Positions 1 through 64,000 of a stretch of 64,000 nucleotides of DNA are shown here, piece by piece. The DNA is from Myxococcales bacterium. Its GTDB lineage: Bacteria > Myxococcota_A > UBA9042. The notes below the pieces were generated by a model. The model saw only the letters and a list, made by a program, of their open reading frames with translations, was not told the DNA's origin and searched no databases. Numbering within the stretch: position 1 is the first letter of the stretch; each line of letters opens with the position of its first letter. The translations under genes and the position numbers were made by a program. The stretch is from positions 9,615-73,614 of the forward strand of contig PBTG01000079.1 of the NCBI GenBank assembly GCA_002726535.1, written 5' to 3'.

Positions 1-1221
1 GGCATCGAAGTAGTCATCAAAGGTTTCTCCCATCCAGAGGATGGGATGTCTCGCGTCTGGCACATACATCTGCTCGGCCAGTCCGGGATGATGCTGGACC
101 TGGTCATTAGGGGCCTGCGCAAGGCGGGATTTGAGATGTCGGGCTCTGCCCCGCTGATCCGAGGGAGGCTCACTCAAATCCTCAACCGCGCTGAGGTTGC
201 TGGGATGCGCCAGGCGGTCAGGGATGCAGAGCGCAACAAGAAAGAGGTCCTACAGAAAGCAGAGATCCAAGCGGCGGCGACGGTTGCTAACGAGACAAAC
301 AGCGAACTCGAGCAGCTAAAGGGGGAGGTAGACCGCCTTAAGGAATTAATCGAGGACATGGCTCTTCTGCCTGCTGCTCGTGGAGCGCGGGGGCCACAAG
401 GTGCATCAGGAAAAGACGGCGTCAACGGGTCAGAGCTCGACCTTGACAACGCTTCTTTGAGCGATCTAGGGAACGTCTCGGATGAGAGGCCTCTCGAGAA
501 AATGGTCCTGACGTGGACCGACAACATGTGGCGCCCTTCCAAGGTGCCGATCAGTCGGATCAGCAATATCACGCCTGGAGGCGGCGGCGGCGGAGGTGGC
601 GGAGGTGGCGATGCAAGCCTGACCATCCAACAGCGAAGCCGTGACGACCTGAGCGCACCCCCAACGGGCACGATCGAAAACATCTCAACGCTGTCTTTCG
701 ATACAGAGTCCGGCTTCGAGGTTCAGGATCTAGGCAACGGCTCGCTCGAGGCGTTCATCAAGATGAACTCGACGTTCAACCCATGGCAGGTCGACGGCGA
801 GACGACGCTCCAAGCGACGGGCGAGGAGCCAGTCGAGTTCGTGGGCGGCCCTGGTGTGACGATCACGACCGATGCGACCACAGACCCGAAGCAAATTATC
901 TTCGAGGCCAGTGGCGGCGCGGGTGGCGGCATCCCAGAGGCTCCGCTCGACTCGCGCTACTACGTCAGATTCAACGGGACTTGGGTCGACCTGCAAGCAG
1001 CTCTAGCTCATCTGATGGTTGGCGACGGTGGCGCATTCAGGCCCGAAGGGGATGGCGGTGATTTCGCTGCGGGAACGTCCGTCACAACGACAGACCAAGT
1101 CTTCGACGGTGGCGATTTCACTGCCGGCACCTCTGAGGCCACAGATGACCAAATCATCGAAGGCACAGATGTATCCAGCCCCTACTTCGGGACAACTACT
1201 GGCCCTGAAAACTACGGCTAA
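1..1221 (+). CDS. Tail-fibre-like structural protein, 5'-truncated at the window edge (coiled-coil region, collagen-like G-X-Y triplets, poly-Gly tract)
   Basis: The frame of ORF 46..1221 stays open back to nt 1, so the gene starts upstream of the window. Translation shows a charged heptad-like segment, GARGPQGASGKDGVNG triplets and an 11-Gly run encoded by GGN codons at ~577-609. A GGAACC motif follows the stop at 1224. Confidence 0.5.
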   Translation, partial: GIEVVIKGFSHPEDGMSRVWHIHLLGQSGMMLDLVIRGLRKAGFEMSGSAPLIRGRLTQILNRAEVAGMRQAVRDAERNKKEVLQKAEIQAAATVANETNSELEQLKGEVDRLKELIEDMALLPAARGARGPQGASGKDGVNGSELDLDNASLSDLGNVSDERPLEKMVLTWTDNMWRPSKVPISRISNITPGGGGGGGGGGGDASLTIQQRSRDDLSAPPTGTIENISTLSFDTESGFEVQDLGNGSLEAFIKMNSTFNPWQVDGETTLQATGEEPVEFVGGPGVTITTDATTDPKQIIFEASGGAGGGIPEAPLDSRYYVRFNGTWVDLQAALAHLMVGDGGAFRPEGDGGDFAAGTSVTTTDQVFDGGDFTAGTSEATDDQIIEGTDVSSPYFGTTTGPENYG

Positions 1222-1256
1222 CGGAACCCTTACACGACGAGCAAGTCTCGAAAATT

Positions 1257-1541
1257 ATGCCAACCCCAACACCACGTAATCCGATCAGGCCGGCCCGCGG
1301 AAATTACGCGGACTTGCTGGCGAACATTCTCAGCCTTTATGAGGGCGAGCTTTGCTACGCGGTCGACCAGGACATCCTTTACGCAGTGGAGCAAGGCGCT
1401 TTACAGCCAGTCAATGAATTAGCAGTCCCAGGCTCTGACCCCTTGCTGACCAATATTCAAAACGCACAGCCAGGCGATTCCCTTAACTACAACGGCAGTC
1501 AGTGGGTCAGCGGGGGGCCTCAAGACGGCGGAAACTTTTAG
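1257..1541 (+). CDS. Small fibre-associated protein (C-terminal NGSQWV motif resembling fibre C-termini)
   Basis: ORF track. N-terminal NYADLLANILSLYEGELCYA resembles the N-terminal motif of neighbouring fibre ORFs. C-terminal GDSLNYNGSQWV resembles the ...WNG..WVP endings at 36960 and 38520. Confidence 0.35.
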   Translation: MPTPTPRNPIRPARGNYADLLANILSLYEGELCYAVDQDILYAVEQGALQPVNELAVPGSDPLLTNIQNAQPGDSLNYNGSQWVSGGPQDGGNF

Positions 1542-1595
1542 GAAGGCTTTGAGCTGGAAGCCTGAAGGGACCTGATCGATCGGTCTCTTTTTTTT

Positions 1596-3083
1596 ATGGC
1601 TAACCAAATCCGAATAAAGCGCAGGGCGAGCTCGGGCTCGGCAGGCGCCCCTGCATCACTCCTAAACGCAGAACTCGCTTACAACGAAGCTGACAACGTT
1701 CTGTATTACGGCTATGGCGACAACGGCTCAGGCGTTGCCACCTCCGTGGTCTCCGTTGCTGGCAACGGCAACAGCGTTTCACTGGGTACGACCCAGACGA
1801 TCACTGGAGACAAAACGTTCTCGGGCCTCCTAGACGCCACGGGCACCTTCAAAATCGACGGAGTAGAGGTCACCGCTTCTGCTGCTGAAATCAACTATCT
1901 GGTCGGCGTAACGTCAGGCGTCCAGGCCCAGATTGACGGCAACGAAACTCATATAGACAACTTGGCCACCCTTTCTGGCGTTGCCAAAGACGGGGTCGAC
2001 CTTGGCGCGTTTACTGGATCGACAATTGCTGATGACCTAACTATCAAGTCAGCCTTCCAGGCCCTGGAGACAGCCCTCGAGGACGGCTCAGGCCAGGTAA
2101 CCGCTGATAGCGGAACTGCTGAGTACGTCAGCGGCAACCTCAACATCAACGGCGGCACAGGCCTCAGCACGACCGGCGACAACTCGCAGACATTGTCGAT
2201 CGCTCTCGACAACACAGCCGTCACCGCTGCTGCCTATGGCACAGCCGATGCCGTCCCCTCCTACACAGTGGACGCACAGGGACGCTTAACCGCTGCCGCC
2301 GATGTCTCCATCGACATCGTCCACACACAGGTCTCCGACTTCGATGCAGGCGTACAGACCAACACCCTCGACAGCCTGGCTCAGCCTGTTGCTGCGGTTG
2401 TACTGAACGGACAGAAGATCACCGGCCTTGCCGACCCTGTGAACGCGCAGGACGCCGCAACGAAGGCCTACTGCGACGCCACTGCGAACGGCTTAGACGT
2501 CAAGGACTCCGTTCGTGCCGCTACGACCGCCAACGTCACTCTGAGCGGTACTCAGACCGTTGATGGCGTATCTCTGGCGTCTGGTGACCGCGTGCTGGTT
2601 AAAGACAACACAGACGCAAGCGAGAACGGTATCTATGACGTCGTTGACGGTGGCGCGTGGGTTCGTTCTGCGGACGCCGACAACAACCCCGGATCTGAGG
2701 TCACCTCAGGGATGTTCACCTTCGTTGAAGAAGGCACCAACTACGCCGACGCTGGCTTTGTCCTGCAGACGACCGGCGCAATCGTCCTCGACACCACCGA
2801 CCTGGCTTTTGTTCAGTTCTCCGGCGCTGGTCAGATCACCGCTGGGAACGGCCTCGCCAAGAGTGGCAACACACTCGATGTGGGCACTGCTGACGCAACT
2901 CGCATCGTCGTCAACGCTAATGACGTCGACCTGGCCACTCATGGCACCGCCGGCACCTACAACGGCCTGACCGTTGACGCCTACGGACGTGCGAGCAGCT
3001 TTGTTCAGCCAACGACCATCGCTGCTTACGGGATCACCGACGGCCTGACGACAAGCTCCATCGTCGACGGCGGCACGTTCTGA
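1596..3083 (+). CDS. Tail fibre protein (495 aa)
   Basis: ATG at 1596 follows a T-run. N-terminus IRIKRR..P.SLLNAELAYNE.DNVLYYG carries the shared fibre anchor motif. Composition is Ala/Gly/Thr/Val-rich. C-terminal GDRVLVKDNTDASENGIYDVVDGGAWVRSADAD is a classic phage fibre/tailspike tip motif. Confidence 0.6.
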   Translation: MANQIRIKRRASSGSAGAPASLLNAELAYNEADNVLYYGYGDNGSGVATSVVSVAGNGNSVSLGTTQTITGDKTFSGLLDATGTFKIDGVEVTASAAEINYLVGVTSGVQAQIDGNETHIDNLATLSGVAKDGVDLGAFTGSTIADDLTIKSAFQALETALEDGSGQVTADSGTAEYVSGNLNINGGTGLSTTGDNSQTLSIALDNTAVTAAAYGTADAVPSYTVDAQGRLTAAADVSIDIVHTQVSDFDAGVQTNTLDSLAQPVAAVVLNGQKITGLADPVNAQDAATKAYCDATANGLDVKDSVRAATTANVTLSGTQTVDGVSLASGDRVLVKDNTDASENGIYDVVDGGAWVRSADADNNPGSEVTSGMFTFVEEGTNYADAGFVLQTTGAIVLDTTDLAFVQFSGAGQITAGNGLAKSGNTLDVGTADATRIVVNANDVDLATHGTAGTYNGLTVDAYGRASSFVQPTTIAAYGITDGLTTSSIVDGGTF

Positions 3084-3209
3084 TAGATCCGTGAACCGAG
3101 GAACCCTAGTGCTCGGGATGGATCGGCCCTCGCCACTGCGGGGGCTTTTTCTTTGCAACGGGAATCCTAGTTCGAACAGGCCTAGATAGGCCGCAACACT
3201 GACGCCAAA

Positions 3210-3524
3210 ATGGCCAACACTGTCAAGCTAAAGCGCTCTGCAGTAGCGGGAAAAGTCCCGTCGACAGGGGATCTTGCCCTGGGCGAATTAGCTCTCAATA
3301 CGTTTGACGGCAAGGCATACATCAAAAAATCAGCCAACGGTACGGATGAGGTCATTGAGATCGGCTCAGCCAGTACGCCGATGGTGCTCACTACCAAGCG
3401 CGTGATCGACGAGAACGTGGTTGTGGCTAGCGGTGAAAATATTCTCAGCATCAACGACGTCACTGTCGCAAATGGATTCTCGGTTGAGGTCCCGACAGGT
3501 AGTACGTGGATCGTTGTGGGGTAG
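3210..3524 (+). CDS. Short fibre-like protein with the N-terminal anchor motif
   Basis: N-terminus VKLKRSAVAGKVPSTGDLALGELALNTFDGKAYIKK matches the motif of ORFs 1596, 33695 and 37472. Preceded by a GGAATCC..GTTCGAAC element. Confidence 0.4.
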   Translation: MANTVKLKRSAVAGKVPSTGDLALGELALNTFDGKAYIKKSANGTDEVIEIGSASTPMVLTTKRVIDENVVVASGENILSINDVTVANGFSVEVPTGSTWIVVG

Positions 3525-3692
3525 TCCGGGTTCTGAAAGGAACAGGTAGACTAAAAACGTCCTTTACACAGTTCTTGTCTCCAAAACGGACGGTTTAAGT
3601 AACCCCTAGGGCGGCCTGAGAACCCGCTCTTTTTTTATCGTCTTTCGGAAGCCTTGGGCGACCGGGCAGATGCCCACCGCGAAAATCGCCTT

Positions 3693-6617
3693 ATGGCATT
3701 CGGGAAGATTTACGTCGACGAGGTTATCGACTCAAATGGAGACACTCTCGACATTTCAGAACTCACCTCCAACGAGGCGACTAATGCAGCTAAGGGCTAC
3801 TTATCAGCAGCAGACAAGGCCAAGCTTGATGGTGTTGCTGCAGGTGCAGAGGTCAACGCAGTCACAAGCGTTAACGGCTCGACGGGTGCCGTCACTGTTC
3901 AGGGCTTCTCAGGCGATTATGCAGACTTAACTAATAAGCCAACAATTCCAACAATTGACCCAAATACTGTTATCGACAGCGGCTATGTAGCAACTGACGA
4001 GAACTTCACAACGTCAGACCACAGCAAGCTGGATGGCATTGAGACTGCAGCAACAGCAGACCAAACCAAAGCAGATATTGATGCACTAAATATTGACGCC
4101 GATACCCTTGATGGACAGCATGGTTCTTATTATACTGGTTATACAGACACGGCAGTTGCGGGTCTCGTATATTCTTCCCCAGCCACTTTAGATACATTAA
4201 ATGAATTAGCAGCAGCTTTAGGGGATGACCCTAATTTTGCCACTACAACTGCCAACAGTATTGGCACTAAGTTGTCAAAATCTGGCGGTCAGATGACGGG
4301 GAATATAACGTTCTCTGGGTCACAAACTGTTGATGGTAGAGATTTATCTGCTGATGGGGCCAAGCTGGATGGCGTTGCCGCAGGTGCCCAGGTCAACGCG
4401 GTCACATCGGTGAACGGCGCAACTGGCGCTGTCACGGTCCAGGGCTTCTCTGGCGCGTACGCCGACCTAACAGGCAAGCCAACGTTAGGCACTGCAGCAG
4501 CTACAGCATCCAGTGCCTACGCCACATCGACCCAGGGTGCTACGGCCGACAGTGCTCTACAGCCAGGGGACGCCAACCCTGTGATGGTTTCTGCTGTTGG
4601 AGATCTCCCCAGCGCATCATCGAATCATGGAGCAGTGATTCATGTCCACAATGAGGGCGCGATGTACTTCGCTCACTCAGGCTCATGGCACAAGCTGCAG
4701 AACGAGTCCTCGGCTTTCTCTGGGTCATACAGCAACCTGAGCAATAAGCCGACGATCATTGCGAACACCTTCAGCACGTCAGCACCCTCATCACCTAGTA
4801 CCGGTGATCTTTGGGTAGACACAACAGACACCCCTCCGGTCCTGAAGTCGTACAACGGCACAGCATGGGTTGCTGTTGGATCTGCAGGTTCCTCAACGAG
4901 CGCACCTGTGATCAATGGCGTGACGTTGTCAGAAGTTGACAGCTCAGGTGATCGCTTCACTAGCGAGTCCTTCACTGTCGCGGTCAATATGCTCGACGAT
5001 GGCTCTCCTATCAGTCAGAAGGGCGTCAAGGGCAAGGTCACCGCAACATTCGAGCAGTTCCCAGTAAGTAACGCTATTACGGCTGGGACGGTATCTACTT
5101 CCCAGACTAGTGAGGGCAATACGACTAAAGATAGTTCAACCAACCTGACACACAACGAGAGTACGGGGGCAGTCTGTTTCAACGTCGTAGACACAAGCAC
5201 TAATTCGGTTAGGTGCTTTATGTGGTATCCCGAGGGCAGCGGTAGTAGCTACGACGATATGTTAGAGAACAGCGGGAAAGATCTGTTAGCTTATACCAGC
5301 GTCGATAATGACTTTTACGGCACCGGTGAATACAAGCAGGGATTAGCCGGTGTGCAAAATAGATTGGGCACCTGGGTAAATATTATGGGCAGGCACAACA
5401 ATGTACAAGCGGCCTTCGAGGTGTCCGGGCTTCTGTCGGGCAACCCTGTAAGGTCAAACAAGAACGAAGTGTCGACAGATGCCTATATATATGTTTCTAA
5501 TGGAAGATCGTTTACTCGATATGATTTAAACCGACAAAATGGTATTAGTTTGTTTTTGGGAGGCGTTCCCTATAGCGGTGGTGGCGGCCCATACTTCATG
5601 GAAACCTTGAGCGATAGGATATTCATTGTCTCACAAAGTAGCACCAGCGGTTCTCTTTGGACTAAAGAGCTAACAGACGCTGCCAGTGCCAACTTGTCCA
5701 ACGGCAACTACATTTACCAAGATAATAATCAATCGGGCTTCAACCGGTACGACATAACGGGCTGCATTTTTCACAAAGGAAAAGTATTAATAAGTAAGGG
5801 CATTAACGGGGGCGGTATTTACGCATTTACCCCAGGCACCTCAAGTCCTACGATTTCAGGCATACCAGCGGCACCTTCTGGTTATCAAAATACTTACGGT
5901 GCGATCTGGGAAGATCCCCTTGGCAATTTAATACTTAGGACAACACACTTTAGCACCGATTGGTCGACTCAAGCTGCTTTCTACTATTCGAGTAACAACA
6001 ACGGCGCGACATGGGTTGCTAATCACTACCCATACGATTCAAACTTTAATTATGAGTATTGGACCCCAGACCTCTACCTATACGGACGGCGTCAAAAGTC
6101 CAAAAGAATAAAAGGCAGCGGCTTATCTGCCACTGTGACAAAGCAGGTCTACACAATACGCTCTCAGACGCTCACCGTCACAAATGGAGCAGATCTGAGT
6201 TCCCTGAACGTTGGAGACATCGTTAGACCGCCCGGCGAGACGGATCCACTTAAGTACTCAAAGATTGATTCAATCTCTTCGAATGGCAATGGGACGACAA
6301 ACGTTGTAGTCAATGGCTTCAATGATTTCGCTGTAGGCGATGTAATTGAGTCCACCGCATCCACCGGATCTGCTACCTCGACGAGGTTCCTCGTGATCAA
6401 TGCTCAGGGCGCCATTACGACCCATCAAGTCAGCGACCCTGGCTTTGTAACTCAAGGCCCTGGAGCGTCACACACGATCACGTTCCCTGCGACGTTCCCT
6501 ACAGGTAACTCTCCAGATGATGAGCTACCTAGTGGAACAACAATCCAGGTCGACGTCCAGGCCGTCAACTCTGAGGCCTCTGACACCTACGCATCCAACA
6601 CCCTCACCCCTTCCTAA
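3693..6617 (+). CDS. Large tail fibre / receptor-binding protein, paralogue A (frame open from TTG 3654; first ATG 3693)
   Basis: Two copies of a ~50-aa KLDG(V/I)xAGAxVNAVTSVNG(S/A)TGAVTVQGFSG repeat. Central region has Asp-box-like SNNNGATW. The C-terminal 80 aa is nearly identical to paralogue B (..ITFPATFPTG..DDELPSGTTIQVD..NTLTPS). The conserved 5' UTR is shared with 6642-6700. Confidence 0.65.
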   Translation: MAFGKIYVDEVIDSNGDTLDISELTSNEATNAAKGYLSAADKAKLDGVAAGAEVNAVTSVNGSTGAVTVQGFSGDYADLTNKPTIPTIDPNTVIDSGYVATDENFTTSDHSKLDGIETAATADQTKADIDALNIDADTLDGQHGSYYTGYTDTAVAGLVYSSPATLDTLNELAAALGDDPNFATTTANSIGTKLSKSGGQMTGNITFSGSQTVDGRDLSADGAKLDGVAAGAQVNAVTSVNGATGAVTVQGFSGAYADLTGKPTLGTAAATASSAYATSTQGATADSALQPGDANPVMVSAVGDLPSASSNHGAVIHVHNEGAMYFAHSGSWHKLQNESSAFSGSYSNLSNKPTIIANTFSTSAPSSPSTGDLWVDTTDTPPVLKSYNGTAWVAVGSAGSSTSAPVINGVTLSEVDSSGDRFTSESFTVAVNMLDDGSPISQKGVKGKVTATFEQFPVSNAITAGTVSTSQTSEGNTTKDSSTNLTHNESTGAVCFNVVDTSTNSVRCFMWYPEGSGSSYDDMLENSGKDLLAYTSVDNDFYGTGEYKQGLAGVQNRLGTWVNIMGRHNNVQAAFEVSGLLSGNPVRSNKNEVSTDAYIYVSNGRSFTRYDLNRQNGISLFLGGVPYSGGGGPYFMETLSDRIFIVSQSSTSGSLWTKELTDAASANLSNGNYIYQDNNQSGFNRYDITGCIFHKGKVLISKGINGGGIYAFTPGTSSPTISGIPAAPSGYQNTYGAIWEDPLGNLILRTTHFSTDWSTQAAFYYSSNNNGATWVANHYPYDSNFNYEYWTPDLYLYGRRQKSKRIKGSGLSATVTKQVYTIRSQTLTVTNGADLSSLNVGDIVRPPGETDPLKYSKIDSISSNGNGTTNVVVNGFNDFAVGDVIESTASTGSATSTRFLVINAQGAITTHQVSDPGFVTQGPGASHTITFPATFPTGNSPDDELPSGTTIQVDVQAVNSEASDTYASNTLTPS

Positions 6618-6624
6618 GACATCA

Positions 6625-6644
6625 GGGGCTTCGGCCCCTTTTTT
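6625..6644 (+). terminator. Rho-independent terminator
   Basis: GGGGC-TTCG-GCCCC followed by TTTTTT, immediately after the stop of the fibre gene. Confidence 0.7.
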
Positions 6645-6699
6645 ATTGCTTATTCGGAAGCCTTTTGCGACCGGGCAGATGCCCACAGCTCACCCGCAA

Positions 6700-9570
6700 A
6701 TGTCGGATTCCTACGGAAAAATAAAAGTCGACGAGATCGAAAATTCAGACGGAACTCTGCTCGATCTAACGACAGCAGTGACGACAGAAGCGACGACCTC
6801 AACGAAGGGCTACTTATCCGCAGCAGACAAGGCCAAGCTCGACGGTATCGAGGCCGGCGCTGAAGTCAATGGGGTGACTTCTGTCAACGGCTCGACCGGG
6901 GCCGTGACCATTCAGGGCTTCTCTACAGCAAACAATGCCAAGCTCGACGGGATCGAAACAGGGGCTACGGCAGATCAAACTAAAGCAGATATTGATGCGC
7001 TGAACGTTGACGCAGATACCCTTGACGGTCAACACGGCTCTTATTACACAGGCTATGCGGATACAGCAGTTGCAAGCCTTGTAGATTCGTCTCCTAGCAC
7101 TCTTGATACGCTTAATGAGCTTGCCGCGGCACTTGGTGATGACCCTAACTTTGCGACTACGGTAACCAATAGTATTGGCACTAAGTTACCACTTGCTGGT
7201 GGTCAGATGACGGGAAACATAGCGTTTTCCGGGTCACAAACTGTTGATGGTAGAGATTTATCTGCTGATGGTTCTAAACTTGATGGAATCTCTGCAGGTG
7301 CAGAGGTCAACGCAGTCACAAGCGTTAATGGTGCGACGGGTGCCGTCACTGTTCAAGGATTTTCAGGCGATTACGACGACTTGACTAATAAGCCAGACGG
7401 CTCAGGTTCAGGATTAGATGCTGACAAGGTTGATGGTCTTGAAGCAACTAGTTTCTTAAGATCTGATGCTAATGCTACTTATAACGGTGGTATGCTGACC
7501 ATCAGGTCAAATAGTAACGTCGGAAATTACTGGGCAACAGGTATAGAATATGACAGTGGATGGAAGCATACAAACGCAAATAGTTGGGGATTTGCTTTTA
7601 GGAATAATGGAACCAATGGTTTGCAAATTAAAGTCGCTTCTGAAGCAGGAACAAACCAAAGTGCTGCAACTTACAGGGTGCTGGATATTGGTGGCGCTAC
7701 TCAGAGATTAAAATATGACAACTATGATGTTTGGCACGCAGGAAATTCGACCCCCATTGAGAATGCTTTTGGGTCTTCAGCGCCCTCATCACCTAGTACC
7801 GGCGACTTCTGGGTAGACACCACAGACGACCCCCCGGAGCTCAAGTCATACGATGGTACGGCCTGGGTCCCCATGGGCTCCTCAGCTCCAACCGTTAGCG
7901 CTCCAATCATCAACGGCGTCACGCTGGCAGAAGACAACACGTCCGGCGCTCGCTTCACGAGCAAAGGATTTACGGCAACGATCAACATGCTCAACGACGG
8001 CGCCCCTATTAGCCAAAAAGCTGTAAAGGGCAAGGTCACCGCAGCATTTGAAACGTTCCCAGCTATGCCCGCTGCGTCCTCCAACAGCAGCTCGAGTTAT
8101 GCGAACGGATCTTCTCTTACCGTTCTCAACCGCTGGCAGGTCGACGCCGACGGTGTTCGGATACCAGTCAACGAGCCAGGTCGCAGAGGCTTTCTGACCC
8201 TTTACAGATACGCAGCCAATAATTCGACGGCGCAATCTTTCTACTTCTCCGACGACATGGATATGGAATGGTATAACAGTGGCACCCTGCTTCTCAGTGA
8301 TTTCGGAAACCAAACCACGAAGCCGACATACACAAACATCGTACATCCGACTAACAATAACGCGATAACCCTATACAACGCCTACACTAAGGACAGGGCT
8401 TATGTGATGTACTGGGACGCGAATGGTGCCTTCCAGGTTGCCAATCAATTAGGCGGCCAGGTACTCACTGATCCAGACAATCCGAACAGCGAATATTTTC
8501 AATGGAGCAGCCAGACTAATGGGAGCATGAAAAGAATGGACAAGTATCCCAGCCCAACTACGACCACCACTTCTAACGGCGCCAAAAACTCACTCGGTTT
8601 GTATAACGTTGATGATACGTTTGCTGTAGGGAATGGCATCATTGTTGCCGCAGGACGCAGCTCGGGTGGTAACAATTATCGACCCACTATCTTCACCCGC
8701 CCCGTCAACTTCGGCCAAAACTCCGGCCCTACTAGCTACTTTTTCGGGGCATCGTCAAACAGGAACATTAACTTCATTAAGTACGTGAAGGGCTACTTCT
8801 GGCTTGTCGATAATTCAGAATTGTTCCGGTCATCCACGGGAGCACAGAGCAGTTGGACGTCTATTAATACTAGCTATAACGGAAATGGTCAAAAGCTTAA
8901 GGACATAACAGTCGACCAGAACGGGCACCTGGTCGGCGTGTTCGTCCAAAACAGCAACGGCTCCTCCCGGATGATGAAATCCAATAACTTTGGAGCTACC
9001 TGGGTCTTGTACGGCAGCCTGTCGAACCCTCCTACGAGCGAATATCAGTCCGTTTTCGTTGCAAACAACAGGATTTACGCCTCGGTTCACACCCATTCTG
9101 CGACGATAAACTGGGCCAAGGTAAACACTCAGACAGTCACAGTCTCATCGACTGGCGGTGATTACAACGAATTCAACGTGGGTGACCTTGTCAAGCCTCA
9201 AGGCTCAACCGACTCAGGCGACGTCGGCAAGATCGAGTCAATCTCCGGCACAAGTATTGGCCTCGACTCCCAGTATCTCTACCAAGTGGGAGATGTAATT
9301 GAGGCGACCAACTCAACAGGAACCGCCACCGCGACCCGGTATCTCGTGATTAGCGGGACCGGTGCTATCTCGACCCATCAGGCGAGCGACCCTGGATACG
9401 TGACTCTCAACGCTGGCACCTCCCAGACGATCACCTTCCCCGCAACATTCCCGACAGGCGAAACACCTGACGATGAACTGCCCAGCGGAACGACCATCCA
9501 GGTCGACATCCAGGCGACCAACTCCCAGGCCTCCGACACCTATCCATCCAACACCCTCACCCCTTCCTGA
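6700..9570 (+). CDS. Large tail fibre / receptor-binding protein, paralogue B (alternative ATG 6679; ORF track starts 6517 overlapping upstream gene)
   Basis: Its N-terminal KLDG/VNAVTSVNG repeats and C-terminal 80 aa match paralogue A. The central ~650 aa differ and contain Asp-box-like SNNFGATW. The stop overlaps the downstream chaperone start (TGATCATG). Confidence 0.65.
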   Translation: MSDSYGKIKVDEIENSDGTLLDLTTAVTTEATTSTKGYLSAADKAKLDGIEAGAEVNGVTSVNGSTGAVTIQGFSTANNAKLDGIETGATADQTKADIDALNVDADTLDGQHGSYYTGYADTAVASLVDSSPSTLDTLNELAAALGDDPNFATTVTNSIGTKLPLAGGQMTGNIAFSGSQTVDGRDLSADGSKLDGISAGAEVNAVTSVNGATGAVTVQGFSGDYDDLTNKPDGSGSGLDADKVDGLEATSFLRSDANATYNGGMLTIRSNSNVGNYWATGIEYDSGWKHTNANSWGFAFRNNGTNGLQIKVASEAGTNQSAATYRVLDIGGATQRLKYDNYDVWHAGNSTPIENAFGSSAPSSPSTGDFWVDTTDDPPELKSYDGTAWVPMGSSAPTVSAPIINGVTLAEDNTSGARFTSKGFTATINMLNDGAPISQKAVKGKVTAAFETFPAMPAASSNSSSSYANGSSLTVLNRWQVDADGVRIPVNEPGRRGFLTLYRYAANNSTAQSFYFSDDMDMEWYNSGTLLLSDFGNQTTKPTYTNIVHPTNNNAITLYNAYTKDRAYVMYWDANGAFQVANQLGGQVLTDPDNPNSEYFQWSSQTNGSMKRMDKYPSPTTTTTSNGAKNSLGLYNVDDTFAVGNGIIVAAGRSSGGNNYRPTIFTRPVNFGQNSGPTSYFFGASSNRNINFIKYVKGYFWLVDNSELFRSSTGAQSSWTSINTSYNGNGQKLKDITVDQNGHLVGVFVQNSNGSSRMMKSNNFGATWVLYGSLSNPPTSEYQSVFVANNRIYASVHTHSATINWAKVNTQTVTVSSTGGDYNEFNVGDLVKPQGSTDSGDVGKIESISGTSIGLDSQYLYQVGDVIEATNSTGTATATRYLVISGTGAISTHQASDPGYVTLNAGTSQTITFPATFPTGETPDDELPSGTTIQVDIQATNSQASDTYPSNTLTPS

Positions 9571-9572
9571 TC

Positions 9573-9854
9573 ATGAACGAACAACAGCAAAAAGCAGCGC
9601 AGGCTCTATTCGAGACCTACGACCAAAGAGTTCAAGACACGTCCTTAACTGTCGAGGCCGCATGGTCTAACAAGTTGGCAGGCGAGGCCGTGATCAAGAG
9701 ACAAGGCCTTCTCCAGGCCTCTGACTGGACACAACTACCAGACGTTCCGGTAGACAAGCCAGCGTGGGCCACCTACAGGCAGGCGCTAAGGGACATAACG
9801 GAACAACAGGACTATCCGTTGCTGATCGACTGGCCAGAGGCTCCCTCCGCCTAG
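9573..9854 (+). CDS. Tail fibre assembly chaperone (Caudovirales Tfa-like)
   Basis: C-terminal AWATYRQALRDITEQQDYPLLIDWPEAP matches the conserved W..YR..L..I....P..I.WP..P end of the lambda Tfa / tail fibre assembly family. It lies directly downstream of the fibre gene with 2-nt spacing. A terminator follows at 9862-9883. Confidence 0.6.
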   Translation: MNEQQQKAAQALFETYDQRVQDTSLTVEAAWSNKLAGEAVIKRQGLLQASDWTQLPDVPVDKPAWATYRQALRDITEQQDYPLLIDWPEAPSA

Positions 9855-9861
9855 TAATACC

Positions 9862-9883
9862 GGCCCCTTCGGGGGCTTTTTTG
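9862..9883 (+). terminator. Rho-independent terminator
   Basis: GGCCCC-TTC-GGGGGC followed by TTTTTTG, after the Tfa-like gene. Confidence 0.7.
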
Positions 9884-9921
9884 TTGCCCCTTCGGAACCC
9901 TGACGCAGCAGCGGTTCCCGA

Positions 9922-12900
9922 GTGTCTGAAGCAAAGAAACTCGACGCTCGGATGCTCCAGTGGCAGGACCAGTTAAGCGGCCTGACTGAGACAAACAGGG
10001 AGCAAGTAACACGCACATTGGCGCGTTCAATCAGCGGGACAGTGGCCGATCTGAAAGTTGCCTACAGCAAGTTCAACGCATCAGAAGGAACGAGCAACCG
10101 ATACACCATCGAAAGCCAGACGGTGAGATTCAGAGAGCTCACCAAAGCAGCCGAGGGGTTGATAGGCCCAGGAGCGCTAAAGAACATCAAGGCGATCTAT
10201 GAAAACGATCTAAACGACGCCTACTCGCTCGGGACGTCTGCAAGCAGAGATCTCACCAAGATCGTTGATGGCGCGGACACAAGCGCACAAGCAATGATCT
10301 CGAAGATGCCTGTAGCTGCGCAGGCAGCAGCAGGTCAGAACTTGATGCAGTTCTGGGACAAAGAAAAAGCAGCCTTAACCAACAAAGTCAGAGAAGCGAC
10401 CCTCTCCGCATTGCAGCGCGGCAAAGGATGGGCATCAGCTCAAAAAGACATCGCACAGGCCCTTCGCTCAAGTGGCCAGACAATCCTGAGGGGTAGAGAC
10501 GAGCTCAGCGTCACGGCCCGCGGCGGAATCGTGATGAACCTCGAGCAGCGGGCTGATCTGATCGCAAAGACGGAGATGGCTAACGCTTACATCCAGGGCC
10601 AGATATCGCAGTACAAACAAAACGGATACACACACGGCAGATGGTCGGCCACGGGTGAAAGAACTTGCCCGTTTTGTGTGAGTCGTGAGGGCAACATCTA
10701 TACCCTCGACGAGCTCGAAGGCGCGATCCCTGCGCATCCTCGCTGTCGTTGCACGATCGCCCCTGTCCTTGAGGAGAACGTCAAGAACGTCCAGAACGCA
10801 AGGGACCAGGGAGCGTCGGCGGCCCTGAACCTTGACGACGCTGGATGGACGGCAATACGTCAACAACGATTCAACGAATACCAGAAGTTCACCGGCAAGC
10901 CATTAGCTGATCCATCTAGGTGGATGAATGCGCCTACCAGTCGCCAAAAATTTCTAAACCCCAGGGCACAAGGAGACAAGCCCGCGTGGATGCCGTCGGG
11001 GAATGTTGTGCCAAACCTCGAGGGCGCACAGGCCGCCGCGATCAGAGCAAAGGATCTCGAGGCCGCTTCGAAAGAAGACCAGAAGGATCTGGATGCACAG
11101 AACAAAGAGATCGAAAAGCAGAAGCAAGCCGCGAAGCTGGTGAAAGAGCGCAAGGGCGAGGAGTTCACCTTTAAGCGCTTTAGCGACGCTACCGGCGACG
11201 AACCAGGTCCGGACACGAACTGGACTTCCGAGAGGCAGAAGCTGCACGACAAAATTGTTCAGAACTTCCTGAAGGACGGCAAGAAAAGCGCGACTCCAAC
11301 TTTCACCATGTCTGGCGGCGGCCCGGCTTCAGGGAAGGGCTTCATGCTGAAGAAGACCGGCCTAGATCAACCCGGCAAGGTAGTGATTGATGCCGATGAG
11401 ATCAAAAAGCTCATCCCTGAGTACGCCAAAGCCCAGAAGAAAGGCGGCGATGCACAGCAAGCTGCGGCGGGCGTTGTTCACGAGGAGTCGAGCTATCTCG
11501 CCAAGCGAATCATGGGCGAAGCTTCCAAGCGTGGTTTTGACATCGTTCTCGACGGCACTGGAGATAGCGGCATCAAGTCGCTAACCAAAAAGGTTCAGAA
11601 GATGCGCGATGAGGGGTATCGAGTTGAGGGGAAATATGTCAGCGCAGATACGGAGACCGCTGCACAGCGCAACTGGGATCGCTTCCTCAAAACTGGCCGG
11701 CTCCCACCCGAGTGGATGCTCCGCAATGTTCACGCCGACGTCTCGCGCACTTTGCCTAAGGCAATGCAGGACGGCCTGTTCGATGAGATCGAGCTTTATG
11801 ACACGAACAAGTCAGGGGAGCTGCGCAAGGTAGCCAGCCAGAAGGGCAAAAATAATCCAAAGATCCACGACAGCAAACTTTGGGACGACTTCAAGCGCAA
11901 GGGTGAGGCTGGACTTGTCACAAAAGAGCAGGGCGAGCGGCTAATCGAAGCCCGCAAACTGAAGGTGGACGTTAAAGCCAAGAGCAGCCACGGCAAGCAC
12001 AGCAATGCTCGCGCCGAAGGGGCCGAGCCTGGCCCCGATACCGTGTGGACCCTTGACCGCCAGAAGCTCCATAAGGAGATTGTCGACAAGTTCCTCGCCA
12101 ACGGTGCCAAGTCGGCTAACCCGACGTTCACCATGAGCGGAGGCGGCCCCGCTTCAGGTAAAGGCTTCATGCTGAAAGCCACTGGACTCGACAAGCCCGG
12201 AAAGGTCGTTATTGACGCAGACGAGATCAAAAAGCTGATTCCCGAGTATGCGGATGCCCAGAAGAAAGGTGGCAAAGCCCAACAGCAGGCAGCCGGATAT
12301 GTCCACGAAGAATCGAGCTACCTGGCCAAGCGGATCATGGCCGAAGCTGCGAAGCGCAGTTATGACGTCGTACTTGATGGCACAGGCGATAGCGGGATCA
12401 ATTCGCTATCCAAAAAAGTGCAAAAAATGCGTGACCAGGGCTATCGCGTTGAGGCGAAATACGTCAGTGCTGACACCGAGCTGGCTGCGCAAAGGAATTG
12501 GGATCGCTTCCTGAAAACAGGACGCCTACCGCCCGAGTGGATGCTTCGGAACGTTCATGCCGATGTGTCTCGGACACTTCCCGAGGCAATGAAGAAAGGC
12601 CTATTCGACGCGGTGGAGCTGTTTGACACCAATCTGAGCGGCCAACTGCGCAAGGTCGTCAGCCAGAAAGGCAAAAGCAAGCCCGAGATTCTCGACAAGC
12701 AGTTATGGAACGACTTCCAGAACAAGGGAAAAGCCAAGCAGGTCACGCCCGAGGAAGGCGAGGCAATGATCGCCAAGCGAAAGGCCGAGACCGAGGACCT
12801 CTCAAAGACAAGATCTGCAGGCACAGGCAAAACACCCGCAAAGACAAAGCCTTCCCCCACTAAGGCAAAGGAGAGCGACATGGTTGACCGGGCGACGCGA

Positions 12901-15126
12901 ATGAAGACCAGCGACGTCTTGGCTGATCCCTCCCGCTTCCAGTACAAGGTCAACTCGAACAGCAAGACAGGGGAGGTCGGCTCACTGTCCGGGGTCAAGA
13001 CTTGGAACGAGGATTTGGCAGGCGTTCTTTCGGTCTGGAAGGACCCGGCCAACGGGAAGACCTACGTCATCAACGGACACAACAGGCTTGCGCTAGCAAA
13101 GAAGCTCGGCGCCAAAGAGCTCCCCGTTGTTGTCATTAACGCCAAAGACGCCAAGGCGGCAAGGTCGATCGGCGCGAAACAAAACATCGCGAACGGTGAT
13201 GGAACCGCAATTGATGCGGCCAAGTTCATGCGCGACACCAACACAACAGCGCGAAGCCTGAAGGCCCAGGGCCTGAATTTGAAAGGATCTATCGCTTCAG
13301 ATGGCGCTGCCCTGGCGAACCTGCCCGACCATATTTTTAGGGCCGCTCTTGAGGGCCGGCTGTCGATCAGTCGAGCAGCCGCAATTGGTCGAAGTGGCCT
13401 GTCATCCGGGCAGATGAACAGCGCTTACAACGTGTTGAAGACAAAGCCTTCGATGTCTGTGGGCACTCTCGACGAGGTGCTTTCGAATGCCAGAGCTTCA
13501 GTAACACGCACCACAAGCGAAGAGACACTGTTCGGGACAACTACTACTCAGACTTCGACCCTGGTCGAGCGGGCCGATTTGGCCGCGAAGTTAAAGGCTG
13601 ATATGGGCAAAGAGGTGAGGATCCTCGACAAGGCTGCAGGCCGTGCCGATGTATTGAACAGCAAAGGAAACCGGATTGATGCGGGCAAGGCTCAGGTGAA
13701 GGCGGCTGAAGCGCAGGCACGCCTCGAGGTTTTTGAGCTGACAAAAAACAGTCAGGGTTCGAACCTGAACAAGACGCTGAACGAGGCCGCTTCTGCAATC
13801 CAGGATGCCGGTGGACGCTCGGCCAAGGCTCAGGCCACCAAGACCGGGAGAACAGCCGTCGATCAGGCCCTCGACGCAGAAATTGCAGCAATGAAGAAAA
13901 ACAGCAGCGGCTTACTTCGAAGCATCGCTGACCTCAAAGCCGTGGAGGCCGGCAAGGTCGCCCGCCCGCCCGAGCTCGCACTTGCTGCGGAAGCTCCAGA
14001 CTTGACTATCGACAAACGGCCCACGCGGTTGCTCGATCCGAAGACTGCGAAGGCAGGGTCAATCGGAGCTTTAAGGGTTAATCAAATCAAAGCCGACCCG
14101 AAGCGCTTCCAATACAAAGCCGCAACCGTCGCCGCCACTGGTGAGGTGGGTTCACTCGATGGAGTCCAGCGGTTCGACCCCAATCTCGCCGGAGTTATCA
14201 GCGTGTGGAAGGACCCAGCCAATGGGCAGACATACGTTATCAACGGCCACAACCGCCTAGCCGCGGCGAAGCGATTAGGGGCCGACGATATCGCTGTCAG
14301 ATATCTCAAAGCCGACAGGGCTGAGGATGCACGCTCTATCGGAGCACTGGCCAACATTGCCGAGGGCCACGGAACGGCGCTTGACGCCGCGAAGTTCATG
14401 AGAGCTAAGGGCTACTCCGGCACTGACATGAGGGCGCGGGGAATTGCCATGAAAAAAGATGTTGCCCGTGATGGCGCCGCTCTGGCCAACCTCCCCGAAG
14501 AAATCTTTGGGGATGTGGTGAACGAGAACATCTCAATAGAGAAAGCGTCTGCAATTGGATCCGGCGGACTGGACCGAAAGGGGATGGAGGCCGTCTACAG
14601 AAATCTGAGAACCCGGCCGGCGGCATCCGTGAAAACGGTGACCGAGCTTGTCGCGGCTGAAAAGATGTCGATGGAGATGGGGAGCACCGGCTCGCTATTT
14701 GCTGAATCCGCCGATGATCTGGCCTATCAGATGAACCGGGCCGACTTGACCGGCAAGGTTCGCGACGACTTGTTAAAAGAAAAATCACTCTTTAAGGCGG
14801 TAAGCACAAGCCGGGCGGCTCGTGATCTTGAGAAGGCAGGCTCGACTCTTGACCTGGCAGCCAACAGCAAGGCTGCGGCTCAGGCCGAGACGATCCTTTC
14901 CGTGTTTGATCAACTGAAAAACAGCAGCGGCCCTGTGGCCTCCGCCCTTAGCAGTGGCGCCCGAGATCTCGCTGTCGCCAAAACTGCTGCTGAGAAGAAT
15001 GTTGTCCGCCGCAGAGTGATGGATGACATCTCTAAGGCCGTCGATCAGGAACTTGGCGGAAACCTCGGCAGTGTGGAAGAACCACCTTCGGAGGCTCCCG
15101 GCCAGGAATCCCTGTTCGGGTTTTAA
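9922..15126 (+). CDS. Polyvalent virion protein: MuF/SPP1-gp7-like head-morphogenesis domain + 2x zeta-toxin-like P-loop kinase + 2x ParB-like nuclease domain
   Basis: GTG start. aa 240-280 CPFCVSREGNIYTLDELEGAIPAHPRCRCTIAP is the hallmark C-terminal motif of Mu F / SPP1 gp7 minor head proteins. aa ~425-660 and ~702-940 are two near-identical repeats (period 277 aa) with P-loop TFTMSGGGPASGKGF, VVIDADEIKKLIPEY and VLDGTGDSG (zeta-toxin-like). aa ~995-1190 and ~1385-1580 are two repeats with DP.RFQYK...TYVINGHNRLA(L/A)AK(K/R)LGA (ParB/Srx-like). Confidence 0.8.
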   Translation: MSEAKKLDARMLQWQDQLSGLTETNREQVTRTLARSISGTVADLKVAYSKFNASEGTSNRYTIESQTVRFRELTKAAEGLIGPGALKNIKAIYENDLNDAYSLGTSASRDLTKIVDGADTSAQAMISKMPVAAQAAAGQNLMQFWDKEKAALTNKVREATLSALQRGKGWASAQKDIAQALRSSGQTILRGRDELSVTARGGIVMNLEQRADLIAKTEMANAYIQGQISQYKQNGYTHGRWSATGERTCPFCVSREGNIYTLDELEGAIPAHPRCRCTIAPVLEENVKNVQNARDQGASAALNLDDAGWTAIRQQRFNEYQKFTGKPLADPSRWMNAPTSRQKFLNPRAQGDKPAWMPSGNVVPNLEGAQAAAIRAKDLEAASKEDQKDLDAQNKEIEKQKQAAKLVKERKGEEFTFKRFSDATGDEPGPDTNWTSERQKLHDKIVQNFLKDGKKSATPTFTMSGGGPASGKGFMLKKTGLDQPGKVVIDADEIKKLIPEYAKAQKKGGDAQQAAAGVVHEESSYLAKRIMGEASKRGFDIVLDGTGDSGIKSLTKKVQKMRDEGYRVEGKYVSADTETAAQRNWDRFLKTGRLPPEWMLRNVHADVSRTLPKAMQDGLFDEIELYDTNKSGELRKVASQKGKNNPKIHDSKLWDDFKRKGEAGLVTKEQGERLIEARKLKVDVKAKSSHGKHSNARAEGAEPGPDTVWTLDRQKLHKEIVDKFLANGAKSANPTFTMSGGGPASGKGFMLKATGLDKPGKVVIDADEIKKLIPEYADAQKKGGKAQQQAAGYVHEESSYLAKRIMAEAAKRSYDVVLDGTGDSGINSLSKKVQKMRDQGYRVEAKYVSADTELAAQRNWDRFLKTGRLPPEWMLRNVHADVSRTLPEAMKKGLFDAVELFDTNLSGQLRKVVSQKGKSKPEILDKQLWNDFQNKGKAKQVTPEEGEAMIAKRKAETEDLSKTRSAGTGKTPAKTKPSPTKAKESDMVDRATRMKTSDVLADPSRFQYKVNSNSKTGEVGSLSGVKTWNEDLAGVLSVWKDPANGKTYVINGHNRLALAKKLGAKELPVVVINAKDAKAARSIGAKQNIANGDGTAIDAAKFMRDTNTTARSLKAQGLNLKGSIASDGAALANLPDHIFRAALEGRLSISRAAAIGRSGLSSGQMNSAYNVLKTKPSMSVGTLDEVLSNARASVTRTTSEETLFGTTTTQTSTLVERADLAAKLKADMGKEVRILDKAAGRADVLNSKGNRIDAGKAQVKAAEAQARLEVFELTKNSQGSNLNKTLNEAASAIQDAGGRSAKAQATKTGRTAVDQALDAEIAAMKKNSSGLLRSIADLKAVEAGKVARPPELALAAEAPDLTIDKRPTRLLDPKTAKAGSIGALRVNQIKADPKRFQYKAATVAATGEVGSLDGVQRFDPNLAGVISVWKDPANGQTYVINGHNRLAAAKRLGADDIAVRYLKADRAEDARSIGALANIAEGHGTALDAAKFMRAKGYSGTDMRARGIAMKKDVARDGAALANLPEEIFGDVVNENISIEKASAIGSGGLDRKGMEAVYRNLRTRPAASVKTVTELVAAEKMSMEMGSTGSLFAESADDLAYQMNRADLTGKVRDDLLKEKSLFKAVSTSRAARDLEKAGSTLDLAANSKAAAQAETILSVFDQLKNSSGPVASALSSGARDLAVAKTAAEKNVVRRRVMDDISKAVDQELGGNLGSVEEPPSEAPGQESLFGF

Positions 15127-15141
15127 AAAGTAAACTGAACC

Positions 15142-15381
15142 ATGATCGATCTCAGTAATCAAGCGATTCGCGAAAGTTTCGATGCCATGCTCGAAGCCGT
15201 GTCAGAAGTGATTTCACCGGAGGAGCTAGTGATCTGGCATCACCGGATCGAAAACTGTGACAACCTCAGCCAGGCTGCAGAGGTGACCACCCAGATGATC
15301 GGCCGGCCGATGTCAGACGAGGAGCGACAGGAGGCTGACGAGGTCCGCCAGTCGCTAATCCTGTACGGAGAGGATCTTTGA
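15142..15381 (+). CDS. Hypothetical small acidic protein
   Basis: ORF track. The ATG lies 16 nt after the stop of the polyvalent gene. No recognised motif. Confidence 0.35.
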   Translation: MIDLSNQAIRESFDAMLEAVSEVISPEELVIWHHRIENCDNLSQAAEVTTQMIGRPMSDEERQEADEVRQSLILYGEDL

Positions 15382-15398
15382 TGAGGGCCGTTAGTACC

Positions 15399-15437
15399 GG
15401 TTCGAACCTTGACAGGTCCGGTCCGGAAAGGTAAGTT
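15399..15437 (+). promoter_or_regulatory. Sigma70-like promoter preceded by GGTTCGAACC palindrome
   Basis: GGTTCGAACC-TTGACA-N17-TAAGTT, then an AGGAGG RBS and ATG 15467. Confidence 0.45.
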
Positions 15438-15466
15438 ATGCACGACGCCCTCAGGAGGCAAAACCA

Positions 15467-15667
15467 ATGGCTCTCTATGCCGACGAGATGGAGAAGATTG
15501 TCACCCAAGTAGCTCGCGGTGAAGAGCCACAGGTCCGCGAATCGAAAGATGCGGCGGAATTCCGTGAGGGGGTCACCAACGAAATCGAAGAAGCCCGCAA
15601 GATCGCAGAAGAGCGCGGCCTCGACTTCATGGTCGAGATCATTAACGAGACTCCAGAGATGTGGTGA
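15467..15667 (+). CDS. Hypothetical small acidic protein
   Basis: ORF track. Strong RBS AGGAGG 8 nt upstream. Preceded by the TTGACA-N17-TAAGTT promoter at 15409-15437. Confidence 0.4.
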   Translation: MALYADEMEKIVTQVARGEEPQVRESKDAAEFREGVTNEIEEARKIAEERGLDFMVEIINETPEMW

Positions 15668-15738
15668 TTGGCCTGAGAAGTCAATGCCTGAGTGAGCTTT
15701 TCATCTGACGGAACACTCAGGCAGTACCAAACTGACCA

Positions 15739-15984
15739 GTGACTCAGTCCGTAAACATCCTGCGAATCGTTTTTAATTCCGGCCGAGTCGTCGAAGAGCG
15801 TGGCGGAGAGGACATGATCATTGCTCTGTTTGCGCGAGACATTGAGGGCTTGATCGATTACATCATGGCTATCGATATGAGTGATGGGAAAGTGAATATC
15901 TACTGCGACGAAGACGACCAGCGATTTAATAACACTGAGGTCTTGATGTCGACGGATGTCCTCAGGTGGAACCGCCGGAGCTGA
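15739..15984 (+). CDS. Hypothetical protein
   Basis: ORF track only. Confidence 0.3.
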   Translation: MTQSVNILRIVFNSGRVVEERGGEDMIIALFARDIEGLIDYIMAIDMSDGKVNIYCDEDDQRFNNTEVLMSTDVLRWNRRS

Positions 15985-16117
15985 TTGTTACGAAACGCGA
16001 CAAGCTGGGGTAGAATGAAGCGCAGATGGTCCTCTTCGGGCATAATGAGCGCAGATCAGTTGAGCATCTCTTCGAGCTCCTGGTCGAAATCAATTCGTCC
16101 ATCTACAGATTTTTCTC

Positions 16118-16309
16118 ATGGCTACAGCCACCTGCATTGCAGCGACCCTGCTCGCTGTCCTATCGGTCCCATTTGCTGTTGTTCTCTGGCTAACCGAGAG
16201 CAAGTATCAGAAGGCGCGTCGCTGGCACAAGGCCGGCGCGACCTACAAGTTGATCGGAGAGCGTCTCGGATGTCACGCAACGACTGCTAAGCGCTGGAGC
16301 CTTGCTTAA
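16118..16309 (+). CDS. Small protein with predicted N-terminal TM helix and C-terminal HTH-like segment
   Basis: N-terminal IAATLLAVLSVPFAVVLWL is hydrophobic. GATYKLIGERLGCHATTAKRW resembles an HTH. A different-frame ORF (15985..16290) overlaps it, so the assignment is uncertain. Confidence 0.3.
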   Translation: MATATCIAATLLAVLSVPFAVVLWLTESKYQKARRWHKAGATYKLIGERLGCHATTAKRWSLA

Positions 16310-16400
16310 CTGCTCTGAAGGGGCAACGGTTGCAAGCGATCCGGGTAGAATGACTTATCAGCATTAGAACCTTGATCATCTTCGTCTTGCAGAACTTGAT

Positions 16401-16793
16401 GTGAAAATCGAACCCTCCCTGCAGATCATTCCTGGAGGCTCTGCCTTCAAGTCTCACGGCGGTCGGTTTGGCTATCGCGTCATCGGCCCTGTCTGCAGGC
16501 TCTACGACCGAAACGAGCTGCCCTGGCCATCCTGCAGCCTGAGTTGGAGAGGCAAGCAGCCAAGCTGGAACCGGGTCGGAAAGCGCTTGATTCCAGACAT
16601 GGCGGCGGCGAGATGTCCCAGCTACCAGGTCGAGGGTGTCGACGCTTACGGCAACACCTGGACACAGTCAATGACCCTTTACGAGGAGAAGCTCGTCAGT
16701 GATCTCAAACATTGGTGGATCACAAGGAAGCCTCAGAGTCAGGGCTATCCCGAACTTCCGCCCCAATCGCTCGGAGACTCCGATCATGTTTGA
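16401..16793 (+). CDS. Hypothetical protein
   Basis: ORF track (GTG/TTG start). No motif. Confidence 0.25.
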   Translation: MKIEPSLQIIPGGSAFKSHGGRFGYRVIGPVCRLYDRNELPWPSCSLSWRGKQPSWNRVGKRLIPDMAAARCPSYQVEGVDAYGNTWTQSMTLYEEKLVSDLKHWWITRKPQSQGYPELPPQSLGDSDHV

Positions 16794-17058
16794 CGACTTG
16801 ACCGATCATGGTTCGAATAGTTATAAAGATTTCATCGAGGCAATTTTGCTCGATACAAGCCACGACCTGCCTGCCGGCTCAGAAGCAATGTCCCTCAAAG
16901 AACTCAACATTCAGATCGATTGCGAGCTTCTTGAGGAGGCCCTGAGCGACTTCCTTCAAATTCCACTAGCCCGCCGCTCTGCCGCTATTGCTGATTTCGC
17001 AGAAGCTGACCCAGCCCTCGCGAAGAAGCTACACCTCGAGCTTCTTTTTCAGTCTTGA
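16786..17058 (+). CDS. Hypothetical acidic protein (internal ATG of ORF 16699..17058)
   Basis: The ATG at 16786 overlaps the stop of the upstream ORF (ATGTTTGA), suggesting translational coupling. Confidence 0.3.
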   Translation: MFDDLTDHGSNSYKDFIEAILLDTSHDLPAGSEAMSLKELNIQIDCELLEEALSDFLQIPLARRSAAIADFAEADPALAKKLHLELLFQS

Positions 17059-17249
17059 CTGATCAGCATTCGAACAAGTACAGGGCCATGAGTCAAATCG
17101 CCAGCCGCAATCCAGTCGTCCATCTATTGAGCGAACAGCTCGATACAGCTCTTGACGCTTACGGCCAAGACCAAAGCGAGGTCAACCGGTATCAGGTAGC
17201 CGTCGCCTCACAGCGTCTCATGAGCGCTGCTCGTGAGCTGGGGGTTTGA
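17055..17249 (+). CDS. Hypothetical protein
   Basis: ORF track. Start/stop overlap with neighbours (ATGA). Confidence 0.3.
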   Translation: MTDQHSNKYRAMSQIASRNPVVHLLSEQLDTALDAYGQDQSEVNRYQVAVASQRLMSAARELGV

Positions 17250-17932
17250 TGTTCCGCTCCCTGGTCGGGGCCTCCGCCTGCTTTGCCTGCCTAGCCCCCC
17301 TGCCTCACAGTTCCCCGCCTGTCCAGCCGCCACCGCCAGGGGCAATCAGGACCATGTCATTTCAGCAGCTTACGGAGAGCGAACAAACAGCAATAGTGGC
17401 CCGCGCTCTCAGCCCACTCCTCGATGCAATCGCCGATGTAGAGGGTGGCTCTCAGAGTCTCAACGCTGCAAATAGGGGCCGCGCTGGCGACACCCCCGGC
17501 GGATGCCTCAGCGTCCTCGGGCGCAACTGCACCGACATGACCGTGGGCGAAGTGATCCAGGCTCAGCGCTGGTCAATCTTTGCCGTCGGCGCTTATCAAT
17601 TCGTCCCCTGCACGCTCAAATCGTTGATCGCTAAAAGCGGATTTAATTCTGCGCGTCGTTTTGACAAGGTCACTCAGCAAGAGCTAGCCGTTTTAAACAT
17701 TAAATACATGAGGCCGCAGGTCTGGGCCTATGTCCTGGGCGAGCCCGTAAGTGCTTACCGTGCGGCTCTCGAGATGGCCAAGGAGTGGGCATCGGTCGGA
17801 CACCCTTCCGACAATCGGTCTTATTACGCGGGTGGCCGCGGCGGCAACAAAGCCAAGATCTCGACCTCGTTTGTCAGCCAAACATTGAGGGACGTTCGCG
17901 GAACACTGTCTCGGCCTCAGGTGATCCGATGA
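17246..17932 (+). CDS. Hypothetical protein with weak lysozyme-like (GH108-type EGG..D.GG) motif
   Basis: Translation contains DVEGGSQSLNAANRGRAGDTPGGC, a weak resemblance to the EGG...DPGG signature of GH108-type phage muramidases. I did not see the catalytic residues. Confidence 0.3.
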   Translation: MMFRSLVGASACFACLAPLPHSSPPVQPPPPGAIRTMSFQQLTESEQTAIVARALSPLLDAIADVEGGSQSLNAANRGRAGDTPGGCLSVLGRNCTDMTVGEVIQAQRWSIFAVGAYQFVPCTLKSLIAKSGFNSARRFDKVTQQELAVLNIKYMRPQVWAYVLGEPVSAYRAALEMAKEWASVGHPSDNRSYYAGGRGGNKAKISTSFVSQTLRDVRGTLSRPQVIR

Positions 17933-18204
17933 GACTTGATGATGAGTTCGGGCGCTTCCTGGCCTTTGCCATCGCCATACGTCGCCGTGACGAGGTAGCG
18001 GTCAAACAGTTCGCGACCAAGATGGCCACAGAGTTGGTCGAAGATTTTGAGATACAAGAGGCTTTAAAGAACACCACAATCAGAAACGCTGAGGGGCGCC
18101 GCCGCCAGGAAGAGAAACTTGAAACCGAGATGACTCAATACATGAAGCAGCTCGGCTCGTTAGTTGATGAAGATGGAATGGACTGGCTGAGAGAGCAGAT
18201 CTGA
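17929..18204 (+). CDS. Hypothetical protein
   Basis: The ATG overlaps the upstream stop (CCGATGAGAC). Charged, probably helical. Confidence 0.3.
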   Translation: MRLDDEFGRFLAFAIAIRRRDEVAVKQFATKMATELVEDFEIQEALKNTTIRNAEGRRRQEEKLETEMTQYMKQLGSLVDEDGMDWLREQI

Positions 18205-18216
18205 TATTCGGAACCC

Positions 18217-18699
18217 TTGAGGGATTCCAGACGTGCTCCTGTGACCTACTACGAAACCAGCGCGGTCCCTGACATCTCAACGGTCTGGGGCGAAAATGCA
18301 GCTCCCCTAAGCCAGACCAGAGAAGAGACAAGAGAGGACCTGCGCCGCATCCTGAATATCCCAGTAAGTCTTGAGGGCCTAGGCAATCTGACCCGTCAAA
18401 TGAACGCAACCGCTGAGCTTTCTGGCTCCGCCGCTGCAGGCATCGAAGCAAATATCGGGGAGTACAAAACGCTCGAAACCAGCCGAACCGCGATCCAGAA
18501 CAAAGCTTCGTGGGATGGGAGCGCACCACTGAAAAAAGCAGACGTCGTGGAGTACGACACAAGCCTTCTCGCCAGACCTGACGCGATCATCGCCCAGACG
18601 CAGGGGATCAACGCCCGCATGGGCCAGCTCGAAATGGAGATTCGCGTCTCATTAGGTCTGACGCCTGGACATGGCACCGCTCGCCTGTATCGCAGCTAA
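18217..18699 (+). CDS. Hypothetical virion/morphogenesis protein
   Basis: ORF track. Preceded by GGAACCCTTGA at 18200. Its stop overlaps the next start (TAATGG). Confidence 0.35.
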   Translation: MRDSRRAPVTYYETSAVPDISTVWGENAAPLSQTREETREDLRRILNIPVSLEGLGNLTRQMNATAELSGSAAAGIEANIGEYKTLETSRTAIQNKASWDGSAPLKKADVVEYDTSLLARPDAIIAQTQGINARMGQLEMEIRVSLGLTPGHGTARLYRS

Positions 18700-19172
18700 T
18701 GGCATCCCCACTCGCACAATTCGCTAACGCTCGAATCCTCTTCAAAGCCTCAGGCGCTCGCACTAACGGCCGAGACGGATTCAAGGTTGCGGAGGGTCAG
18801 TCTTATTTGATCCAAGCCTTTTTGAAACGCAGGTCCACCCCAGGACTGCTCGACGACCGACTAGGCCTCCCGGCAGTCGATGGAATGCCACTGCAATGGC
18901 AGGGGTATGTCATCAACTTTGCGCCAGTCAGCAGCGCAGAGTCCGCCGTCTTTCACTCGATCGACTTGGCAGGCTTGGCCTTCGACGAGTCGATGGCTCT
19001 TCCCGCAGAAGTACGAAGAGACTCGAAGGGCACTCTGCATGTTCCGGGTCATGAGCTGATTGAGATCAGATTCACCGACAAGGCCGGAAAGTTTGGAAGC
19101 GAGGGCATTGGCGGGATCATCCGAGGCGTTCTTGGCGACTCGCTATTCCTCGAAGGGGGACAAATCGGATGA
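18699..19172 (+). CDS. Hypothetical virion/morphogenesis protein
   Basis: ORF track. Coupled to its neighbours. Confidence 0.35.
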   Translation: MASPLAQFANARILFKASGARTNGRDGFKVAEGQSYLIQAFLKRRSTPGLLDDRLGLPAVDGMPLQWQGYVINFAPVSSAESAVFHSIDLAGLAFDESMALPAEVRRDSKGTLHVPGHELIEIRFTDKAGKFGSEGIGGIIRGVLGDSLFLEGGQIG

Positions 19173-19714
19173 CCAATATTCGCGCAACAATTGGGTTCGA
19201 AGTCACGTCCGACATCGAGGGAAAGCTGCGCCTAGCAACAGAACAAGCGTTTGCTCAGGTTGCTGGTGAGCTGACTGGACGCCTTGATGCGGCCGTGTCA
19301 GGTGACCATTGGCCATGGCCTGACGCAACACCTCGCTTCGGCGGCTCCAGGGATCTTCAATCTGCTGCTGATAACTGGAACACGTACCTGACAGGCAATG
19401 GCATGGGTCAGCGGCCAAAATCCGTGGCGGGCTCTCCTCGTTCGATTGTCGACAGCGGCAACCTCAAGCAATCCAGAGACTTCAGCCTGAATCGCGCCAC
19501 CTTGCAAGCCGAATGGAACTGGAACGCCGACTATGCGGCTGCGGTTCATGAAGGCGCATATATCCACCCGTTTGGCAACCGAAATAAAATCGTGCAAATA
19601 CCAGCGAGGCCCTGGACTCAGGCCGTGATCGAAGGCAACACGGTCGCCACGGGTATTCCGGTTTATCCCATAGCTGCAAACCTCAGGAAGTACATCAAGC
19701 AAAGGGTCGGCTGA
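19169..19714 (+). CDS. Hypothetical virion/morphogenesis protein
   Basis: ORF track. ATGA overlap with the upstream gene. Confidence 0.35.
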   Translation: MTNIRATIGFEVTSDIEGKLRLATEQAFAQVAGELTGRLDAAVSGDHWPWPDATPRFGGSRDLQSAADNWNTYLTGNGMGQRPKSVAGSPRSIVDSGNLKQSRDFSLNRATLQAEWNWNADYAAAVHEGAYIHPFGNRNKIVQIPARPWTQAVIEGNTVATGIPVYPIAANLRKYIKQRVG

Positions 19715-19747
19715 CCTCGGAACACTGGGCCAGTTCCCGGCTAACCC

Positions 19748-20296
19748 ATGGCAAAGCTGCCCTTTAAGACTGAGCCCAAGACCGAAACTCGAGAGATTGG
19801 GAATGAGGATATCGGGATTCTCGAGTTCCCTGTCCTCAACGATCTGACGGTACGTGAGCAGGCTTTCATCACCGACAAACTGACGGCTAACTCCACATTT
19901 TTGGAGATTGCGCGAATCGCTAACAAGATTTCCAGGGCCACGAAGATGCAGCCCATTGCTGCTCATGCGTTCGTCACTAGGTGCGTCACCTTCCAGATGC
20001 TCGGCAAGGGGACTTTTGACGAGAGGGACGAGAACATGAGAATTAAATATGCTCGCGAATTGGAAGAGCTGGGCGCATACCTGCTTAAGTCGCAGTGGGA
20101 GCGTCAAGTGGTGACGGCAGCCGCTTTGATTCGATACCGCCTGAAGGGGATGGAGGAGTTCAGCGCTGAGGATGCACGGGACCTGAGCCAGACCTTGCTA
20201 ACTGAGATTTACGCTTTCTCGCTGATAGAGACCGGCCAAGCAAGCGACCCAGAAGAGGAGCTGGAATCAGACGTGGCAACTGCCCTGGGAAAGTAG
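19748..20296 (+). CDS. Hypothetical protein
   Basis: ORF track. Preceded by the CGGAACACT..GCTAACCCATGGCAA element also seen at 30543-30586. Confidence 0.35.
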   Translation: MAKLPFKTEPKTETREIGNEDIGILEFPVLNDLTVREQAFITDKLTANSTFLEIARIANKISRATKMQPIAAHAFVTRCVTFQMLGKGTFDERDENMRIKYARELEELGAYLLKSQWERQVVTAAALIRYRLKGMEEFSAEDARDLSQTLLTEIYAFSLIETGQASDPEEELESDVATALGK

Positions 20297-20466
20297 AAGA
20301 CGGCAGCTATACGGAGCCAGAGCCTCTGAGCTGGGGAGATCTATTCTGGAGGGCAAAGCGCCTCTGGCCAGGCGACCCTCAGTTCTCAACCGAGAATTTT
20401 GGTGAGCTTCCGTCGCAATACGTTCTCCGAGCAATTGAAAAAGGCCAAGAGCTTCGGCGGCGCGAG

Positions 20467-20928
20467 TTGCATGAGGCGGAAATTGGTGTGGCCAACCTCA
20501 CGGCCCTGACTGCCAACCTGAATCGCGACACAAAAAAGAGCAGGACCCCTTACAAGGCGGCTGACTTCTGCTTCTTTGCCAACAGTGCGGAGCGCAATGA
20601 TCCGGATGAGATCAACGCTGCGGCATATTTCGCATTACTTGAAAGCAAGCAGCTTCCGACCTGGGCTCTATTCATTTACTCAGAGATGAAAAAAATAAAT
20701 ACATCCATGGAGCCTCCGGAGCCTTTAGCGGCCATTGGAGATGGATTCCTGCTACTTGCACCTGAGCAGGTTAATGGTGGCATAGAGGGTCTTCTGATTG
20801 CGGAGAAGAGAGTCTCGGGTCAGGTTGTAGAGGTTAAAATAGGCCGCATAAAAGCTAAAATTACATGTCCAGAATTTGAGGAAATGCTGCTAGCTCGCGA
20901 GCACGTTTTTGTCAGTATTGATCGGTAG
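20467..20928 (+). CDS. Hypothetical protein
   Basis: ORF track only. Confidence 0.3.
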   Translation: MHEAEIGVANLTALTANLNRDTKKSRTPYKAADFCFFANSAERNDPDEINAAAYFALLESKQLPTWALFIYSEMKKINTSMEPPEPLAAIGDGFLLLAPEQVNGGIEGLLIAEKRVSGQVVEVKIGRIKAKITCPEFEEMLLAREHVFVSIDR

Positions 20929-21294
20929 CTGGCGTAATACTTGTCCAGTACTTAGCCAATGCCGGATCTCTATTTCGCGCCAATCTGAGTGAAAATCCTG
21001 TTCACGAAACCATGAAATCCAGTCCCGTGATCCCTTGTTAGCGTTGCAATGTCGACAGGCTGGGATGCAATTACTTGTCATGTCCTTGCCGCCGTGGGCC
21101 TTAGGTTTCACATGATCAATAGTGAGCGATTTATCATCGATAGGTGTGGCATTGCAGTAGGCGCAGCGGTCACCCCAAGCGGCTTTGATTGCACGTCGCC
21201 AGAGTCGACGCGCTTCGGCGGATGTCATGGCTTCTAAGTGGTAAAGGTGTTCAGACGGTGACTCCCTAAGCGGGAGATTTTGCTGTGCAATCAC
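20890..21294 (-). CDS. HNH endonuclease
   Basis: CAYCNATPIDDKSLTIDHVKPKAHGGKDMTSNCIPACRHCNANKG gives the full HNH motif (C..C...DH..P...GG....N....C..CN..K). It is the only minus-strand gene in the structural region. Confidence 0.8.
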   Translation of the reverse strand: MIAQQNLPLRESPSEHLYHLEAMTSAEARRLWRRAIKAAWGDRCAYCNATPIDDKSLTIDHVKPKAHGGKDMTSNCIPACRHCNANKGSRDWISWFREQDFHSDWREIEIRHWLSTGQVLRQLPINTDKNVLAS

Positions 21295-21382
21295 TTAGAA
21301 GTTCGAGCCTTAACCGTTGACAGATGCTTGAAAAACATGTGGACCCTCTGGGCTGTCTGCCCAAGGATTCCGGGCGTCATCA

Positions 21383-21856
21383 GTGATACAAAATCATTCA
21401 ATCGGAAGCCTGTTGAGACGTGATAAAAGACCCATGGCATTCGTTGAAATCGATTCCGCGGAAATCATTTATGACGTCCTGGCGTCTGATTCAGCCTTCT
21501 CGGCTTTGATCGGTTCGCTTGAATTCGAAGATGGGAATCAAGACGCTCTCTTAGTCGCTTTGGCCTCAAAACCTCTCGAAGGTATTGACGGCGCGTCTGG
21601 GCTGCTAGTTGTTATCGATAAAGATCCTCAAGTGACATCAAAGCGATTGCTTACTACTCAAGTAGTGATCGATCGAATGTTCACGATCCGTCTGATCCAG
21701 TTCCCGAGCGTCTCCCGCAACCTGCGGGCCGCTACTGAGCGACTCCTCCACATCTTCCCTGGCGCAACAGCGATTCCTCTTGCTGGCCCTGACCTGCTGT
21801 CTGGCGACGGCCAATCAGTCATAAAGCTGCCATCAAATCCTGTTGCACAGACCTAG
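21383..21856 (+). CDS. Hypothetical protein
   Basis: ORF track. Followed by a 20-bp imperfect palindrome at 21857-21876. Confidence 0.35.
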   Translation: MIQNHSIGSLLRRDKRPMAFVEIDSAEIIYDVLASDSAFSALIGSLEFEDGNQDALLVALASKPLEGIDGASGLLVVIDKDPQVTSKRLLTTQVVIDRMFTIRLIQFPSVSRNLRAATERLLHIFPGATAIPLAGPDLLSGDGQSVIKLPSNPVAQT

Positions 21857-21932
21857 TCACGGTTCGAACTGTGACTACTCCGGAACCCTGAAAGGACCGG
21901 GGAATTGATCACCCTTTTACTCACTCATTGCA

Positions 21933-22517
21933 ATGGCAAATTTTTCATCCGCGTTCGGCTTCAAGGTCTACTTAGTCCCTTGCCTGGCCACAGCGGTCAA
22001 CGTAAGCAGCGTGACTGGCGGTGTTGGCGCAACTGGATTCATCGCCCTGGGCGCATCAGAAGCCAACGTTGTGGCAACTGATGCCGTGGTCACCGAGGGC
22101 ACAGTGACCGAAATCAATGTCGGCGGTTCTGACATCGTTGCAGGCGCTGTGACCCCAGTCGAACTGCTCGGATTGACAGACGCTTCTCTGTCTACCGACA
22201 CCTCGTCCGAAGAAGTTGTGACCTACTCCGACGACTCCGGCTACGGCCAGAGCGTTGCGACTTCCAAGAGCTGGTCAATCAGCCTTTCTGGAGTGACCGA
22301 CTTCAATGATGCCGGCTATCAGGTCATGCGTCTCGCAGAGAAGAACAACGTGGCCGGCGGCATTCGCGTCAAGATCGGCCGAACGACTCCTGCAGGCGAG
22401 CAAATTTACGGCTACGCAACTCTTCAGAGCTTCTCCGAAAGTGTCGAGGCTGGCTCGATTGTGACCTACACAATCGAAGCCGCTGGTTACGGCGCACTGG
22501 GTCTCGGCCTTGCTTAG
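21933..22517 (+). CDS. Putative major tail protein
   Basis: 194 aa, Gly/Ala/Thr/Val-rich. KSWSISLSGVTDFNDAGYQVMRLA is reminiscent of siphovirus major tail proteins. It lies two genes upstream of the tape measure gene. Preceded by CCGGAACCCTG at 21872. Confidence 0.45.
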   Translation: MANFSSAFGFKVYLVPCLATAVNVSSVTGGVGATGFIALGASEANVVATDAVVTEGTVTEINVGGSDIVAGAVTPVELLGLTDASLSTDTSSEEVVTYSDDSGYGQSVATSKSWSISLSGVTDFNDAGYQVMRLAEKNNVAGGIRVKIGRTTPAGEQIYGYATLQSFSESVEAGSIVTYTIEAAGYGALGLGLA

Positions 22518-22676
22518 CTGACTGGAGGGGCTGAAGGTGCGCTGAGAACCCTCAACGGTTCAAGCGTCACCACCTCCACCGGTTTCGCCAATCAGGACAC
22601 CAATGGTGTTCTGGTTGACATCACCGGCCCTAACGGGGCTATCGGAACCGCTGACATCGTTACAGGCGGCGACCTC

Positions 22677-23081
22677 ATGACAAACCTTGAGGTCATTCGC
22701 ATCTCTAACGACAAATTCAGAGTTGGTGACACCATCACCTTCACTGAAAACGGCGGAACCGGTGTTGCAACTGCAATCGTCTCCGCTATTCATGAAGGTC
22801 AAAAAATTGGCGTCATCTCTGGCGCCGTGGCCTTCAACACCGACAACCCGTTCACCGCTGCTGACACCTCTGGTGTTGCTGTCACCTTCATTCCTTCGGC
22901 TGGCGTCAGCGGCCAGCTTGGAGCCGGCCTAGCCGGAACAGTTACAACCTCAGGCCCAACGCTGCTCGACAGCGTTCAGCTCACAGATGGCGGCTACGGA
23001 TTCATGATCGACGACATCATCGAGGTCAACGAAGTTGGCGGACAAGGTGAAGGCCACTTCCGCGTTACTTCTCTCGCTTAA
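22677..23081 (+). CDS. Hypothetical protein between major-tail and tape-measure genes (possible tail assembly chaperone or C-terminal extension)
   Basis: Its position matches that of tail chaperone genes. Its frame is also open upstream to the TAG stop of 21933..22517 in the same frame. Confidence 0.3.
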   Translation: MTNLEVIRISNDKFRVGDTITFTENGGTGVATAIVSAIHEGQKIGVISGAVAFNTDNPFTAADTSGVAVTFIPSAGVSGQLGAGLAGTVTTSGPTLLDSVQLTDGGYGFMIDDIIEVNEVGGQGEGHFRVTSLA

Positions 23082-23149
23082 ACTACCTAACCTCAGCCCT
23101 TAGGAAGAACTACGGCATACTCAAGGCTCGCCAATTGGCGGGCCATTTT

Positions 23150-23180
23150 TATTGGAACCCTAGTCGGAATCTAGGGGCCT
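23150..23180 (+). promoter_or_regulatory. GGAACCCTAG motif copy upstream of tape measure gene
   Basis: TTGGAACCCTAGTCGGAATCTAGGGGCC contains GGAACCCTAG plus an inverted CTAG..CTAGG pair. Lies 25 nt before GTG 23185. Confidence 0.3.
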
Positions 23181-23184
23181 ACGA

Positions 23185-27417
<4,233 letters not shown>

Positions 27418-27429
27418 TCGGAATGCTGA

Positions 27430-27449
27430 GGGGTCGAGAGGCCCCTTTT
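27430..27449 (+). terminator. Terminator-like hairpin
   Basis: GGGGTC-GAGA-GGCCCC followed by TTTT, after the tape measure gene. Confidence 0.4.
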
Positions 27450-27451
27450 CA

Positions 27452-27799
27452 ATGTTTGATTTCTCATCCCCTGAGTCCTCGCTGCAAATGCTGCAAGACG
27501 CAAGACGGGCGAGCCCTGGAGGTGGTCCTGGTATTAGCGAACTGCCGCTAGACGAGCAGTCGGAGTATGAGCTGAAGTGTTCGCTCGCCTACGCATATTC
27601 CGTTGCTCGGGTGGCCCTTAACGAATACGGGGAGGATGTGGCGATGTTGGCTAAGGCTGAGTTTGACCGGGTTTGGTTAGCGCTGATTGATGTCGATGAA
27701 GAGTTTAAAAAGAACGTGATATCGGGAACTGCGCGGCCTCCTATTGGAGCGGCCAAGCCTTACCAGGACTTCGCCAAGGGCAAAACTTCGGAACTCTAG
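27452..27799 (+). CDS. Hypothetical tail-module protein
   Basis: ORF track. Follows a terminator-like hairpin at 27430-27449. Confidence 0.35.
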   Translation: MFDFSSPESSLQMLQDARRASPGGGPGISELPLDEQSEYELKCSLAYAYSVARVALNEYGEDVAMLAKAEFDRVWLALIDVDEEFKKNVISGTARPPIGAAKPYQDFAKGKTSEL

Positions 27800-27818
27800 G
27801 GGCAGTAGTCAGCCCCTC

Positions 27819-28220
27819 ATGTCAGCGATCGGCGTAGCTTATGCCTCACAATCAGGCGGCGGGACTTACAACGTCGTCATAGATCTATTTAGCGGCGGAG
27901 AGGTAGCGAGGGCCTATGAATCCACCGCTCAGTTCTCTAGGGGCGTATCTGGGCAGCAAATAATCACAGGCCGCCCAGGTCGCCAAAAATTCATCTGGGC
28001 CATCTCTGGCCTTCTCGCGGAAGCCGACGCCAAAGAGCTCGACGACATGTTTAAGGCGTGGGATACAGACAGAAGCGCAGGCCTTGCGGCAGCCGTAGGC
28101 ATTACGGACGAAACCCTGTTCGACACGTTGACTTCGAGCGCAGTTTTCTCTACGCCTCCCTCGTTCATCAGAACAGGGCCAAACCACCTAACAGCCTCCT
28201 TTGGATTGGCGGAGGTTTGA
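27819..28220 (+). CDS. Hypothetical tail-module protein (internal ATG of ORF 27744..28220)
   Basis: The ATG at 27819 avoids overlap with the upstream gene. Confidence 0.35.
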   Translation: MSAIGVAYASQSGGGTYNVVIDLFSGGEVARAYESTAQFSRGVSGQQIITGRPGRQKFIWAISGLLAEADAKELDDMFKAWDTDRSAGLAAAVGITDETLFDTLTSSAVFSTPPSFIRTGPNHLTASFGLAEV

Positions 28221-28222
28221 CC

Positions 28223-30541
28223 ATGAGTTATTTAATTAATGCAACTCGCCCAGCATCACTAAAGCTAAACGACGCCGAATACATCGACCAGCTTGAATCT
28301 TTTCAAGTGTCTGATACGTCGTCATACAGAAACGGAATTGTGACCACGACAGGGACAATCCTTCTCGGCACCGTCGGAGGCTCAGACCTGCAGGATTATG
28401 AGCGGGATGATTTTCAACGTGGGTCCACTGTTCGATTTGAGGTGACATACCCAAGCGGCAACACTGCACTACATCCAAGGGGCCGGCTAAATGTCATCAG
28501 CTCTGCATACGATCCAGAGCTCGAACGGATCACCCTTGAGGTCGGTTGCGACTTGGTCGTGGCAAAAATGCTTGATAACGACTCTGTAGTGCTTCCATTC
28601 GAAGCGGTCCCCCTAGACGAAACATCGAAAACCTTTGAGGGCATTGCGTCAAGTCTTGCGGCTGTAGGCGGCCTGATATGGCAGGCAAACGATGGCTCTA
28701 TTCAACAGACAACGTTCTTTGACGGCGATTCCTATGGCAATTATCAGCAGGGATCGTTCGTCTCGGTTCGCGGCGTCACAGCTCTGACCGTTCAACCCTT
28801 AGCAGCGACTGAAGCAATACCGGATCAAATCGAGCTGAGCTACCAGTTCCCGACCGACGAAAGGGCAAAGAACAATCAAGGCAAAGTTGACACTGTGACA
28901 ACAGAGTCTGACTACTTCATCAAATATCCGGCCACGGTTTTCGAGCGGATTAAGGGCGCAACTGTAGATATCAAAGTCATCGTGGGAGGCGGGCCGGTCA
29001 CCATTCCTGCGATAACGACTCCGGAAATCCAGACGGGCTGCGGAAACGCTCCCATTCCTCCTCAGTTCAGACCTTCTGAAACGATCAATATTCCCGGCTC
29101 GGAGCAAACAAAACAGATTCCTGCTCCATGCAGCGTTGGCTATGAGACAAAGTCTGTTCCTCAGTACATCCCAGCGAAACGGAAAGAGGTTCGAACGACT
29201 ACCTACGACGGCCCGGCAGCTCAAACGTCGATGACAGAGAGCCAGATTGAAGGCCCTGTGATTGAGCTGAATTCTCAATATTTTGCTGACAAATTCGCTT
29301 ATTGCGGAGCAACTTACGCGAACAGATGTCTGCCATCTCCATGCGCTTTGTTCGGCACCTACACAGTCGTTCTGGGCAAGCAGCAGACCCAATACATCTA
29401 CGGCAAATCAGCAGAGGTAAGAAAGACAATCACCACAACTTGGAGGCCCAAGCTCGCGGCGGCGCAACCTGACGACTGGAGGTCGGGAGTTGTTAGAGGT
29501 GTCGCGCAAGACTTCAATCAAGGCCTGGCAATTACAGCCATCGGCCTTTACAGGCATCAGATCGTCATCAGAGAATTCCGAAAGGAGAAAAACGCCAATA
29601 TCCAGGAGACAACTACGTTTACCTCCGCAGTTTCTCGAGGGGGCGGCATTGGCGCAGCAATCGACGCCAAGAAAGGGATCAAGACATCTGAAATCAGGCG
29701 CTCAGTGACGTCGGTAGCGGCTGAGATTCGCCCTGACTCGCTCAATGCTGCAACCACTTCTGTCACAACAGAAAAGACGACCGTCGAGATGCACGGCCAG
29801 GTTGGCGGCTATGTCAATGGCGCAGGCCCCTACATCCTCAAAGAGGACATCCCCGTTCCTCTGCTTTACAACTCCTCAAATAGCGTTAAACACGCGGCGA
29901 ATTTTTACGGCGATTACTTGGCCAGATTTATTGAGGGTGATGCGCGAGGCCTGTCAATCGGAGAAGCCCTAAGTGAATCCTGGGCTGCGAGCTGGACGCC
30001 AAATATGCCCTTCAGGTATTACGACCCTAAAAGCCAAAAATTAATGGCGCTTAGGGCTGACGCCTGCTCGTGGGGCGCTGATTCAGGTGGTTGTGTGGTT
30101 GTCATGAATGGGATCTGGGTTGCCGACATGTCTGGAACTGTGACCATTCCTTCGAACCTTCGAGGCAACGCCACGCCTGACATGACCGCGGACGATCCGA
30201 TAGCTCCAACACCTCCGCCGGTTGATGAGCCGTCAGTTATCGGCGACGTCGTCATAAACAAGCGGTTCAACTTCCACGTCGACGTCTACATCACGTCAAA
30301 GATGCTTTGCAATCCTTCAGGGAATGATGGCGTCAGGGTCCCAACTCCTGGCCCCCAGAGCGTCACTCTCGGGATGACGTGGGTGGTTTTCTGCAGGGGT
30401 CGCATCGTTCGGCCTGGTGCTCTCATAGCGCTCGAAAACGATGGATCAATTCCGGTGACGCATCACTACAACGTGGTCGTTGATGAAGCGCTTGTCGTTA
30501 TCGATGACGACGTCCTGTTCCCGGACATTGTTCAGCCGTAG
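28223..30541 (+). CDS. Tail tip / distal tail structural protein (772 aa)
   Basis: ATG at 28223 with GGAGG 8 nt upstream. Large protein immediately after the TMP module, which is the position of distal-tail/tip proteins in siphoviruses. Confidence 0.45.
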   Translation: MSYLINATRPASLKLNDAEYIDQLESFQVSDTSSYRNGIVTTTGTILLGTVGGSDLQDYERDDFQRGSTVRFEVTYPSGNTALHPRGRLNVISSAYDPELERITLEVGCDLVVAKMLDNDSVVLPFEAVPLDETSKTFEGIASSLAAVGGLIWQANDGSIQQTTFFDGDSYGNYQQGSFVSVRGVTALTVQPLAATEAIPDQIELSYQFPTDERAKNNQGKVDTVTTESDYFIKYPATVFERIKGATVDIKVIVGGGPVTIPAITTPEIQTGCGNAPIPPQFRPSETINIPGSEQTKQIPAPCSVGYETKSVPQYIPAKRKEVRTTTYDGPAAQTSMTESQIEGPVIELNSQYFADKFAYCGATYANRCLPSPCALFGTYTVVLGKQQTQYIYGKSAEVRKTITTTWRPKLAAAQPDDWRSGVVRGVAQDFNQGLAITAIGLYRHQIVIREFRKEKNANIQETTTFTSAVSRGGGIGAAIDAKKGIKTSEIRRSVTSVAAEIRPDSLNAATTSVTTEKTTVEMHGQVGGYVNGAGPYILKEDIPVPLLYNSSNSVKHAANFYGDYLARFIEGDARGLSIGEALSESWAASWTPNMPFRYYDPKSQKLMALRADACSWGADSGGCVVVMNGIWVADMSGTVTIPSNLRGNATPDMTADDPIAPTPPPVDEPSVIGDVVINKRFNFHVDVYITSKMLCNPSGNDGVRVPTPGPQSVTLGMTWVVFCRGRIVRPGALIALENDGSIPVTHHYNVVVDEALVVIDDDVLFPDIVQP

Positions 30542-30577
30542 GCCGGAACACTACAGCGACAGAAAAGCTGCTAACCC

Positions 30578-31291
30578 ATGGCAATCACTGCAAAAATATC
30601 CGCAGCAGAGATCTCGGCACAAGTTGATCAGCGCTTCGTCAACAAGTACGTCGAGGGGATCCTTATCGACGCGAACGGGGTCACTTACAGCCCTGGGACG
30701 ACTGTCGACTCAACCTTTCTCGGCTTCGAGGTGGCGGAGGCCAACGGCTACGAAAGACAAGTGCTTGTCTTCCAAGGGCAGGATCAGACCGCTTACACAG
30801 ATGACGGCGTCGGCTTAGCCACTAAGGGCACGGTTTTCACTCATGACGGAAGTGCCAACGCAATCACTTTCACTCATGCCGCTCTGGTTTGGGGCACAGG
30901 AAATGTGGCCGCTCTTGACGCTGCTACTACTGACCCTGCTGTCGGAGTCGATGGGGTCTATACCGATCTTCCTACCGTCACGGATGGTTCGGGGACAGGC
31001 CTAACAGTTGACCTCACGGTCGCCAACAACGTGTTTGTTTTCTCGCCGTCCCGTTTTGGCCGGAACTACCAGACAGGCGACTCGGTCACCATTCTCGAAA
31101 CCACGATGGAGCAGGCGGGCGCTGTTGCGGCCGGAGCAGGGCTGGCTCAGATGTTGGTTGGCACTGTGAGCAGCAACACAGAGGCAGGGCAGTTAATCAC
31201 CGTTGCGCCTGTCGACACTCAGGTCACCTTGGACGCCGGCAATGAGGCGGCCTTCTATTGGGACTTCAAGCTTTTTGGATTCGCTGACTAA
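30578..31291 (+). CDS. Hypothetical structural protein
   Basis: ORF track. Start context GCTAACCCATGGCAA is shared with 19748. Confidence 0.4.
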   Translation: MAITAKISAAEISAQVDQRFVNKYVEGILIDANGVTYSPGTTVDSTFLGFEVAEANGYERQVLVFQGQDQTAYTDDGVGLATKGTVFTHDGSANAITFTHAALVWGTGNVAALDAATTDPAVGVDGVYTDLPTVTDGSGTGLTVDLTVANNVFVFSPSRFGRNYQTGDSVTILETTMEQAGAVAAGAGLAQMLVGTVSSNTEAGQLITVAPVDTQVTLDAGNEAAFYWDFKLFGFAD

Positions 31292-31554
31292 TGGATTTAC
31301 TTCAAAAAACAATTAAGACCGCCGAAACCGCTCGACTGATCGAGCTTGAAAGAAGGCTTGAGGGGTCAGCTCCTCGCGGAGACTTTGAAGGCAGCGTGAC
31401 CGGCTACTGGAACAAGCTCGATGATTTAGGGGTGGGGATTGTTGATTACAAGGGCAAGCAGTACAAAACCAGATCCATCGGCTTTATGTCGCTGCCTAAG
31501 GGGACAGAAGTCGAGCTCACTTACGCCCAAGGCGTCTATTACGCAAAGTTCTAG
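31291..31554 (+). CDS. Hypothetical protein
   Basis: ORF track. Coupled (TAATGG). Confidence 0.3.
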   Translation: MDLLQKTIKTAETARLIELERRLEGSAPRGDFEGSVTGYWNKLDDLGVGIVDYKGKQYKTRSIGFMSLPKGTEVELTYAQGVYYAKF

Positions 31555-31556
31555 CC

Positions 31557-31769
31557 ATGCCAATCAATTCAACGTCATTCGGCTCAGTTCCGATCCAGCA
31601 AACTGGCAGAGTTGTCCTGGCGCTGGTTTCTGCGCGGCCAGATCCGACAGAGGCACTTAATCCGCCGAGAACCCCTGGGGAGTTGATTGGTTACTACAAC
31701 CCTGGCACCGACAAAGTAGAGCTCTGGACGGCTTCTGCCGGGGGCACTTTCTGGCGAGAGGTCGGCTGA
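31557..31769 (+). CDS. Hypothetical protein
   Basis: ORF track. Confidence 0.3.
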   Translation: MPINSTSFGSVPIQQTGRVVLALVSARPDPTEALNPPRTPGELIGYYNPGTDKVELWTASAGGTFWREVG

Positions 31770-32095
31770 TGCCAGACCCTCGCGAGACACTCGCTCACGG
31801 CACGTTGACGCACGTCTATACCAAGCCTTTGAGCGAGGTGGTCGGTCTATACCCGCGCTCTACTAAGACCCCTTTAAATGAGAATCGACTGGTGAGAGTT
31901 GAGGGGCTATTTCAGCCGCAGAGCCAGGACCCGATCGCTGAGGGCGAGATGATCGTTTTATTTAGCGAAGAGTTTGGAGTCAAAATTGCTCAGATATTTG
32001 TCGCGGTCGATATCAGCGGGACTCTGGAGTGGAAAACAATTCAGCACAGAACTGGGATCAGCAACTCTCAGACCGGCGGACCCTGGAACCCATAA
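31769..32095 (+). CDS. Hypothetical protein
   Basis: ORF track. ATGA-type overlap. Confidence 0.3.
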   Translation: MPDPRETLAHGTLTHVYTKPLSEVVGLYPRSTKTPLNENRLVRVEGLFQPQSQDPIAEGEMIVLFSEEFGVKIAQIFVAVDISGTLEWKTIQHRTGISNSQTGGPWNP

Positions 32096-32134
32096 CCGTC
32101 GGCACCCTAGGCGGACCTGATCGCGTCTTAGGCA

Positions 32135-33658
32135 ATGGTGTGGGGGCAAAATGGAGGGTTAAGAGAATTCTTCGACAAGAACCAAAGGTTAGAAAGCGAC
32201 GCTCGCGATCGCCGCCTCAGCTACGAGAGGCTCACCGATTCGGGCAGCCTAGAAAGTACGGGATATGAGGGAAATTCTTTCGAGACCGAGACCGGCTCTT
32301 TCAACTGCCAGACGGCATCAGATTGCGGCGCTGATCACAGTTGTTCCGGCGGGCAATGCGTGCCCAACAATTCGACCAGCACTACGGCCGCAGGTGACGG
32401 CGCCTCTCCAGGCGGGTCGTCAAGCGGCGGCGGATCGCCAAGCGCGGGCTGCAGTGGTGACATCCCTGGAGACGACTGCATAGAAAAGGGGTGCGCCACT
32501 GGGCCTACATGTGGAGACGGAGGAGAGGAGCCCTTTGGCTGCTGCGGAACGCCTATCTACAGATGCCATGGCGCAGGCCAAACCGGAGAGCCGCAATGCG
32601 AGCCGTGCGAGTTCGAAGAAAAAGAGTGCAATGACTTCTGTGATTCGTGGTTTAAGTCACACGGTTCACTGGCCCCTAACTGCACAAGCGGAGCTACTGG
32701 CCGACCCCTGACGTGTGGCGATTGCAGTGAATGCTTTGCCAGCCTGTGCCGCGAGGCTGACGACGGCCCTTGCTGGTGCAAGCCAGGGAATACTGGCTGC
32801 CCTGACTGCGAAGAATGTCAAAGACCATCCGGCGACTGCAAGGCTGGTGTCGGGGTGTGCAATGACGAGTGCAACTGCTTCGTCACCTGCCCCTGCGGAA
32901 CTCAATACCAAGGCTTCCACACGCAGGAGCATTACGCCACCGGGCTTGCCTGCCCATCTGCGTGCCGCGCCGCCACTTATCAAAAATATTGCGTCGAGGG
33001 AAAAGATAAATCCTGCCCACCCCAGAAAGACTCCTGCAAGGCGGATCCCGGAAATAAGTGCGAGCTCGATTGTTACTGCACCTCTCAAAAGGTTTCATGC
33101 AACGGGACCCACACCTGCCCTGACGGCTACCGCTGCCAAGTCACGGGAACGCTGAACGCCTCACTTGGCGGTCAATGCGAGGACGGAACCGATCCCACAA
33201 ACCTTTGGGCGACAGGTGGCAAAACCATCTTCCTGAGGATCTGCAAGATGGCAGACGACCCCGACTGTCAGGAGTGTGATTGCAATTGTGAGAATGATTG
33301 CCCTGACTGCCACACCTGCGGGGCTGACGGAAGATGTGTTTATGACGAAGGCTGCGACACCCCTTGCGACAATCCCTGCAATGGCGCTTGTTGCGGGCCG
33401 GGCCAGAAATGCGTCCCCGCAGTTCTTTGGCAAGTCATCGACGCCTGCCACTTCCAGGGCGCGACTTTCGCGGCTCCTCAAGGTGTCACCCCTGCGCTAG
33501 TCCATACAACGGACGTCACAAAAGAAGATGCCGTCTGCGATCGCTGGCACACTCACTGCGCTGTCACGGTTCAAGGGGGTCAGGTCGCTCAGCACTTGGA
33601 CTGCCAGAAAGGTCTCAAGCGCATTGGGCCGGCTGGATACAACATCTGCAGCGACTGA
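32135..33658 (+). CDS. Cysteine-rich modular protein (507 aa, ~63 Cys)
   Basis: The N-terminal ~56 aa are Cys-free. The rest is packed with C-x(2-6)-C units (CQTASDCGADHSCSGGQCVP.., CPDCEECQRPSGDCKAGVGVCNDECNCFVTCPCG, CQECDCNCENDCPDCHTCGADGRCVYDEGCDTPCDNPCNGACCGPGQKCVP). GGAACC at 32086 upstream. Confidence 0.55.
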   Translation: MVWGQNGGLREFFDKNQRLESDARDRRLSYERLTDSGSLESTGYEGNSFETETGSFNCQTASDCGADHSCSGGQCVPNNSTSTTAAGDGASPGGSSSGGGSPSAGCSGDIPGDDCIEKGCATGPTCGDGGEEPFGCCGTPIYRCHGAGQTGEPQCEPCEFEEKECNDFCDSWFKSHGSLAPNCTSGATGRPLTCGDCSECFASLCREADDGPCWCKPGNTGCPDCEECQRPSGDCKAGVGVCNDECNCFVTCPCGTQYQGFHTQEHYATGLACPSACRAATYQKYCVEGKDKSCPPQKDSCKADPGNKCELDCYCTSQKVSCNGTHTCPDGYRCQVTGTLNASLGGQCEDGTDPTNLWATGGKTIFLRICKMADDPDCQECDCNCENDCPDCHTCGADGRCVYDEGCDTPCDNPCNGACCGPGQKCVPAVLWQVIDACHFQGATFAAPQGVTPALVHTTDVTKEDAVCDRWHTHCAVTVQGGQVAQHLDCQKGLKRIGPAGYNICSD

Positions 33659-33694
33659 AGATCGGAAAGATAAGGCAGCTTGTGAATAGTTTCT

Positions 33695-36600
33695 GTGGCT
33701 GTTTTTCCTGATCGTATTGTCCAGAAAAACAGCACAGATCCTGCCGGTTCGGTAAGAACTGCTGTCGATCCCGTGATCGGTTCAGACCCAATCATCGGCG
33801 GTGAACTTGTAGTTCAAAGATCTATTGGCAGCGCTCAACTACTCACTCTTGATGCTAATAATACTCCAGTAGTTGTAGGCGTTTCGGCAAATGTTGGAGC
33901 GACCACTCCATCGATCAAGCTGAATTTTGAGGAAGATGGCACCGATACGCCGTATGAATATGTTGTCGGCGGATATCCTTTCGACCCCAGCGGCAAGTTT
34001 GGCAACTGTTATAAACACATTGCCGGCAGCACTTCCCCACGAATCAATCCCCTGAGAATCCAGGCCGAGAATGTGCCTGTCCTAGGGAGCGAAACTTGGA
34101 CATTTAACTTCTGGTTTAAAAGCGATTTTACTTTTGACTTTTACAGCCACTTCGACCCCGCCCCAAACAGCCTGCTAGTTGTTTCGGCGAGAGACTATGT
34201 CCATGGACCTGGAGCTTTCACTGTCACGATTGATGGTGGCACAACTGACACGGGCGGGATCGGCACGGACACAAGTCGCACGGCGGACCTGGCTAAGGGC
34301 GCGATCGTGTTTGGCCTGGGTGGCATGTACGGCGCGACAGAAAGCACCATCCCTCAGATCCCCTCCACAGGCGAGATCGTCACTTCTGCTGCGACTGGTG
34401 TCTGTGACAACAACTGGCACTACATCACCTTCATGCACGAGGGCAGCGGGGTTTACTCCTGTTTCATTGACGGCGAACTGAAAGAAAGAAACATCCTCGA
34501 CAGCCCCGTCAATTACGGCGACTCAGGAACTTCAGGGATCTTGATGCCCTCGGGTCTCGAGTTCGGTGGAGCTCTTCAGATCAATGACAACGACGTATTT
34601 CCTGGATCAGAGTTTTTCGGATTCAACGGCAGGCTTGATGGTGTCACGTTGTATGCCGGCAACGCCATTTTTCGGGGATTGCGTCAGTTCACAGTCCCCA
34701 CCTCTGCTCCAAACGACGACCCAGTACAGCAACCCCTAGACACGCTCAGGACACTCCTCGACACGGGCATCGACGCAATCCCAGGTAATGGCGAAACGCT
34801 TGTCTATAACGCCACGGAGGGCGCCTGGGAGAACTCACCAGCTCCAGCATTCAGCCTCACTGGCAACAACCTTGGAGATATTGGAGACGTCACCATCGCG
34901 GCAGTCGCCTCGCTGACTCAAGGCGAAACGATTACGTGGGATGTCGCGACCTCTAATTGGATCAACAGCCCGATCCTGATCGAAAACACCGACGTCGATA
35001 CGACCCTTACGGGCACGGGATATGTGATCCGCCACGACGGTTTGACCGGCTGGAAATCAGAGCGCCTCGATTACGCCGATCTGAGCAATGCCCCTGCAGC
35101 TCTGAGCGACCTGACACAAGACCTGGATTTAAGTCTCTACAACGTCGTTGACCTGGCCGATGTTGTTGTTACCTCGATTCAACAGGGCGACGTCCTCGCA
35201 TGGAACGACGCTAATAGTCAGTTCGAAAACATTGCTCAGCCACCGGCAAATATCAGCGGAAGCAATCTCGACGAACTTCTCAATGTCAAAACGTTCGCCG
35301 ACGTAAGTCAAAGCGTTTTAAACACTTACACCTGGTTGGCATGGAATGCGATCGACGCCAAGTGGGAGCCGAGAACTCTTGAATACACTGAGGTGTTTGA
35401 TGCACCTGCAGACCTAAGCGATTTCAACAACGACCTAACTCTAAATAGTTTCACCAATGACGCTGGTTATCTTTCAGCGGCAAACCTGTCGACGTTCTCT
35501 CTCAACTCTTTCGGCGATGTAACTATAACCAGCCCTGTCGAATCTCATGTCCTGGTTTACAGGTCCGGTCAGTGGCGCAATGAGGTTGGCCCACCGGCAA
35601 ACATCACGAGCAACTCAATCGGTGACCTTGCGGACGTCACTAAAACTCAGGCAGCCAATACCTTGCCGGCGGTGGTGACCATGGAGGACATGGGCCACCT
35701 GGTCTTTGACAGCCCTCTGCTCGCGTCAAATATCACTTATCAGGTGATGTACGACCACGACCGATTAGGTCTTGGCCTTTCGGCTATTCGTGACTCTGAC
35801 GACACGGGATCCGAGATCTTCGTTAGCCGTGGTGGTGGTGTTGACCTTCGCTCAGACGTCAACTTCTTCCGCCTACGCGGCAAGCCTGATGTAACAACCA
35901 ACAGACCCGAACTCCGTTTCGAGACTGGTGATTCTTTCGCTACCCCTGCGACAGGTCACTACATCTCACTCAAGATGCCCTCCACGGTCCTTGAAGATCA
36001 GACCTATTACTTGCCCCAAGAAGATGGCGACGTCGGCGACGTGCTCGCTACTAACGGAACAGGTGAGCTGTCTTGGATTGCTCGCGCCTCGAACAATGAT
36101 CTGGGCCAACTGAGCGACGTCGATCTGAGCACTCAGTTACCAGTCGACGGCAGCGCGTTAATTTACAACTCAGCGGCCTCGATGTGGGTTCCTGGAGCCA
36201 GCGTCACAGACCTGAGCACGTCAGTTTTGAATGACATCTCGGACGTCTCTTATGGAGGCACACCGGGGACAGGTCAGGCATTGCTATGGAACGGCAGCGC
36301 CTGGGTGCCGAATGACATTGCGGTCTCGCTCGACGACCTGGCTGATGTCACCTTCTCAAACGGGGCGTTCACTGCCACTGGACTGCAGGCGATTGTCCTC
36401 GAGGACACGGCAGGCACTGGGTTCATTGGGTTCACCTCACCCGCGAACTACAACGCGACCGTTCTTTATACGCTCCCCGTTGACGACGGGGCAACAGGTG
36501 AGGTGCTCACCACTAACGGATCAGGGGTCCTCTCCTGGATCGAGCCCGGAGTTGATGAAGCATCCCCTGCGATTGTTTGGGACGTAACAAACGTTGGGGT

Positions 36601-37441
36601 CATTGCTTACGGGTTTACCGGCTCAGGCTTTTCGACTACGACAAGCAACCCGGCCCTTTACGTGGTGCGCGGTCAAAAGTACACGTTTAATAAGACAATC
36701 TCTGGCCATCCGTTCGAATTGGTCGAGGCCGATGGTGTTACCCAGTACACCGCCGGAGCTGTAGAGAGTCAGCCCCTGGCCCTGGGCGAATTGAACTGGA
36801 CGGTGCCGATGGATGCACCCTCAACCCTTGGCTACCGATGCACGGCTCACCCGTTGATGAAGGGGATCATCTATGTCTTAAACGCTGGCGTCGACCTGGC
36901 CTCGTCGAACATCGAAGAGCTCGCCAATGTCTCGTCAACCGCCCCAACCGCGGGCCAGGCTCTTGTGTGGAACGGCACGGAGTGGGTCCCTGGGTCCGTC
37001 CTCAGCTCTGGCAGCGCTACCGGATCAGCGATCAGCCAGTCCGTAACTGAGACACAGGTATCCGATGCGAATGGTTTCTTGACCTTCATCGACCTGGGCA
37101 CCTCTGGAACGTTGATCGATATACAGGCAGGCGCTGAAGCGTGGGTGACTATCTATTCATCAGTAGCGACAAGGGCCGCGGACGCCGCAAGAAGCCTCGA
37201 GGAAGATCCTGCACAAGGGTCGGGAGTCCTTGCGGAGTTCGTTATCCCCGCATCGACAACAGTGCTGACAACGCCGAGCACCAACTACTTCAATTCGGAG
37301 GGACTCATCTCCGAGTCGATCTATGCAGTGGTTCGCAACCCCTCGACAGCAGCCGCGCTCAATAACGTCTCAGTGACTGTCAGGGCGTTCGCGATCAGCG
37401 GTTACACCGCAGTCTCTGGAGGCACTTTCGGCAGCGGTTGA
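33695..37441 (+). CDS. Tail fibre / host-specificity protein (1248 aa) with LamG-like domain, LSDL-type short repeats, an embedded cupredoxin-like domain and a C-terminal shared module
   Basis: GTG start. N-terminal motif DRIVQKNSTDPAGSVRTAVDPVIGSDP..GGELVV. aa ~130-260 WTFNFWFK..WHYITFMHEGSGVYSCFIDGELK fits a LamG/ConA-like jelly roll. Repeated ..LSDLTQDL / ..ADLSDFNNDL units. aa ~958-1062 carries cupredoxin ligand motifs. C-terminal ~110 aa is homologous to two modules in 37472..38635. Confidence 0.7.
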   Translation: MAVFPDRIVQKNSTDPAGSVRTAVDPVIGSDPIIGGELVVQRSIGSAQLLTLDANNTPVVVGVSANVGATTPSIKLNFEEDGTDTPYEYVVGGYPFDPSGKFGNCYKHIAGSTSPRINPLRIQAENVPVLGSETWTFNFWFKSDFTFDFYSHFDPAPNSLLVVSARDYVHGPGAFTVTIDGGTTDTGGIGTDTSRTADLAKGAIVFGLGGMYGATESTIPQIPSTGEIVTSAATGVCDNNWHYITFMHEGSGVYSCFIDGELKERNILDSPVNYGDSGTSGILMPSGLEFGGALQINDNDVFPGSEFFGFNGRLDGVTLYAGNAIFRGLRQFTVPTSAPNDDPVQQPLDTLRTLLDTGIDAIPGNGETLVYNATEGAWENSPAPAFSLTGNNLGDIGDVTIAAVASLTQGETITWDVATSNWINSPILIENTDVDTTLTGTGYVIRHDGLTGWKSERLDYADLSNAPAALSDLTQDLDLSLYNVVDLADVVVTSIQQGDVLAWNDANSQFENIAQPPANISGSNLDELLNVKTFADVSQSVLNTYTWLAWNAIDAKWEPRTLEYTEVFDAPADLSDFNNDLTLNSFTNDAGYLSAANLSTFSLNSFGDVTITSPVESHVLVYRSGQWRNEVGPPANITSNSIGDLADVTKTQAANTLPAVVTMEDMGHLVFDSPLLASNITYQVMYDHDRLGLGLSAIRDSDDTGSEIFVSRGGGVDLRSDVNFFRLRGKPDVTTNRPELRFETGDSFATPATGHYISLKMPSTVLEDQTYYLPQEDGDVGDVLATNGTGELSWIARASNNDLGQLSDVDLSTQLPVDGSALIYNSAASMWVPGASVTDLSTSVLNDISDVSYGGTPGTGQALLWNGSAWVPNDIAVSLDDLADVTFSNGAFTATGLQAIVLEDTAGTGFIGFTSPANYNATVLYTLPVDDGATGEVLTTNGSGVLSWIEPGVDEASPAIVWDVTNVGVIAYGFTGSGFSTTTSNPALYVVRGQKYTFNKTISGHPFELVEADGVTQYTAGAVESQPLALGELNWTVPMDAPSTLGYRCTAHPLMKGIIYVLNAGVDLASSNIEELANVSSTAPTAGQALVWNGTEWVPGSVLSSGSATGSAISQSVTETQVSDANGFLTFIDLGTSGTLIDIQAGAEAWVTIYSSVATRAADAARSLEEDPAQGSGVLAEFVIPASTTVLTTPSTNYFNSEGLISESIYAVVRNPSTAAALNNVSVTVRAFAISGYTAVSGGTFGSG

Positions 37442-37453
37442 CCGGAACCCTAG
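37442..37453 (+). promoter_or_regulatory. Representative copy of recurrent cGGAACCcTAG motif (candidate late promoter -35-like element)
   Basis: CCGGAACCCTAG lies immediately after the stop of 33695..37441 and 20 nt before ATG 37472. Related copies at 1224, 9894, 18200, 21872, 23154, 32086, 38638, 39489, 40342 and 44939. Confidence 0.35.
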
Positions 37454-37471
37454 CCCGAGATTGACGGGCTT

Positions 37472-38635
37472 ATGGCGGACTTCATCGCACGGATCAAACC
37501 AAAAAAGAGCTCCGTATCAGGTGAAGTCCCCACGGCCTCAGACCTCGAAGTCTCCGAGATTTCAGTTAACACCGCCGACGGCAAGCTGTTCGTCAAGCAC
37601 ACCGACGGCAGCATCAAAGAGATCAGTGGATCGAGTGGCGCCAGTGACGGATCAGTCAGAACAAGTGATCCACAAATCACCACAGCAGCGCTCGCTCAGT
37701 ACGCATCAGAAGACGCCACCTTTGGTCAGACCGGCAGGGCTGGGCAGTTCCTGAAAATCGAGGCAAGCTGCGCCTCATGGGTCGTCTTCTATTCGAGCAG
37801 GGCTGCGCGCACTGCTGACGCAGCAAGAGCATCAGACGAGAACCCAGCCCAGGGCGTCGGCGTACTGATGGAGGTTTTCACCGATCAGGCTGAGACCGTT
37901 CTGATCACGCCGTCTGTTCTCTACTTCAACGACGACGTCAACGAAGGCGCCGAGGTCTACGCAAAAGTCGTCAACCAAGACGCGACAACTCAAGCGGTCA
38001 CCGTCACGGCCACCGTGGTCCCTATCGAAGGACGCTCCCTATACGAAGCAGAGGGGACAGCTCGGATCAAGGGCCTAAGTGTCGAGTCGGCATCGCTGGC
38101 CACGAACGCATCAGAGTTTTTAACGCTTAAGCAGACCGCACGATCTGGCCAGTTCACAAAGATCTCGACCTCAGCAGCGGCCCGCGTAATTTTTTACAGC
38201 ACGACAGCAGCGAGAACAGCCGACTCGTCAAGGCAGCAAGGTTCGACTCCCTTGGCTAGCTCCGGCGTGTTGATGGAGGTGGTCACCGCAGGCGCTGAGA
38301 CGTTAGAGATCACTCCAGCAATTCTCTATCAAAACTCTGAGCCAGGCGCAGCCGGCGAGCTCTACGTGAGCGTGACGAACCTGGAGACAATTGCAACCGC
38401 AATCACTGTCACCGTTGACGTCGTACCCATCGAGGGACGCGGTGCATATCTGAGTGAGCTGAATGAACTACTCGATGTCGACACTACGGGCGTAGCTAAT
38501 GGTGACGCGATCGTCTACGACGCAGCAGCATCGAAGTGGGTTCCTGATCAGCTCATCAGCCTGAGCAGCTTGAAAACTGAGGTGGCGGCTGCTTCTGATT
38601 TCGCCGACTTTCAGTCGAGGATCGCGGCGCTCTGA
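37472..38635 (+). CDS. Tail fibre protein with two tandem ~105-aa shared modules
   Basis: N-terminal anchor motif IARIKPKKSSVSGEVPTASDLEVSEISVNTADGKLFVKHTDGS. Two internal repeats (..GQF.KI..S.A..V.FYS..AARTAD..R......GVLMEV.T..AET..ITP..LY.N.....E.Y..V.N.......TVT..VVPIEGR). C-terminal GDAIVYDAAASKWVP. Confidence 0.6.
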   Translation: MADFIARIKPKKSSVSGEVPTASDLEVSEISVNTADGKLFVKHTDGSIKEISGSSGASDGSVRTSDPQITTAALAQYASEDATFGQTGRAGQFLKIEASCASWVVFYSSRAARTADAARASDENPAQGVGVLMEVFTDQAETVLITPSVLYFNDDVNEGAEVYAKVVNQDATTQAVTVTATVVPIEGRSLYEAEGTARIKGLSVESASLATNASEFLTLKQTARSGQFTKISTSAAARVIFYSTTAARTADSSRQQGSTPLASSGVLMEVVTAGAETLEITPAILYQNSEPGAAGELYVSVTNLETIATAITVTVDVVPIEGRGAYLSELNELLDVDTTGVANGDAIVYDAAASKWVPDQLISLSSLKTEVAAASDFADFQSRIAAL

Positions 38636-38669
38636 TCGGAACCATAGGCCGACAGATCAAGCCGGCTTA

Positions 38670-39038
38670 ATGATCAACTCCGTCGAGGACCTGAGAAGCG
38701 CTGGCGTGTTGCCTACTGGTCCTGTTTCTGCTTGGCCGAAACAGCGCAATGTGGCCGGGCCAGGGATGAGGGGCGCCAAGGAACACAAGGCCGATCCCAA
38801 GATCAAGGCAACGGTGGCAGGCCTGGCGAGAGGTCTGGGTAAGACCGCGCTGCAGGGAATCCTCAACGGCAAGGTCAGCCGTGAGGTCAGAGAGGAGCGG
38901 TATGACATTTGTAAGGCTTGCTCGGCATTTCGCAAGCAAGACAAGCGCTGTAGTGAGTGCGGTTGCTTTATGGAGGCCAAGACGTTTATTGCTGGCGACC
39001 CCGACATGCTCTGTCCCCTCAAAAAATGGAGCCGCTGA
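38670..39038 (+). CDS. Zinc-ribbon-like CxxC..CxxC protein
   Basis: CKACSAFRKQDKRCSECGC....LCP cysteine pairs. Preceded by GGAACCATAGG at 38638. Confidence 0.4.
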   Translation: MINSVEDLRSAGVLPTGPVSAWPKQRNVAGPGMRGAKEHKADPKIKATVAGLARGLGKTALQGILNGKVSREVREERYDICKACSAFRKQDKRCSECGCFMEAKTFIAGDPDMLCPLKKWSR

Positions 39039-39041
39039 TCG

Positions 39042-39464
39042 ATGGCTATCAACCCCGCGCCAATGGATCAATGTCTGGTCAAGGCTCGCTGCCTGACTGG
39101 ACCTAATGAGGGGCTGGCATACGACCTCAAGCAGCCCTGCCCGACCGGTCAGCAGTTCGTGCCGGAAGTGTGCGACTGCTTCCCTATAGATACGCCTTGC
39201 CCTGCCGGCATTGGCGGGACCTTGACGTCACGCCTCAGCAGTCGGCTAGGGAACGCAACGGTAACGACTTTCTACCCCACAATTCAAGGCGGAGTGGCTG
39301 GCGGCGGCTCTCGCGTCATCGATGATCAGATACAGGTATTTGATGGGACGGCCTTTGTCGCGGCAGGCGTTACCCCTTACAGCGTTGGCGACGAATACGG
39401 CGGCCAGATCTTGACCAGTGTCGTTCACTCGTTCGCTTTGGCTAGTACGTGTGATCCGACTTGA
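39042..39464 (+). CDS. Hypothetical Cys-containing protein
   Basis: ORF track. CLTGP..CPTGQQFVPEVCDCFPIDTPCPAG. Confidence 0.35.
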   Translation: MAINPAPMDQCLVKARCLTGPNEGLAYDLKQPCPTGQQFVPEVCDCFPIDTPCPAGIGGTLTSRLSSRLGNATVTTFYPTIQGGVAGGGSRVIDDQIQVFDGTAFVAAGVTPYSVGDEYGGQILTSVVHSFALASTCDPT

Positions 39465-39518
39465 TCAGGGTTCGCACTCTAACTGGCCGGAACCATAGGG
39501 GGCAACTTTCTGCCGGGG

Positions 39519-40277
39519 GTGATCCCCGTCTGCACCATGCCCGAAGAGAATCTCAATCTCGACGTCAACGCTGGCGTTGAAACCGCCGAAACAGTCGACG
39601 CATCCCCCTCCACTGAACAAGACAGCTATTCAAAGGAGGAGGTCTCGAAACTGCTAAAGGCTTTACATACCGAGCGCGACGCTCGCAAAGCACAAGAGAA
39701 AGCCCTCAAGGAATCAGCCACCAAGCTGCAATCCCTGGAAGGCATCGATAAGGCCACTTACGACAGGCTTCAGGAAGAATCTGCACGCCGTGCGGAGGCT
39801 GAGGCCACTTTCGAAGCTCGTGAGCTCGATCGCCAAAAGGCCTTCGAGTCGATGCGTCAAGAGGCGGCCGTCCGTGAGCGCAAGCTCGAAGGGCAGATCA
39901 GCCACATGAATCGCCACCGGGCGTTCGAGGGACTCTTCTCCGCTGCAGGCGGTAAGGGCGGAAGATTCCTAGATACAGCGTTCGACGCTGTCGGCAAAAG
40001 CCTACGCCTAGAAGACAACGGCTCATTTACGGTCATCGACCCCAACGGCGACCCCTTGCTCGACGATGAGTCAGGCAAGCGCATCGACCCAAAAGAGTGG
40101 GTTAGCCAGTGGAAAAGCGATGACTTTCTCGGCTTCTGCTTTGAGCCCGAACAGGGCTACGGCACCGGGGCAACCAATCACCCCTCACAGCGTCGCGACA
40201 CAGGGACTATGGGTGATTTCAAAGGTCTAAGCACTAGCGAAATCTTCGCCCGTTCGTTCGGCAACAAGAAGGGCTAA
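39519..40277 (+). CDS. Putative capsid scaffolding protein
   Basis: Acidic N-terminus followed by a long charged coiled-coil-like stretch (KAQEKALKESATKLQSLEG..EESARRAEAEATFEARELDRQKAFESMRQEAAVRERKLEGQ). Lies immediately upstream of the candidate capsid gene. GGAACCATAGG at 39489. Confidence 0.4.
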   Translation: MIPVCTMPEENLNLDVNAGVETAETVDASPSTEQDSYSKEEVSKLLKALHTERDARKAQEKALKESATKLQSLEGIDKATYDRLQEESARRAEAEATFEARELDRQKAFESMRQEAAVRERKLEGQISHMNRHRAFEGLFSAAGGKGGRFLDTAFDAVGKSLRLEDNGSFTVIDPNGDPLLDDESGKRIDPKEWVSQWKSDDFLGFCFEPEQGYGTGATNHPSQRRDTGTMGDFKGLSTSEIFARSFGNKKG

Positions 40278-40493
40278 GCCCAAAAAACGAGTGAGTTCGG
40301 GAGTTGACGTGGGCCACTTGCGCCAACTTCGGCACTCTCTCGGAACCCTAATCACGAGATGGAAGATGCCCTGGTTCTGATTCGGTGCGACGCCGATTCG
40401 GTGGCCTGGGCAGAACGGACCCCTTGAGGTGTGACGCCTCTGTTCCGAACTTCCCAGATCACCAACTCAATGTCACTCTGACAACTCAGAACA

Positions 40494-41417
40494 ATGTCTT
40501 TAACCCTGCTACAGCAAGGCCAGTTCGCCACAACAGGCGAGCAGCTTGCAATCATCTCCGAGCTCGCCGCTGGCGACCTCCTTTCAGTTCTTCCCTTCCG
40601 TTCAATCGAAGGGAACAGCATCCGCTTCCGGCGCGAAGAGGCTCTGCCTGACGTCGGCTTTCGCCACGTCAACGGAACTCTCACCGAGAGCTACGGCGAG
40701 ATCTCGATGCAAAGCGAGGCTCTCCACCTGTATGGCGGCGACCTGCGCGTTGACAAGGCCATCCTGACCCTCGAAGGTCCTGAGGCCCGTGCATGGAACA
40801 TCCAGGCCCGCGTGAGAGCAATGCGCCACAACTTCGAGAAAGTCTTTATCAAAGGATCCGAAGCTGCCTCTAACGGCCTCGAGTTCGATGGACTGCAGGC
40901 CCGTATCGCTGCAACCTCCAGCCAGTACATCGCCAATCAGTCCGGCAACTCCGGCGCCCTCAGCTTCGCAGCTTTGGACGAGGCCCTCGACGCAGTCGAC
41001 GCCACTGGCGGCCAAAAATACTTGGTCATGTCGAAGCAGATGCGTCGTGCCCTGACCGCCGGCTCCCGCGATTCTGGCGTCAACGGTGGCATACATATCA
41101 GTACCGACGAGCTTGGGAGACAGCGCACTATGTACGCTGATACCCCGGTGTTGATCGTGGACCGCGACGAGAAGAACGTTGACATCCTGGGCGCTACTGA
41201 AGCAAACAGCACTTCTTCCGTCTACATCGCGTCATTCGGCGACACCGCTCTGACCGGCATCCAGAACGGCGGCATCGAGGTCCGCGACCTCGGAGAAGCC
41301 ACCGACCGCCCTCAGATGGTCACAAGAATGGAGTGGTATTGCGGACTAGCTCTGCTTCGTGGAAATGCTGTCGCACGCCTCGCCAAGGTTGACCCAACTC
41401 TGGCCGCTGTCGCCTGA
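40494..41417 (+). CDS. Putative major capsid protein
   Basis: 307 aa. Sits after a scaffold-like gene and before a ~107-aa gene. Sequence (GLQARIAATSSQYI..ALSFAALDEALDAVDATGG..KYLVMSKQMRRAL) is reminiscent of lambda-E-like capsid proteins. Assignment is by position and composition only. Confidence 0.4.
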   Translation: MSLTLLQQGQFATTGEQLAIISELAAGDLLSVLPFRSIEGNSIRFRREEALPDVGFRHVNGTLTESYGEISMQSEALHLYGGDLRVDKAILTLEGPEARAWNIQARVRAMRHNFEKVFIKGSEAASNGLEFDGLQARIAATSSQYIANQSGNSGALSFAALDEALDAVDATGGQKYLVMSKQMRRALTAGSRDSGVNGGIHISTDELGRQRTMYADTPVLIVDRDEKNVDILGATEANSTSSVYIASFGDTALTGIQNGGIEVRDLGEATDRPQMVTRMEWYCGLALLRGNAVARLAKVDPTLAAVA

Positions 41418-41485
41418 TCACCTTCCTGATCCGTCCGGGGTAGACGTCACTACCCCATCCCTACATTCTTTCGCTAACCAAAAAA

Positions 41486-41809
41486 ATGGCAGCACAATCT
41501 ACCGGCATGATGAAGCGGCAAGGCTTCCTTGTCGACGAGGCCACAATTCTCGCTAACGGAGTGGCCAAGTCTTTGACCGGCGGCGCTAAGGCACAAGGCC
41601 TGAACATCGGCGCTTATTTCTCCTCCGACGCTGCGGGATCCGTTTCCGTAGCCGATCAGGTCGGCACCGTTCTCGCCACGATCGCCGCACCTTCAGGCGG
41701 CGGCAAAGTGATCGTTGAGCGTGGACGCTTTGAGGTCTACGACGCAACCTCTGTCGTCCTCGACACGACCAGTTTGAGCGCAGGTTCTGTGCAAGTTTCC
41801 TTGTACTGA
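41486..41809 (+). CDS. Hypothetical protein (possible head decoration/accessory)
   Basis: ORF track. Followed by a strong terminator at 41829-41854. Confidence 0.3.
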   Translation: MAAQSTGMMKRQGFLVDEATILANGVAKSLTGGAKAQGLNIGAYFSSDAAGSVSVADQVGTVLATIAAPSGGGKVIVERGRFEVYDATSVVLDTTSLSAGSVQVSLY

Positions 41810-41828
41810 TCCGAACAACAACAACAAA

Positions 41829-41854
41829 AAGGCGCCTCTTCGGGGGCGCTTTTT
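41829..41854 (+). terminator. Rho-independent terminator
   Basis: GGCGCCTC-TTCG-GGGGCGC followed by TTTTTT, at the end of the structural block. Confidence 0.7.
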
Positions 41855-41889
41855 TATTGGGAATACTTCCCTGACTCCGTAGTTACCCG

Positions 41890-42129
41890 ATGGACTGTCA
41901 GAAGTGTAATAAGTGCGGGGCGACTTTTTTCCCAAACGGTGAGGGTGGCTACCACCTCAGGTGGGCAACCGGCAAAGTCGGGAGAGCTGAGGGCCTGGCC
42001 GGGTTGGTTTGCATTCCGTATGGGAACGACGAGTGCATCAACCCAATGCGCCACGTCGCGACGGGCGACACCTGGGCGAAGAGGCTGGCTGAACTCGAGC
42101 GCCTTGAGAAACGAAACGGTTTGAGTTGA
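41890..42129 (+). CDS. Small zinc-ribbon-like protein
   Basis: CQKCNKCG...CIPYGNDEC. Confidence 0.35.
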   Translation: MDCQKCNKCGATFFPNGEGGYHLRWATGKVGRAEGLAGLVCIPYGNDECINPMRHVATGDTWAKRLAELERLEKRNGLS

Positions 42130-42155
42130 CACTTTGGGGTAGGAACGTTTATAAC
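42126..42155 (+). promoter_or_regulatory. Sigma70-like promoter (TTGACA-N17/18-TATAAC), copy 1 of a repeated early promoter family
   Basis: TGAGTTGACA...TTATAACT, with AGGGGGA and then ATG 42182 downstream. Confidence 0.5.
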
Positions 42156-42181
42156 TGAAACGTGTTCAGGGGGACAGCCCG

Positions 42182-42484
42182 ATGTTTATGCTCTCGACAG
42201 ATACAGCCGACACTCGCATCTTGGGCTACACGCTGAACTGTTCGGTGGGTATGGAGGTGTTCAGCACCATGGAGGAGGTTCTCCTGAGAGTCCACGGCGT
42301 CCCTGCTGACCAGCTTTGCTGGGCCTCGCTGGCTGACGCTCTAATCGATCTGACCTGGAGACAGGAGCAGTGGGGGGAGGGCACCATCAGCCAGACCCTC
42401 GGATATTGGGGCGGCGACGGCGTCAAGCGGATCACCATCAACAATCCGATGGGTGTTCGCCTCGAATGGGATGACGTGCTTTGA
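42182..42484 (+). CDS. Hypothetical early protein
   Basis: Preceded by the TTGACA-N17/18-TATAAC promoter at 42126-42155 and an AGGGGGA RBS. Its TGA stop begins the next promoter copy. Confidence 0.4.
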   Translation: MFMLSTDTADTRILGYTLNCSVGMEVFSTMEEVLLRVHGVPADQLCWASLADALIDLTWRQEQWGEGTISQTLGYWGGDGVKRITINNPMGVRLEWDDVL

Positions 42485-42523
42485 GTTGCACGAGTTGACA
42501 AACGGGGCAACATGCCCCATACT
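42483..42523 (+). promoter_or_regulatory. Sigma70-like promoter with palindromic operator in spacer (copy 2)
   Basis: TGAGTTGCACGAG-TTGACA-aacGGGGCAacaTGCCCC-CATACT. The 6-bp arms GGGGCA/TGCCCC lie between -35 and -10. The leading TGA is the stop of gene 42182..42484. Confidence 0.55.
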
Positions 42524-42548
42524 TAAAAAGTCGAGATCAAGCGAACCA

Positions 42549-42734
42549 ATGGCCCAAACCATCACCAACAACAACGAAGCCCTAACGGAGGCCCTGACCC
42601 TAGCCATCAACGCCCCTACAGAGGAATTGAAAAATGAGCTAATTGGGATTGCTGAGGGGATAGCTCAGCAGCTCACGGAAGACGAAATCGAGGCTTGCAA
42701 GGCAGCAGCAAAAGCCAACAAAACCAACTTTTGA
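42549..42734 (+). CDS. Small early protein (61 aa; internal ATG of ORF 42453..42734)
   Basis: The ATG at 42549 lies ~26 nt downstream of the -10 of the 42495-42523 promoter. The upstream part of the ORF track entry covers the promoter itself. Confidence 0.4.
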   Translation: MAQTITNNNEALTEALTLAINAPTEELKNELIGIAEGIAQQLTEDEIEACKAAAKANKTNF

Positions 42735-42753
42735 TCTGGACGGACACAGACCG

Positions 42754-42942
42754 ATGCTTGACCTCTCCCAGATCGAACAAAGCTCCACCCGCTTCCGTTA
42801 CGAGTCCAAGGCCAAAGCCGAGGCATTGCTAGCCATGGCAATCGAGACCGCTCTCGAGTCCGAAAGCTTCGACCTGTTCGACGACGGCTACGGCTTCCGT
42901 GTCCGCATGTTCGAAGATGGCGAGTTCTGCTGTTGCCTGTGA
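42754..42942 (+). CDS. Hypothetical protein
   Basis: ORF track. Confidence 0.3.
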   Translation: MLDLSQIEQSSTRFRYESKAKAEALLAMAIETALESESFDLFDDGYGFRVRMFEDGEFCCCL

Positions 42943-43392
42943 GCTAAGGCTCGAAGGTTTCGCCGAACTCGGTAAGGATCGACATCTGATCCTCTCGGGG
43001 TTTTGGCTCCAGCTCTTTCGGTATATCAACGACAACATCCTCGAAGCGGGTTCGGCAGAAGTAGGGGACATCTCGACCTGAGCCAGAGGTCTCAAACCAC
43101 AGTCGCCCCTTGAGTTCGCCCCTACTCAAATTTTTCACCTGCCCAGAAGTTCTGCACCTTACTCACTTTTAGCGTGAGTGAAAAGCTGAAGCCTATGGGC
43201 CGAACCCACCAACACAAGCCGTCAGATTCGACGCAGGTGGTGAGAATCGGCTCGGGAATATCCGCCCTCCTGCCCTGCTCATTCCGCTCTAGGCGGCCCA
43301 GGTCTGTGCAAATTATATCGTAACCGGCCAAACACTTGGGCGATATTCTTCGGGTCATGGCCTGGCCAAGTTCTTCAGAGTGTTCCGACGGG

Positions 43393-44085
43393 TCAGCGGG
43401 CGATGATGCTCCACCCCGTCCCAGGTCCCTCGACCTGCCAGCGCCTTCCCCAGTTTTTCTCGCTGTATCGAACTGCTTGGCCTGCCGTGATCCAGGTATC
43501 GACGTAGCCACCCTCCACGAGGTTGGCTTCACCGAAGGGATCGTTCACAACCGCTGACTCGCCCTCAAGGCCAATCACACAGGACCAGTGACCGCCGCCC
43601 GAAGGGGAGGAGACATGGCCTTTATGCAGCCAGCCACAGGGAACGGGGAAGCCCTGACGGATCTGATCCTCGAGCGTTTCCCAGCTTGCATCGGTGACGA
43701 ATTCGACGTCTAATCCGTAAGAGCGGAGCGCTGAGATCTGAGCGCTCGAATCCGTTGTATCTCCGTAATGCTCGACGGTCTCCAGATATTCGAGATCGCC
43801 GTTAGGGCCGCTGAGAGTCCCTGGGCGCAGGTACTCGAGCAGCATCGCGCAAGTAGTTGTGAAGCATTGCCTATATCCATGAGGCCCGTTGTCGAGCTGG
43901 ATCATGTGGCGCACTTTCAGGACGCGATCGGATGACTCGAGACCGTTCCTATAGATACGTGCGAACTCATCCAACTCCTCGAGCGTTAGCAGGTCCTCGA
44001 GGTATTCGAAGGCCTGGACCTGATGGGGCTCACCCTTGTAATAGGTGGCCGCATTAACCAGAGAGATCGAGTTGTCGGCTGCCAT
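43393..44085 (-). CDS. Papain-like cysteine peptidase (C39-like/CHAP-like), candidate endolysin
   Basis: Catalytic-type Cys context QCFTTTCAMLLEYL and His context GGGHWSCVIGLEGESAVVNDPFG match the C39-like peptidase pattern (Q..C...M; GH.VV..G.....V.DP). Confidence 0.45.
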   Translation of the reverse strand: MAADNSISLVNAATYYKGEPHQVQAFEYLEDLLTLEELDEFARIYRNGLESSDRVLKVRHMIQLDNGPHGYRQCFTTTCAMLLEYLRPGTLSGPNGDLEYLETVEHYGDTTDSSAQISALRSYGLDVEFVTDASWETLEDQIRQGFPVPCGWLHKGHVSSPSGGGHWSCVIGLEGESAVVNDPFGEANLVEGGYVDTWITAGQAVRYSEKNWGRRWQVEGPGTGWSIIAR

Positions 44086-44131
44086 GGTCGTCTCCGAATC
44101 ACGCCAGGGTTCCGATCAGATCGTCAGCCGC

Positions 44132-44482
44132 TTAACGCCACCTGCGGTCCTGCTGCTCTCGAAGTCTTCTCAGTTCGACCGCTTGATCGTTTACGTGAAA
44201 ATCCATCCGCTCTGATAAATATTTAACGTCTTTTTTAATCTCCGACATGCTGTCGAAGAGGCGATTCATTGCACCTTCAAAATCGTGCTTCGTGATGTAA
44301 TCCTCAGCTACCTTAAGCTCAACAGAATCAATTTTTTGTAAGGCCGTTTCTGCGACCGCTCTGGCCTCCTCCGTTCTCTTAAATGTAAAAGCGCCCCAAC
44401 CGAGAACACTAGAACAAACAGCAGCAATGACGAATTCAGGTAACACGGACTGAAGACAGTTAACCAAGGTTTCCGGCTTCAA
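44132..44482 (-). CDS. N-terminal TM + coiled-coil protein (i-spanin-like / lysis-associated)
   Basis: LPEFVIAAVCSSVLGWGAFTF hydrophobic helix, then a charged helical region. Adjacent to the peptidase gene. Confidence 0.35.
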   Translation of the reverse strand: MKPETLVNCLQSVLPEFVIAAVCSSVLGWGAFTFKRTEEARAVAETALQKIDSVELKVAEDYITKHDFEGAMNRLFDSMSEIKKDVKYLSERMDFHVNDQAVELRRLREQQDRRWR

Positions 44483-44651
44483 TTAATGAAAAAGGGGACT
44501 TAGCCCCCAATTTCTCGAATGAGTCTTTGCGCCTGTTTTTTGTCGATACCTTCGGGCGCATTTCGCAAGCATCGAATCATTACTTCCTGATCGCTAATGG
44601 GCAGCCGCTTGACTCGCCCATTGCTGCCAATAGGGCTCTCTACTTTCTCCA

Positions 44652-44900
44652 CTACTCAGAAAAGCGACGGCGCGGGGCCTTCTTCTTGGGCGCCTCTTCG
44701 ACCTGCTCAGCAGCAGGAGTTTCCTTCACTTCCTCGACGACTGGCTCTTCTTTCTTGGGGGCCTCATCGACGCCGTTTTTCTTGGTCGTGATAGCGCCGA
44801 GCTCTAAAGCCTCGAGGGCATCGGCTGGGTGGTAAAACTCGACGACGTTGCCGGCTAAGTCGTAGTAGGTGGGCTGGGCCATGGTGGGCTGTGAAATCAC
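44652..44900 (-). CDS. Hypothetical protein with Lys/Pro/Glu-rich tail
   Basis: ORF track. C-terminal EAPKKEEPVVEEVKETPAAEQVEEAPKKKAPRRR. Confidence 0.3.
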   Translation of the reverse strand: MISQPTMAQPTYYDLAGNVVEFYHPADALEALELGAITTKKNGVDEAPKKEEPVVEEVKETPAAEQVEEAPKKKAPRRRFSE

Positions 44901-45059
44901 TTCGACTCAGTGTTCCGAGCCTCTCCGTTTTGACCTGGGAACCCTGTTATGTGAAGTCCTGTTGAGATGGGGAGGGGGATAGTGTGTTGAGACTTATGGG
45001 GAGACTTTTAAAACTACCCCTAGTCTATGACTGGGATCTAAGCGAATCAAAGCCCTCTT

Positions 45060-45098
45060 TTAACCGGCTGGTCCTGAGTTCGAATCTCAGGCGACCCA
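45060..45098 (+). other. Partial tRNA 3' end (T-arm + acceptor 3' strand); putative attP core
   Basis: CTGAG-TTCGAAT-CTCAG is a perfect T-stem/T-loop (45074-45090). It is followed by a 7-nt acceptor strand GCGACCC and discriminator A. No complementary 5' acceptor strand or anticodon arm exists upstream, so only the 3' part of a tRNA is present. It lies ~200 nt upstream of the integrase. Confidence 0.5.
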
Positions 45099-45107
45099 TT
45101 CACCATG

Positions 45108-45132
45108 ACCCCCTGGAAATAGGGGGTTTTTT
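45108..45132 (+). terminator. Rho-independent terminator directly after the tRNA-like segment
   Basis: CCCCCT-GGAAAT-AGGGGG followed by TTTTTT. Confidence 0.65.
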
Positions 45133-45295
45133 AATGCCTGACTGGCGGGTTCGGAAACGAATAGGGCCTCGCCTGCCTGTTCGAAGCCGTACAGATATGG
45201 CCTCGAAAACCCTGTTCCGGACAGTTTGGGGTGAACGAGTCACACCATTCTTCTCCCCACATCTCCGGTAAACTGAAAAAGCTGAAAGGCCACAG

Positions 45296-46789
45296 ATGGC
45301 AGCCTCAAAGAGACCGCTCGACCAAGCCAATGGGCAGCTTGCGGCCGTGGGATGCAGGTGGCGGATCCGAGAAGAGAGACGAGTAAATCATTACTACGTC
45401 CGAGGCACGCGAGGCGATGACCGAGGTAAGTCTCGACCAGCTCGCAGTTTTCGCGTTGATGAGCCTGGCGACCTCGAGCGACTGACCACCGCCTTGCTGG
45501 GCTGGGAGAAACAAGCCCAAAAGAGACACAGCACTCTTCACCTGGCCAGCCTTGAGCTCGATCCCGATATTGCTCCCAAGGGAAGTCAGCAGACCTGGGG
45601 GTGGATCCTTGAGCTCTACAGGCCGCTCCTCGCCCCAGGCGGCAAGCTCTCGAAGCAACTTGGAGCGTTCGGCGTCATGGGAGAGGGCGGCTATTTCTCG
45701 AAGCGTTTCACTCCACAGACGGTGGTGCGGACAGAGCACCTCGAGCAATTTGGTCTTTACACGGTCGAGTCGCTAAAGCTGAACTACCTAAATCCGGCCG
45801 TACCGAAACAGGCGAGGGAGTACAGCCGATCGGGTTTCGCCGACGCCAAGCAAATTGTCTACGACATGAGCAAGCGGGGCATCGCCGCCGCGACGCCAGC
45901 GCTCAAAGCTCAGTTAAAACTGTTGCGCAGCGAGGCGGGGGTAGCTCCGGCAGCGCCTCGATTCATGCCTACCGATGAAGAGGCTGTCGATTGGATTGAT
46001 CAGCTAATGGAACTCGATCCTTTTCGGGGAAAGTTTTTTGCTTTCGTCTACACCTTCGGCCTTCGCCCTCACGAGGTTTGGCACATTAATTCCTTCCCCG
46101 GCGAGGTGAATGTCGAAAACATTTGCACTCCCAATGTCATCGAAGTGGGGACATTTGAGGGAGATGAAGAGACGAAAACAGGCTTTCGCTTCGCAGTCGC
46201 TTGTCCTGCTGAATTGATCGACCGATGGAAGTTAAGCGACCTGGAGGTGATCAAGGGGTGGCACGAAGAGCTTCTTGATCGCCACAAGATTAAGACGATC
46301 GAGCTATCAGATGGCCAAACTATCTATGCGAACAATCGCGCCCTAGGTAGCAAAGTTGCTCACTGGCTAAATAATAAAACCAAACCTGATATGGAGGTGC
46401 CCGTGAAACTGTTCGGACGGATCGACTTCACGATGAAGCGGGGCCAGACGCAGAAGGCTCCAAAAAAAGGACGGGTTCAGGCGTACACGATTCGTCACAT
46501 GTGGGCGCTACGCGCTAAGCGGTTGACAGCTTGGAGTACCGCAGCGAAAGCCGAGGCGATGGGTCACAGCGAATCCGTTCATTCCAAGCGCTATCTCGTC
46601 GAGGAACGTAAAGCGGACAAACTGCGGTCTTTAATCGATGCAACCGCGCCACCTGTCGAAGTAATTCCTCAAGCACCGGCAGAAGACGACGGCATTGCCA
46701 AGCTCCGCAAAGCGAAGGGCCTGCTCGATCAAGGTTTGATCACTCAAGAAAAATTTGATCTGCTACAGGACAAAGTGCTTGGCCTTTAG
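45296..46789 (+). CDS. int: Tyrosine integrase
   Basis: C-terminal IRHMWALRAKRL...AKAEAMGHSESVHSKRYL gives the R...H..R....Y catalytic signature. LRPHEVWHINSF supplies the first Arg. Adjacent to the att-like tRNA fragment. Confidence 0.85.
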   Translation: MAASKRPLDQANGQLAAVGCRWRIREERRVNHYYVRGTRGDDRGKSRPARSFRVDEPGDLERLTTALLGWEKQAQKRHSTLHLASLELDPDIAPKGSQQTWGWILELYRPLLAPGGKLSKQLGAFGVMGEGGYFSKRFTPQTVVRTEHLEQFGLYTVESLKLNYLNPAVPKQAREYSRSGFADAKQIVYDMSKRGIAAATPALKAQLKLLRSEAGVAPAAPRFMPTDEEAVDWIDQLMELDPFRGKFFAFVYTFGLRPHEVWHINSFPGEVNVENICTPNVIEVGTFEGDEETKTGFRFAVACPAELIDRWKLSDLEVIKGWHEELLDRHKIKTIELSDGQTIYANNRALGSKVAHWLNNKTKPDMEVPVKLFGRIDFTMKRGQTQKAPKKGRVQAYTIRHMWALRAKRLTAWSTAAKAEAMGHSESVHSKRYLVEERKADKLRSLIDATAPPVEVIPQAPAEDDGIAKLRKAKGLLDQGLITQEKFDLLQDKVLGL

Positions 46790-46980
46790 ATCAGGCCGAG
46801 ACGTAATTCGACTCGCTGGATATGCCAAAGAAAGACGCCCCGGCTGCTGAAGGGGTTCTTCTTCCTGTAGTGAATGCCTTCGTCAAACATCCCGCTTGTC
46901 TTCATCCGGCGCAGAGTTTTTTCGTGGACTCCGAGCATTTCGGCCATCTGATTGGTCGAGATCCACATGGTTGCAGCCAT
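46786..46980 (-). CDS. xis: Excisionase-like HTH DNA-binding protein
   Basis: ISTNQMAEMLGVHEKTLRRMKTSGMF resembles AlpA/Xis-family HTH. Convergent with and overlapping the integrase end by 4 nt. Confidence 0.5.
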   Translation of the reverse strand: MAATMWISTNQMAEMLGVHEKTLRRMKTSGMFDEGIHYRKKNPFSSRGVFLWHIQRVELRLGLI

Positions 46981-46982
46981 GC

Positions 46983-47507
46983 TCAGTCCCCCAGGCTGCG
47001 ATCTTTATTCCCCTGAACGCCCATGTCGCCCTGATATCGACCTGTCTGCGAATAGTTCGAATCAGGTGCCGAGTCCAGGGCACGAACGCGCAACTGGCAG
47101 AGCTCGAGACCTGGATAGATCGGGAGCACCTGGAACCTCCTGACGTTTTGGAACTCGAGGGTGATGCGGCCTGACCAGCCCGGATCGATGTAGCCGGCCA
47201 GCGCGTGCTGCCAGCCGGCGCGAGCTGCAGAACTCCGGAGACAGACTTCGGCCTCCATCCTGTCGGTCAGCATGACGACTTCCTGGGTATGGGTCAGGAT
47301 CCACTCGCCTGGGTCGACCAGGAAAGGGTTGCCGACGTGAAGGCCTGAAATATCCACCTCGTAGGTGCCGCCGCCTGGCGATTCGACGACCAGGGCTGTT
47401 CCGATACGAAGGTTTACAGAAGCAGGGTTAACGAGCGCATAGTCAGCAGGGCTCAGCCCACCATTGCGCATCCATTCCCTGAGCTGGCGGTCTACGAGGG
47501 TTGCCAT
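46983..47507 (-). CDS. dcd: dCTP deaminase family protein
   Basis: PASVNLRIG near the N-terminus and AGYIDPGWSGRITLEFQNV (G.IDPG..G..TLE..N) are the dCTP deaminase/dUTPase-superfamily signatures. Confidence 0.8.
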   Translation of the reverse strand: MATLVDRQLREWMRNGGLSPADYALVNPASVNLRIGTALVVESPGGGTYEVDISGLHVGNPFLVDPGEWILTHTQEVVMLTDRMEAEVCLRSSAARAGWQHALAGYIDPGWSGRITLEFQNVRRFQVLPIYPGLELCQLRVRALDSAPDSNYSQTGRYQGDMGVQGNKDRSLGD

Positions 47508-47601
47508 GGTGAACTCTTGATGGGCTCAGTATATCTCGGTTCGTATCAGCATCACGCAAGGGTTCGAACCCGCATAACCTAATCCTAGCTTTTCTCTGGC
47601 C

Positions 47602-47763
47602 ATGATTTACGACGTCTGCGTCACCTGTGACGGCCAAAGGTATGAAACCGTAATCGAAGCCAGGGACATGGATCAGGCCATTGCAAGCGTTTGCAGCGCC
47701 TACGGGGAGTGCGAGATTTCGAGCATCGCCACCCATCTCCACTACGGATCCAAGCCCTCGTGA
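47602..47763 (+). CDS. Small Cys-containing ORF (53 aa; below ORF-track size cutoff)
   Basis: ATG at 47602. Translation MIYDVCVTCDGQRYETVIEARDMDQAIASVCSAYGECEISSIATHLHYGSKPS. Its TGA stop (47761-47763) is the first triplet of the TGAGTTGCAC promoter element, the same arrangement as the other cassettes. Confidence 0.25.
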   Translation: MIYDVCVTCDGQRYETVIEARDMDQAIASVCSAYGECEISSIATHLHYGSKPS

Positions 47764-47802
47764 GTTGCACCTGTTGACAGCCTAGGGTATTCACTGCATA
47801 AT
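47761..47802 (+). promoter_or_regulatory. Sigma70-like promoter (copy 3, divergent spacer)
   Basis: TGAGTTGCACCTG-TTGACA-N17-CATAAT. It has the upstream TGAGTTGCAC box but lacks the GGGGCA palindrome. Confidence 0.5.
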
Positions 47803-47825
47803 TAAATCGACAGCGAACGAGACCA

Positions 47826-48647
47826 ATGACCGCTTTCACCACCCCCGCCGAAATCGTCTCCGCCCTCACTAATCGGATCCGCACCTGCCTGTTAGGTCAG
47901 GGCTACCGCCAGGCCGAGGCCGCTCAGCAGTACGTCGGGCTGAAGGAATATGAAGCCCGCCGGAAGCTTGGCCCCCTGGTTGCCGCCAGGATTGAGAACT
48001 ACTTCGGCCACACGCTTAAATCTGCCGACATTGATTTCCGCACCATCCAGAAGATCACCGAGGCCACCGTCAAGAACGCCACCGTGCTCCTCGAAGATCG
48101 CGTCTGCCGCAACATCGGCGAAGGCGAGACCCTTACCGAGATCAGCCTCGAGCTAGGCCAGGAGAACCTGATCGAGGGCGTTGTCTGCGGAGAGACCGCC
48201 CAGGGCGAACGCTTTCACATCGATGTCCACATGCTGTGGAACTACCGCTACGGAGAGAACAGCGCTAACGGCGTTTTGACCATCTATCCGCAGTTCAGAG
48301 GCACCCGCCAAGGCGTGCCCATGGCCGGGAAGCCTCAGCAGTCCATCGCAACCGCTGCAAAGGAAGCTGCCAAGGCCGAGCGCGAGGCTGCCAAGGCTGC
48401 GCGCCGCGCAGAGCTCCGGGCAAAATTCGCCAAGGCTCCCGAGCGCCTGGCTCGTGAAATGGAGAAGGACCTCAGAGACTGGTCAGACACCCACCCCACC
48501 GCGCCGCAGTGGGCGTTCATCCGCGACGCCGCCCGCGCCCTGACCGCAGAGCAGCTCAGCGAATGGTTCGCCGCTGGTGCCCGAACCTCCGGCGACATTG
48601 AGTCGAAGCTCAAACGCCAGTTCCGAGACCGTGTTTTGATTGCCTGA
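47826..48647 (+). CDS. Hypothetical early protein (273 aa)
   Basis: Downstream of the promoter at 47774-47802. C-terminal Ala/Lys/Glu-rich helix. No recognised domain. Confidence 0.45.
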   Translation: MTAFTTPAEIVSALTNRIRTCLLGQGYRQAEAAQQYVGLKEYEARRKLGPLVAARIENYFGHTLKSADIDFRTIQKITEATVKNATVLLEDRVCRNIGEGETLTEISLELGQENLIEGVVCGETAQGERFHIDVHMLWNYRYGENSANGVLTIYPQFRGTRQGVPMAGKPQQSIATAAKEAAKAEREAAKAARRAELRAKFAKAPERLAREMEKDLRDWSDTHPTAPQWAFIRDAARALTAEQLSEWFAAGARTSGDIESKLKRQFRDRVLIA

Positions 48648-48687
48648 GTTGCACGACTTGACAGATGGGGCACCTTGCCCCCATACT
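48645..48687 (+). promoter_or_regulatory. Sigma70-like promoter with palindromic operator (copy 4)
   Basis: TGAGTTGCACGAC-TTGACA-gatGGGGCAccttGCCCCC-ATACTT. The leading TGA is the stop of 47826..48647. Confidence 0.55.
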
Positions 48688-48711
48688 TAAGGAGTCCCCG
48701 AGAGAAGCCAA

Positions 48712-49041
48712 GTGAACACCACTAACACCACCACCATCGAGCAACTGACCAACGGCCAAGGCGTCAACGCCCTTTGTGCTCTTACCGGTGCGCAGATCGT
48801 TTACGACGACAACGCCAACAAAGTCACGATGGTTTTCAAAAAGCAGGCCGGCCCACGCGGTGCAAAGCTCACCCACCTACAGATCGCCTACAACACAGGC
48901 ACTGATCTTTACGACATCACCGCTTACAAGCTGAACAAAAAGACCTTCCAAATGCCCACCGTCAAAGAACTGGACGGTTGCTACGGCGACATGCTCAATG
49001 AGGTCTGCGAGCGCATCACTGACCTCTGCCTGCGCTTCTGA
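48712..49041 (+). CDS. Hypothetical early protein
   Basis: Downstream of the promoter/operator at 48658-48687, with a GGAG RBS. Confidence 0.4.
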   Translation: MNTTNTTTIEQLTNGQGVNALCALTGAQIVYDDNANKVTMVFKKQAGPRGAKLTHLQIAYNTGTDLYDITAYKLNKKTFQMPTVKELDGCYGDMLNEVCERITDLCLRF

Positions 49042-49093
49042 TCAAACGGGTCCTTCTGGACCCCTCTCTTATCACTATTCGAACCCTGATCTA

Positions 49094-49258
49094 ATGGCTC
49101 TCATTTTTTACACCGCTGTTCACGTCTGCAAGGGCCAGCAAATTGTCCAGGCCGAGACCACATTGCAGGCAGCGCAGAAGGCGGCCGCGTATTGGCGCCT
49201 GAAGACCACGGCTGGCATTGACGTCTACCGCCACGACACCGAAATCGTTCTCACCTGA
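49094..49258 (+). CDS. Hypothetical small protein (internal ATG of ORF 48998..49258)
   Basis: The ATG is preceded by TTCGAACC 16 nt upstream. Confidence 0.3.
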   Translation: MALIFYTAVHVCKGQQIVQAETTLQAAQKAAAYWRLKTTAGIDVYRHDTEIVLT

Positions 49259-49262
49259 TGCA

Positions 49263-49430
49263 ATGGCCAATTACAGCACCTACGTCGCCCGCCTGCGCAC
49301 CGAGAACTTGATCAAGCTGATCGAGGCCACGACCCGCCACCAGGCAGGTCTCAAGCTTCCCCTGACGCAGGCCCGCAATATCGAGCAGCTACAGGAACTG
49401 CAGGCCGAGCTCTTCCGCCGGATTGCTTGA
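49263..49430 (+). CDS. Hypothetical small protein (internal ATG of ORF 49218..49430)
   Basis: Its stop TGA is the first triplet of the next promoter copy. Confidence 0.3.
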   Translation: MANYSTYVARLRTENLIKLIEATTRHQAGLKLPLTQARNIEQLQELQAELFRRIA

Positions 49431-49471
49431 GTTACACCTCTTGACAGATGGGGCACCTTGCCCCCACAATT
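49428..49471 (+). promoter_or_regulatory. Sigma70-like promoter with palindromic operator (copy 5)
   Basis: TGAGTTACACCTC-TTGACA-gatGGGGCAccttGCCCCC-ACAATT. Confidence 0.5.
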
Positions 49472-49492
49472 GATTCAACAGCAACCAACCCG

Positions 49493-49780
49493 ATGACACG
49501 CTCAACCCAACGCACCCCCGAAGAGCTCGCAGCATTCAAGGCCGCCAACCTCGCCAACTCAACCTGCAAGGGTGGCCCGGTCATCGTCGAACCTCGCAAG
49601 GCCCCGAAAAAGTTTACGGTCACTTGGACGACACCTGAAGGCCAGTTCGGTTGGATCACAGTTCATGCCGTCAAGACTGCCGAAGCTGCGGCCGAGACAT
49701 TCTTCGCAGCCCGCAACCGTGGCCAGGTCCCGACCAACGCAGATATCGAGCTGATCAAGAGGGGAGGTCAGGAGATCTGA
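49493..49780 (+). CDS. Hypothetical early protein (internal ATG of ORF 49448..49780)
   Basis: Downstream of the promoter/operator at 49441-49471. Its stop TGA begins the next promoter copy. Confidence 0.4.
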   Translation: MTRSTQRTPEELAAFKAANLANSTCKGGPVIVEPRKAPKKFTVTWTTPEGQFGWITVHAVKTAEAAAETFFAARNRGQVPTNADIELIKRGGQEI

Positions 49781-49819
49781 GTTGCACGAGTTGACAAATG
49801 GGGCAACATGCCCCATAAT
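49778..49819 (+). promoter_or_regulatory. Sigma70-like promoter with palindromic operator (copy 6)
   Basis: TGAGTTGCACGAG-TTGACA-aatGGGGCAacaTGCCCC-ATAATT. Near-identical to copy 2. Confidence 0.55.
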
Positions 49820-49841
49820 TAATTCATACGCAACCAATCCG

Positions 49842-50030
49842 ATGACCTACGTCACTCAGCGCCAGTTCCACTCAGTCACCAAGAACGGTGTTTCGATGGG
49901 CATGGTTTTCATCGACCGCGAGGCGGCTGACAAGAACGCCGAGAGCATGAACAAGATCTGGAAGGGACAGCACACCTGGGGCGTCATCTCCTGGAACGCC
50001 GACGACTGCTTCACCAACGAGAACGCTTGA
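49842..50030 (+). CDS. Hypothetical early protein (internal ATG of ORF 49782..50030)
   Basis: Downstream of the promoter/operator at 49791-49819. Followed by the terminator at 50049-50075. Confidence 0.4.
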   Translation: MTYVTQRQFHSVTKNGVSMGMVFIDREAADKNAESMNKIWKGQHTWGVISWNADDCFTNENA

Positions 50031-50048
50031 AACCTGACACACGCCCAG

Positions 50049-50075
50049 GAGGTCCTAGAAGGGGCCTCTTTTTTA
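50049..50075 (+). terminator. Rho-independent terminator ending the early plus-strand cassette array
   Basis: GAGGTCC-TAGAAG-GGGCCTC followed by TTTTTT. Confidence 0.55.
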
Positions 50076-50105
50076 TGGGTGCTTGTTCTTACACGAACAA
50101 CCCTC

Positions 50106-50426
50106 CTAAGGCTCTTCTCGGTCCATGTAGGGGGCTCTCAGCCTCATCTCTCCGCCAAGCAGGGTCGCGCCCTCTTTTTTCTCCGTGAATTTGAAGTCGG
50201 CCGATGTGTCATCAGCGTCCCATTGCATTCGAAGCTGTTCGGTCTGGTGATCCACGCCGCGCATGACTAGATCGGTGCGCCAATCGGCCCAAACGTCGAG
50301 CCAATTGCTGACGATCATTTTGAGCCATCTGTTGTTTTTGTATTTACCTGAATTCCACAGGCGCCAGATCGTTTCGACCGTCAGCGCCTGAAGCAGCTCC
50401 TGCCAGGTGAAGACCCGCGAGCTCAT
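50106..50426 (-). CDS. Hypothetical Trp-rich protein
   Basis: ORF track. Confidence 0.35.
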   Translation of the reverse strand: MSSRVFTWQELLQALTVETIWRLWNSGKYKNNRWLKMIVSNWLDVWADWRTDLVMRGVDHQTEQLRMQWDADDTSADFKFTEKKEGATLLGGEMRLRAPYMDREEP

Positions 50427-50603
50427 TTGTCGGTGTGGGATTTATGGGGGAATACCTCGCGAGCCATGGCCAAAACCTGCTCGACGATCCCGTTCCCTTT
50501 GAGCGGGGTATAGGGGAGGACCTCGCTCACGACGAGGAGGAGCAGTCCCAGAATTGCAGCGGTTTCCATGAAAAATGGAGCGATATTCGCGTCAGGGTTC
50601 CGA

Positions 50604-50891
50604 TCACTTGATCAGTCGGACGTCGTACACCCGAAAAACCTCGGCGACGATTCGATCGACGTCTTGAGGGCTGAGTCCCTCAGGTTCCAGATCGAGATAA
50701 TCCCGAACAACCATCTCAGGGCTGAATGCGATTCCGGCGCCCAAAAACATCTGGTCAAGACGCTTGCAACAGGGGGCCACGTAAAGGCTTAGCAAGTTTT
50801 GCCCGATCTTCCGGGCGACAGGTTCGACGATCGACTTGTTAATGACCAACGCCCCGAAGCCACCGAGGAGGCTGTAGACAAAGCTCTTCAC
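50604..50891 (-). CDS. Hypothetical protein
   Basis: ORF track. Its start overlaps the upstream gene end. Confidence 0.3.
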   Translation of the reverse strand: MKSFVYSLLGGFGALVINKSIVEPVARKIGQNLLSLYVAPCCKRLDQMFLGAGIAFSPEMVVRDYLDLEPEGLSPQDVDRIVAEVFRVYDVRLIK

Positions 50892-51283
50892 TCCTCTTCC
50901 TCGTCCTCGAAAGTCACATCAACGGAGACACCAGCGCCTAGGACGAGGCTCCCGAACCACTCAGCAATATCGTCATTTTCCCAGCCGTGGTCCTCATAGA
51001 GCGCGTTTGCCGCGACCTCGAGAGCTGGCCCATGTGACTCATCGAATCCGCCGGTCTGCTCGGCTTCCGCCTTGACAGAAAGAGTTGACCTCAGCAGCTC
51101 GAGCTCCACGAGGTCATCCCACTGATCCCCAAGCGCAACATCAAAACGCAGCCTCTCAGGGTCGATCCTGGAGAGGATTGCACGCATCAACGATGAGAAT
51201 TGTTCGGTGAATTTTTCAATATCTGCCAAGCCTTTTTCTGAGATCCAGATGGCCACCTGATAGGCCCTGCTCGGTTCGCTCAT
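50888..51283 (-). CDS. Hypothetical acidic protein
   Basis: ORF track. C-terminal EDEEEE. Translationally coupled to the primase (ATGA overlap). Confidence 0.35.
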   Translation of the reverse strand: MSEPSRAYQVAIWISEKGLADIEKFTEQFSSLMRAILSRIDPERLRFDVALGDQWDDLVELELLRSTLSVKAEAEQTGGFDESHGPALEVAANALYEDHGWENDDIAEWFGSLVLGAGVSVDVTFEDEEEE

Positions 51284-52821
51284 GGTGTAGCTCCTGCTGT
51301 TGGAGTCTTCCGAGAGAGCCGCTCAATGCTCTCGACGGTGTCGGATATTTCGCGCTCGGCATTGTTCCTGATATGAGACAGCACCTCAGGCACTGGCGAC
51401 AGCAAGGACCGCAGCTCATGGAACTCGTCCTCGGGTAGCGAACGAATAGCGGAGCCGAATACGGCCGAGACAAGGCCAGGCTCAACAGATGCCTCGAGGT
51501 AGAGGATCAGATTCCACGCCAGGTAGTACGGAGGAACCTCAAAAGTCATTCCACGCAGGCTGTCCCGCGACTGGGGCAACAGCAGGTAACAACGAACCGC
51601 CCTCCTCTCAACCCACTTGCGGGCGTCACGCTCCTGCTTAGTGACCACGGGAGCGGCGGGCCTGACCTTGGGAGCTTGGCCCAGGATTTCAGCCGCTCGG
51701 CGCTCGACGTAGGCGCGTTGACCGCCGACAGGCAGGACTGAGAGAATGCGCTTAACGCCACGCTCCGCGACCTGGACCGACTCGATGTCCTCGAGATTGA
51801 CTTTGCCTAGCTCACGACCCAACCACCACTTCACCCAGTTAGGAGCCGAGGCGATCATCTCCTTCATGACGTCGACACCCTTCTCCTGGGTCACGCTGTC
51901 GGGGTCTTCACCCGCAGGCATGGACAAAATGCGAAGGGTGATCGTCTCCGATAAGACCATCTCCCTGAGTTTCTCGAGGGCCTTGTAGGCAGCCTTCTCT
52001 CCAGCAGCGTCACCGTCGAAACACAGGGTGACGACCTTTGCTCCACAACGCCGAACCAGGCTGTTGATCTGGTCATGGCTTAGTGCTGTGCCAGAACATG
52101 CGACCACGTTGGTCAGGCCTTCTTGATGCAGCTTGATGACGTCGAACTGGCCCTCTGTGATGACCACCTCGCGAGACTTGCGGATCGACTCAGCGGCATG
52201 ATCAAGGCCAAAGATGAGCCTGGATTTGTCGTACAAAAGGTCGCTAGGAGAATTCTTGTATTTGGGCATCTGGCCAGCCAGGGCACGGCCGGTGAATGCG
52301 ACGGTTCGGCCCTGGACATCACGCAGGGGCACCATCAACCGATCACCCGTGAAGCCGAGACCCCAAGCTTCCGCGGTTGCTTTGCTGATGCCACGCTCCT
52401 TCAGGTAAACGCAGGCGTCCCGATTGGCGAATAACTGATCAGCGAAGAGCTTCTCCTGCTGCTCACGCTTCACGTACAAGAGATGGCGCTGCTTCTGCTC
52501 TTCCTTGAATCGCTCAGAATTCTCGTCGTTCTCGTGCTCGATCTGGATGTTGTGCCGCGAAGCGATGCGCTCGATGGCCTCCTGAAAAGTCAGGCCCCGA
52601 TCCTGCAGCCAGCCCAGGGCATCGACACCGTGCTGGCAGACGTGGCAGTAGGCGAAGTTTTTTTGTGGGCTGATCGATAGAGAGGGTTTGCGGTCCTCGT
52701 GCCAGGGGCAGTGGGTCACATACTCGCGGCCCATGCGAGTTAGCTCGACGCCCTCCATCGCGTCGACGATCGAGGCCTTTTCTTTGACGTGATCGATTGT
52801 TCGCTGGCTGATGCGTGGCAT
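51280..52821 (-). CDS. dnaG: DNA primase (DnaG-like: zinc-binding domain + TOPRIM)
   Basis: N-terminal CPWHEDRKPSLSISPQKNFAYCHVCQHGVDALGWL is the DnaG CHC2 zinc finger. VVITEGQFDVIKL (E-G-x-x-D) and CFDGDAAGEKAA (DxD) are TOPRIM motifs. Confidence 0.85.
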   Translation of the reverse strand: MPRISQRTIDHVKEKASIVDAMEGVELTRMGREYVTHCPWHEDRKPSLSISPQKNFAYCHVCQHGVDALGWLQDRGLTFQEAIERIASRHNIQIEHENDENSERFKEEQKQRHLLYVKREQQEKLFADQLFANRDACVYLKERGISKATAEAWGLGFTGDRLMVPLRDVQGRTVAFTGRALAGQMPKYKNSPSDLLYDKSRLIFGLDHAAESIRKSREVVITEGQFDVIKLHQEGLTNVVACSGTALSHDQINSLVRRCGAKVVTLCFDGDAAGEKAAYKALEKLREMVLSETITLRILSMPAGEDPDSVTQEKGVDVMKEMIASAPNWVKWWLGRELGKVNLEDIESVQVAERGVKRILSVLPVGGQRAYVERRAAEILGQAPKVRPAAPVVTKQERDARKWVERRAVRCYLLLPQSRDSLRGMTFEVPPYYLAWNLILYLEASVEPGLVSAVFGSAIRSLPEDEFHELRSLLSPVPEVLSHIRNNAEREISDTVESIERLSRKTPTAGATP

Positions 52822-52869
52822 TGAGGGGCCGGGTTGTTTGAATTAGAATGCTGATCAACTAAGCTATGA

Positions 52870-54522
52870 CTACAAACAGACCGGGCGATCGCTATCGATA
52901 TAGCAGTGGTCACGGTTAAAGCTGAGGATCGATTCATTGACTGTGATCTGCTTGTCCTGGACTCGCTGACCGTTTCGAACCTTCCCGTGGATCAGGTTCA
53001 CCAGGCCCCGGTCGAACTTCTCGCCGGCTTCCAGGTCTGGCTTTTTGAACTCCATCAGCCACACAGCGGAGGCCAATTGGGCCAGGGCGTCGGTGCCGTT
53101 GATGTGGATGGCTTGAGGGCCTTTGGGATCGTCAGCAGCTCCACGGTTTAACTGGCAGAGCAGGAATAGATCGACCTCGCATTCCTTAGCGGCGCCGTGG
53201 AGGATCTGAGCCCTGACTTCCATCTCCTGACTGCGGTCGCGTGGCCCCTTGGCCGTAGGACGCAGGGCATGAAAATGGTCCAGAAAGACTGCGGAGATGG
53301 AGGGGTCTTTTGCTTTTGCGGCGCGGAGCACCTCGACGAAATCGTCAGCCTCAGCAAGAAATTGGCAGTAGCTCTGAAAGTTCCCGCCGCCGAGCAGTTT
53401 GTCCTCTTGCAGGCAGTTCATCAGATGTAGATAAGCGGCGCTGATCGTCTCTGTCATGCCGATTTTTCCGCGACCCTCGAGGCGCCACTGAGGCAGAAGG
53501 CGGACCATCTCCTCAGGCATCCGGCCGACGCTCTGCAGGTGGCGGGCGTAGTGAGCCAAGAACCTGGCCCCAATCTCTTTCTGATTCAGCTCGCAAGATA
53601 GAAATAAAACATCCGCGCCATTAGCGACCAGGCCGGCAGCGGCTGCAATCGCGAGCGTGGACTTACCCACGCCGGTCCTTGCTCCTATGAGGTGGAGCTT
53701 GCCCGCGTCGTTTTGCTTAACGCCTCCCTGAATGTCCATGTCGAGGGACATGATCCCGGTGCTAACTGGCTCGCAGTGCTCCTTGGTCATCTCCTGCTCG
53801 ACTTGAAACCACGCATCCTCAGCCGAGGCGAATGCGTAGCTATTGCCGATCCGACCGGAGAAAATATCGCGGGCTTCTTGCAGCTCAGCGGTGCATTGTT
53901 CGAGAACCTCGGTCACGTCGACCTCACGCTTGACGCTGCGAATCAACGCCTCGCCTAAGCGGCTGACCTTTTGGCGACCCCAACGAGTGCGGAGAATCTC
54001 GGCAGAAATCCTGAAGTCAGAAGCCGGGACGCCATCGACCTCGAGCTCGATGCCCTGGACCGCACGGGCGAAGTCTTGAAGGGAGGCCGTTGAGATCTTG
54101 CTTTCGATCTGCTCTCGCAGGGATTCGATCAATGCGGCGCCATTGATCAGTTGAACGGAACGGCGGTTCCGGTAGGTGGCGTCGATCTCCTGAGCGACCC
54201 ACTTCGCGTCCTTGTCAGTCCACAGGCTCGAAGGCAGTTCGTCGCTGTACTGCAGACCTAGGAGAGTTCTGAATTCACCCCACTGGTCTCTGTGGTCATG
54301 CTTGCCAGCGAGACAGAAACCTAGGACTAGACGTTCTTGATCTCCGGTACTAGATGCACCGGACTCCTCGCGGCGCTGTTGGCGGTCCTGTTCGAGATTG
54401 GCCTGGACCTCTGCGAGGTTCGCGACTGGCAGCCCTTGCTCGTTGAGTTCGAGGTTCCCCTCGGCGACCGCCTTGTCGATCAGGTTGGCGGCCCAGTCGA
54501 ACTGTTGTGGATTGAGTGTCAT
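52870..54522 (-). CDS. dnaB: DnaB-family replicative helicase
   Basis: Walker A LIGARTGVGKSTLAIAAAAG in a RecA-like C-terminal domain. Total length ~550 aa. Adjacent to the primase. Confidence 0.7.
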   Translation of the reverse strand: MTLNPQQFDWAANLIDKAVAEGNLELNEQGLPVANLAEVQANLEQDRQQRREESGASSTGDQERLVLGFCLAGKHDHRDQWGEFRTLLGLQYSDELPSSLWTDKDAKWVAQEIDATYRNRRSVQLINGAALIESLREQIESKISTASLQDFARAVQGIELEVDGVPASDFRISAEILRTRWGRQKVSRLGEALIRSVKREVDVTEVLEQCTAELQEARDIFSGRIGNSYAFASAEDAWFQVEQEMTKEHCEPVSTGIMSLDMDIQGGVKQNDAGKLHLIGARTGVGKSTLAIAAAAGLVANGADVLFLSCELNQKEIGARFLAHYARHLQSVGRMPEEMVRLLPQWRLEGRGKIGMTETISAAYLHLMNCLQEDKLLGGGNFQSYCQFLAEADDFVEVLRAAKAKDPSISAVFLDHFHALRPTAKGPRDRSQEMEVRAQILHGAAKECEVDLFLLCQLNRGAADDPKGPQAIHINGTDALAQLASAVWLMEFKKPDLEAGEKFDRGLVNLIHGKVRNGQRVQDKQITVNESILSFNRDHCYIDSDRPVCL

Positions 54523-54557
54523 GGAATGAGAAAATGCTGTCGAGATTCGAACAGTGA

Positions 54558-55424
54558 TCAGCTATTGACAGGCCCTAAGCCGGCGGCGATCAGACTGGCC
54601 TTGTGTTCGTCGAGGACCTCATCGGAGAGGTCCGGACGCTTATAGCTCCAACGTGTCCCCGTCCAGTGGAGAAATTCCTCGGAGGGATGCTGAATGCCGG
54701 GCGCCATCACCTCGGAGGCGTCCAGAAAGTCGGCCCACTCGAACATCCTCCAGCCGCTGACGCCGAGCTCCTTGTGACGTTTGTCGGCGGAGATTAGGCA
54801 GAGAATGCAGTCACTGACGGGACGCAGACCCGCACCCTGTCGCGGGTACTGGTTCCGGTAGAACTCGGGGACTTTGCTGAGCGCTGACGCAAATGTTCCG
54901 AGGAACTCATCAGGACCGCCCGCGTAGTTAATGCCCTCTTGGAGTCGCGTCCCCATTTTGGCGAGGTTCGAACGCCGGACCAATTGGGGCCAGGTTTTAG
55001 GGGCACTCTGCTGATAGATGTCCTGCAGTTGAGACCAGATGCCGGCGAGGTCTGTGCTCTCAGGCTCCTCGATTACGGGCTGAGCGGTCCCCGTTTTTGT
55101 AGTGGGGTCTATAGCAGCGGGCTCGGCTTCCTCGACGGGACTGCACTGAGTGGCCACATAGGTCAGAAACTCAAAATATCGCTTGTTTGGTAGTTCCGTT
55201 CGACCAATGCGAGGGCCGCCAGGCTTGCGCACTCCCCTCAGGAAGCTCTGGATGCTCCCAGCCTTTTCAGTCTGGCCGCGCACATAAACCCCATGCGCTT
55301 GGGCCATCAGGAGGACATCTTTGATGTCTGGCTTCTTAGCCTTGCCCTCAGCCTCGTAGATGGCGCTAACGAGCGCTTCCATCTCCGCGAGATACCCATC
55401 AGGGAAAAACCAACTCTCACTCAA
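54558..55424 (-). CDS. Hypothetical replication-associated protein (possible initiator/helicase loader; TTG start, alt ATG at 55382)
   Basis: Sits between the iteron cluster and the helicase gene. No recognised motif. Confidence 0.3.
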   Translation of the reverse strand: MSESWFFPDGYLAEMEALVSAIYEAEGKAKKPDIKDVLLMAQAHGVYVRGQTEKAGSIQSFLRGVRKPGGPRIGRTELPNKRYFEFLTYVATQCSPVEEAEPAAIDPTTKTGTAQPVIEEPESTDLAGIWSQLQDIYQQSAPKTWPQLVRRSNLAKMGTRLQEGINYAGGPDEFLGTFASALSKVPEFYRNQYPRQGAGLRPVSDCILCLISADKRHKELGVSGWRMFEWADFLDASEVMAPGIQHPSEEFLHWTGTRWSYKRPDLSDEVLDEHKASLIAAGLGPVNS

Positions 55425-55525
55425 AGTTTCTGTTCGAATGCTTATAACCTACCCACGTTGTCCCTTTAGTTAATTGCTCTTTCTCTTCTATTCTCTCTTC
55501 TATTCTCTATACATATAAGTGTAAA

Positions 55526-55603
55526 TGGACATTTCATCCACAATCGATGGATAAAACGTCCAAAACTTTGGACAAAACGGCCATGACTATGGACAAAATG
55601 TCC
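55526..55603. repeat. Iteron cluster: 3 x 14-bp direct repeats TGGAYAAAAYGKCC at 21-bp spacing plus a degenerate fourth copy
   Basis: TGGATAAAACGTCC 55548-55561, TGGACAAAACGGCC 55569-55582, TGGACAAAATGTCC 55590-55603, and degenerate TGGACATTTCATCC 55526-55539. Flanked by an AT-rich stretch CTCTATACATATAAGTGTAAATGG and pyrimidine direct repeats TCTCTTCTATTC x2 (55470-55505). Confidence 0.6.
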
Positions 55604-55625
55604 ACGATTTATTGAGCAGAACAGC

Positions 55626-55787
55626 CTAGAGCCTGCCTTCCTTTTCCCATTTCTGAGCCAGTCGATAGAACGTTGATCGACTGATCAATGGCGCGAGCTG
55701 TTTCGATATTTCGAGCAGGGTCGCACCCTCGGCCAGGGCCTCCCTGGTAACCCCGATAATTCGCTGTTCGTACCGCTCCCAGTCCAT
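55626..55787 (-). CDS. Small HTH DNA-binding protein (53 aa; below ORF-track cutoff)
   Basis: Minus-strand translation MDWERYEQRIIGVTREALAEGATLLEISKQLAPLISRSTFYRLAQKWEKEGRL has a canonical HTH (ATLLEISKQL..ISRSTFYRL). The overlapping listed ORF 55609..55956 is an alternative frame with a less protein-like translation. Confidence 0.4.
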   Translation of the reverse strand: MDWERYEQRIIGVTREALAEGATLLEISKQLAPLISRSTFYRLAQKWEKEGRL

Positions 55788-55888
55788 GCCTGTCTGTTTC
55801 GATCACAACCCCCATACCCTTCCTGTTCGAACGTTGACAATTGAGGAGCGCAGGGCTACGGTCAAAACAAGCTTTTGTGGATCCCCCT

Positions 55889-56617
55889 ATGACAAACCAC
55901 ACAAATAACAACAGCATCGGCGACCAGCGCAGAGAGGTCGGCCGTAGCCATTTCACTCAAGTTTTGGGATTCATGCTGAAAGACGTCAGCCACCCTGAAA
56001 TGGCGTTGCTGGCCGATTGGGCGACGAACGAGCCTGGCTGTCTCCACACATCACAGCTCTCACATTTGAGGAACGCCCGCATGAAAATGCTCGGGGTGAA
56101 AAGTCTGGACAGTTTGGGGCGAATCAATACGTCGATTCATGCACTGAAGACTGATCGGAAAGGCTCATTTCGAGCAATGGATACCGCAACCACCACGGCA
56201 CGCATAGAAGAAATCGTCGAGCGTTTCGACCCGGTTCTGCACCCTCAGACAGGACTGCCTCTCGATGCTGGCGATTTGATGATGGTTTATCTCGGCTATC
56301 TCGAGCTTCCTGAGTTGGTGCCGGCTGCTGCTGTCGGCGACCAGGCCATGGCGGAAGCTGCCTCAAAAATCGGTAGTTGGGTTGAAGAGCTGCTCAGCGA
56401 GCGCGGTCTCAAGTTCCGAGACGGCTTGCAGCTCATCAAAGACAAGTGGACAGGATCTGACGCGGGAAGGGATTTGTTTTGTCAGGTGGTGGCCGGGATG
56501 GCTGAATACACCACCGAACAGCTCAGGGTAGATCTAGAACCCATCGCAGCAACGATCTCGAGCCTCATCGATGAGGACATTGTTGCGGCAGACATTGTGG
56601 AAATGGTTAACGCCTGA
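55889..56617 (+). CDS. Hypothetical protein (first ATG of ORF 55841..56617)
   Basis: Divergent from the HTH gene. No motif. Confidence 0.35.
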   Translation: MTNHTNNNSIGDQRREVGRSHFTQVLGFMLKDVSHPEMALLADWATNEPGCLHTSQLSHLRNARMKMLGVKSLDSLGRINTSIHALKTDRKGSFRAMDTATTTARIEEIVERFDPVLHPQTGLPLDAGDLMMVYLGYLELPELVPAAAVGDQAMAEAASKIGSWVEELLSERGLKFRDGLQLIKDKWTGSDAGRDLFCQVVAGMAEYTTEQLRVDLEPIAATISSLIDEDIVAADIVEMVNA

Positions 56618-56659
56618 ACCGATGGGGTAGACTATGGGGAATCAAAACCGATTGCCCCT

Positions 56660-57586
56660 ATGACTGATTCCTGGTCAGACAAGCAAAAAAAGCTGGTCTT
56701 CAACACGGTCGCCATTGGCCTCTCACCGGCTGATCAAGCTCTGTTCGAAGCCGTATGTCTCTCCTCCGGTTTAGACCCTCTCCGCAAAGAGGTCTACGCG
56801 GTAGTGAGGGGCGGCAAGATGTCCATCCAGACCGGAATCGACGGTTACCTGAAGTTGGCTAACCAGACGAAAGAGTTGAACGGAATGGAGGTCTTGTTCT
56901 TCGATGAGAACGGCAGCGAGTCAGAGGTATGGGTCAAGAAGACTCCCCCTGCTGCTTGCTTGGTCCGTGTTTACCGCAAGGGCGCCGCCTATCCGTTCAC
57001 CGCCTCGTGTCGGTTCGAGGCTTACAGCCAGAACAACAACATGTGGAGGAAGTTCCCCGAGACGATGCTGGCCAAGGCCACGACGACGCTGGCCCTTCGC
57101 AGGGGGTTCGCTGATGTCATCTCAGGAATCGCTTCCTCAGACGAGCTCTCGCAGGCTGGTTTAGCGGCTCCTGAACTGTTAACCCAGGGCACACCTGAAG
57201 AGCGCCCCCTCGCACCAACGATCACAGCCCCAAAGCCTGGGACTCCATCGAAGCGCCCGCCTATAGCAAAGAAGGTCCCTGCTGCGGCGGCTGCCAAGGC
57301 GTCTGAGCCAAACATCGACGCAGCAGCAGAGAGCCTGGCCAAAAGCACGGGCGGCACCGTTGTCAATGCTTCAATCAATGAGAAGCCAAAGACTCCAGGC
57401 AGGGACGACCTTCAAGCCGTCGCAGAAGAGTGCGGACTAACTGCATCAGCAATCGAAGGGATTCTCGGCCTGATCAGAAATGACTTCGCTTCAGGGATTG
57501 CAACGATCCAGCAAAAATCCGTCGACGAGATCGCCGCGTTGAACAAAAGGTTCGCTCCTGCATCGGCCAGCCTTGAGAATTGGTAA
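56660..57586 (+). CDS. recT: RecT-family single-strand annealing protein
   Basis: SIQTGIDGYLKLANQ...MWRKFPETMLAKATTTLALRRGFADVISG is the conserved RecT core (cf. ..MLAKKAES.ALRRAFPD..SG). Confidence 0.8.
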   Translation: MTDSWSDKQKKLVFNTVAIGLSPADQALFEAVCLSSGLDPLRKEVYAVVRGGKMSIQTGIDGYLKLANQTKELNGMEVLFFDENGSESEVWVKKTPPAACLVRVYRKGAAYPFTASCRFEAYSQNNNMWRKFPETMLAKATTTLALRRGFADVISGIASSDELSQAGLAAPELLTQGTPEERPLAPTITAPKPGTPSKRPPIAKKVPAAAAAKASEPNIDAAAESLAKSTGGTVVNASINEKPKTPGRDDLQAVAEECGLTASAIEGILGLIRNDFASGIATIQQKSVDEIAALNKRFAPASASLENW

Positions 57587-57612
57587 CGCCTGTCGAGTTA
57601 CGAACACACACT

Positions 57613-57638
57613 GCCCAGGACTTGCCTGGGCTTTTTTG
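57613..57638 (+). terminator. Rho-independent terminator after recT
   Basis: GCCCAGG-ACTTG-CCTGGGC followed by TTTTTTG. Confidence 0.7.
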
Positions 57639-57770
57639 TTGCTATGAGTGTGTTTTGGGCGACTTAAGTACACCGCTGGGAATAAAAGATACACCCCCCT
57701 TGCACGCCTTGACTGCAGGGGGCATCATCAGCGAGTTGAGGAATTATCTATCACCTCACCAGCAACCTCG

Positions 57771-57989
57771 ATGAACCATGCCGACCTGTTGTTTTTCCTT
57801 GTCGGGAATTTGCCCTCTGGGCTCGACCCCGTCACGGCTCAATCAATCAGCAGCAGCAACGTCTTTGACGCTGATGATGCGCTAGGCATTAGCTGGGAGA
57901 TGCTGCACTACAGCACTCAGGAGGAGATCGCCAGCGATGTCTCTCACCTCCTAAACGGGATGGATGAGCTGCTTGGTTTTTTGGCTTAG
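57771..57989 (+). CDS. Hypothetical protein (internal ATG of ORF 57648..57989)
   Basis: ATG at 57771 lies downstream of the terminator at 57613-57638. Confidence 0.3.
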   Translation: MNHADLLFFLVGNLPSGLDPVTAQSISSSNVFDADDALGISWEMLHYSTQEEIASDVSHLLNGMDELLGFLA

Positions 57990-58027
57990 TCCAATTACGA
58001 TTCGAACAATTACTACCCAGAAATCAA

Positions 58028-58924
58028 ATGACTAAAACTAAGCTTCATGTCCCAAGTTCGGTCGATCAATTTTTCAACTCGATGGGCCGCTATAAAGTCC
58101 TGGAGCCTGCTCTGGTTATCGAGCTTGCCCGGAAGGTCCAGGCTTGGAGGCAGCACCCGGACGGCCCTGACGATTGTCCGCTAGTCGTTAAACGTCTGGG
58201 CTTGGCAGCGCGAAATAAGTTGGTCGCCCACAACCTTCGTTTAGTCGTAAGGATTTGGCGGGACTGTTACGCCATGCGCGTGACAGCAAAAGATCCCGGT
58301 CTCGCTGATATGTTTCAGCTCTCTGCACAGCAGTTGGTTCGGGCCGCTGAGTTATTCGATCCACTTAAGGGGCGCACTTTTTCAACTTATGCCTCAACGT
58401 GGATCCATAAAGGAATGAAAGAATTTATAGGTGGGCAGCGCCGAACGGTTCGAATCCCGTTGAGTCATTATTTCATTATCAAGGCGGCTCTACTTATCCA
58501 GAGCAATCGCTCTGCGGCCGGCTTGCCTAAATTGTCCATGACAGAGCTAGTGGATGAGATGTCGCAAACTCGGCAGGTTATGCCGACGCCAGAGCAGCTC
58601 GGCGATTGGATTCGGTGCCACGATCTCACTGATCTCAGGTCGTTTTCCGAACGCATCGGGGATGAGAAAACTGAGCTAGGTGATTTGATTGCCAGCCGTC
58701 AGACCGAGGGCGATGACGCCAACGACGCGGTCCAGCGTGCTCGTGATGCCATGGCCGATCTCACGACCATTGAGCGTCGCGTTGTCGAGAAGATGCACCT
58801 GCGGGGCCGTGGTTCGATCGGGTATCGAAGCTGCGCCAAAGTGCTAAAGATCTCTGAGCTTCAGGTCCGCGCTGCAGAGGCCAGGGCTTTCGATCAGATC
58901 AAACTCTCAATCTCGGTAGACTGA
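58028..58924 (+). CDS. Sigma-70 family RNA polymerase sigma factor
   Basis: Region-2-like VAHNLRLVVRIWRD..AELFDPLKGRTFSTYASTWIHKGMKEFI (cf. DLIQEG..GL..A..KFD...G..FSTYA.WWIR) and region-4-like IERRVVEKMHLRGRGSIGYRSCAKVLKISELQVRAAEARAF. Confidence 0.8.
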   Translation: MTKTKLHVPSSVDQFFNSMGRYKVLEPALVIELARKVQAWRQHPDGPDDCPLVVKRLGLAARNKLVAHNLRLVVRIWRDCYAMRVTAKDPGLADMFQLSAQQLVRAAELFDPLKGRTFSTYASTWIHKGMKEFIGGQRRTVRIPLSHYFIIKAALLIQSNRSAAGLPKLSMTELVDEMSQTRQVMPTPEQLGDWIRCHDLTDLRSFSERIGDEKTELGDLIASRQTEGDDANDAVQRARDAMADLTTIERRVVEKMHLRGRGSIGYRSCAKVLKISELQVRAAEARAFDQIKLSISVD

Positions 58925-58974
58925 TGCTGTCCGGATTCGAACCGGCATAAATTAACACCCGATTCAAAAACAGC

Positions 58975-59328
58975 ATGGCCAACATCTCAATAACTGGGAA
59001 CATCGGTCGCGATCCTGAACTGCGTCAAGCAGGCACTAGCCAGGTCCTCAAATTCTCTGTCGCCGACTCCGAGTACATCTACAGCAAGGGGGAGGACGCT
59101 CCAGGCCAATGGTATTCGGCAGAGGTCTGGGGAAAACAGGCCGAGCGCCTCGCCGGAATGCTTGCCAAAGGAACCAAGGTCACTGTCTACGGGCAGCTCG
59201 TTCAGCGCCCCTACACCAGCAAGGCAGGGAAAGAAGGCATCTCGATGGACATCAAAGACGGGCGCGTTTCGATCGTGAGCCCCAAGGGCTCACCCGCGGC
59301 TTCTTTTTCTGACTCTGCCCCCTTCTGA
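58975..59328 (+). CDS. ssb: Single-stranded DNA-binding protein
   Basis: ISITGNIGRDPELRQAGTSQVLKFSVA....W....VWGKQAERLAGMLAKGTKVTVYGQL is the SSB OB-fold pattern (cf. L.GNLGRDPE.R...G..V..FS.A......W..V..FGKLAE.....L.KGS.V.V.G.L). Confidence 0.7.
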   Translation: MANISITGNIGRDPELRQAGTSQVLKFSVADSEYIYSKGEDAPGQWYSAEVWGKQAERLAGMLAKGTKVTVYGQLVQRPYTSKAGKEGISMDIKDGRVSIVSPKGSPAASFSDSAPF

Positions 59329-59355
59329 TCTGCCTGCCCTGTCTGCATTCGAACC

Positions 59356-59787
59356 ATGACTATCGAGCTGATCGATGAGAGCGACGACCTCAACGCCATT
59401 GGCGGAATGATTGGCTCTCTCACGTTGTTCGAAGTCACGCCCCGGATCAATGCGGCCAGGGTTCGCCCTTTCGTTTGGTCCGTTCTGCTCCTCCGCAGCG
59501 CCGTTCGCATTGAGGAAATTGTTTCCTCGATCTCCCCTCATGCTCACCCTGACGACCTGCGGAGCTGGGAGCAGGAAGAGGCGACGCTGAACCACACAGT
59601 CAGGGCAACGCTTGACGAGATGGTTCAGCAAAACATTTTAAGAGTCGGCCGAGAAGGGCTTTACGTCCTGAGCAACACGCCGGAAGCCTCGCGCAGGGCG
59701 ATCTCTGTGACGTCAACCGTTAATGGTCAGCTCCCTGATCACATGCTGGCCGAGATGGGCCGCACTCACTTCGAATTGAACTCATGA
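59356..59787 (+). CDS. Hypothetical protein
   Basis: ORF track. TTCGAACC 8 nt upstream of the ATG. Confidence 0.35.
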   Translation: MTIELIDESDDLNAIGGMIGSLTLFEVTPRINAARVRPFVWSVLLLRSAVRIEEIVSSISPHAHPDDLRSWEQEEATLNHTVRATLDEMVQQNILRVGREGLYVLSNTPEASRRAISVTSTVNGQLPDHMLAEMGRTHFELNS

Positions 59788-60347
59788 CTTACGACCACAT
59801 CAACCCGAATCACTACAAAGGCGGGCGGCGTTTCGAGCCGATCGACGTGATCGAGGACTGGGGTCTCAACTACCACCTGGGGAATGCCTTGAAATACATC
59901 TCGAGGAACGGCAGGAAGCCCGGCGAGGACCCGCGAGAGGGATTGAGCAAAGCAATTTGGTATCTCGAGCGCCTGCAGGATCAACTCGACTGCTGCGACT
60001 GCAACCCCTGCGAGGAGTCGTGCCCGTGCGATCCCTGCGACGAGTGCCCGTCATCTACTCAGGAAGAGGCCGAGTTCAAGGCCCTGGGCGATATCCCTAA
60101 TTCAGTTTTATTTGGGGCTGACGATGACATTCTTACCTCGACAATTCCCCAAAAAAACTGGGGGAAGGATTTATCTAAATTCTCCGACGATTCCGAAATT
60201 ATTTATCAGTCCTATGAGGGCGGCTATGTGTTTGGCCATTTAAAAAATGGAGACGTTCGGATCGTGGGAAAGCGTGGCGCACCCGTCACGACGTTTGACG
60301 GGGACAATGCTCCATCAGAGCATGAACCACTGCTGCATGATTGTTGA
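59784..60347 (+). CDS. DUF3310-family phage protein with C-terminal Cys-rich segment
   Basis: HYKGGRRFEPIDVIEDWGLNYHLGNALKYISRNGRKPGEDPREGLSKAIWYL matches the DUF3310 pattern (HY....IE.IDVI......F..GN..KYI.R...K.....DL.KA..YL). It is followed by CCDCNPCEESCPCDPCDECP. Confidence 0.6.
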   Translation: MTYDHINPNHYKGGRRFEPIDVIEDWGLNYHLGNALKYISRNGRKPGEDPREGLSKAIWYLERLQDQLDCCDCNPCEESCPCDPCDECPSSTQEEAEFKALGDIPNSVLFGADDDILTSTIPQKNWGKDLSKFSDDSEIIYQSYEGGYVFGHLKNGDVRIVGKRGAPVTTFDGDNAPSEHEPLLHDC

Positions 60348-60398
60348 TTGTGGTTAGAATGAGAACCGGAACCCTCGGCCGCAACGCCGGGGTTTTTC

Positions 60399-60779
60399 AT
60401 GCGCGAGATCAGATTCAGGCTGGATCTTCCGTTGATGTCAAAAGCCCGCCCAAGGTTCGGCAAGGGGCGCAGCTACTTGCCGGCCCCGTATCGGGAATGG
60501 AAGGACAAGGCACGCCGTCTGTTGAGATATTTCTGGGAAACAAACGAGCTCGAGACCTTGACTCAGTTCGAGCTCCATGTCGAGGCCCATGGCCCTGGGC
60601 GCTGCGATCCCGATAACCTAATCGGCAGTCTCTTGGACGCGGGCATACCACACAAGCAGACTGCTTGGTCCGGAGCTTGGAAGGACGACCGAGTGACGGT
60701 CGTCCCGTACATCTCCTTTAGATGGGTCAGAGATAAAAAACAATTCTGGGATATTTGCATCCAGATCAAAGAAGAATAA
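60399..60779 (+). CDS. rusA: RusA-family Holliday junction resolvase
   Basis: Size (126 aa), an N-terminal RPRF.KGRSY segment and CDPDNLIGSLLDAGIP...AW.KDDRVT fit the RusA endodeoxyribonuclease pattern (D.DN..K...D.L......DD..V). Confidence 0.55.
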   Translation: MREIRFRLDLPLMSKARPRFGKGRSYLPAPYREWKDKARRLLRYFWETNELETLTQFELHVEAHGPGRCDPDNLIGSLLDAGIPHKQTAWSGAWKDDRVTVVPYISFRWVRDKKQFWDICIQIKEE

Positions 60780-60822
60780 ACAGCATGGGGTAGACTCCTC
60801 AAAGTCCGTCAAACTCCCCCGC

Positions 60823-61770
60823 ATGATCGAAACAGCAAGCGGAACAGAGATCAGGTTCAATCAGCCTGACTCCGCCTATCGAAAGGCTGAGGGCATTAGC
60901 CAGTCAGAGCTCAAGGAGGTCCTGAGATCACCTGCTCACTGGGCCGCCCGCTACGGCCCCGATGCTTCGCCTACATTCCCGTCGATCGCCATGATTATCG
61001 GGATTGCCCTGCATTGTAAACTCCTCGAGCCTGAGATCTTCGACTCTCAGTTTGTCGATCGAAGTTCTTTGGATAAAGAGCTCAATGTCGCAGAGTTGAA
61101 GGCGGCCCTGGATGACGAAGGCATCGAGTACAAAAAGAGCTCCAAAAAGCCAGAGCTCGAAGCCCTGCTCTACCCAGAGGGCAAGCCCATCGACAAGCGC
61201 ACGAGCCTCAGTGGTGACGATTTCGCAATCGTCCAGGGCATGGCAGAAGCCACCCGCGCCCATCCCATCGCCGGCAACTGGTTTGACCCAGGCCGTAAAA
61301 ATTTTCGCAGAGGGAATGAGCTCTCGATGTATGTCGAGCCATCGGCTGACACCTATGGCCTACCAATCAAGGGCCGCCTCGATCGCCTGGAGAAGACGGC
61401 CGACGGTTGGATGATCTTGGATCTAAAAACGACCGACGACGCCAGCCCCAGCGTTTTTCAGAAGAAGTCCTTCTCTATGGGCTACCACATACAGGCTGCG
61501 TTCTATACGGACCTGGTCAAGAAGGTTCTCGACGCCGACAACGTTGAATTTATTTTTTGTGCCATGGAGCGCCGCAGGCCTCACGGCATCGCGCTTTACA
61601 AAGCCAGCGAGGACATGATCGAAATCGGTCGGACTCAATATAAAAAAGCTCTAAAAGAACTGGCTTTTTGCAAGTCCAGGGACTTGTTCCCCGGCTACGA
61701 TTCGAATATCATCGACCTGTCTCTTCCCGGCTGGGCTAGCAATCTTGCGCATGAATCGCCGCTCTTTTAA
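60823..61770 (+). CDS. PD-(D/E)XK-superfamily exonuclease (RecE/YqaJ-like recombination nuclease)
   Basis: GRLDRLEKTADGWMILDLKTT...YHIQAAFY carries the D..(x)n..D/E-L-K motif of PD-(D/E)XK nucleases. Lies downstream of RecT, SSB and RusA. Confidence 0.55.
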   Translation: MIETASGTEIRFNQPDSAYRKAEGISQSELKEVLRSPAHWAARYGPDASPTFPSIAMIIGIALHCKLLEPEIFDSQFVDRSSLDKELNVAELKAALDDEGIEYKKSSKKPELEALLYPEGKPIDKRTSLSGDDFAIVQGMAEATRAHPIAGNWFDPGRKNFRRGNELSMYVEPSADTYGLPIKGRLDRLEKTADGWMILDLKTTDDASPSVFQKKSFSMGYHIQAAFYTDLVKKVLDADNVEFIFCAMERRRPHGIALYKASEDMIEIGRTQYKKALKELAFCKSRDLFPGYDSNIIDLSLPGWASNLAHESPLF

Positions 61771-62303
61771 TGCCCACTAGCGCTGCTGAGAGAATGGCCA
61801 AAACCCGAGCTCGGCGTCGAGGCGAGCTCGAGGCGGTTCGGAAATGCACTGTTTGCGGAAAAGTCCTGAAGCCCACCTCTATAGGAAGGGCGTACGAGCA
61901 AGGCCTCTGTTTCCAACACTGGGCAGAGACTGAGGAGGGTAAAAATTATTTAAAGCAACGCCGCAGTCAGCGGAGATTGGCAAAAACAGGGCCTCAGCCG
62001 TTTCGATATTTTGGATGTCCTCATGGCGAAGAAGGATGGCCCGAGGGTCCGTTCAACCGGATGCGCCTCGCCGTATCCAGTACATACGCAGGCAAGGGCA
62101 AGGCCCGCGGGACTTTGTTTATAGTTTGGTCAGATGACACTGTCACTGCTCACCATGGGATCAGGCAGTCGGATGTAGGGACGATCGAAAGGCGTGCCGG
62201 CGACGAGGTGGATCGTTCAGACCTTGCTTATTTGGCTAGATCCAGCGAGGCATTAACCGAACGGGTCAGGCATTACGGTCACACTGATGTCTATCTGGTT
62301 TGA
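61770..62303 (+). CDS. Hypothetical Cys/His-containing protein
   Basis: CTVCGKVLKP..CFQHW. ATGA overlap with the upstream gene. Confidence 0.35.
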   Translation: MPTSAAERMAKTRARRRGELEAVRKCTVCGKVLKPTSIGRAYEQGLCFQHWAETEEGKNYLKQRRSQRRLAKTGPQPFRYFGCPHGEEGWPEGPFNRMRLAVSSTYAGKGKARGTLFIVWSDDTVTAHHGIRQSDVGTIERRAGDEVDRSDLAYLARSSEALTERVRHYGHTDVYLV

Positions 62304-62371
62304 GTTCGAACAACTTAGGTAGACTGGGCAATAAGCGCTAAATTTACTCAAAAAATTTAATCACCATTCTA

Positions 62372-63004
62372 ATGCACACAGCCCGCCTGGTCTCAGTCAC
62401 TCCTGACGCTGAGAAGCTCATCGCCTACTGCGCCCGAGTCTCCTCCAAAAATCAGGAGAACGAATCGATTGCCGGCCTGCTGCGCTTTTGTATGCGCGAG
62501 GGCCACTTCTCGATCTTCGAGCAGGCCCACATGACCGTCGAGGTCCTGACCACGCCCGAGATCTCGAGGCAGCTCCTCCGGCACCATGACATGCGGTTTC
62601 AGGAGTTTTCCCAGCGCTACCAGGACACCACTGAGCTCGGAAGCTGGGTGATCCCAAACCTTCGCCGGCAGGACCCGAAGAACCGGCAGTCGAGCCACGA
62701 CACCCTCGACCCTGAGTTCAAAGACCTATTGGAGAAGAAGATCGACACCCTGTTCGCGCAGACTTTCGATCTCTACGAGTACATGCTTAGCCAGGGCGTG
62801 GCCAAGGAAACGGCACGGTCGATCCTCCCCATAGGTGGGACACGAACCAAGATTTACGCCACGACCAGCCTCAGGACCTGGATTTTTTACCTGAAGAACA
62901 GGACCGACAAGGCAACGCAGCTCGAGCATCGCCTGGTCGCCGAGTCGATTAAGGGAATCTTCGAGGAACAGTTCCCCGTCATCTATGAAGCTGCGTTCAC
63001 CTGA
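62372..63004 (+). CDS. thyX: Flavin-dependent thymidylate synthase ThyX
   Basis: N-terminal ARLVSVTPDAEKLIAYCARVSSKN together with LRHHDMRFQEFSQRY (ThyX RHR-x7-S motif with RHH variant). Length 210 aa. Confidence 0.8.
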   Translation: MHTARLVSVTPDAEKLIAYCARVSSKNQENESIAGLLRFCMREGHFSIFEQAHMTVEVLTTPEISRQLLRHHDMRFQEFSQRYQDTTELGSWVIPNLRRQDPKNRQSSHDTLDPEFKDLLEKKIDTLFAQTFDLYEYMLSQGVAKETARSILPIGGTRTKIYATTSLRTWIFYLKNRTDKATQLEHRLVAESIKGIFEEQFPVIYEAAFT

Positions 63005-63018
63005 TCACGATTCTTATC

Positions 63019-63228
63019 ATGACTAGCGACCCACTCACGAGCCTGCCCATTCGGGTGATCGAGCACGAAAACAGCGATGAGATCACGATCGAGTGGGATG
63101 AAACCCATCCGCTTTCGGCCGAGCTCCGCCTAGACGAATGGACCTCTGATGAATGGCTGAAAGCCCTGGGGGGTGCTTTAGAGGAGGCGATTCGATTGGC
63201 CGACGAAGCAGAATCAAATGGGGATTAG
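63019..63228 (+). CDS. Hypothetical small acidic protein
   Basis: ORF track. Confidence 0.3.
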   Translation: MTSDPLTSLPIRVIEHENSDEITIEWDETHPLSAELRLDEWTSDEWLKALGGALEEAIRLADEAESNGD

Positions 63229-63439
63229 GCGAGGCCAGGACTGGTCGGCGCTGCTTCAGGCTGCAGAGCTGGAGGCTCCGGGCTATGACGAAGCCGTCGC
63301 CAATACGAATGAGCTAGTGGCCAATAAACAACTGATCGAGCGAAACATCCAAGACGCCAAGTCGAAAGGAGGGCGGAAAAGGTAGAGGTTGCGCTCCTGA
63401 GCGTCGTGGGGTACGATTAATTCGACGGCAGGAAACCCG

Positions 63440-63748
63440 ATGATCACCACCACCAACGTCCAGGCCAACATCGCTGACTTCGTCGAGCGACTGAACGACA
63501 AGTTTCCCGAGCGCCGCTACGGCGTGATGGTTGGCAAAAAGAATGCCCGCATCTTCTGGCAGAACGTCTACAACGGCCAGGTTCGCGAGGGAGCGTCGGC
63601 CTTCTGTTTCGTCCGGCTGGAGGATGGCGCCATCCTTAAGTGTGATAGCTGGAAGGCCCCTGCTAAGGGCGTCCGCGCCTGGCTCGATCAGGTATTGGCC
63701 AACGACCTGCAGGAGGTCGACCAGTACACCGGCTGGCTCTACCGCTGA
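63440..63748 (+). CDS. Hypothetical protein
   Basis: ORF track. Confidence 0.35.
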   Translation: MITTTNVQANIADFVERLNDKFPERRYGVMVGKKNARIFWQNVYNGQVREGASAFCFVRLEDGAILKCDSWKAPAKGVRAWLDQVLANDLQEVDQYTGWLYR

Positions 63749-63803
63749 CCGGCCGGCCTGTCATCCTTCTAACCAACACTGACCTTTGTCGCAAGAAACG
63801 TCC

Positions 63804-64000
63804 ATGGCAAACGCAACTTTTGAGATCGGAACTGAATACGTCATGCTTTGGCCTGGCAATGCCGACGCCCGTACCGCCTGCAAGGTTCTAAAGCGAACAG
63901 CTAAATTCGTAGTCCTGAATATTGATGGATTCGGCCTCAAGCGTTGCACCGTTAGGGCTGCAGCGGATGGCGAATACGCCACCCCTCTTGGCACTGCTTA
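63804..64000 (+). CDS. Hypothetical protein, 3'-truncated at window end
   Basis: ATG at 63804. The frame stays open to the end of the window. Confidence 0.25.
   Translation, partial: MANATFEIGTEYVMLWPGNADARTACKVLKRTAKFVVLNIDGFGLKRCTVRAAADGEYATPLGTA

Follow-up and report, generated by a model that had tools for sequence, protein, structure and literature searches.

The question raised by this locus is whether the effector modules of a phage gene have recently been multiplied within the genome, or whether its internal repeats were inherited in duplicate. The gene lies within the window, i.e., the whole 64,000-nucleotide stretch of DNA that was analysed, and a preliminary description had reported two tandem duplications inside it. 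Both were found in the single ORF at 9922-15126, where whole effector modules are arranged head-to-tail. Both pairs are real, and we consider it likely that they are ancient whole-module duplications, kept by selection as cassettes in a putative virion-carried polyvalent effector. The gene and its parts are as follows.

9922..15126, plus strand: polyvalent MuF-family effector gene; single ORF of 1734 aa with a GTG start
9922..11031, plus strand: N-terminal MuF / SPP1 gp7 head-morphogenesis (trafficking) domain, aa 1-370, from PF04233 and PHROG
10381-10758, plus strand: PF04233 core, aa 154-279 (Pfam E 6.6e-12)
11137..11961, plus strand: Zeta-toxin-like kinase unit 1 (Z1), aa 406-680, core aa 423-679, from PF06414 and alignment to zeta/PezT in the PDB
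11314-11340, plus strand: P-loop GGGPASGKG of Z1
11386-11409, plus strand: motif IDADEIKK of Z1
11962..12786, plus strand: Zeta-toxin-like kinase unit 2 (Z2), aa 681-955, core aa 698-954, from similarity to Z1
12139-12165, plus strand: P-loop of Z2
12877..13941, plus strand: ParB-fold module 1 (B1), aa 986-1340, from an AF2 model, Foldseek and the HMM envelope
13069-13092, plus strand: motif INGHNRLA of B1, within the ParB-type N-terminal domain
14047..15123, plus strand: ParB-fold module 2 (B2), aa 1376-1734, from the same motif set as B1 and the HMM envelope
14239-14262, plus strand: motif INGHNRLA of B2

The encoded protein is a mosaic in which a MuF/SPP1-gp7 head domain is followed by a pair of Zeta-toxin-like kinases and a pair of ParB-fold modules, and its MuF domain matched a PHROG minor head protein. 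Tail-fibre-like genes lie upstream of the gene, and a tape measure gene and tail genes lie downstream. A megablast search of 50,697 phage records with the gene gave no match, and a protein of the same length, 1734 aa, with five substitutions relative to the window protein, was found in an independent assembly (P0001). The GC content was flat along the gene (0.55-0.58), giving no sign of recently imported cassettes. The module identities proposed in the preliminary description held, as Pfam Zeta_toxin (PF06414) matched two stretches of the protein (168.7 bits, E 1.4e-49; curated cut-off 22.3) and the second type of module adopts the ParB/Noc/KorB fold (Foldseek E 3e-6).

Both kinase copies read GGGPASGKG, in which the Gly-rich loop and the Lys are present and a Gly takes the Ser/Thr place of GxxxxGK[S/T]. 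This GKG P-loop occurs in every kinase copy of the window clade, and distant relatives carry GKS or GKT; full kinase activity is therefore not assured for the GKG form. In a phmmer alignment to 1GVN, the catalytic Asp motif of zeta, IDNDTFK, aligned with IDADEIK in both copies, and the Walker-B-like EGTG segment of zeta aligns with LDGTG, which is also kept in both. The motifs GGGPASGKG, IDADE, HEESS, LDGTG and RNWDRF...GR are retained in Z1 as well as Z2. HEESS is preceded by Val in Z1 and by Tyr in Z2, and this Tyr, like a 2-aa 'AR' insertion in Z2, is typical of downstream copies. The kinases resemble those of epsilon/zeta and PezAT (PDB 1GVN, 2P5T) in the Zeta_toxin match, the P-loop Lys and the catalytic Asp, but unlike them the window kinase is a domain of a predicted virion protein, is present twice and has GKG rather than GKT in the P-loop.

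A self-BLASTP of the whole protein returned the self match alone, and Tandem Repeats Finder, with its longest period of 500, is blind to repeats of this length; the repeats were measured by segment-versus-segment runs. The kinase cores (aa 423-679 vs 698-954; nt 11188-11958 vs 12013-12783) were identical at 201 of 257 positions (78%) in a gap-free BLASTP alignment (E 2e-153). With their homologous linkers they form head-to-tail units of aa 406-680 and 681-955, repeated with a period of 275 aa or 825 nt instead of the 277 aa or 831 nt given previously.

The two kinase copies shared 71% of nucleotides over the full 771 nt and 75.5% in the best 608 nt, showing that their description as near-identical with scattered substitutions was overstated. 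Third codon positions were identical at 43% of sites, against 28% expected from composition, and a 30-aa stretch with the same protein sequence in both copies was only 77% identical in DNA. The same codon was used at 79 of 191 sites with an identical degenerate residue in Z1 and Z2 (73.8 expected at random), and pS was 0.75, i.e., saturated, with a dN of 0.176. An account in which the kinase module was recently amplified in tandem, in situ in this phage genome, would agree with the head-to-tail, gap-free arrangement, the 78% protein identity and the copy numbers of one to three among relatives. However, this reading is refuted because the silent sites are saturated, and we regard it as highly improbable also in view of the longest identical DNA run of 14 nt, the separate orthologue of each copy in P0006 and the identical architecture in the independent assembly. 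The age of internal repeats in effector genes of phages can thus be badly misjudged from protein similarity, the 78% identity here hiding fully randomised silent sites.

The mere presence of repeats may also suggest a collapsed or expanded repeat in the assembly, a concern raised in the preliminary description in case the copies proved identical and the read depth lower over them. They are far from it, with 71% identity in DNA; moreover, the frame is intact over 1734 codons, P0001 matches the length with five differences, and the same architecture was found in P0001, P0002-P0006 and the IMG/VR contigs L002 and L003, leaving next to no chance that the pair is an artefact.

Comparison with relatives placed the origin of the kinase pair further back. 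Z1 is orthologous to Z1 of P0006 (88% identity, bootstrap 100%) and Z2 to Z2 of P0006 (94%, bootstrap 100%), and, judged from these sequences, the pair is older than the split of the window phage from the P0006 lineage. The 275-aa period, an alignable junction (KLK...SH.KHSNAR) and a copy-specific 2-aa indel are common to the window protein and P0006, to P0007-9 and to P0002/3, and in all three lineages the downstream copies are marked by this indel and by an aromatic residue in front of HEESS. Hence the claim of a recent kinase duplication was contradicted by the silent sites, the codon counts, the P0006 orthologues and the shared junction alike. Most likely, as far as sequence comparison can tell, the pair formed once, in the ancestor of the three sampled lineages with the same junction.

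The tree of kinase copies was star-like, the four copies of the window protein and P0006 did not form a supported clade (2%), and copies grouped within lineages in P0004/5 (bootstrap 100%), P0007-9 (77%) and P0002/3 (Z2 with Z3, 75%), so that the tree alone cannot separate independent duplications or gene conversion from one old event. It is quite possible, if short of probable, that the kinase pairs stem from several independent duplications, or that an old pair was homogenised in each lineage by gene conversion, the two-copy state being re-created because it is advantageous. The grouping within lineages fits this account, as does the pair of P0004/5, which has a different period of 317 aa and in which both copies have the long linker form as well as insertions specific to the lineage. 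Of 146 other cluster representatives, 20 carried a tandem kinase pair, indicating that such pairs are a recurrent feature of large phage proteins. The two copies are mutual closest relatives in most of the 20, again as repeated origins would predict. On the other hand, the window copies have their orthologues in P0006, their junction, period and indel are common to P0007-9 and P0002/3, and identical DNA tracts that could be traces of conversion do not exceed 14 nt.

The divergence between Z1 and Z2 dates the sequences and not their joining, and unequal crossover of two diverged phage alleles would yield diverged copies at once. The second kinase could in this way have been acquired through unequal recombination with a diverged phage infecting the same cell, the copies being different already when joined. 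Z1 is no closer to Z2 (78%) than to the lone kinase of P0020 (79%), and cassettes clearly move between phages, both in keeping with a capture, but the same data fit an old duplication equally well and we consider the capture unlikely. Since the junction is common to three lineages, the joining event would be old in either case.

The ParB-like pair is, as described previously, far more diverged than the kinase pair (45% vs 78% protein identity), its segments aa 994-1279 and 1384-1670 being 45% identical over 289 aa (BLASTP, E 1e-73). The period is 390 aa or 1170 nt and each module covers approximately 355 aa. The period of 1170 nt and the starts of the earlier coordinates were right, whereas the length was not, the units being approximately 12877-13941 and 14047-15123 and not 12904-13491 and 14074-14661. 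B1 consists of a ParB-type N-terminal domain, a helix-turn-helix region and a helical tail. Its AF2 model (pLDDT 89, pTM 0.78) had ParB, Noc, KorB or Spo0J as its top 29 Foldseek matches in the PDB (best E 3e-6, approximately 210 columns), and phmmer matched B1 to Noc (E 0.0025). The best structural matches, the CTP-dependent DNA clamps ParB, Noc and KorB (PDB 7NFU, 6T1F, 8QA9), share the N-terminal ParB and helix-turn-helix domain (target TM 0.55-0.59); unlike them, the window modules, at 16-19% identity, occur two per chain and have no ParA partner. The nucleotide-binding motif GERRxRA is changed to GHNRLA and ENLQRE to NIANGD or NIAEGH in the B modules, with only one Arg and the Asn retained.

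No Pfam family matched B1 or B2 even at E up to 10. ParBc (PF02195) was thus without a match in either module, and it did not match any of 46 members of the ParB-like family at E up to 0.1. The module also differs from the DdrB-like ParB domain described in passages on polyvalent proteins (PMC5512222): PF18763 matched P1 DdrB (E 2e-39) and neither B1 nor B2, and hhalign of the B-family alignment against DdrB gave a probability of 0.3%, by which this identity was rejected. All B1 copies formed one clade (bootstrap 98%) and all B2 copies another (96%), which makes the ParB-like pair a conserved cassette of ancient origin. In all eight proteins with two modules the motifs do not vary in either half, and INGHNR and DAAKF are kept in B1 as well as B2. 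The modules represent a ParB-fold family outside Pfam coverage that is conserved as a fixed two-module unit. A defined single-chain dimer of B1 and B2 was considered as well, but is not supported, since a model of B1 with B2, built from eight sequences, reached a pTM of 0.42 and gave no support for a defined intramolecular pairing.

The relatives carry zero, one, two or three kinase copies, and both pairs are also found separately in other MuF genes. The first 370 aa of the window protein are 83-89% identical to P0013-P0015, where similarity ends at aa 370 and the C-terminal regions are unrelated. Similarity to P0006, which lacks the ParB pair, extends over residues 33-950 (79% identity), and similarity to P0010, which lacks a kinase, over residues 976-1733 (52%). 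As read from these alignments, the MuF head, the kinase pair and the ParB pair recombine independently among relatives. The idea that effector domains are amplified in situ is therefore valid at the level of the family, with its varying copy numbers and 20 tandem pairs, but not for this genome, which inherited both pairs as ready-made cassettes.

The MuF/SPP1-gp7 head domain would place the effector protein in the capsid, and the kinases and ParB-fold modules, the latter as NTP/DNA-binding units, would probably enter the host with the phage DNA; we infer this virion delivery, as well as a substrate for the kinases and the DNA or NTP activity of the ParB-fold modules. Both repeats probably arose long ago by head-to-tail duplication of whole modules, and the ParB-like pair was probably fixed as a two-module unit before any of the relatives bearing it diverged. 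Purifying selection has since probably held both copies of each pair, leaving the catalytic motifs intact, perhaps for reasons of dose, split specificities or a single chain acting as a dimer. The pairs travel between phages as cassettes, with recombination probably taking place just after the MuF domain and between the cassettes.

As both pairs appear to be ancient, inherited and kept by selection, the case is ordinary for phage polyvalent effector proteins, and the known picture of these proteins is unchanged by the window gene. Polyvalent proteins and MuF toxins likewise have an N-terminal MuF head followed by several effectors, the N-terminus being conserved and the C-terminal cassettes swappable. 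In their survey of polyvalent proteins, Iyer, Burroughs, Anand, de Souza and Aravind (2017, PMC5512222) name zeta-toxin-like kinases fused to MuF and report single domains repeated within a protein, with duplications of jhp1044 and as many as 12 copies of ART. The passages searched in PMC5512222 and PMC5576092 described neither a tandem pair of kinases nor a conserved pair of ParB-like modules, and the latter, the MuF polymorphic toxin paper, makes no mention of zeta or ParB (Jamet et al., 2017).

Each effector cassette probably moves together with one small acidic partner gene, and two such genes follow the effector gene, neither of which belongs to a Pfam or PHROG family.

15142..15381, plus strand: 79-aa acidic ORF, pI 4.1, candidate partner or inhibitor of the ParB pair, from co-occurrence
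15467..15667, plus strand: 66-aa acidic ORF, pI 4.3, candidate partner or inhibitor of the kinases, from co-occurrence

Homologues of the 79-aa ORF (46-53%) lie downstream in every locus with a ParB pair that was checked (L040/L041, L042, L044) and in none of nine loci without the pair; tblastn against the phage records gave no match. Homologues of the 66-aa ORF (55-92%) lie downstream in every MuF-kinase locus checked (L001-L005, L042, L043, L050-52) and are absent from the kinase-less MuF loci L039, L040/41, L044 and L045. The window locus has no recognisable epsilon antitoxin, and the 66-aa ORF that co-varies with the kinase is unrelated to it. In the reverse test, one lineage of the 66-aa gene adjoined MuF-kinase genes and two others had no kinase within 3-8 kb, and solo copies without a kinase nearby exist (L048, L049). 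At L046 and L047, whose distant proteins lack MuF and combine a single ParB-like module with a single kinase module, homologues of neither ORF were detected. We tentatively propose, while considering it doubtful, that the two genes encode cognate inhibitors of the ParB-like pair and the kinases, linked to their cassettes as in polymorphic toxin-immunity systems, with the solo 66-aa copies acting as 'orphan immunity'. If so, solo copies would neutralise the injected kinase of superinfecting siphoviruses, and a single inhibitor for two or three kinases would explain the protein similarity among the copies. The cassette-linked genes open to testing the question of how virion-delivered toxins do no harm while the phage is assembled, or of how hosts counter them.

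The closest protein of a cultured phage is ORF030 (gp030, 1499-1500 aa) of cyanophage P-SS2 (PSS2), 46-71% identical in MuF and kinase. ORF030 was the most heavily detected protein of purified virions, averaging 96.5 peptides (PMC2784084), which is indirect evidence that the window protein is carried in the particle. Unlike the window protein, it has a single kinase module, no ParB-like pair and a different C-terminal part, and P-SS2 gp033 is a homologue of the 66-aa downstream gene (61%). As a separate observation, solo copies of the 66-aa gene adjoin a BREX/Mrr defence island and are also found in a contig of approximately 220 kb with a psbA-type (Photo_RC) gene.

Both intragenic repeats of the preliminary description, one of a kinase and one of a ParB-like module, were real when aligned segment against segment, and its domain calls were right. 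They lie in a single gene, which we place within a siphovirus-type phage structural region because tail-fibre-like genes stand upstream and a tape-measure gene downstream.

9922-15126, + strand: polyvalent MuF effector gene with both repeats in one ORF, 1734 aa, GTG start
aa 154-279 of its product, + strand: Phage_Mu_F domain (Pfam E 6.6e-12)
15142-15381: 79-aa very acidic ORF, with homologues confined to loci that carry the ParB-like pair
15467-15667: 66-aa very acidic ORF, homologues downstream of MuF-kinase genes
15739-15984: third small ORF, in most checked MuF-family loci, whichever cassette is present

Pfam further matched Zeta_toxin to two stretches (E 1.4e-49), and PHROGs assigned the N-terminal 650 aa to a 'minor head protein' family and each C-terminal module to the tail of a large 'portal protein' family, plus weak ParB-like matches. 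Cyanophage P-SS2 is the nearest cultured relative, and an equally long protein (1734 aa) from a second assembly differs at only 5 residues.

The kinase copies Z1 (aa 423-679) and Z2 (aa 698-954) align without gaps, with 201 of 257 residues identical (78%, E 2e-153), at an offset of 275 aa (825 nt) instead of the 277 aa (831 nt) first proposed; including homologous linkers, the units (aa 406-680 and 681-955) stand exactly head to tail. The duplication had been called recent, and identical DNA together with lower read depth had been named as a possible sign of artefact. However, Z1 and Z2 are only 71% identical in DNA over the full 771 nt (82%, 88% and 43% at codon positions 1, 2 and 3), their longest identical run is 14 nt, and the Nei-Gojobori method gave a saturated pS of 0.75 and a dN of 0.176. 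At 191 sites with the same degenerate amino acid the codon was the same in 79, compared to 73.8 expected for a random draw from the codon usage of the gene, and a 30-residue stretch identical in protein was 77% identical in DNA (37% at third positions). Since pS is saturated, the same-codon count near random and third-position identity low, the silent sites are randomised, thus excluding both a recent kinase duplication and an assembly artefact. The protein similarity of the copies is held by purifying selection. The ParB-like copies (aa 994-1279 and 1384-1670) are 45% identical over 289 aa (E 1e-73), and the relative ages, with the kinase pair less diverged, had been stated correctly. Their offset of ~390 aa (1170 nt) and their start points also agreed with the earlier proposal, but not the ends, as the module of ~355 aa (HMM envelopes aa 986-1340 and 1376-1734) runs well beyond them.

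Thirty-nine relatives (P numbers) were retrieved from 5.8 billion proteins, and modules were located in them with HMMs made from the window's own copies. Single-copy versions of the kinase do exist among the relatives.

Module content of the window protein and its relatives
Window, P0004, P0005: MuF yes, kinase 2, ParB-like 2
P0002, P0003: MuF yes, kinase 3, ParB-like 2
P0006-P0009: MuF yes, kinase 2, ParB-like 0
P-SS2, P0020, P0022: MuF yes, kinase 1, ParB-like 0
P0010-P0012: MuF yes, kinase 0, ParB-like 2
P0013-P0031 (except P0020, P0022): MuF yes, kinase 0, ParB-like 0
P0032, P0033: MuF no, kinase 1, ParB-like 1

P0020 carries the name of a Synechococcus sp. SYN20 record (longest contig, 2.73 Mb), and a cultured host may harbour a prophage of this phage group or a remnant of one.

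In neighbour-joining trees, Z1 and Z2 of the window each grouped with their P0006 counterpart (both bootstrap 100%), indicating that the kinase pair is older than the split of these two proteins; the proposed in situ amplification is wrong for the window's genome. All first ParB-like copies (B1; 12877-13941 in the window) grouped together (98%), as did all second copies (B2; 96%), and hence the modules already formed a pair in the common ancestor of all carriers. The trees did not resolve the deeper branching among kinase copies, and copies grouped within lineage in P0004/5 (100%), P0007-9 (77%) and P0002/3 (Z2 with Z3, 75%). Nevertheless, a single origin of the Z1-Z2 junction is favoured for window/P0006, P0007-9 and P0002/3, since these lineages have in common the 275-aa period (linkers included), an alignable junction (…EARKLK…SH.KHSNAR…), a 2-aa insertion in downstream copies (SNARxxG; SNA--xG in first or single copies) and the residue before HEESS (Tyr/Phe downstream; Val/Leu/Gln in first or single copies). 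The P0004/5 copies, with a period of 317 aa and both with the long form and lineage-specific insertions, look re-duplicated or homogenised.

The window protein is 83-89% identical over aa 1-370 to P0013-15, whose remaining parts are unrelated, 79% identical to P0006 (without the ParB pair) over aa 33-950 and 52% identical to P0010 (without kinases) over aa 976-1733. The gene is thus a MuF head joined to a kinase-pair and a ParB-pair cassette, three parts that recur elsewhere in different combinations; its base composition is flat throughout. When 1.84 billion cluster representatives were scanned in full with HMMER, 5058 kinase-module relatives emerged (E ≤ 1e-3). Among the 146 newly returned proteins from the best 150, a list ranked by summed score and hence enriched for two-copy proteins, 20 carried two full modules, mostly directly adjacent and with copies mutually nearest (26-73% identity). 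Despite this bias tandem pairing is clearly recurrent, and amplification holds across the family.

B1 and B2 matched no Pfam family even at E 10, and the ParBc and ddrB-ParB profiles matched none of the 46 members of their family; a weak Ribosomal_L9_C match was seen in 19 of the 46 (best E 6e-4). An AlphaFold2 model of B1 from the 46-sequence alignment was confident (pLDDT 89, pTM 0.78), and its best PDB matches were Noc, ParB, KorB and Spo0J (E 3e-6, ~210 columns), spanning the ParB N-terminal and helix-turn-helix domains, beyond which a β-hairpin and long helices are modelled. The GERRxRA and ENLQRE motifs of ParB are replaced by invariant N-G-H-x-R and N-I-A-x-G, and all family-invariant residues are kept in both copies. 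The DdrB-like ParB domain of polyvalent proteins was rejected as an identity, as PF18763 matches P1 DdrB and not B1 or B2, and hhalign against DdrB gave no match. The joint B1+B2 model (pTM 0.42) lends no support to a single-chain ParB dimer. Stand-alone members (350-620 aa) occur on many phage-sized metagenomic contigs, and the family is also present in Prochlorococcus podoviruses P-SCSP1 (~36% identity). Earlier work already describes MuF polyvalent proteins, fusions with zeta kinases and domains in several copies, and the added interest is modest, lying in this ParB-fold family without Pfam coverage and in the cassette-linked small genes.

The three small ORFs are very acidic (pI 4.1-4.4, versus 8.6-9.9 for the effector modules), and across MuF-family loci (L numbers) the 79-aa and 66-aa ORFs, neither of which matched a known family, co-vary with the ParB-like pair and the kinase module, respectively. 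Homologues of the former occur in L040/41, L042 and L044, all with the ParB-like pair. Those of the latter (55-92%) follow every MuF-kinase gene checked (P-SS2, as gp033, L002-L005, L042, L043 and L050-52) and were not found in checked MuF loci without kinase, including L039 and L045, the closest relatives by MuF identity, with which genes further downstream are in common. This layout resembles toxin-immunity cassettes. The strict link to the kinase is weakened by close homologues (74-76%) at L048:8001-8201 and L049:8001-8201 without a kinase in the fetched 3-8 kb flanks, one beside PglZ/BrxL/Mrr (BREX) defence genes and the other on a 222-kb contig that also bears a psbA-type gene (Photo_RC). 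They may represent orphan inhibitor genes; alternatively, the role of the 66-aa gene may be unrelated to the kinase. Marine viral contigs of a large IMG/VR group (L006-L033) have one kinase module, 47% identical to Z1; upstream of it on the same strand no MuF domain is detectable, and a weak 66-aa ORF homologue (32-35%) lies on the opposite strand, 1.3-3 kb off.

The P-SS2 homologue, ORF030, is the most heavily detected protein of purified particles (PMC2784084), and PMC5512222 holds MuF fusions to be head-packaged effectors injected with DNA and lists MuF-fused zeta-like kinases among them. The 1734-aa protein would be delivered by the virion, and its kinase modules may phosphorylate a host nucleotide-sugar or related metabolite and its ParB-like modules may bind DNA and/or NTP. 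Both kinase copies retain the P-loop lysine, catalytic Asp, Walker-B-like LDGTG and Arg-rich segment. Their P-loop (11314-11340 and 12139-12165) reads GGGPASGKG, as in every copy of the clade, whereas P-loop kinases normally have Ser or Thr (GK[S/T]) in place of the final Gly, as do the more distant relatives P0032, P0033 and P0038 (GKS/GKT). Candidate reasons for keeping two copies are dose per virion, intramolecular pairing or split specificity, the last of which would rest on the Val/Tyr difference beside HEESS.

Repeats were also observed between neighbouring genes. Two large tail-fibre-like ORFs (3654-6617 and 6517-9570, coordinates overlapping by ~100 nt) are paralogous (57% identical across 491 aa and 52% across the final 209 aa), a gene-level tandem duplication. 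ORFs 33695-37441 and 37472-38635 have repeated segments in common (36-47% identity), both match PHROGs 9627 and 15343, and probably represent repeated receptor-binding or fibre domains.

Follow-up and report, generated by a model that had tools for sequence, protein, structure and literature searches.

How a virion that is put together in the reducing environment of the cytoplasm could gain dozens of disulfides is the question raised by one gene (32135..33658, + strand) in the 64,000-nucleotide stretch of DNA analyzed here, hereafter the window. Its complete coding sequence, without internal stops, specifies 507 amino acids plus stop, of which 63 are Cys. The window derives from a marine cyanosiphovirus of the P-SS2/S-CBS2/S-CRES lineage, with a major capsid protein 59% identical to that of P-SS2 and 56% identical to that of S-CBS2. 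Cyanosiphoviruses infect Synechococcus and Prochlorococcus, and the neighboring tail-tip proteins tested here gave no useful match to solved structures in PDB profile searches. The best explanation, which can be given a probability of about 0.55, is that the Cys-rich protein is a disulfide-stapled structural protein of the distal tail of this cyanosiphovirus, at the tip or the periphery of the baseplate, either an adhesin or an adaptor and most likely a rigid tail-tip adhesin.

The Cysteine-Rich Gene and Its Genomic Setting

The extreme Cys content reported in a preliminary description of this DNA is borne out, and both peptides quoted there are present. With 12.4% Cys against a mean of 0.59% for the 38 other window ORFs tallied, the product is a ~21-fold outlier, and genome-wide compositional drift is therefore not the cause; most structural genes of the window encode 0-1 Cys. 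The stretch of ~56 aa described as Cys-free at the N-terminus covers in fact 57 aa, the first Cys being residue 58. Neither a signal peptide nor a transmembrane segment is present in the sequence. A frame error, which the same description had named as one finding that would overturn it, can be ruled out. That this is a genuine gene, kept by purifying selection, is shown by several lines of evidence, since dN/dS is 0.20 relative to the 97%-identical gene on contig L019, no Cys is replaced between the two, with five synonymous changes in Cys codons, and homologues exist, 16 of them close and a more distant set of 211 cluster representatives (profile search, E<=1e-3).

The proposed setting in a tail and fiber module is likewise confirmed by a tape measure gene (23185-27417, PF10145) and by a fiber-like gene directly downstream (33695..37441, + strand, 1248 aa, phrog_677 and phrog_9627). 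Four small Cys-free genes (237, 87, 70, and 108 aa; 30578..32095, + strand) lie immediately 5' of the Cys-rich gene, and a set of three or four small genes occupies this place in every locus read. The order tube, tape measure, 116, 132, ~770, 237, ~90, 70, 108 (lengths in aa), Cys-rich, and fiber recurs with minor deviations in the window, in contigs L001-L003, L007-L011, and L019/L020, and in the phages S-CBS2 and S-CRES3; the loci read comprised the window, nine contigs, and two phages. An upstream tail protein, encoded by an ORF of 827 aa, shares 39% identity with gp024 of S-CBS2, which is annotated 'unknown structural protein'. Members that are 25-97% identical all have the Cys-rich gene in the same tail-tip position, namely between the small tail-tip genes and a fiber gene starting (M/V)AVFPDRIV. 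The N-terminus of this fiber (VAVFPDRIVQKNSTD...), of which ~60 aa are conserved, was seen beside the Cys-rich gene wherever it was looked for, and the fiber is a candidate docking partner of the Cys-rich protein. One detail of the earlier account does not hold, namely the GGAACC motif said to precede the gene: the copy at 32085 falls within the coding sequence of the gene before it, at the 3' end, and is read there as ...WNP*. Between genes, the motif that recurs in this genome is CGGAACMMT (18 copies vs. 2.1 expected), and none of these is found directly upstream of the Cys-rich gene.

A Phage Family Without Annotation

The Cys-rich protein belongs to a phage-only family of more than 200 clusters that is without annotation. 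No match to it was found in Pfam, PHROGs, or NCBIfam, and megablast and tblastn searches of the phage collection with the gene returned nothing. No relative was detected in the GTDB genomes scanned, so nothing points to copies in prophages or cells. Cultured relatives were found through synteny only. S-CBS2 gp029 (ADF42385.1) and S-CRES3 gp92 (WGL30749.1), each labelled 'hypothetical protein', are true members, aligning co-linearly with the family HMM A1 (E = 1.5e-21 and 4e-29, respectively) and HMM A3 (E = 1e-85 and 3e-87). In common with the window protein they have the signature CDCNCxNDCPxC, the same motif at the N-terminus, and an equivalent place in the genome, but they are ~30% identical to it and have different, unrelated C-terminal domains. 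No mention of their Cys richness was found in the literature searched.

Membership in the family is defined by a co-linear match to the scaffold, including C-x-C-x-C-x3-C-x2-C-x2-C...G-x-C, which is found at aa 381-401 in the window protein. Most members align to profile positions ~25-392 only, and the long C-terminal tails of distant members contain no Pfam domains except for a sub-threshold LDL-A/DUF7107-like insert in P0123. On contig L008, a fusion with the upstream 108-aa gene was considered and rejected, the 855-aa 'protein' P0137 being a gene-caller read-through of three genes; a recoding of TAG on the same contig was also rejected, every in-frame TAG being a real gene end.

Domain Architecture and Predicted Fold

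The Cys-free N-terminal region (aa 1-57, 32135..32305, + strand, as are all parts of the gene that follow) is predicted to be disordered or weakly helical, with pLDDT <50 at aa 1-5 and 15-55, and is a candidate docking peptide; the wider family has in common an N-terminal M-x-W...FL-x-x-G motif in its consensus. It is followed by a four-Cys mini-module, C-x5-C-x5-C-x4-C (C58, C64, C70, and C75; aa 58-77, 32306..32365), whose Cys are kept in 97% of 134 sequences and which is modelled as a small β-hairpin knob (pLDDT ~85, strands 68-71 and 74-77). A flexible linker rich in Gly, Ser, and Thr (aa 78-113, 32366..32473), of variable length in the alignment and with pLDDT <50 for aa 81-112, leads to the conserved Cys-rich scaffold (aa 114-407, 32474..33355), the family-defining part. 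In the family alignments the Cys columns of the scaffold are nearly invariant, and its model combines mixed helices with long β-hairpins, pLDDT being mostly >90 from aa 160. Near its end lies the signature C-x2-C-D-C-N-C-E-N-D-C-P-D-C-x2-C-x5-C (CQECDCNCENDCPDCHTCGADGRC; aa 378-401, 33266..33337), which is also found in S-CBS2 gp029 and S-CRES3 gp92 and whose columns C378-C401 are invariant in alignment A1.

The remaining part of the protein (aa 408-507, 33356..33655) is variable. In the subfamily of the window it is predicted to form a six-stranded β domain (aa 425-506, pLDDT 93-98), in which a 17-sequence alignment reveals a conserved His/Cys/Asp cluster: D436, C438, H439, C468, R470, H472, T473, H474, C475, H487, D489, and C490. 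The cluster may bind one metal ion, and the (nearly) invariant C-x-R-x-H-x-H-C (C-D-R-W-H-T-H-C, aa 468-475, 33536..33559) is a candidate metal-ligand motif of this domain.

Sequence and profile searches of the PDB gave no match for the Cys-rich protein, and no solved structure matching the predicted fold was found by structural search. The sole structural match in BFVD is a 500-aa entry, F4YCL0, which is probably S-CBS2 gp029. The predicted model thus suggests that the Cys-rich scaffold is a new fold, unlike any solved structure.

Probable Disulfides Rather Than Metal Clusters

Since the cysteines turn over pairwise and are odd in number in the scaffold and even in the tail, their pattern of gain and loss is that expected of disulfides, with a single conserved Cys left unpaired, and not of Cys4 metal sites; the protein probably forms ~31 disulfide bridges. 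Among 134 sequences, C222 and C235 are both present in 109, both missing in 23, and mismatched in only two (phi 0.95). C225 and C228, which lie in one CxxCxxC motif with this pair, are nonetheless retained in 97-99% of sequences. High values of phi are also obtained for C301-C315 (0.89) and C246-C273 (0.87), and joint losses were observed for C246 and C273 in five sequences, for C301 and C315 in two, and for C322 and C348 in two. C313-C370 and C169-C183 are further covarying pairs. The number of Cys in the scaffold varies between 41 and 85 by steps of two and is odd in 78 of 82 members, while that of the C-terminal tails (2-18) is even in 78 of 82. The binomial probability of this parity (p = 8e-19) ignores kinship and is inflated by shared ancestry.

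Phage tails are assembled in a reducing cytoplasm, which counts against disulfides, and stabilization by metal would suit folding there. Neither a thioredoxin nor a glutaredoxin nor a thiol oxidase was found among the CxxC-containing window ORFs tested. A metal-cluster protein, whose cysteines would ligate Zn, Cd, or Cu in the manner of metallothioneins, or build Zn(Cys)4 knuckles or Fe-S clusters, could in addition be argued from the 17 Cys within 49 aa at aa 378-426, from three superficially ferredoxin-like C-x2-C-x2-C-x4-6-C motifs where 0.4 are expected (p ~0.01), from the odd total number of Cys, from the His/Cys/Asp cluster of the C-terminal domain, and from the precedent of phage lambda gpL, a siphophage tail-tip protein reported to hold an Fe-S cluster. 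It is nevertheless quite unlikely, because Cys are lost by twos and not by fours, as in the 23 sequences that lack both C222 and C235, and scaffold counts shift by two. CxxC is at the random level (eight vs. 8.6 expected) and CC is depleted (two vs. 8.7 expected), unlike in metallothioneins; 31 residues are aromatic (F, Y, W), His is rare in the scaffold, and a confident β-rich model is obtained without any metal. No Pfam match to Phage_tail_L, zinc-finger, or metallothionein models was found. Pairwise co-loss, steps of two, and the unenriched CxxC also speak against an array of zinc fingers or zinc ribbons.

A Candidate Adhesin at the Tail Tip

The preferred reading, that of a disulfide-stapled tail-tip adhesin, can be put together from these parts. 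The Cys-free N-terminal peptide would dock the protein to the tail tip and would be followed by the four-Cys knob and the flexible Gly/Ser linker. The ~300-aa scaffold of new fold would be held by ~26 intramolecular disulfides, leaving one conserved unpaired Cys, and the exchangeable C-terminal domain would have its own, self-contained disulfides. Disulfide formation would take place after lysis or late in infection, and the oxidized scaffold would then be a compact, rigid, and protease-resistant body in oxic seawater.

As in receptor-binding proteins, the C-terminal 100-250 aa are hypervariable, the 84 tails of at least 90 aa falling into 35 BLAST clusters, and the combination of a conserved N-terminal, anchoring part with an exchangeable C-terminal domain is that of receptor-binding proteins and adhesins. 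Divergence from the nearest relative, L019, is concentrated in aa ~355-422 and in the fiber gene: 33 differences occur within 200 nt (33200..33400, + strand), with five in the flanking bin 33000-33199 and one in 33400-33599. This variability, and nothing else, suggests that the protein may bind a host receptor, in which case the hypervariable domain would be the part that touches the host surface. A further role of the conserved scaffold may be to hold the neighboring fiber by its conserved N-terminal domain, in which case the two proteins would dock.

An adaptor or platform without any binding function, in which the Cys-rich body merely anchors the fibers to the baseplate, possibly covalently, and recognition resides wholly in the fibers, would account for a gene that is always directly 5' of a fiber gene with ~60 conserved N-terminal aa. 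The one unpaired scaffold Cys would also find a use, as in cyanophage Pam3, where fibers are disulfide-linked to Cys-rich wedge loops and can be released by DTT (PMC9942802). It is considered unlikely, given that no Cys is conserved in the N-terminal domain of the fiber (S-CBS2 gp030 is entirely Cys-free), that the four small upstream proteins are Cys-free, so that no heterologous disulfide partner is evident, and that the hypervariable C-terminal domain and the divergence hot spot are left unexplained by a pure adaptor. More improbable still is a late accessory protein outside the virion, i.e., a fiber assembly factor, a host-surface modifier, or a superinfection-exclusion protein. It is true that no homologue has direct proteomic detection and that in S-CBS2 the label 'hypothetical protein' is given to gp026-gp029 but 'structural protein' to the flanking gp024, gp025, and gp030-032, although gp029 may have been either undetected or digestion-resistant. 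However, the gene has a strictly fixed place in the tail-tip block, the products of all genes in the corresponding block of P-SS2, among them the Cys-rich ORF084 and the small proteins, were detected in virions, secretion or membrane signals are lacking, and a size of ~500 aa with a variable C-terminus is atypical of fiber chaperones. Presence of the Cys-rich protein in the virion is suggested by synteny together with the proteomics of the compositional analogue from P-SS2.

A tail-tip protein that is carried by a widespread group of marine cyanophages, needs ~31 disulfides, and has both an unpaired Cys and a His/Cys/Asp cluster might also be a redox- or metal-dependent trigger of ejection, a doubtful extension in which the tip would be loosened, and release of the DNA permitted, once the protein is reduced or its metal exchanged at the host envelope. 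The cluster (DACH ... CxRxHTHC ... HLDC) is conserved in the window subfamily. If true, virions would mature oxidatively, after lysis or via an oxidizing late-infection state of the photosynthetic host, redox chemistry would be part of oceanic host recognition, and marine virus particles would contain a thiol- and metal-binding component. With its conserved family, its confidently predicted new fold, and its ~31 probable disulfides, the Cys-rich protein is in any case a concrete target for cryo-EM and biochemistry, and experiments are feasible since cultured members exist (S-CBS2 and S-CRES1-3). A compact scaffold that tolerates many C-terminal domains could moreover be a host-range marker in metagenomes or a display scaffold.

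Comparison With Known Systems

ORF084 of P-SS2 (PSS2_gp084), a 2612-aa 'unknown structural protein', has a similar Cys density (282 Cys, 10.8%) and, like the window gene, is located after small tail-tip genes and 3' of the tape measure; similar short motifs, C-x2-C-x2-C...G-x-C and C-x5-C-x5-C-x4-C, are found in both. An average of 43 peptides of ORF084 was obtained from purified virions (PMC2784084). However, it is five times longer and has a Cys-free, coiled-coil-like C-terminus. Homology to the Cys-rich protein is not supported, HMM scores being negative, and the proteomic support which ORF084 lends therefore comes from position and composition only; the two proteins could be either analogous or very distantly related.

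In cyanophage Pam3, disulfides hold the baseplate together and DTT releases the fibers (PMC9942802). The Cys-rich docking regions of its wedge (gp22/gp23) resemble what is proposed here in belonging to a cyanophage tail whose mature virion is disulfide-dependent and redox-sensitive. Pam3 is, however, a myophage, and the few Cys that it uses lie in wedge proteins whose fold is known and whose sequences are unrelated to the window protein. Its bonds join different subunits through the conserved fiber residue Cys28, whereas the 63 Cys of the window protein lie in one chain and would mostly be bonded intramolecularly. Covalent fiber docking of the Pam3 type was rejected, as the fiber N-terminal domains have no conserved partner Cys.

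For siphophages, Tam et al. reportedly described in 2013 a [4Fe-4S] cluster in gpL of phage lambda, located in its C-terminal domain. gpL resembles what is proposed for the window protein in being a siphophage tail-tip protein with conserved, structurally essential Cys, but it has four ligand Cys in 232 aa, whereas the Cys turnover in the Cys-rich protein argues for disulfides, and neither a Pfam match to Phage_tail_L nor a PHROG match was found.

The preliminary description had seen in the window protein a resemblance to EGF, granulin, or antistasin-like knots or to a large metal-thiolate cluster. What stands of this is the Cys density (~10-13%) and the close C-x2-6-C spacing, which are comparable to those of EGF, granulin, TIL/antistasin, and LDL-A modules, Giardia VSPs, and ciliate surface antigens. 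The suggested searches for EGF, granulin, TIL, and metallothionein modules gave neither a profile nor a fold match, the same holding for antistasin and LDL-A, and the search for internal periodicity gave no repeat match: by self-BLAST, with the identity match as the only hit, tandem repetition of 35-60-aa modules is absent, although a 12-14-aa Cys motif recurs three times. Unlike the beads of 40-aa modules in the eukaryotic proteins, the window protein is predicted to consist of long hairpins and helices. Both probably employ disulfides in a similar way, to make extracellular structures that are small and rigid.

The cysteine-rich protein and its family

The ORF at 32135-33658 (+) is the longest of its frame and encodes a product of 507 residues with 63 cysteines (12.4%), the first of them at residue 58; glycine (13%) and aspartate (8%) are likewise over-represented. 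Cysteine accounts on average for 0.59% of residues across 38 other tallied ORFs of the window, adjacent structural genes mostly encode 0 or 1, and the protein is a ~21-fold outlier inside its own genome. The cysteine numbers and quoted peptides of the preliminary description agree with this translation. Neither an Rfam family nor a tRNA competes for the locus, nor does any promoter- or terminator-like signal.

Sixteen homologues (33-97% identity) came from a word-indexed search over 5.8 billion proteins; all are metagenomic, unnamed and devoid of Pfam domains. A full HMMER scan with a profile built from them detected 211 cluster representatives at E<=1e-3, of which 145 also reached E<=1e-10; cysteine content is 5-17% in all of the 150 listed. 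Against the 97%-identical gene on L019, the contig carrying the nearest relative, dN/dS is 0.20, with zero cysteine replacements and synonymous changes in five cysteine codons. The gene is real, and its preliminary description is accurate. IMG/VR yielded seven family relatives, and a search of 185,579 species genomes of bacteria and archaea yielded none; as far as the present evidence goes, the family is restricted to phages. Two cultured phages encode true members at the same genomic position, S-CBS2 gp029 and S-CRES3 gp92 (HMM E-values 1e-21 to 1e-87 depending on the profile), both annotated as "hypothetical protein". The window protein belongs to an uncharacterised but already sequenced family of which cultured examples exist.

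Two irregular gene models were encountered among the relatives. In the 90-kb contig L003 (9541-11119), two ORFs take the place of the gene, P0151 (137 aa, covering the N-terminal part) and P0015 (372 aa), probably owing to a frameshift or an assembly error. The 855-aa "protein" P0137, from the Logan contigs L008 (7369-9936) and L009 (8741-11308), is an artefact: the gene caller ignored TAG stops and fused a ~114-aa gene, the cysteine-rich gene and the fibre gene into one. Every in-frame TAG falls at a real gene end, so nothing speaks for stop-codon recoding.

Genomic context

The window major capsid protein (40494-41417) shares 59% identity with its counterpart in the Prochlorococcus siphovirus P-SS2 and 55-57% with those of the Synechococcus siphoviruses S-CBS2 and S-CRES1-3; the 827-aa upstream tail protein is 39% identical to S-CBS2 gp024. 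Because of these identities, the window is assigned to an uncultured cyanosiphovirus of the P-SS2/S-CBS2/S-CRES lineage; it has no nucleotide-level match in the phage collection. Genes for the tail tube (Phage_tail_2) and tape measure (PF10145) are followed by genes for proteins of ~116, ~132, ~770, 237, ~90, 70 and ~108 aa, the cysteine-rich protein, and the large fibre(s). This order is broadly kept, with small variations, in the window and every relative fetched (L001-L003, L007-L011, L019/L020, S-CBS2 and S-CRES3). Whatever its length, the gene directly downstream encodes a shared N-terminus, (V/M)AVFPDRIVxKNSTD...GELV (window, L001, L007, L008, L010, S-CBS2 and S-CRES3). Within 21933-41417, the gene order is unusual in that the complete tail module, from tube and tape measure to tip and fibres, lies ahead of the genes for the head scaffold (39519-40277) and the major capsid protein (40494-41417).

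The preliminary description placed a GGAACC motif before the cysteine-rich gene. That sequence, at 32085, falls within the 3' end of the gene upstream, where it encodes ...WNP*. The motif itself was a partial view of CGGAACMMT, a recurrent intergenic motif of this genome with 18 copies in the window vs 2.1 expected (e.g., 1222, 9893, 18209, 21881, 30544, 37443, 38637, 39488, 40341 and 60367). Nearly all copies are intergenic, upstream of genes and in the same orientation, just past a stop codon and ~25-35 nt before the next start. None lies directly before the cysteine-rich gene; those at 30544 and 37443 bracket the 237-, 87-, 70- and 108-aa genes, the cysteine-rich gene and the 1248-aa fibre gene. 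The motif may act as a phage-specific promoter, or as a signal for translation or processing.

Other features of the window can be mentioned here. Small proteins with ~5% cysteine are encoded after the fibre genes at 38670-39038 (+) (122 aa) and 39042-39464 (+) (140 aa). The former has weak DUF6171 similarity, as does a 129-aa gene of L008/L009, and CKAC...CSEC motifs resembling a zinc ribbon; similar-sized genes follow the fibre genes in L001, L007 and L008, and both proteins may be fibre assembly factors. Two paralogous fibre-like proteins of ~1000 aa each are encoded near the window start (3654-6617 and 6517-9570, +), at a distance from the genes of the main tail module; they have common tail-fibre PHROG matches at aa ~160-230 and near-identical C-termini (...SNTLTPS*). 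In the 1734-aa protein encoded at 9922-15126 (+), a Phage Mu F-like head-morphogenesis domain (aa 154-279) occurs together with a Zeta-toxin/AAA_33 kinase domain (aa 731-901, E = 1e-49); the protein may be a virion-delivered polyvalent toxin-like protein.

Predicted structure and state of the cysteines

An initial AlphaFold model built from 17 sequences had low confidence (pLDDT 62); with 134 family sequences, mean pLDDT rose to 78, mostly >90 over residues 160 to 507. Combining this model with conservation, several parts can be delimited. Residues 1-57 are cysteine-free and disordered, with an M-x-W...FL-x-x-G motif in the wider family, and are followed by a four-cysteine hairpin knob (58-77) whose cysteines occur in 97% of members and a Gly/Ser linker (78-113, pLDDT <50). 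The conserved scaffold (114-407) comprises helices (167-176, 273-293), long hairpins (243-265, 310-341) and a strand (363-372), and ends in the signature CQECDCNCENDCPDCHTCGADGRC. The C-terminal tail (408-507) has a short cysteine-dense neck and a six-stranded beta domain. The protein has no internal repetition, self-BLAST giving the identity match alone; the sole recurring element is C-[PG]-[DE]-C-x2-C-x4-6-C at residues 194, 222 and 389 (three copies vs 0.4 expected).

Whether such cysteines would form disulfides or bind metal can be approached by three independent arguments (co-loss, parity and spacing), all favouring disulfides at the level of sequence. Among close relatives, five sequences lack both C246 and C273, two lack C301 together with C315, and two lack C322 together with C348. 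In the set of 134 sequences, 109 have both C222 and C235, 23 have neither and only 2 have just one of them (phi 0.95); phi is 0.87-0.89 for C301-C315, C246-C273, C313-C370 and C169-C183. The C222/C235 pair flanks a CxxCxxC whose inner cysteines are kept in 97-99% of sequences; loss of the pair with retention of the inner cysteines is not expected of a shared metal site. When each protein is cut after its last scaffold cysteine (C407 equivalent), the scaffold holds 41 to 85 cysteines, an odd number in 78/82 proteins, and the mutually unrelated tails hold 2-18, an even number in 78/82 (binomial p 8e-19, which overstates significance since the sequences are related). The many differing counts point to repeated gain and loss by steps of two, and are most naturally read as self-contained disulfides in each tail; for the window protein, this would give ~26 scaffold disulfides, five tail disulfides and one conserved unpaired cysteine. 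With regard to spacing, CxxC occurs 8 times (8.6 expected) and CC twice (8.7 expected), the opposite of the metallothionein pattern. A single metal site is nevertheless plausible in the C-terminal domain of the window protein's subfamily, where D436, C438, H439, C468, R470, H472, T473, H474, C475, H487, D489 and C490 show little or no variation. None of the window ORFs tested proved to encode a thiol-redox enzyme, and the predicted disulfides may be formed oxidatively, either in oxic seawater once the cell has lysed or during late infection.

Variable tails and proposed function

In most members, only profile positions ~25-392 are matched. The 84 tails of at least 90 aa beyond the signature motif fall into 35 BLAST clusters (23 singletons); the window type is common to 18 sequences, and the long tails of distant members contain no Pfam domains. 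The window and L019 are 97% identical over 10.8 kb, with ~99% identity in the upstream tail-tip genes. A divergence hot spot lies at aa ~355-422 of the cysteine-rich protein (33 differences in 200 nt), its many synonymous changes suggesting an imported patch. In the fibre gene (33695-37441), divergence is concentrated at 33800-34500 and 35600-36900 (up to 42 differences/200 nt).

Host-recognition proteins classically combine a conserved anchor with a distal domain that can be exchanged and with micro-diversity that the fibres share. Since these traits come together here, the protein is proposed to be a tail-tip adhesin or receptor-binding protein that is tethered and disulfide-stapled, a reading given slightly better than even odds (about 0.55); the main uncertainty is that its place in the virion, its disulfides and its binding to a receptor are each inferred. 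The scaffold may additionally seat the conserved N-terminal domain of the adjoining fibre. The cautious functional guess made previously, a disulfide- or metal-stabilised adhesin or a host-surface-binding module, is supported in part.

Comparison with known systems

In P-SS2, the equivalent slot is occupied by ORF084 (gp084; L006, the P-SS2 region, 16442-24280 = NC_013021.1 64657-72495), of 2612 aa and 282 cysteines (10.8%). None of them lies beyond residue ~2,300, and they are packed most densely before residue ~1,900; the C-terminal tail is cysteine-free, Ala/Glu/Asp/Gln-rich and coiled-coil-like. ORF084 was found in purified virions (43 peptides on average), as were all the small proteins upstream of it, in a paper from which the word "cysteine" is absent (Sullivan et al., PMC2784084). 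Besides a weak Pfam DUF7107 match, it has short cysteine motifs in common with the family; its profile similarity to the family is not significant, and it is regarded as an analogue in position and composition only.

No curated family in Pfam, PHROGs or NCBIfam matches the cysteine-rich protein, and the EGF, granulin, TIL or metallothionein-like modules first suggested do not apply; nor does membership in the LDL-A, zinc-finger or gpL families hold. Solved structures gave no sequence or profile match, Foldseek of the first model against the PDB reached a best E of 2.7, and the improved model returned a single BFVD entry, one family member. The neighbouring tail-tip proteins are equally without match in profile searches against the PDB, and full-text searches turned up no paper mentioning a cysteine-rich tail protein in cyanosiphoviruses. 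The family fold is probably new.

A precedent for a disulfide-dependent cyanophage tail is Pam3, from which DTT detaches the fibres (PMC9942802). Its mechanism, a covalent bond to a conserved fibre cysteine, finds no support here, the fibre N-terminal domains having no conserved cysteine. The protein is rated as a tail-tip adhesin or adaptor, built in a manner similar to eukaryotic extracellular disulfide-rich proteins and with a chemistry unusual for a phage tail.

Follow-up and report, generated by a model that had tools for sequence, protein, structure and literature searches.

A cupredoxin-like module with a predicted type-1 copper site in tail-fibre and baseplate proteins of marine cyanophages

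Residues 954–1067 of a 1248-aa tail-fibre-like protein belong genuinely to the cupredoxin superfamily. By sequence comparison, they are part of a large, unnamed family of modules that is mobile among the virion proteins of marine cyanophages and is missed by Pfam, PROSITE and phage annotations. Cupredoxins are textbook electron carriers in respiration and photosynthesis, and a redox-type set of metal ligands under selection in a standard building block of fibres and baseplates stands where none would be expected. Herein, we establish the fold of the module, its homology to type-1 copper proteins, the correspondence of its ligands, the selection acting on them, and its distribution and mobility. 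The pattern of conservation suggests that a complete type-1-like site is kept by selection in this mobile accessory module, and its likeliest role, which we consider probable, is that of a metal-locked structural or adhesive knob.

The tail-fibre-like gene and its module

The module was found in a 64-kb window, the whole stretch of DNA that was analysed; all coordinates below refer to its forward strand. The gene, an ORF at 33695..37441 with a GTG start, encodes 1248 aa, as the first-pass annotation had it. Its product matches PHROG 677 'baseplate wedge tail fiber connector' (E=4.6e-45) and also PHROG 9729 'tail fiber protein' and PHROG 9627. The tape measure gene (23185..27417) lies upstream, and ORFs of 827 aa and 237 aa come between it and the fibre gene. 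Fibre homology together with this position in the tail-tip gene block identifies the product as a phage tail fibre or baseplate-attached fibre. All of its 31 homologs are metagenomic, and none is annotated.

At least eight short shaft repeats (G-x-x-L-x-[WYT]-[ND]...W), of a kind common to cyanophage gp9, run along the protein. One of them (G-x-x-L-x-T-N...W, 36497..36544) directly precedes the module and another (L-x-N-V...GQALVWNGTEWVP, 36911..36991) directly follows it, so the module is inserted between two shaft repeats. The C-terminal domain (36992..37438) is unrelated to cupredoxins and matches PHROG 9627 over residues 1067–1248 (E=2.4e-58); judging from its position, it is probably the distal tip of the fibre. 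Two copies of the same domain are held by the neighbouring gene (37472..38635). The 64-kb window contained no tRNAs, and neither additional copies of the module nor a petE gene were found in it.

A cupredoxin-like domain had initially been placed at 36566–36880. Translation of this segment returned the peptide that had been quoted (PAIVWDV...GHPFEL...GYRCTAHPLMKGIIYVL), and homology and an AF2 structure model widened the domain to residues 954–1067 (36554..36895). The four canonical ligands previously read by eye are present at the expected spacing. The first putative copper ligand, His1005 (36707..36709), lies in a G-H-P-F motif and aligns with His40 of pseudoazurin and His37 of plastocyanin. 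The putative thiolate ligand Cys1049 (36839..36841) closes the penultimate strand. It is among just four Cys in the whole 1248-aa protein and is matched in the alignments to the Cys that binds copper in pseudoazurin, amicyanin and plastocyanin. The second putative His ligand, His1052 (36848..36850), and the putative axial ligand, Met1055 (36857..36859), likewise align with known ligands and complete a C-x2-H-x2-M loop, the same as in amicyanin (CTPHPFM). The motif around the first His was also present in the sequence (GQKYTFNKTISGHPF), where it reads G..Y.FN.....H.F, one residue shorter than the G..Y.F.N.....H.F given earlier.

Alignment and model agreed on the type-1 ligand order His...Cys-xn-His-xm-Met with the expected placement on strands and loops. 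In the numbering of the modelled module, His52 (His1005) lies in the loop following strand 42–47, Cys96 ends strand 91–96, and His99 and Met102 occupy the loop preceding strand 103–109. This topology, with a pLDDT of about 97 for the ligand loop, supports a predicted arrangement in which the four side chains would meet at one point in three dimensions.

Homology to cupredoxins and comparison with known sites

A single-sequence phmmer search of the PDB returned cupredoxins almost exclusively, the best match being pseudoazurin 2ux6 (E=6.9e-5) with the ligands aligned. A profile built from 18 close homologs (A1) gave marginal PDB matches (E ≥ 0.018), and a more diverse family profile (A2) was needed for significant ones. 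With A2, the best matches were 9cck (E=9.7e-6) and 6hbe (1.4e-5), 42 of the 44 matches were cupredoxins, and plastocyanin 2plt was matched at E=4.2e-4 with the ligands aligned. Because A2 was made from intact-site copies alone, its ligand invariance is circular and was not counted as evidence; ligand conservation was measured on unselected copies instead. The fold comparison proposed in the first-pass annotation gave a unanimous answer, as all fold searches agreed on a cupredoxin, a 7–9-stranded Greek-key beta-sandwich superposing on known cupredoxins. Homology, fold searches and ligand alignment thus uphold the reading of a cupredoxin-like domain within a tail fibre. A chance motif was rejected on the basis of phmmer, profile A2 and the fold searches. 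A chimeric or misassembled host plastocyanin was likewise rejected, as 18 homologous fibres and 321 isolate genomes have the module in frame.

Motif libraries recognised the module poorly. Pfam gave no meaningful match to the whole fibre protein or to the domain; Copper-bind (PF00127) reached 12.8 bits, under the 21.2 cut-off, a point against the type-1 reading. Across the family, 15 of 51 members matched Copper-bind weakly (best E=6.2e-5), and weak matches to PF25489 'At5g54830-like' were also seen. The PROSITE blue-copper signature PS00196 matched none of 239 copies, which is explained by a second His without a preceding Pro or Gly; the same pattern did match plastocyanin and amicyanin sequences. 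When queried with just the domain, a word-indexed homolog search returned nothing despite existing homologs, which reflects the sensitivity of the tool and not absence.

Amicyanin (Paracoccus/Methylobacterium) shares with the module the cupredoxin fold, the ligand order His, Cys, His, Met, a Tyr at –2 from the Cys and an identical minimal loop (CTPHPFM in amicyanin, CTAHPLM in the fibre). Sequence similarity between the two is marginal (E 0.03–0.7), and the residue after the first His is Asn in amicyanin, whereas the module has Pro-Phe. Amicyanin works on its own in the periplasm as an electron carrier of about 105 aa, while the module is a domain in a 1248-aa virion protein. Plastocyanin has the same fold and ligand set, and its gene, petE, is an auxiliary metabolic gene carried by cyanophages, so both proteins occur in cyanophage genomes. 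However, plastocyanin has a longer loop (C-x2-H-x4-M), is recognised by both Pfam and PROSITE, and works alone in the lumen, as an electron carrier expressed in the host rather than a virion component. In copper nitrite reductases with a tethered cupredoxin (PDB 9cck, 6hbe, 6tfd/2dv6), that domain feeds electrons to the catalytic copper of the same enzyme; the fibre, in contrast, has no catalytic partner domain.

Ligand conservation and distribution across the family

All four ligands were present in 208 of 239 copies (87%), at a median pairwise identity of 42%. Among 236 unselected copies, His1005 was conserved in 94.9%, Cys1049 in 93.1%, His1052 in 92.2% and Met1055 in 94.4%. These ligand columns (92–95%) compare with a column median of 47%, and the residues lying between the ligands vary freely in the alignment. 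All 16 copies without the Cys also lack the second His. Met was replaced in three copies by Phe, a variation found in natural type-1 sites. In about 13% of copies the site is gone, indicating that the fold can persist without it. Classical blue copper proteins have Asn in the second sphere, right after the first His ligand. In the module this Asn is replaced by a nearly invariant Pro (Pro1006, 92% conserved; H-P-F in 185 copies), so its second sphere differs from the classical one. Rusticyanin likewise lacks that Asn, and the feature is not universal.

An exhaustive search found 2,740 representative clusters carrying the module. Among isolates it occurs only in phages of marine Synechococcus and Prochlorococcus (321 records), and hundreds of marine cyanophages have it in a tail-fibre or baseplate protein. 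The module forms the C-terminus of 'gp9' baseplate proteins in T4-like cyanophages and of PHROG 677, is also found in fibres of cyanosipho- and cyanopodoviruses, and has thousands of metagenomic relatives. Its position may be N-terminal, internal, C-terminal or in tandem arrays, with up to 9 matched stretches per protein. A scan of a genome collection with profile A1 gave 7 loci, all in marine MAGs; of the two examined, one was clearly a phage contig and the other had fibre-like matches only, and a cellular protein family was rejected. Some of the contigs that carry the module are binned to Flavobacteriales.

The 'gp9' of P-SSM7 matches T4 gp9 and gp10 only in its first 40–60 residues (for T4 gp9, at residues 3–61), a segment that we infer to be a baseplate anchor. 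No match was found between T4 gp9 and the cupredoxin part of the cyanophage 'gp9' proteins; homology to the middle and C-terminal domains of T4 gp9 was not found, and the protein in the window has no T4 gp9 match at all. The literature searched on cupredoxins or copper in connection with phage tails, virions, baseplates, gp9 or cyanophages yielded no description of the module. In the cryo-EM paper on P-SCSP1u, only the T7-like anchor of the fibre is resolved.

Candidate roles of the site

Since the module and its ligands occur in hundreds of cyanophages, the virions of these phages probably carry the predicted copper sites. In the role that we favour, a metal would tie the last inter-strand loop, with its Cys, His and Met, to the loop bearing the first His, making the accessory domain, which is small and exposed, rigid and durable. 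Locked in this way, the domain could then act as a spacer or a weak adhesion knob, as Ig-like domains do on other phages. If the fibre is trimeric like other tail fibres, as we infer, three of these knobs would stand out from its shaft. The metal in the virion would presumably be copper, and its role structural or adhesive rather than redox. Ig-like/FN3 accessory domains are also small beta-sandwiches of variable position and copy number on tail fibres and virion proteins. They differ in fold, the conserved metal-ligand set is found in the module alone, and the likeness is a functional one. Metal built into tail fibres has parallels in T4, where the tip of gp37 contains Fe and gp12 contains Zn, and in the 'Ferrojan Horse' idea, which concerns iron on the tails of marine phages. 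In gp37 and gp12, the ions lie on the three-fold axis, where His residues of three chains bind them, whereas the predicted site of the module lies within one autonomous domain and has a blue-copper ligand set. Putative iron-binding fibre domains are the subject of a related paper (PMC11705849).

Virion proteins are folded in the cytoplasm, which has little free copper, whereas the periplasm or thylakoid lumen is where cupredoxins usually receive theirs; the site may thus conceivably contain zinc, or no metal at all. A functional site that holds another metal such as Zn(II), owing to cytoplasmic assembly, and has a structural role only would fit the readiness of type-1 sites to take Zn, Co or Ni, the frequent Zn loading of cupredoxins expressed in the cytoplasm, and the structural use of Fe or Zn in T4 gp37 and gp12. 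We nevertheless regard it as very unlikely, as ligand sets of the type His2-Cys-Met in which the axial Met is conserved mark copper sites and not typical structural zinc, and virions reside in seawater after lysis, where type-1 sites could pick up Cu. A scaffold without metal has precedents in CyoA, SufI and the factor VIII A domains, which keep cupredoxin folds as metal-free scaffolds, and the ligand residues would then be conserved through packing or ancestry. The contrast between ligand columns and column median at such low pairwise identity, the free variation between the ligands and a single conserved Cys in an exposed loop are hard to reconcile with this explanation. The joint loss of Cys and second His is expected of a cooperative site and not of independent packing residues, leaving the metal-free scaffold with only a slim chance.

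A redox-active copper centre, or one that switches with redox state or pH, would exchange electrons with the cyanobacterial surface or sense its redox or pH state, and thereby gate adsorption or triggering. The retention of all four ligands in most copies points this way, as they include the axial Met, which tunes potential and not affinity; the loop has the length of that in amicyanin, and the isolates are limited to phages of oxygenic phototrophs. In reduced amicyanin a His ligand is protonated at an unusually high pKa. Protonation at a pH close to neutral could similarly detach the exposed His from a reduced short-loop site, producing a conformational switch, and light-dependent adsorption is reported for some cyanophages. 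Against these points, there is no evident partner, substrate or route for electrons, and type-1 sites are built so that their structure changes as little as possible. Variable position and copy number also look more like those of an accessory domain than of a sensor that has to be placed precisely. We consider such a centre rather unlikely. It is similarly doubtful that most marine cyanophage virions bear working blue-copper redox centres on their fibres and baseplates that contribute actively to infection, perhaps by switching adsorption or triggering on photosynthetic hosts in response to redox state, pH or light. If they did, this would be the first case of a virus particle using an electron-transfer cofactor outside the cell, in phages that rank among the ocean's most abundant viruses.

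Bound copper would raise the questions of where a phage particle gets a metal that is scarce and toxic, whether cyanophage stability or host range varies with the supply of metal, and whether any chemistry takes place at the site while the phage infects. Even as a mere structural lock, the module would add a new large domain family and improve the annotation of cyanophage receptor-binding proteins.

The axial Met, a weak ligand, is strongly conserved, which a purely structural role explains just partly.

Cupredoxin fold of the fibre module

The fibre (1248 aa) is encoded by a + strand ORF at 33695..37441 that begins with GTG. The peptide that the first-pass annotation had read as a type-1 copper domain is indeed the translation of bases 36566-36880 within this ORF. 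Translation of the window placed the candidate ligands, all on the + strand, at His1005 (36707-9, the first ligand), Cys1049 (36839-41), His1052 (36848-50), and Met1055 (36857-9). The Cys-x2-His-x2-Met spacing was as annotated; for the first motif, the residues were correct and the spacing was off by one residue. The fibre has four cysteines in total, Cys1049 among them. The module (residues 954-1067, 36554-36895) is present in one copy in the window and is flanked at residues 935-950 and 1073-1099 by a short shaft repeat, of which at least eight copies occur along the fibre. PHROG 677 ("baseplate wedge tail fiber connector") matched residues 785-1063 (E=4.6e-45), its end coinciding with that of the module. 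PHROG 9627 forms a distinct C-terminal domain downstream of the module and is found twice more in the next gene.

The Pfam search suggested along with the copper assignment was negative: the single domain gave no match and fell short of the Copper-bind threshold. The domain was also searched with phmmer against all PDB sequences, and the matches were almost only cupredoxins. The top match (E=6.9e-5) was 2ux6, a pseudoazurin with an amicyanin loop; further pseudoazurins and amicyanins came next, and the alignments placed the GH and C..H..M residues of the module on known ligands. A profile of 51 diverse module copies (A2) matched proven type-1 copper proteins, including 9cck (E=9.7e-6), 6hbe (1.4e-5), and plastocyanin 2plt (4.2e-4). 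Cupredoxins made up 42 of its 44 matches, and in the printed alignments the plastocyanin ligands lined up with H, C, H, and M of the module.

Full-length fibre homologs numbered 31, all metagenomic and none annotated. The 18 carrying the module were aligned as input for AlphaFold2, which returned a confident model of nine strands (pLDDT 92.4, pTM 0.86, ligand loop ~97). With Foldseek, the best 50 PDB matches were all cupredoxins (best E=1.7e-5), including NirK, rusticyanin, plastocyanin, amicyanin, pseudoazurin, and laccases; no phage protein was among the PDB fold matches. The predicted structure has the canonical cupredoxin topology: the first His comes after strand 4, Cys closes the strand before the last, and the loop leading into the final strand holds the second His and Met. 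Sequence and profile matches with aligned ligands, and the fold matches, support the cupredoxin interpretation.

The PROSITE blue-copper pattern, in the form applied, matched none of 239 module copies, and the same pattern matches plastocyanin and amicyanin. Because both Pfam Copper-bind and this pattern fail, annotation pipelines leave the module regions blank. Weak matches to Pfam PF25489 ("At5g54830-like domain") were obtained for 19 of the 51 profile copies (best E=1.9e-5), more than match Copper-bind. At5g54830 is a plant cytochrome b561/DOMON protein, so PF25489 may also represent a cupredoxin-like domain that has gone unrecognised.

Conservation and possible roles of the site

The four ligands were invariant in the 18 module-bearing fibres down to 34% identity, while the inter-ligand loop residues varied (PL, SQ, PV, AG, AS, PQ, SS, TG, SA). 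When 1.84 billion representatives were scanned exhaustively with HMMER, 2,740 proteins matched at E<=1e-3, of which 1,017 reached E<=1e-10; multi-copy proteins were common, with up to 9 matched stretches per protein. Conservation was scored on the 239 copies, taken from proteins in hand without using the motif as a selection criterion (median pairwise identity 42%). The 51-copy profile was built from intact-site copies, so its ligand invariance is circular and was not counted as evidence. His/Cys/His/Met was complete in 208 of the 239. The ligand columns were 92-95% conserved, compared with a column median of 47%, and ranked 8th, 9th, 13th, and 16th of 102, with all higher ranks taken by structural Gly, Pro, Tyr, and Arg. 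The second His was absent from all 16 copies lacking Cys and kept in 212 of 214 with Cys; the Fisher p for this coupled loss is tiny, but the copies are related and it is not a true probability. Among 205 scorable copies, 186 had the C-x2-H-x2-M loop and all had Tyr two residues before Cys. Phe replaced Met in three copies, a variation known from natural type-1 sites. Judged by these substitution patterns, the four-residue site is cooperative and under purifying selection.

We infer metal binding at the site, with copper the most probable metal because the ligand set is His2-Cys-Met. By stapling the Cys-His-Met loop onto the loop of the first His, a bound metal would make this small exposed domain more stable. 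The module would then probably act as a rigid knob that serves as a spacer or adheres weakly, with three knobs around the shaft if the fibre is trimeric. Ig-like accessory domains of other phages are alike in their variable position and copy number. Several points count against this reading: the shortfall from Copper-bind, a Pro in place of the usual Asn after the first His, the 13% of copies that are degenerate, and the assembly of virions in the cytoplasm, where copper is scarce. A metal-free scaffold, in which the fold persists without a cofactor, is improbable, and we consider a structural site filled by zinc to be equally so. A redox or redox/pH-switch role is unlikely, though a loop of amicyanin length and an axial Met that is a weak ligand yet strongly conserved would fit it; in reduced amicyanin, the exposed His protonates and is released at an unusually high pKa.

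In site anatomy, the nearest known relative is amicyanin; in score, it is the cupredoxin domains tethered to copper nitrite reductases, and in biological neighbourhood plastocyanin, including cyanophage petE. Metals are known in phage fibres (Fe in T4 gp37, Zn in gp12), as are the marine "Ferrojan Horse" idea and a related paper on putative iron-binding fibre domains (PMC11705849). Those T4 sites are inter-chain and on the axis, in contrast to the autonomous blue-copper domain proposed here.

Distribution among marine phages

The 114-aa module was searched by tblastn against 50,697 isolate phage genomes. All 321 matching records were marine Synechococcus or Prochlorococcus phages, and among cultured phages the family is specific to cyanophages. 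The cupredoxin reading is supported, and the module is not the lone odd insertion first supposed: it is broader, a hallmark of the marine cyanophage adsorption apparatus. The gp9-annotated protein of T4-like cyanophages ends in the module, as in P-SSM7 (...NHPFRIQ...LYYQCTVHSLMNGTINILN) and S-RIM8 (...YYQCTIHAAMNGTIIVVS). This "gp9" resembles T4 gp9/gp10 over the first 40-60 residues only, and the cupredoxin therefore has no T4 counterpart. A 437-aa protein of podovirus P-SCSP2 carries the module at its N-terminus and keeps every ligand. The P-SCSP1u cryo-EM paper neither resolved nor mentioned the module. BFVD structure matches at TM ~0.9 included "long tail fiber proximal subunit", "T4-like proximal tail fiber" (P-SSM2), "virion structural protein", and fibres bearing S8 or S74 peptidase domains. 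The module is mobile and located in virion proteins.

A scan of 185,579 bacterial and archaeal species, one genome each, found 7 loci only, all in marine MAGs. Given this and the exclusively cyanophage isolate records, the module family is essentially viral. Of two loci examined, one (L004) is clearly a phage contig, with the gene order of the window (fibres, scaffold, major head protein) and the module in each of two adjacent fibre genes; filed as "Proteobacteria bacterium UBA4457", it resembles another mis-binned phage contig. Five independent marine Flavobacteriales-binned contigs (Flavobacteriales, Cryomorphaceae, or Schleiferiaceae) carried more distant copies at 29-32% identity; in one of them (L007), the second locus examined, just two neighbouring proteins matched PHROG 677. 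These may reflect phages of non-cyanobacterial marine hosts or binning errors again.

Full-text searches, in a collection that lacks many subscription journals, found no paper that connects phage tails, baseplates, virions, or the gp9 of cyanophages to cupredoxins or blue copper, so a prior mention is possible. The fold and cofactor site are known; the family, its context, and its presumed use are new.

The phage genome around the fibre

The window is a phage genome with a GC content of 55%. Its capsid protein shares 55-59% identity with the capsid proteins of cyanosiphoviruses PSS2, S-CRES1-3, and S-CBS2, and 39% with the next best match. The identical fibre protein in NCBI is a hypothetical protein of a "Myxococcales bacterium" MAG. 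This filing is evidently a binning error, and the contig is a mis-binned cyanosiphovirus-like phage, because the capsid is cyanosiphovirus-like and the window is full of phage genes. These include a tape measure protein (23185..27417), scaffold and major head proteins (39519..41417), a sigma-like factor (58028..58924, +, 298 aa; RNA polymerase sigma factor PHROG 351, E=4.4e-28), endolysin, primase, helicase, and RecT. From 33695 to 41417, fibre genes precede the scaffold and major head genes, an unusual order common to Synechococcus phage S-CRES3 and L004.

A giant minor-head/portal-like protein (9922..15126, +, 1734 aa) matched minor head PHROG 16619 (E=0) and, C-terminally, portal-like PHROG 21 (E=3.5e-107); a weak ParB-like nuclease stretch lies near residues 1045-1100. 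Upstream of this head-morphogenesis gene and far from the main tail block, two slightly overlapping genes (3654..9570, +) encode proteins of 987 and 1017 aa, probably paralogous fibres, which share N-terminal matches to tail-fibre PHROGs 1197, 2631, and 7032. Following the module-bearing fibre, a 387-aa protein (37472..38635, +) has weak N-terminal tail-fibre PHROG matches and probably represents another fibre, shorter but sharing the tip domain PHROG 9627. Directly upstream, in the tail-tip block, lies a 507-aa protein (32135..33658, +) with 63 cysteines (12.4%) and no Pfam or PHROG match. This could be a tail protein that is rich in disulfides or binds metal, and it is intriguing to find it so near a putative copper-binding fibre.

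Follow-up and report, generated by a model that had tools for sequence, protein, structure and literature searches.

Probable PeSL-like promoter cassettes beside the integration module of an uncultured P-SS2-related siphovirus

Introduction

Why should one promoter recur, with the same surrounding sequence, in the gap before one small phage gene after another? The question is raised by a stretch of DNA of 64,000 nt, analysed as a whole and termed the window here, in which an initial annotation had described six repeated sigma70-like promoters, four with an embedded palindrome, and had proposed early transcription units under one operator-binding regulator, possibly a lysogeny repressor or a host factor. 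The window is from an uncultured temperate siphovirus related to cyanophage P-SS2, with a marine picocyanobacterium as its probable host. It carries a P-SS2-like integrase, an attP-like tRNA fragment, and a divergent sigma factor of its own; a tape measure protein marks the phage as a siphovirus. The attP-int-xis-dcd block is flanked by the two arrays of promoter cassettes (Table 1).

Results

Table 1 Coordinates of the repeated elements and related features of the window.
Feature	Position (strand)	Stop and box	-35	Spacer or dyad	-10	Downstream genes and remarks
Element 1	42122..42181 (+)	no box	TTGACA, 42126-42131	18-nt spacer containing TGGGGTAGGA; no dyad	TATAAC, 42150-42155	100-aa ORFan 42182-42484
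Element 2	42482..42548 (+)	TGA and box, 42482-42491	TTGACA, 42495-42500	dyad GGGGCAacaTGCCCC, 42504-42518	CATACT, 42518-42523	ORFans 42549-42734, 42754-42942
Element 3	47761..47825 (+)	TGA and box, 47761-47770	TTGACA, 47774-47779	dyad-free spacer CCTAGGGTA	CATAAT, 47797-47802	273-aa gene 47826-48647 (PHROG 36669, unknown function)
Element 4	48645..48711 (+)	TGA and box, 48645-48654	TTGACA, 48658-48663	dyad GGGGCAcctTGCCCC, 48667-48681	CATACT, 48682-48687	ORFs 48712-49041, 49094-49258, 49263-49430
Element 5	49428..49492 (+)	TGA and box variant GAGTTACAC, 49428-49437	TTGACA, 49441-49446	dyad, 49450-49464	CACAAT, 49465-49470	95-aa ORFan 49493-49780
Element 6	49778..49841 (+)	TGA and box, 49778-49787	TTGACA, 49791-49796	dyad, 49800-49814	CATAAT, 49814-49819	62-aa ORFan 49842-50030
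Degenerate seventh element	63383..63439 (+)	TAG stop	TTGCGC, 63389-63394	17-nt spacer	TACGAT, 63412-63417	DUF7717 gene 63440-63748; A/C-rich leader as in elements 5 and 6
First promoter region, second array	47545..47601 (+)			GGTTCGAACC dyad (core 47562-47569)	weak CATAAC	
Canonical intrinsic terminator	50047..50070 (+)					10-bp stem followed by a T run; closes the second array
Putative tyrosine integrase	45296..46789 (+)					25% identity over 316 aa to the P-SS2 integrase
Divergent phage-encoded sigma-70 family protein	58028..58924 (+)					counterpart of P-SS2 ORF113

Anatomy of the promoter elements

All six near-consensus promoters were found on the plus strand, with TTGACA where the initial annotation had placed it, and their assignment to the sigma70 type was supported by a promoter scan in which five elements matched 10-11 of 12 consensus positions with spacers of 17-18 nt. 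These five array promoters are the only sites with at least 10 of 12 matches on either strand of the window. Sites of this kind are not rare by themselves (5 in the window versus 2.6 ± 1.6 at 10/12 in simulated sequences, a bare count not above chance), so the significance rests on the additional sequence common to the copies.

Each element is 60-67 bp long and occupies the entire gap from stop codon to start codon. Its parts are the stop codon that ends the upstream ORF, a box GAGTTGCAC extending from about -47 to -39, the -35/-10 promoter, and a short leader that is rich in A and C and lacks a Shine-Dalgarno sequence; the next start codon lies 45-50 nt downstream of the promoter. Read together with the stop, the box is TGAGTT(G/A)CAC in five of the six elements; GAGTTGCAC occurs exactly four times in the window, every time within the array, and TGAGTTGCAC-N3-TTGACA forms a 19-nt repeat family of five copies. 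Both the shared box and the rule that each copy starts at the TGA of the preceding gene hold for elements 2-6 only: element 1 lacks the box, and the gene before it (41890-42129, PHROG 484) has its in-frame stop at TGA 42127-42129, inside the -35 hexamer, not at 42122. The count of six is correct for these copies, but it overlooks a degenerate seventh (TTGCGC-N17-TACGAT at 63389-63417) with the same leader.

The dyad GGGGCA-N3-TGCCCC occurs exactly four times in the window, always in a promoter spacer (elements 2, 4, 5, and 6), and the pattern of promoter plus dyad gave 4 matches where 0.08 were expected. Its loop, ACA or CCT, is always of 3 nt and never of 4, as had been allowed for; copies 4 and 5 have one extra C before the -10 hexamer. 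As annotated, the dyad lies at a position from which a protein bound to it would obstruct RNA polymerase, and the description of the region as a string of promoter-gene cassettes also stands. The cassette ORFs gave no Pfam match, and only three match PHROG families, each of unknown function. The array recurs in identical form in contigs of several separate marine metagenome samples, which indicates that it is no assembly artefact.

Gene exchange at the elements

The elements are 90-100% conserved in relatives whose backbone identity is 72-78%. Between the window and L073, for example, elements are 90-96% identical, the backbone is ~78% identical, and the inter-element ORFs have no match, while in L101 the element is unchanged next to a 106-aa protein with only 60% identity. 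Closer relatives (94-97% identical) lose homology exactly at the elements and differ in the ORFan cargo lying between, through insertion, deletion, or replacement. In L080 (94-95% identical to the window, with homology stopping at the elements), an additional element and a 68-aa ORF are inserted at element 2, a 69-aa ORF replaces the window ORFs 42527-42944, and a 177-aa ORF replaces the 273-aa gene together with the element-4 cassette, homology being lost right after the -35 of element 3 and regained at element 5; the box TGA ends the upstream ORF in four of four cases. The cargo of element 6 is replaced in L079 (97% identical), and L081 and L083 have cassette sets different from that of the window. 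The position of the junctions within an element varies: some follow the -35, some the -10, and some lie at the leader, and none is at the dyad, which fits homologous rather than site-specific recombination.

Judged from these comparisons, the elements serve as joints for the exchange of cargo genes between relatives, a property missed by the initial annotation. Such exchange between promoter copies has so far been reported only for the PeSL (promoter-early stem-loop) cassettes of T4-like phages.

Likeness to PeSLs

PeSLs were described in the T4-like myoviruses phi1, RB49, PST, and nt-1 (Arbiol et al. 2010, PMC2839356; Comeau et al. 2014, PMC4122927) and join an upstream stop codon, a sigma70 promoter, a stem-loop, and a start codon. 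The stem-loop, often GGGG..CCCC and most commonly between -35 and -10, is a terminator or attenuator, one of which equalled rrnB T1 as a terminator when assayed with lacZ, and PeSLs lie in hyperplastic regions before ORFans, where they act as recombination joints (PMC2839356, PMC4122927). Our elements share with them the composite intergenic form from upstream stop to next start, a strong promoter of sigma70 type, an inverted repeat GGGG..CCCC that in most cases lies between the hexamers, the many copies clustered in hyperplastic regions before ORFans, and the location of indel and replacement junctions of close relatives.

At the level of sequence, architecture and behaviour are those of the PeSLs of T4-like myoviruses, here in a siphovirus, and we consider it probable that all six elements are composite regulatory cassettes resembling PeSLs. 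Their promoters would be read by the host primary sigma factor, the dyad would be the stem-loop part of the composite, and homologous recombination between repeated elements, within one phage or between co-infecting or resident phages, would insert, delete, and replace cassettes, rendering the two regions beside the integration module hyperplastic. There are also differences. The window phage is a temperate P-SS2-type siphovirus, whereas PeSL phages are lytic T4-like myoviruses; a conserved box of mixed composition stands in place of the AT-rich upstream region of PeSLs; and, unlike in PeSLs, the leader is A/C-rich and lacks a Shine-Dalgarno sequence, the arms keep one sequence from phage to phage, the scaffold also carries dyads unable to form hairpins, and the arrays flank the integration module.

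Possible roles of the dyad

We tabulated the variation of 15 copies with a dyad, taken from the window and from six further contigs. No change is seen in the -35 and almost none in either arm, while the three bases that follow the -35 vary, as does the 3-nt loop (ACA, CCT, TCT, TGT), a pattern pointing to selection; five more copies (from L098, L100, and L101) have unchanged arms and TCT, CCT, or ACA loops. The arm variants are a right-arm C>T, giving G.U, in three copies (two of the 15 and L078) and one A.C at the dyad end pair, and there were no compensatory arm changes in the 20 copies.

Tentatively, we prefer a role on DNA, in which the dyad may be the binding site of a dimeric protein that would occlude RNA polymerase; a PeSL-type RNA hairpin attenuating read-through from the upstream cassette is nearly as likely, and the two roles are compatible, not exclusive. 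Protein binding is slightly favoured because other dyads in the scaffold of relatives cannot form hairpins. This holds for GGTTCGAACC in L070, L101, and L102 and for CCTACGGGTAGG in L100, neither able to form a stable one, and the arrays of other relatives have conserved, hairpin-incapable spacer motifs of their own: CTAGCTA (L002), CACGATCA (L044), and GTATGcCATAC (L048). In L070, L101, and L102 the position of the first promoter region of the second array is held by a strong homologous promoter, TTGACA-gttccGGTTCGAACCct-TATAAT.

Acting in RNA, the dyad of a read-through transcript would form a GC-rich hairpin of 6 bp with the A/U-rich -10 region behind it, and attenuation, termination, or 3'-end stabilisation would insulate a cassette from its neighbour. 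Composition and position agree with the PeSL stem-loops, the hairpin is part of the predicted minimum-energy fold of all four window copies, and all internal arm variants are G.U-compatible. Within the window, moreover, the dyad is missing from elements 1 and 3, which head the arrays, and is present in each promoter that comes after another. However, there is no U run, a terminator scan called none of the four dyads, and the phage uses canonical terminators at operon ends, e.g. at 50047-50070. The z-scores of the folds are modest (-1 to -3), compensatory changes are missing, and promoters that are first in their array do carry the dyad in relatives (L081 at 1063, L098 at 1947). We counted against our preferred explanation the dyad-free elements 1 and 3, the hairpin-compatible arm variants, and the hairpin predicted in four of four copies, as well as the experimental proof that PeSL stem-loops terminate transcription (system of PMC2839356 and PMC4122927).

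The original proposal, a vertically inherited early region of host-sigma70 units with one dyad-binding regulator, appears unlikely. The dyad is exact, with a constant N3 and a variable centre between -35 and -10, and homologous promoters of relatives hold other dyads at the same place, as a common regulator would suggest; yet only four of the six promoters have it, and cargo differs between near-identical relatives, so the array is not a fixed early operon. A lysogeny repressor, which must silence the replication, recombination, and structural operons, is doubtful because their promoters carry GTTCGAAC in place of the dyad, and confinement of the dyad to the cassettes leaves no autoregulatory site beside a regulator gene. 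Nor was a host factor supported: in 185,579 species-representative genomes, a scan for the dyad within a promoter of this kind returned 11 matches, each a single one, scattered over unrelated taxa and none in cyanobacteria, compared with ~17 expected by chance (a hand estimate from 18 specified bases, 596 Gb, and both strands). The idea of one common repressor found no cognate DNA-binding protein to rest on, the 53-aa and 63-aa HTH candidates of the initial annotation giving sub-threshold Pfam matches only. A 55-aa cassette ORF, suspected of binding the dyad, was rejected; it is predicted to fold as a plain two-helix hairpin.

Sigma factor and remaining alternatives

Since the phage encodes its own sigma factor, recognition by host sigma70 must be argued rather than assumed. 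We regard it as improbable that this group-2-like sigma, and not the host primary sigma, reads the array as a middle gene class, with the C at -12 (CATAAT, CATACT, CACAAT) reflecting an altered region 2.4. In its favour, the -10 begins with C in five of six window copies and nearly all copies in relatives, and WIHKGMK, invariant in the phage sigma family, stands in place of WIRQAIT of SigA, at positions that presumably read base -12, as in E. coli sigma70 genetics. The P-SS2 authors also proposed a group 2 sigma as the reader of canonical promoters. Nevertheless, residues of the phage sigma aligned to the -12 and -35 readers of cyanobacterial SigA are replaced (FSTYASTWIHKGMK versus FSTYATWWIRQAIT; ISELQVRAAE versus VTRERIRQIE), which speaks for the host factor. 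TTGACA is invariant in all copies and relatives, yet the R-E pair of region 4.2 is missing from the phage sigma, and this segment varies among relatives with the same promoters. In addition, a perfect TTGACA-N17-TATAAT occurs within the same scaffold in L070, and the operon of the sigma gene itself lies behind a different promoter type. Against the host reading, the C-initial hexamers CATAAT and CATACT are unusual for a primary-sigma promoter.

It is hardly credible that the dyad is a structural signal in DNA, whether a hairpin promoter for an N4-type virion RNA polymerase or an integron-attC-like cassette site for the neighbouring tyrosine recombinase. Its geometry fits N4 early promoters, whose hairpins have a 6-bp stem and a 3-nt loop, and the integrase gene adjoins the arrays; against this, the phage has a tape measure protein and no giant RNA polymerase (a 1734-aa ORF is a fusion of Mu F-like and zeta-toxin-like domains), the homology junctions are scattered in the elements and not at the dyad, and the integrase comes with an attP-like tRNA fragment of its own. 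Coincidental matches or pieces of a duplicated coding segment, the latter an objection named in the initial annotation, might explain a site count only modestly above simulation but are already refuted by comparative data, as all copies are intergenic and on one strand, have 19-51 nt beyond the hexamers in common, and are conserved in other genomes with different flanks.

Comparison with other phage elements

As with the morons of lambdoid and other temperate phages, the cassettes are accessory genes of a temperate siphovirus, small, self-transcribed, and of unknown function, and they would lie near the prophage ends once integrated. Morons are thought to arrive by illegitimate recombination, each with an unrelated promoter and terminator (Hendrix et al., cited through PMC2839356 and PMC2784084), whereas one conserved linker, itself the recombination joint, is common to all cassettes of the window.

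The stoperators of cluster A mycobacteriophages are asymmetric 13-14 bp sites that bind a monomeric immunity repressor genome-wide and block elongation (PMC9283540, PMC6550527). The dyad resembles them as a short phage-specific site that recurs many times in narrow intergenic gaps, keeps one orientation relative to transcription, often touches stop and start codons, and differs between related phages; unlike them, it is symmetric and confined to the promoter spacers of accessory cassettes, and no binder was found.

Repressor operators in or across the -35/-10 spacer are familiar from phage lambda OR/OL, tetO, and LexA boxes. Similarly, the 15-bp dyad (6-N3-6) has its centre at about -21, a position at which a dimer, once bound, would keep RNA polymerase out, but it differs in having no copy beside a regulator gene and in being missing from the main lytic promoters.

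Halovirus HF2 (PMC8707807) is likewise reported to be a tailed virus with repeated intergenic elements that contain promoters; those promoters are of archaeal type, in contrast to the sigma70 type of the window.

Anatomy of the repeated promoter elements

The observation of a repeated promoter array is confirmed, and its six TTGACA hexamers lie on the + strand at precisely the positions reported in the initial annotation. In a promoter consensus scan, five of the six elements showed 10-11 of 12 matches, with spacers of 17-18 nt and the -10 hexamers CATACT, CATAAT, CATACT, CACAAT, and CATAAT; element 1 reads TTGACA-N18-TATAAC. No other site in the 64 kb window reaches 10 of 12. Because simulated sequences yield 2.6 ± 1.6 sites at this level, the hexamers by themselves are weak proof, and the case for the elements comes from the shared sequence surrounding them. 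A 19-nt repeat family, TGAGTTGCAC-N3-TTGACA, is present in five copies and a second family, of 51 nt, in four. The window has exactly four copies of the upstream box GAGTTGCAC, all within the arrays, and exactly four of the dyad GGGGCA-N3-TGCCCC, all in promoter spacers. The combined promoter and dyad pattern gave four matches, versus 0.08 expected.

The dyad lies between the -35 and -10 hexamers in four of the six elements and is missing from elements 1 and 3; its central spacing, described at first as three or four nucleotides, is always three. Each element is 60-67 bp long and spans the gap between the upstream stop codon and the following ATG or GTG, a gap likewise filled by all four elements of the related phage contig L080. 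The description of every element as starting at the TGA of the preceding gene applies to elements 2-6, where the TGA inside the box is the in-frame stop, but not to element 1, which has no upstream box and in which the in-frame stop is a TGA within the -35 hexamer. Stop codons in all three frames, considered as a general property of the elements, are found in only four of the six. The two arrays lie on either side of a block containing lysis genes, the putative attP, int, xis, and dcd. The array recurs unchanged in contigs of several marine metagenomes, each from a separate sample, and the phage occurs in Tara Oceans assemblies.

The leader is A/C-rich (GCAACCAACCCGATG) and lacks GGAG, with the possible exception of element 4. 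A/C-rich cassette leaders without a Shine-Dalgarno sequence recur at three places in the window, and the elements of L002, a phage contig with a homologue of the 273-aa cargo protein, have the leader CAACCACCACA-N-ATG, also without a Shine-Dalgarno sequence. This common leader type suggests that translation of the cassettes is initiated in a shared manner, independent of Shine-Dalgarno pairing.

Coordinates of the promoter elements and of other features of the window.
Feature	Position	Strand	Remark
Array, elements 1-2	42122-42548	+	
Array, elements 3-6	47761-49841	+	
Element 1, -35	42126	+	
Element 2, -35	42495	+	
Element 3, -35	47774	+	
Element 4, -35	48658	+	
Element 5, -35	49441	+	
Element 6, -35	49791	+	
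Degenerate seventh copy	63383-63439		leader same as in array elements
Element 1 spacer, TGGGGTAGGA	42132-42149		
Element 3 spacer, CCTAGGGTA	47780-47796		
A/C-rich cassette leaders, GCAACCAAYCCGATG	49466-49496; 49815-49845; 63413-63443		
tRNA-like 3' fragment and terminator-like hairpin	~45040-45130		just upstream of integrase gene
Putative integrase	45296-46789	+	
Excisionase-like HTH protein	46786-46980		
273-aa cargo gene	47826-48647		
55-aa ORF	49263-49430		
106-aa flanking protein	50106-50426	-	
ORFs with weak HTH signals	16118-16309; 55626-55787		
1734-aa ORF	9922-15126		
Phage sigma factor	58028-58924	+	counterpart of P-SS2 ORF113
GTTCGAAC sites	3170; 13757; 15400; 21862; 29189; 47562; 54966; 55825; 62304		
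Inverted repeat of 22 bp	21855-21876		GTTCGAAC at its centre
Iteron region, TGGAYAAAAYGKCCA	55470-55610		perfect at 55590-55604
6-N3-6 repeats, TGGACAAAATGTCCA	55526-55610		

The phage, its host, and the integration region

The window encodes a tape measure protein, tail fibre proteins, and an endolysin, a primase and a DnaB-like helicase, RecT, SSB, RusA, a PD-(D/E)XK exonuclease, ThyX, and a dCTP deaminase, as well as the excisionase-like protein. The nearest isolate is the Prochlorococcus siphovirus P-SS2, whose primase is 45% identical and which has gene content in common with the window, including a divergent group-2-like sigma factor; on these grounds the host is probably a marine picocyanobacterium. 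A protein identical to the 106-aa flanking protein carries the NCBI label of a 'Myxococcales bacterium' MAG (locus tag CMH53_04485), which is probably a binning error, the phage contig having been mis-binned into a marine MAG. In the relatives, a second sigma-like gene (Sigma70_r2) directly follows the large terminase gene, as in P-SS2 (ORF003), at a position that lies past the window's end. Together with the sigma gene of the window, the sigma genes at 18300-19076 of L073 and 16394-17182 of L075 mirror the P-SS2 pair ORF113 and ORF003.

A 497-aa homologue of the P-SS2 integrase adjoins an attP-like tRNA 3' fragment, consisting of a T arm and acceptor strand. This fragment, which is likely the attP core, was missed by ARAGORN and Rfam alike: the former called no tRNA, and the latter gave no match over 41500-50300.

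Conserved elements and exchanged cargo in related phages

Relatives were found through homologues of the phage sigma factor and of the 106-aa flanking protein, others through the 273-aa cargo protein and exact look-ups of two flanking window proteins, and still others through a metagenome scan with a pattern in which the spacer was left free. In L073, the elements are 90-96% identical to those of the window, the backbone is ~78% identical, and the intervening ORFs are unmatched; in L101, an element is unchanged while the neighbouring protein is only 60% identical. L080, which is 94-95% identical to the window, has an extra element and a 68-aa ORF at element 2 and a different ORF instead of window positions 42527-42944; its homology stops directly after the -35 of element 3 and restarts at element 5, and where the window has the 273-aa gene and the cassette of element 4, L080 has a 177-aa ORF. 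In L079 (97% identical) other cargo follows element 6, different cassette sets are found in L081, L083, and L098, and overall the number and content of cassettes vary in L070, L072, L073, L079, L080, L081, L083, L098, and L101. When the window is compared with L080, L079, L083, and L081, the indel and replacement junctions fall at the elements. Because they fall at varying points within the element, homologous rather than site-specific recombination fits the data.

Among 15 dyad-bearing copies, the -35 hexamer is invariant and both arms are almost invariant; the loop (ACA, CCT, TCT, or TGT) and the three nucleotides that follow the -35 differ among copies, and no compensatory arm changes were seen; five more copies, from L098, L100, and L101, have unchanged arms. 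None of the cargo ORFs matches Pfam; PHROG families, in each case without a known function, are matched by only three of them.

Megablast found no match to the region among 50,697 phage records, exact scans of IMG/VR returned one unrelated hit for the promoter plus dyad and none for the box plus promoter, and a leader-based pattern retrieved unrelated promoters only; a pattern-based search of IMG/VR also found no close relatives of the phage sigma factor. Over the 47.5 kb of P-SS2 examined, there is no such array and no enrichment of the repeated site GTTCGAAC. The lineage of Flores-Uribe et al., considered as a match, belongs to a different phage group. Homologues of the 273-aa cargo protein are encoded by other phages with arrays of their own, made of repeated promoter-like elements whose conserved spacer motifs differ: CTAGCTA and an extended -10 in L002 (915-6940), AAGGCCT..AGGCCTT ahead of a T run in L003 (340-3698), CACGATCA in L044 (5942-11646), and GTATGcCATAC, overlapping the -10, in L048 (5902-7176).

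Likeness to promoter-early stem-loops

Promoter-early stem-loops (PeSLs) of T4-like phages begin at the stop codon of the upstream gene and finish at a start codon (Arbiol et al. 2010, PMC2839356; Comeau et al. 2014, PMC4122927). They hold a sigma70-like early promoter and a stem-loop, often a G tract followed by a C tract and mostly between the -35 and -10, cluster in hyperplastic regions ahead of ORFans, and serve as exchange points between close relatives. They are further characterised by an active promoter, a stem-loop that attenuates or terminates transcription, and mini-circles arising between neighbouring elements. The stem-loop of one PeSL was shown to act as an RNA hairpin, and the authors also raised the speculative idea of a protein that targets the GGGG..CCCC motif. 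A study of the cyanomyovirus S-PM2 sought PeSLs and judged them too sparse there to matter, and the P-SS2 paper lists BPROM promoters and does not report repeated elements or spacer palindromes.

The elements described here resemble PeSLs in having a promoter close to the sigma70 consensus, a stem-loop-capable sequence within it (in four of six), an extent that fills the gap from upstream stop to downstream start, a clustering in hyperplastic regions ahead of ORFans, and a coincidence with the indel and replacement junctions of close relatives. [quoted passage not shown] Moreover, the arrays lie beside the integration module, and the phage is a temperate siphovirus instead of a T4-like myovirus; the tape measure protein, the P-SS2-like integrase, and the primase place the elements outside the PeSL-defining phage group, though in behaviour they match PeSLs. 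Their best description, from sequence comparison, is a putative system of mobile, PeSL-like promoter cassettes in a temperate cyanosiphovirus of the P-SS2 type.

In the literature searched, PeSL-type cassettes are reported only from T4-like myoviruses, whereas the present ones belong to temperate open-ocean P-SS2-like siphoviruses. The shared design, in which a stop codon, a strong host-type promoter, a GGGG..CCCC dyad, and a start codon form a joint for ORFan exchange, suggests that conserved promoter linkers may be a general, convergent path to phage genome plasticity, and points to a concrete mechanism for accessory gene turnover beside the integration module in marine temperate phages. For marine picocyanobacteria, in which few promoters are characterised, the system offers testable parts, namely a strong promoter of small size, three candidate operator modules, and a phage sigma factor in which the residues that read DNA are altered.

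The sigma factor reading the array

The phage sigma factor aligns with cyanobacterial SigA across regions 2-4, its segment WIHKGMK pairing with WIRQAIT of SigA (-12 readers) and its segment ISELQVRAAE with VTRERIRQIE (-35 readers); we take these to be the recognition residues on the basis of E. coli sigma70 genetics and structures. Among nine family members, WIHKGMK is invariant and the -35-reader segment varies, yet the phages share an invariant TTGACA. We infer from this mismatch that the host primary sigma factor reads the array. A minority case for the phage sigma factor as the reader comes from the C found at -12 in most copies. An N4-type hairpin promoter would call for a giant RNA polymerase packaged in the virion, and no large ORF that was scanned resembles an RNA polymerase; in the 1734-aa ORF, a head morphogenesis domain like that of phage Mu F is joined to a zeta-toxin/AAA_33 kinase-like domain.

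Possible roles of the dyad

The array had been interpreted as host-sigma70 units under a common operator-binding regulator, and this is partly supported. The predicted position of the dyad holds, since the 6-N3-6 sequence, with its variable centre, sits in the middle of the spacer, where RNA polymerase would be occluded. Tentatively, and with slightly less than even confidence, we favour a role in protein binding on DNA. The same scaffold holds GGTTCGAACC in L070, L101, and L102 and CCTACGGGTAGG in L100, neither of which can form a useful hairpin, the arrays of related phages keep their own conserved non-hairpin spacer motifs, and GTTCGAAC, which sits beside other promoters, is itself enriched (nine copies versus 1.2 expected). 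Against an operator, no binder was found, and the dyad is confined to four cassette promoters; it is lacking from the replication and late promoters, contrary to the expectation of sites at all promoters needing control, the regulator's own included. The suggestion of a host factor fared no better: in species-representative genomes, the promoter plus dyad was matched 11 times, singly and in unrelated taxa, as chance could explain, with no host regulon or prophage copy, and in no representative host genome does the dyad lie within such a promoter.

Among 28 ORFs within the arrays or near them, family scans gave weak HTH signals only, in the excisionase-like protein and two further ORFs, with no link to the dyad. 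The 273-aa protein is unlikely to be the binder because L080 has dyad promoters and lacks that gene at the homologous position. The 55-aa ORF was considered as a ribbon-helix-helix protein and rejected, its AlphaFold model (pLDDT 84) having two long helices and no strand. The repeats TGGACAAAATGTCCA, too, were considered as operators of a related kind and rejected, since their counterparts in relatives are tandem iterons of 21 bp, whose mixed half-sites beside an AT-rich tract fit an origin of replication better.

That the dyad acts as an RNA hairpin, as in one PeSL, is somewhat less likely than protein binding. The hairpin is in the minimum-energy fold of all four dyad copies, its internal arm variants are all G.U-compatible, and in the window the promoter heading each array lacks the dyad; this last pattern holds in L080 but breaks in L081 and L098. 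In addition, covariation is absent, and a terminator consensus scan called none of the dyads because they lack a T run. A role other than protein binding or hairpin formation is unlikely.

Beyond the operator role itself, we consider it improbable, though conceivable from the sequences, that a scaffold (box, TTGACA, 17-18 nt spacer, YATAMT, A/C-rich leader) with interchangeable dyads (GGGGCA-N3-TGCCCC, GGTTCGAACC, and CCTAC-GG-GTAGG) circulates within a lineage of uncultured temperate marine cyanosiphoviruses, each dyad addressing a different candidate phage regulator and recombination re-wiring control. If so, recombination within an element would both move accessory genes between phages and switch the regulator controlling them. 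Of the three dyads, CCTAC-GG-GTAGG occupies the scaffold's spacer at position 2510 (- strand) of L100, and the dyad-less spacers of elements 1 and 3 look like decayed forms of it.

Other repeated sites

Six of the nine GTTCGAAC sites are intergenic. Those at 15400 and 55825 lie 1 nt upstream of a TTGACA -35, with their centre near -41.5. The site is enriched in relatives too, often 7-10 nt downstream of a GGTAGACT motif, and might serve either a second regulator or, as a promoter element, one of the phage sigma factors.

The iteron region, with three to four tandem 21-bp copies beside a pyrimidine-/AT-rich tract, is probably an origin of replication. It is bordered on one side by a small HTH gene and on the other by the operon encoding a 288-aa protein, the helicase, and the primase, and relatives have TGGACAAAACGGGAA or TTCCCGAAACGGGAA at the same position.
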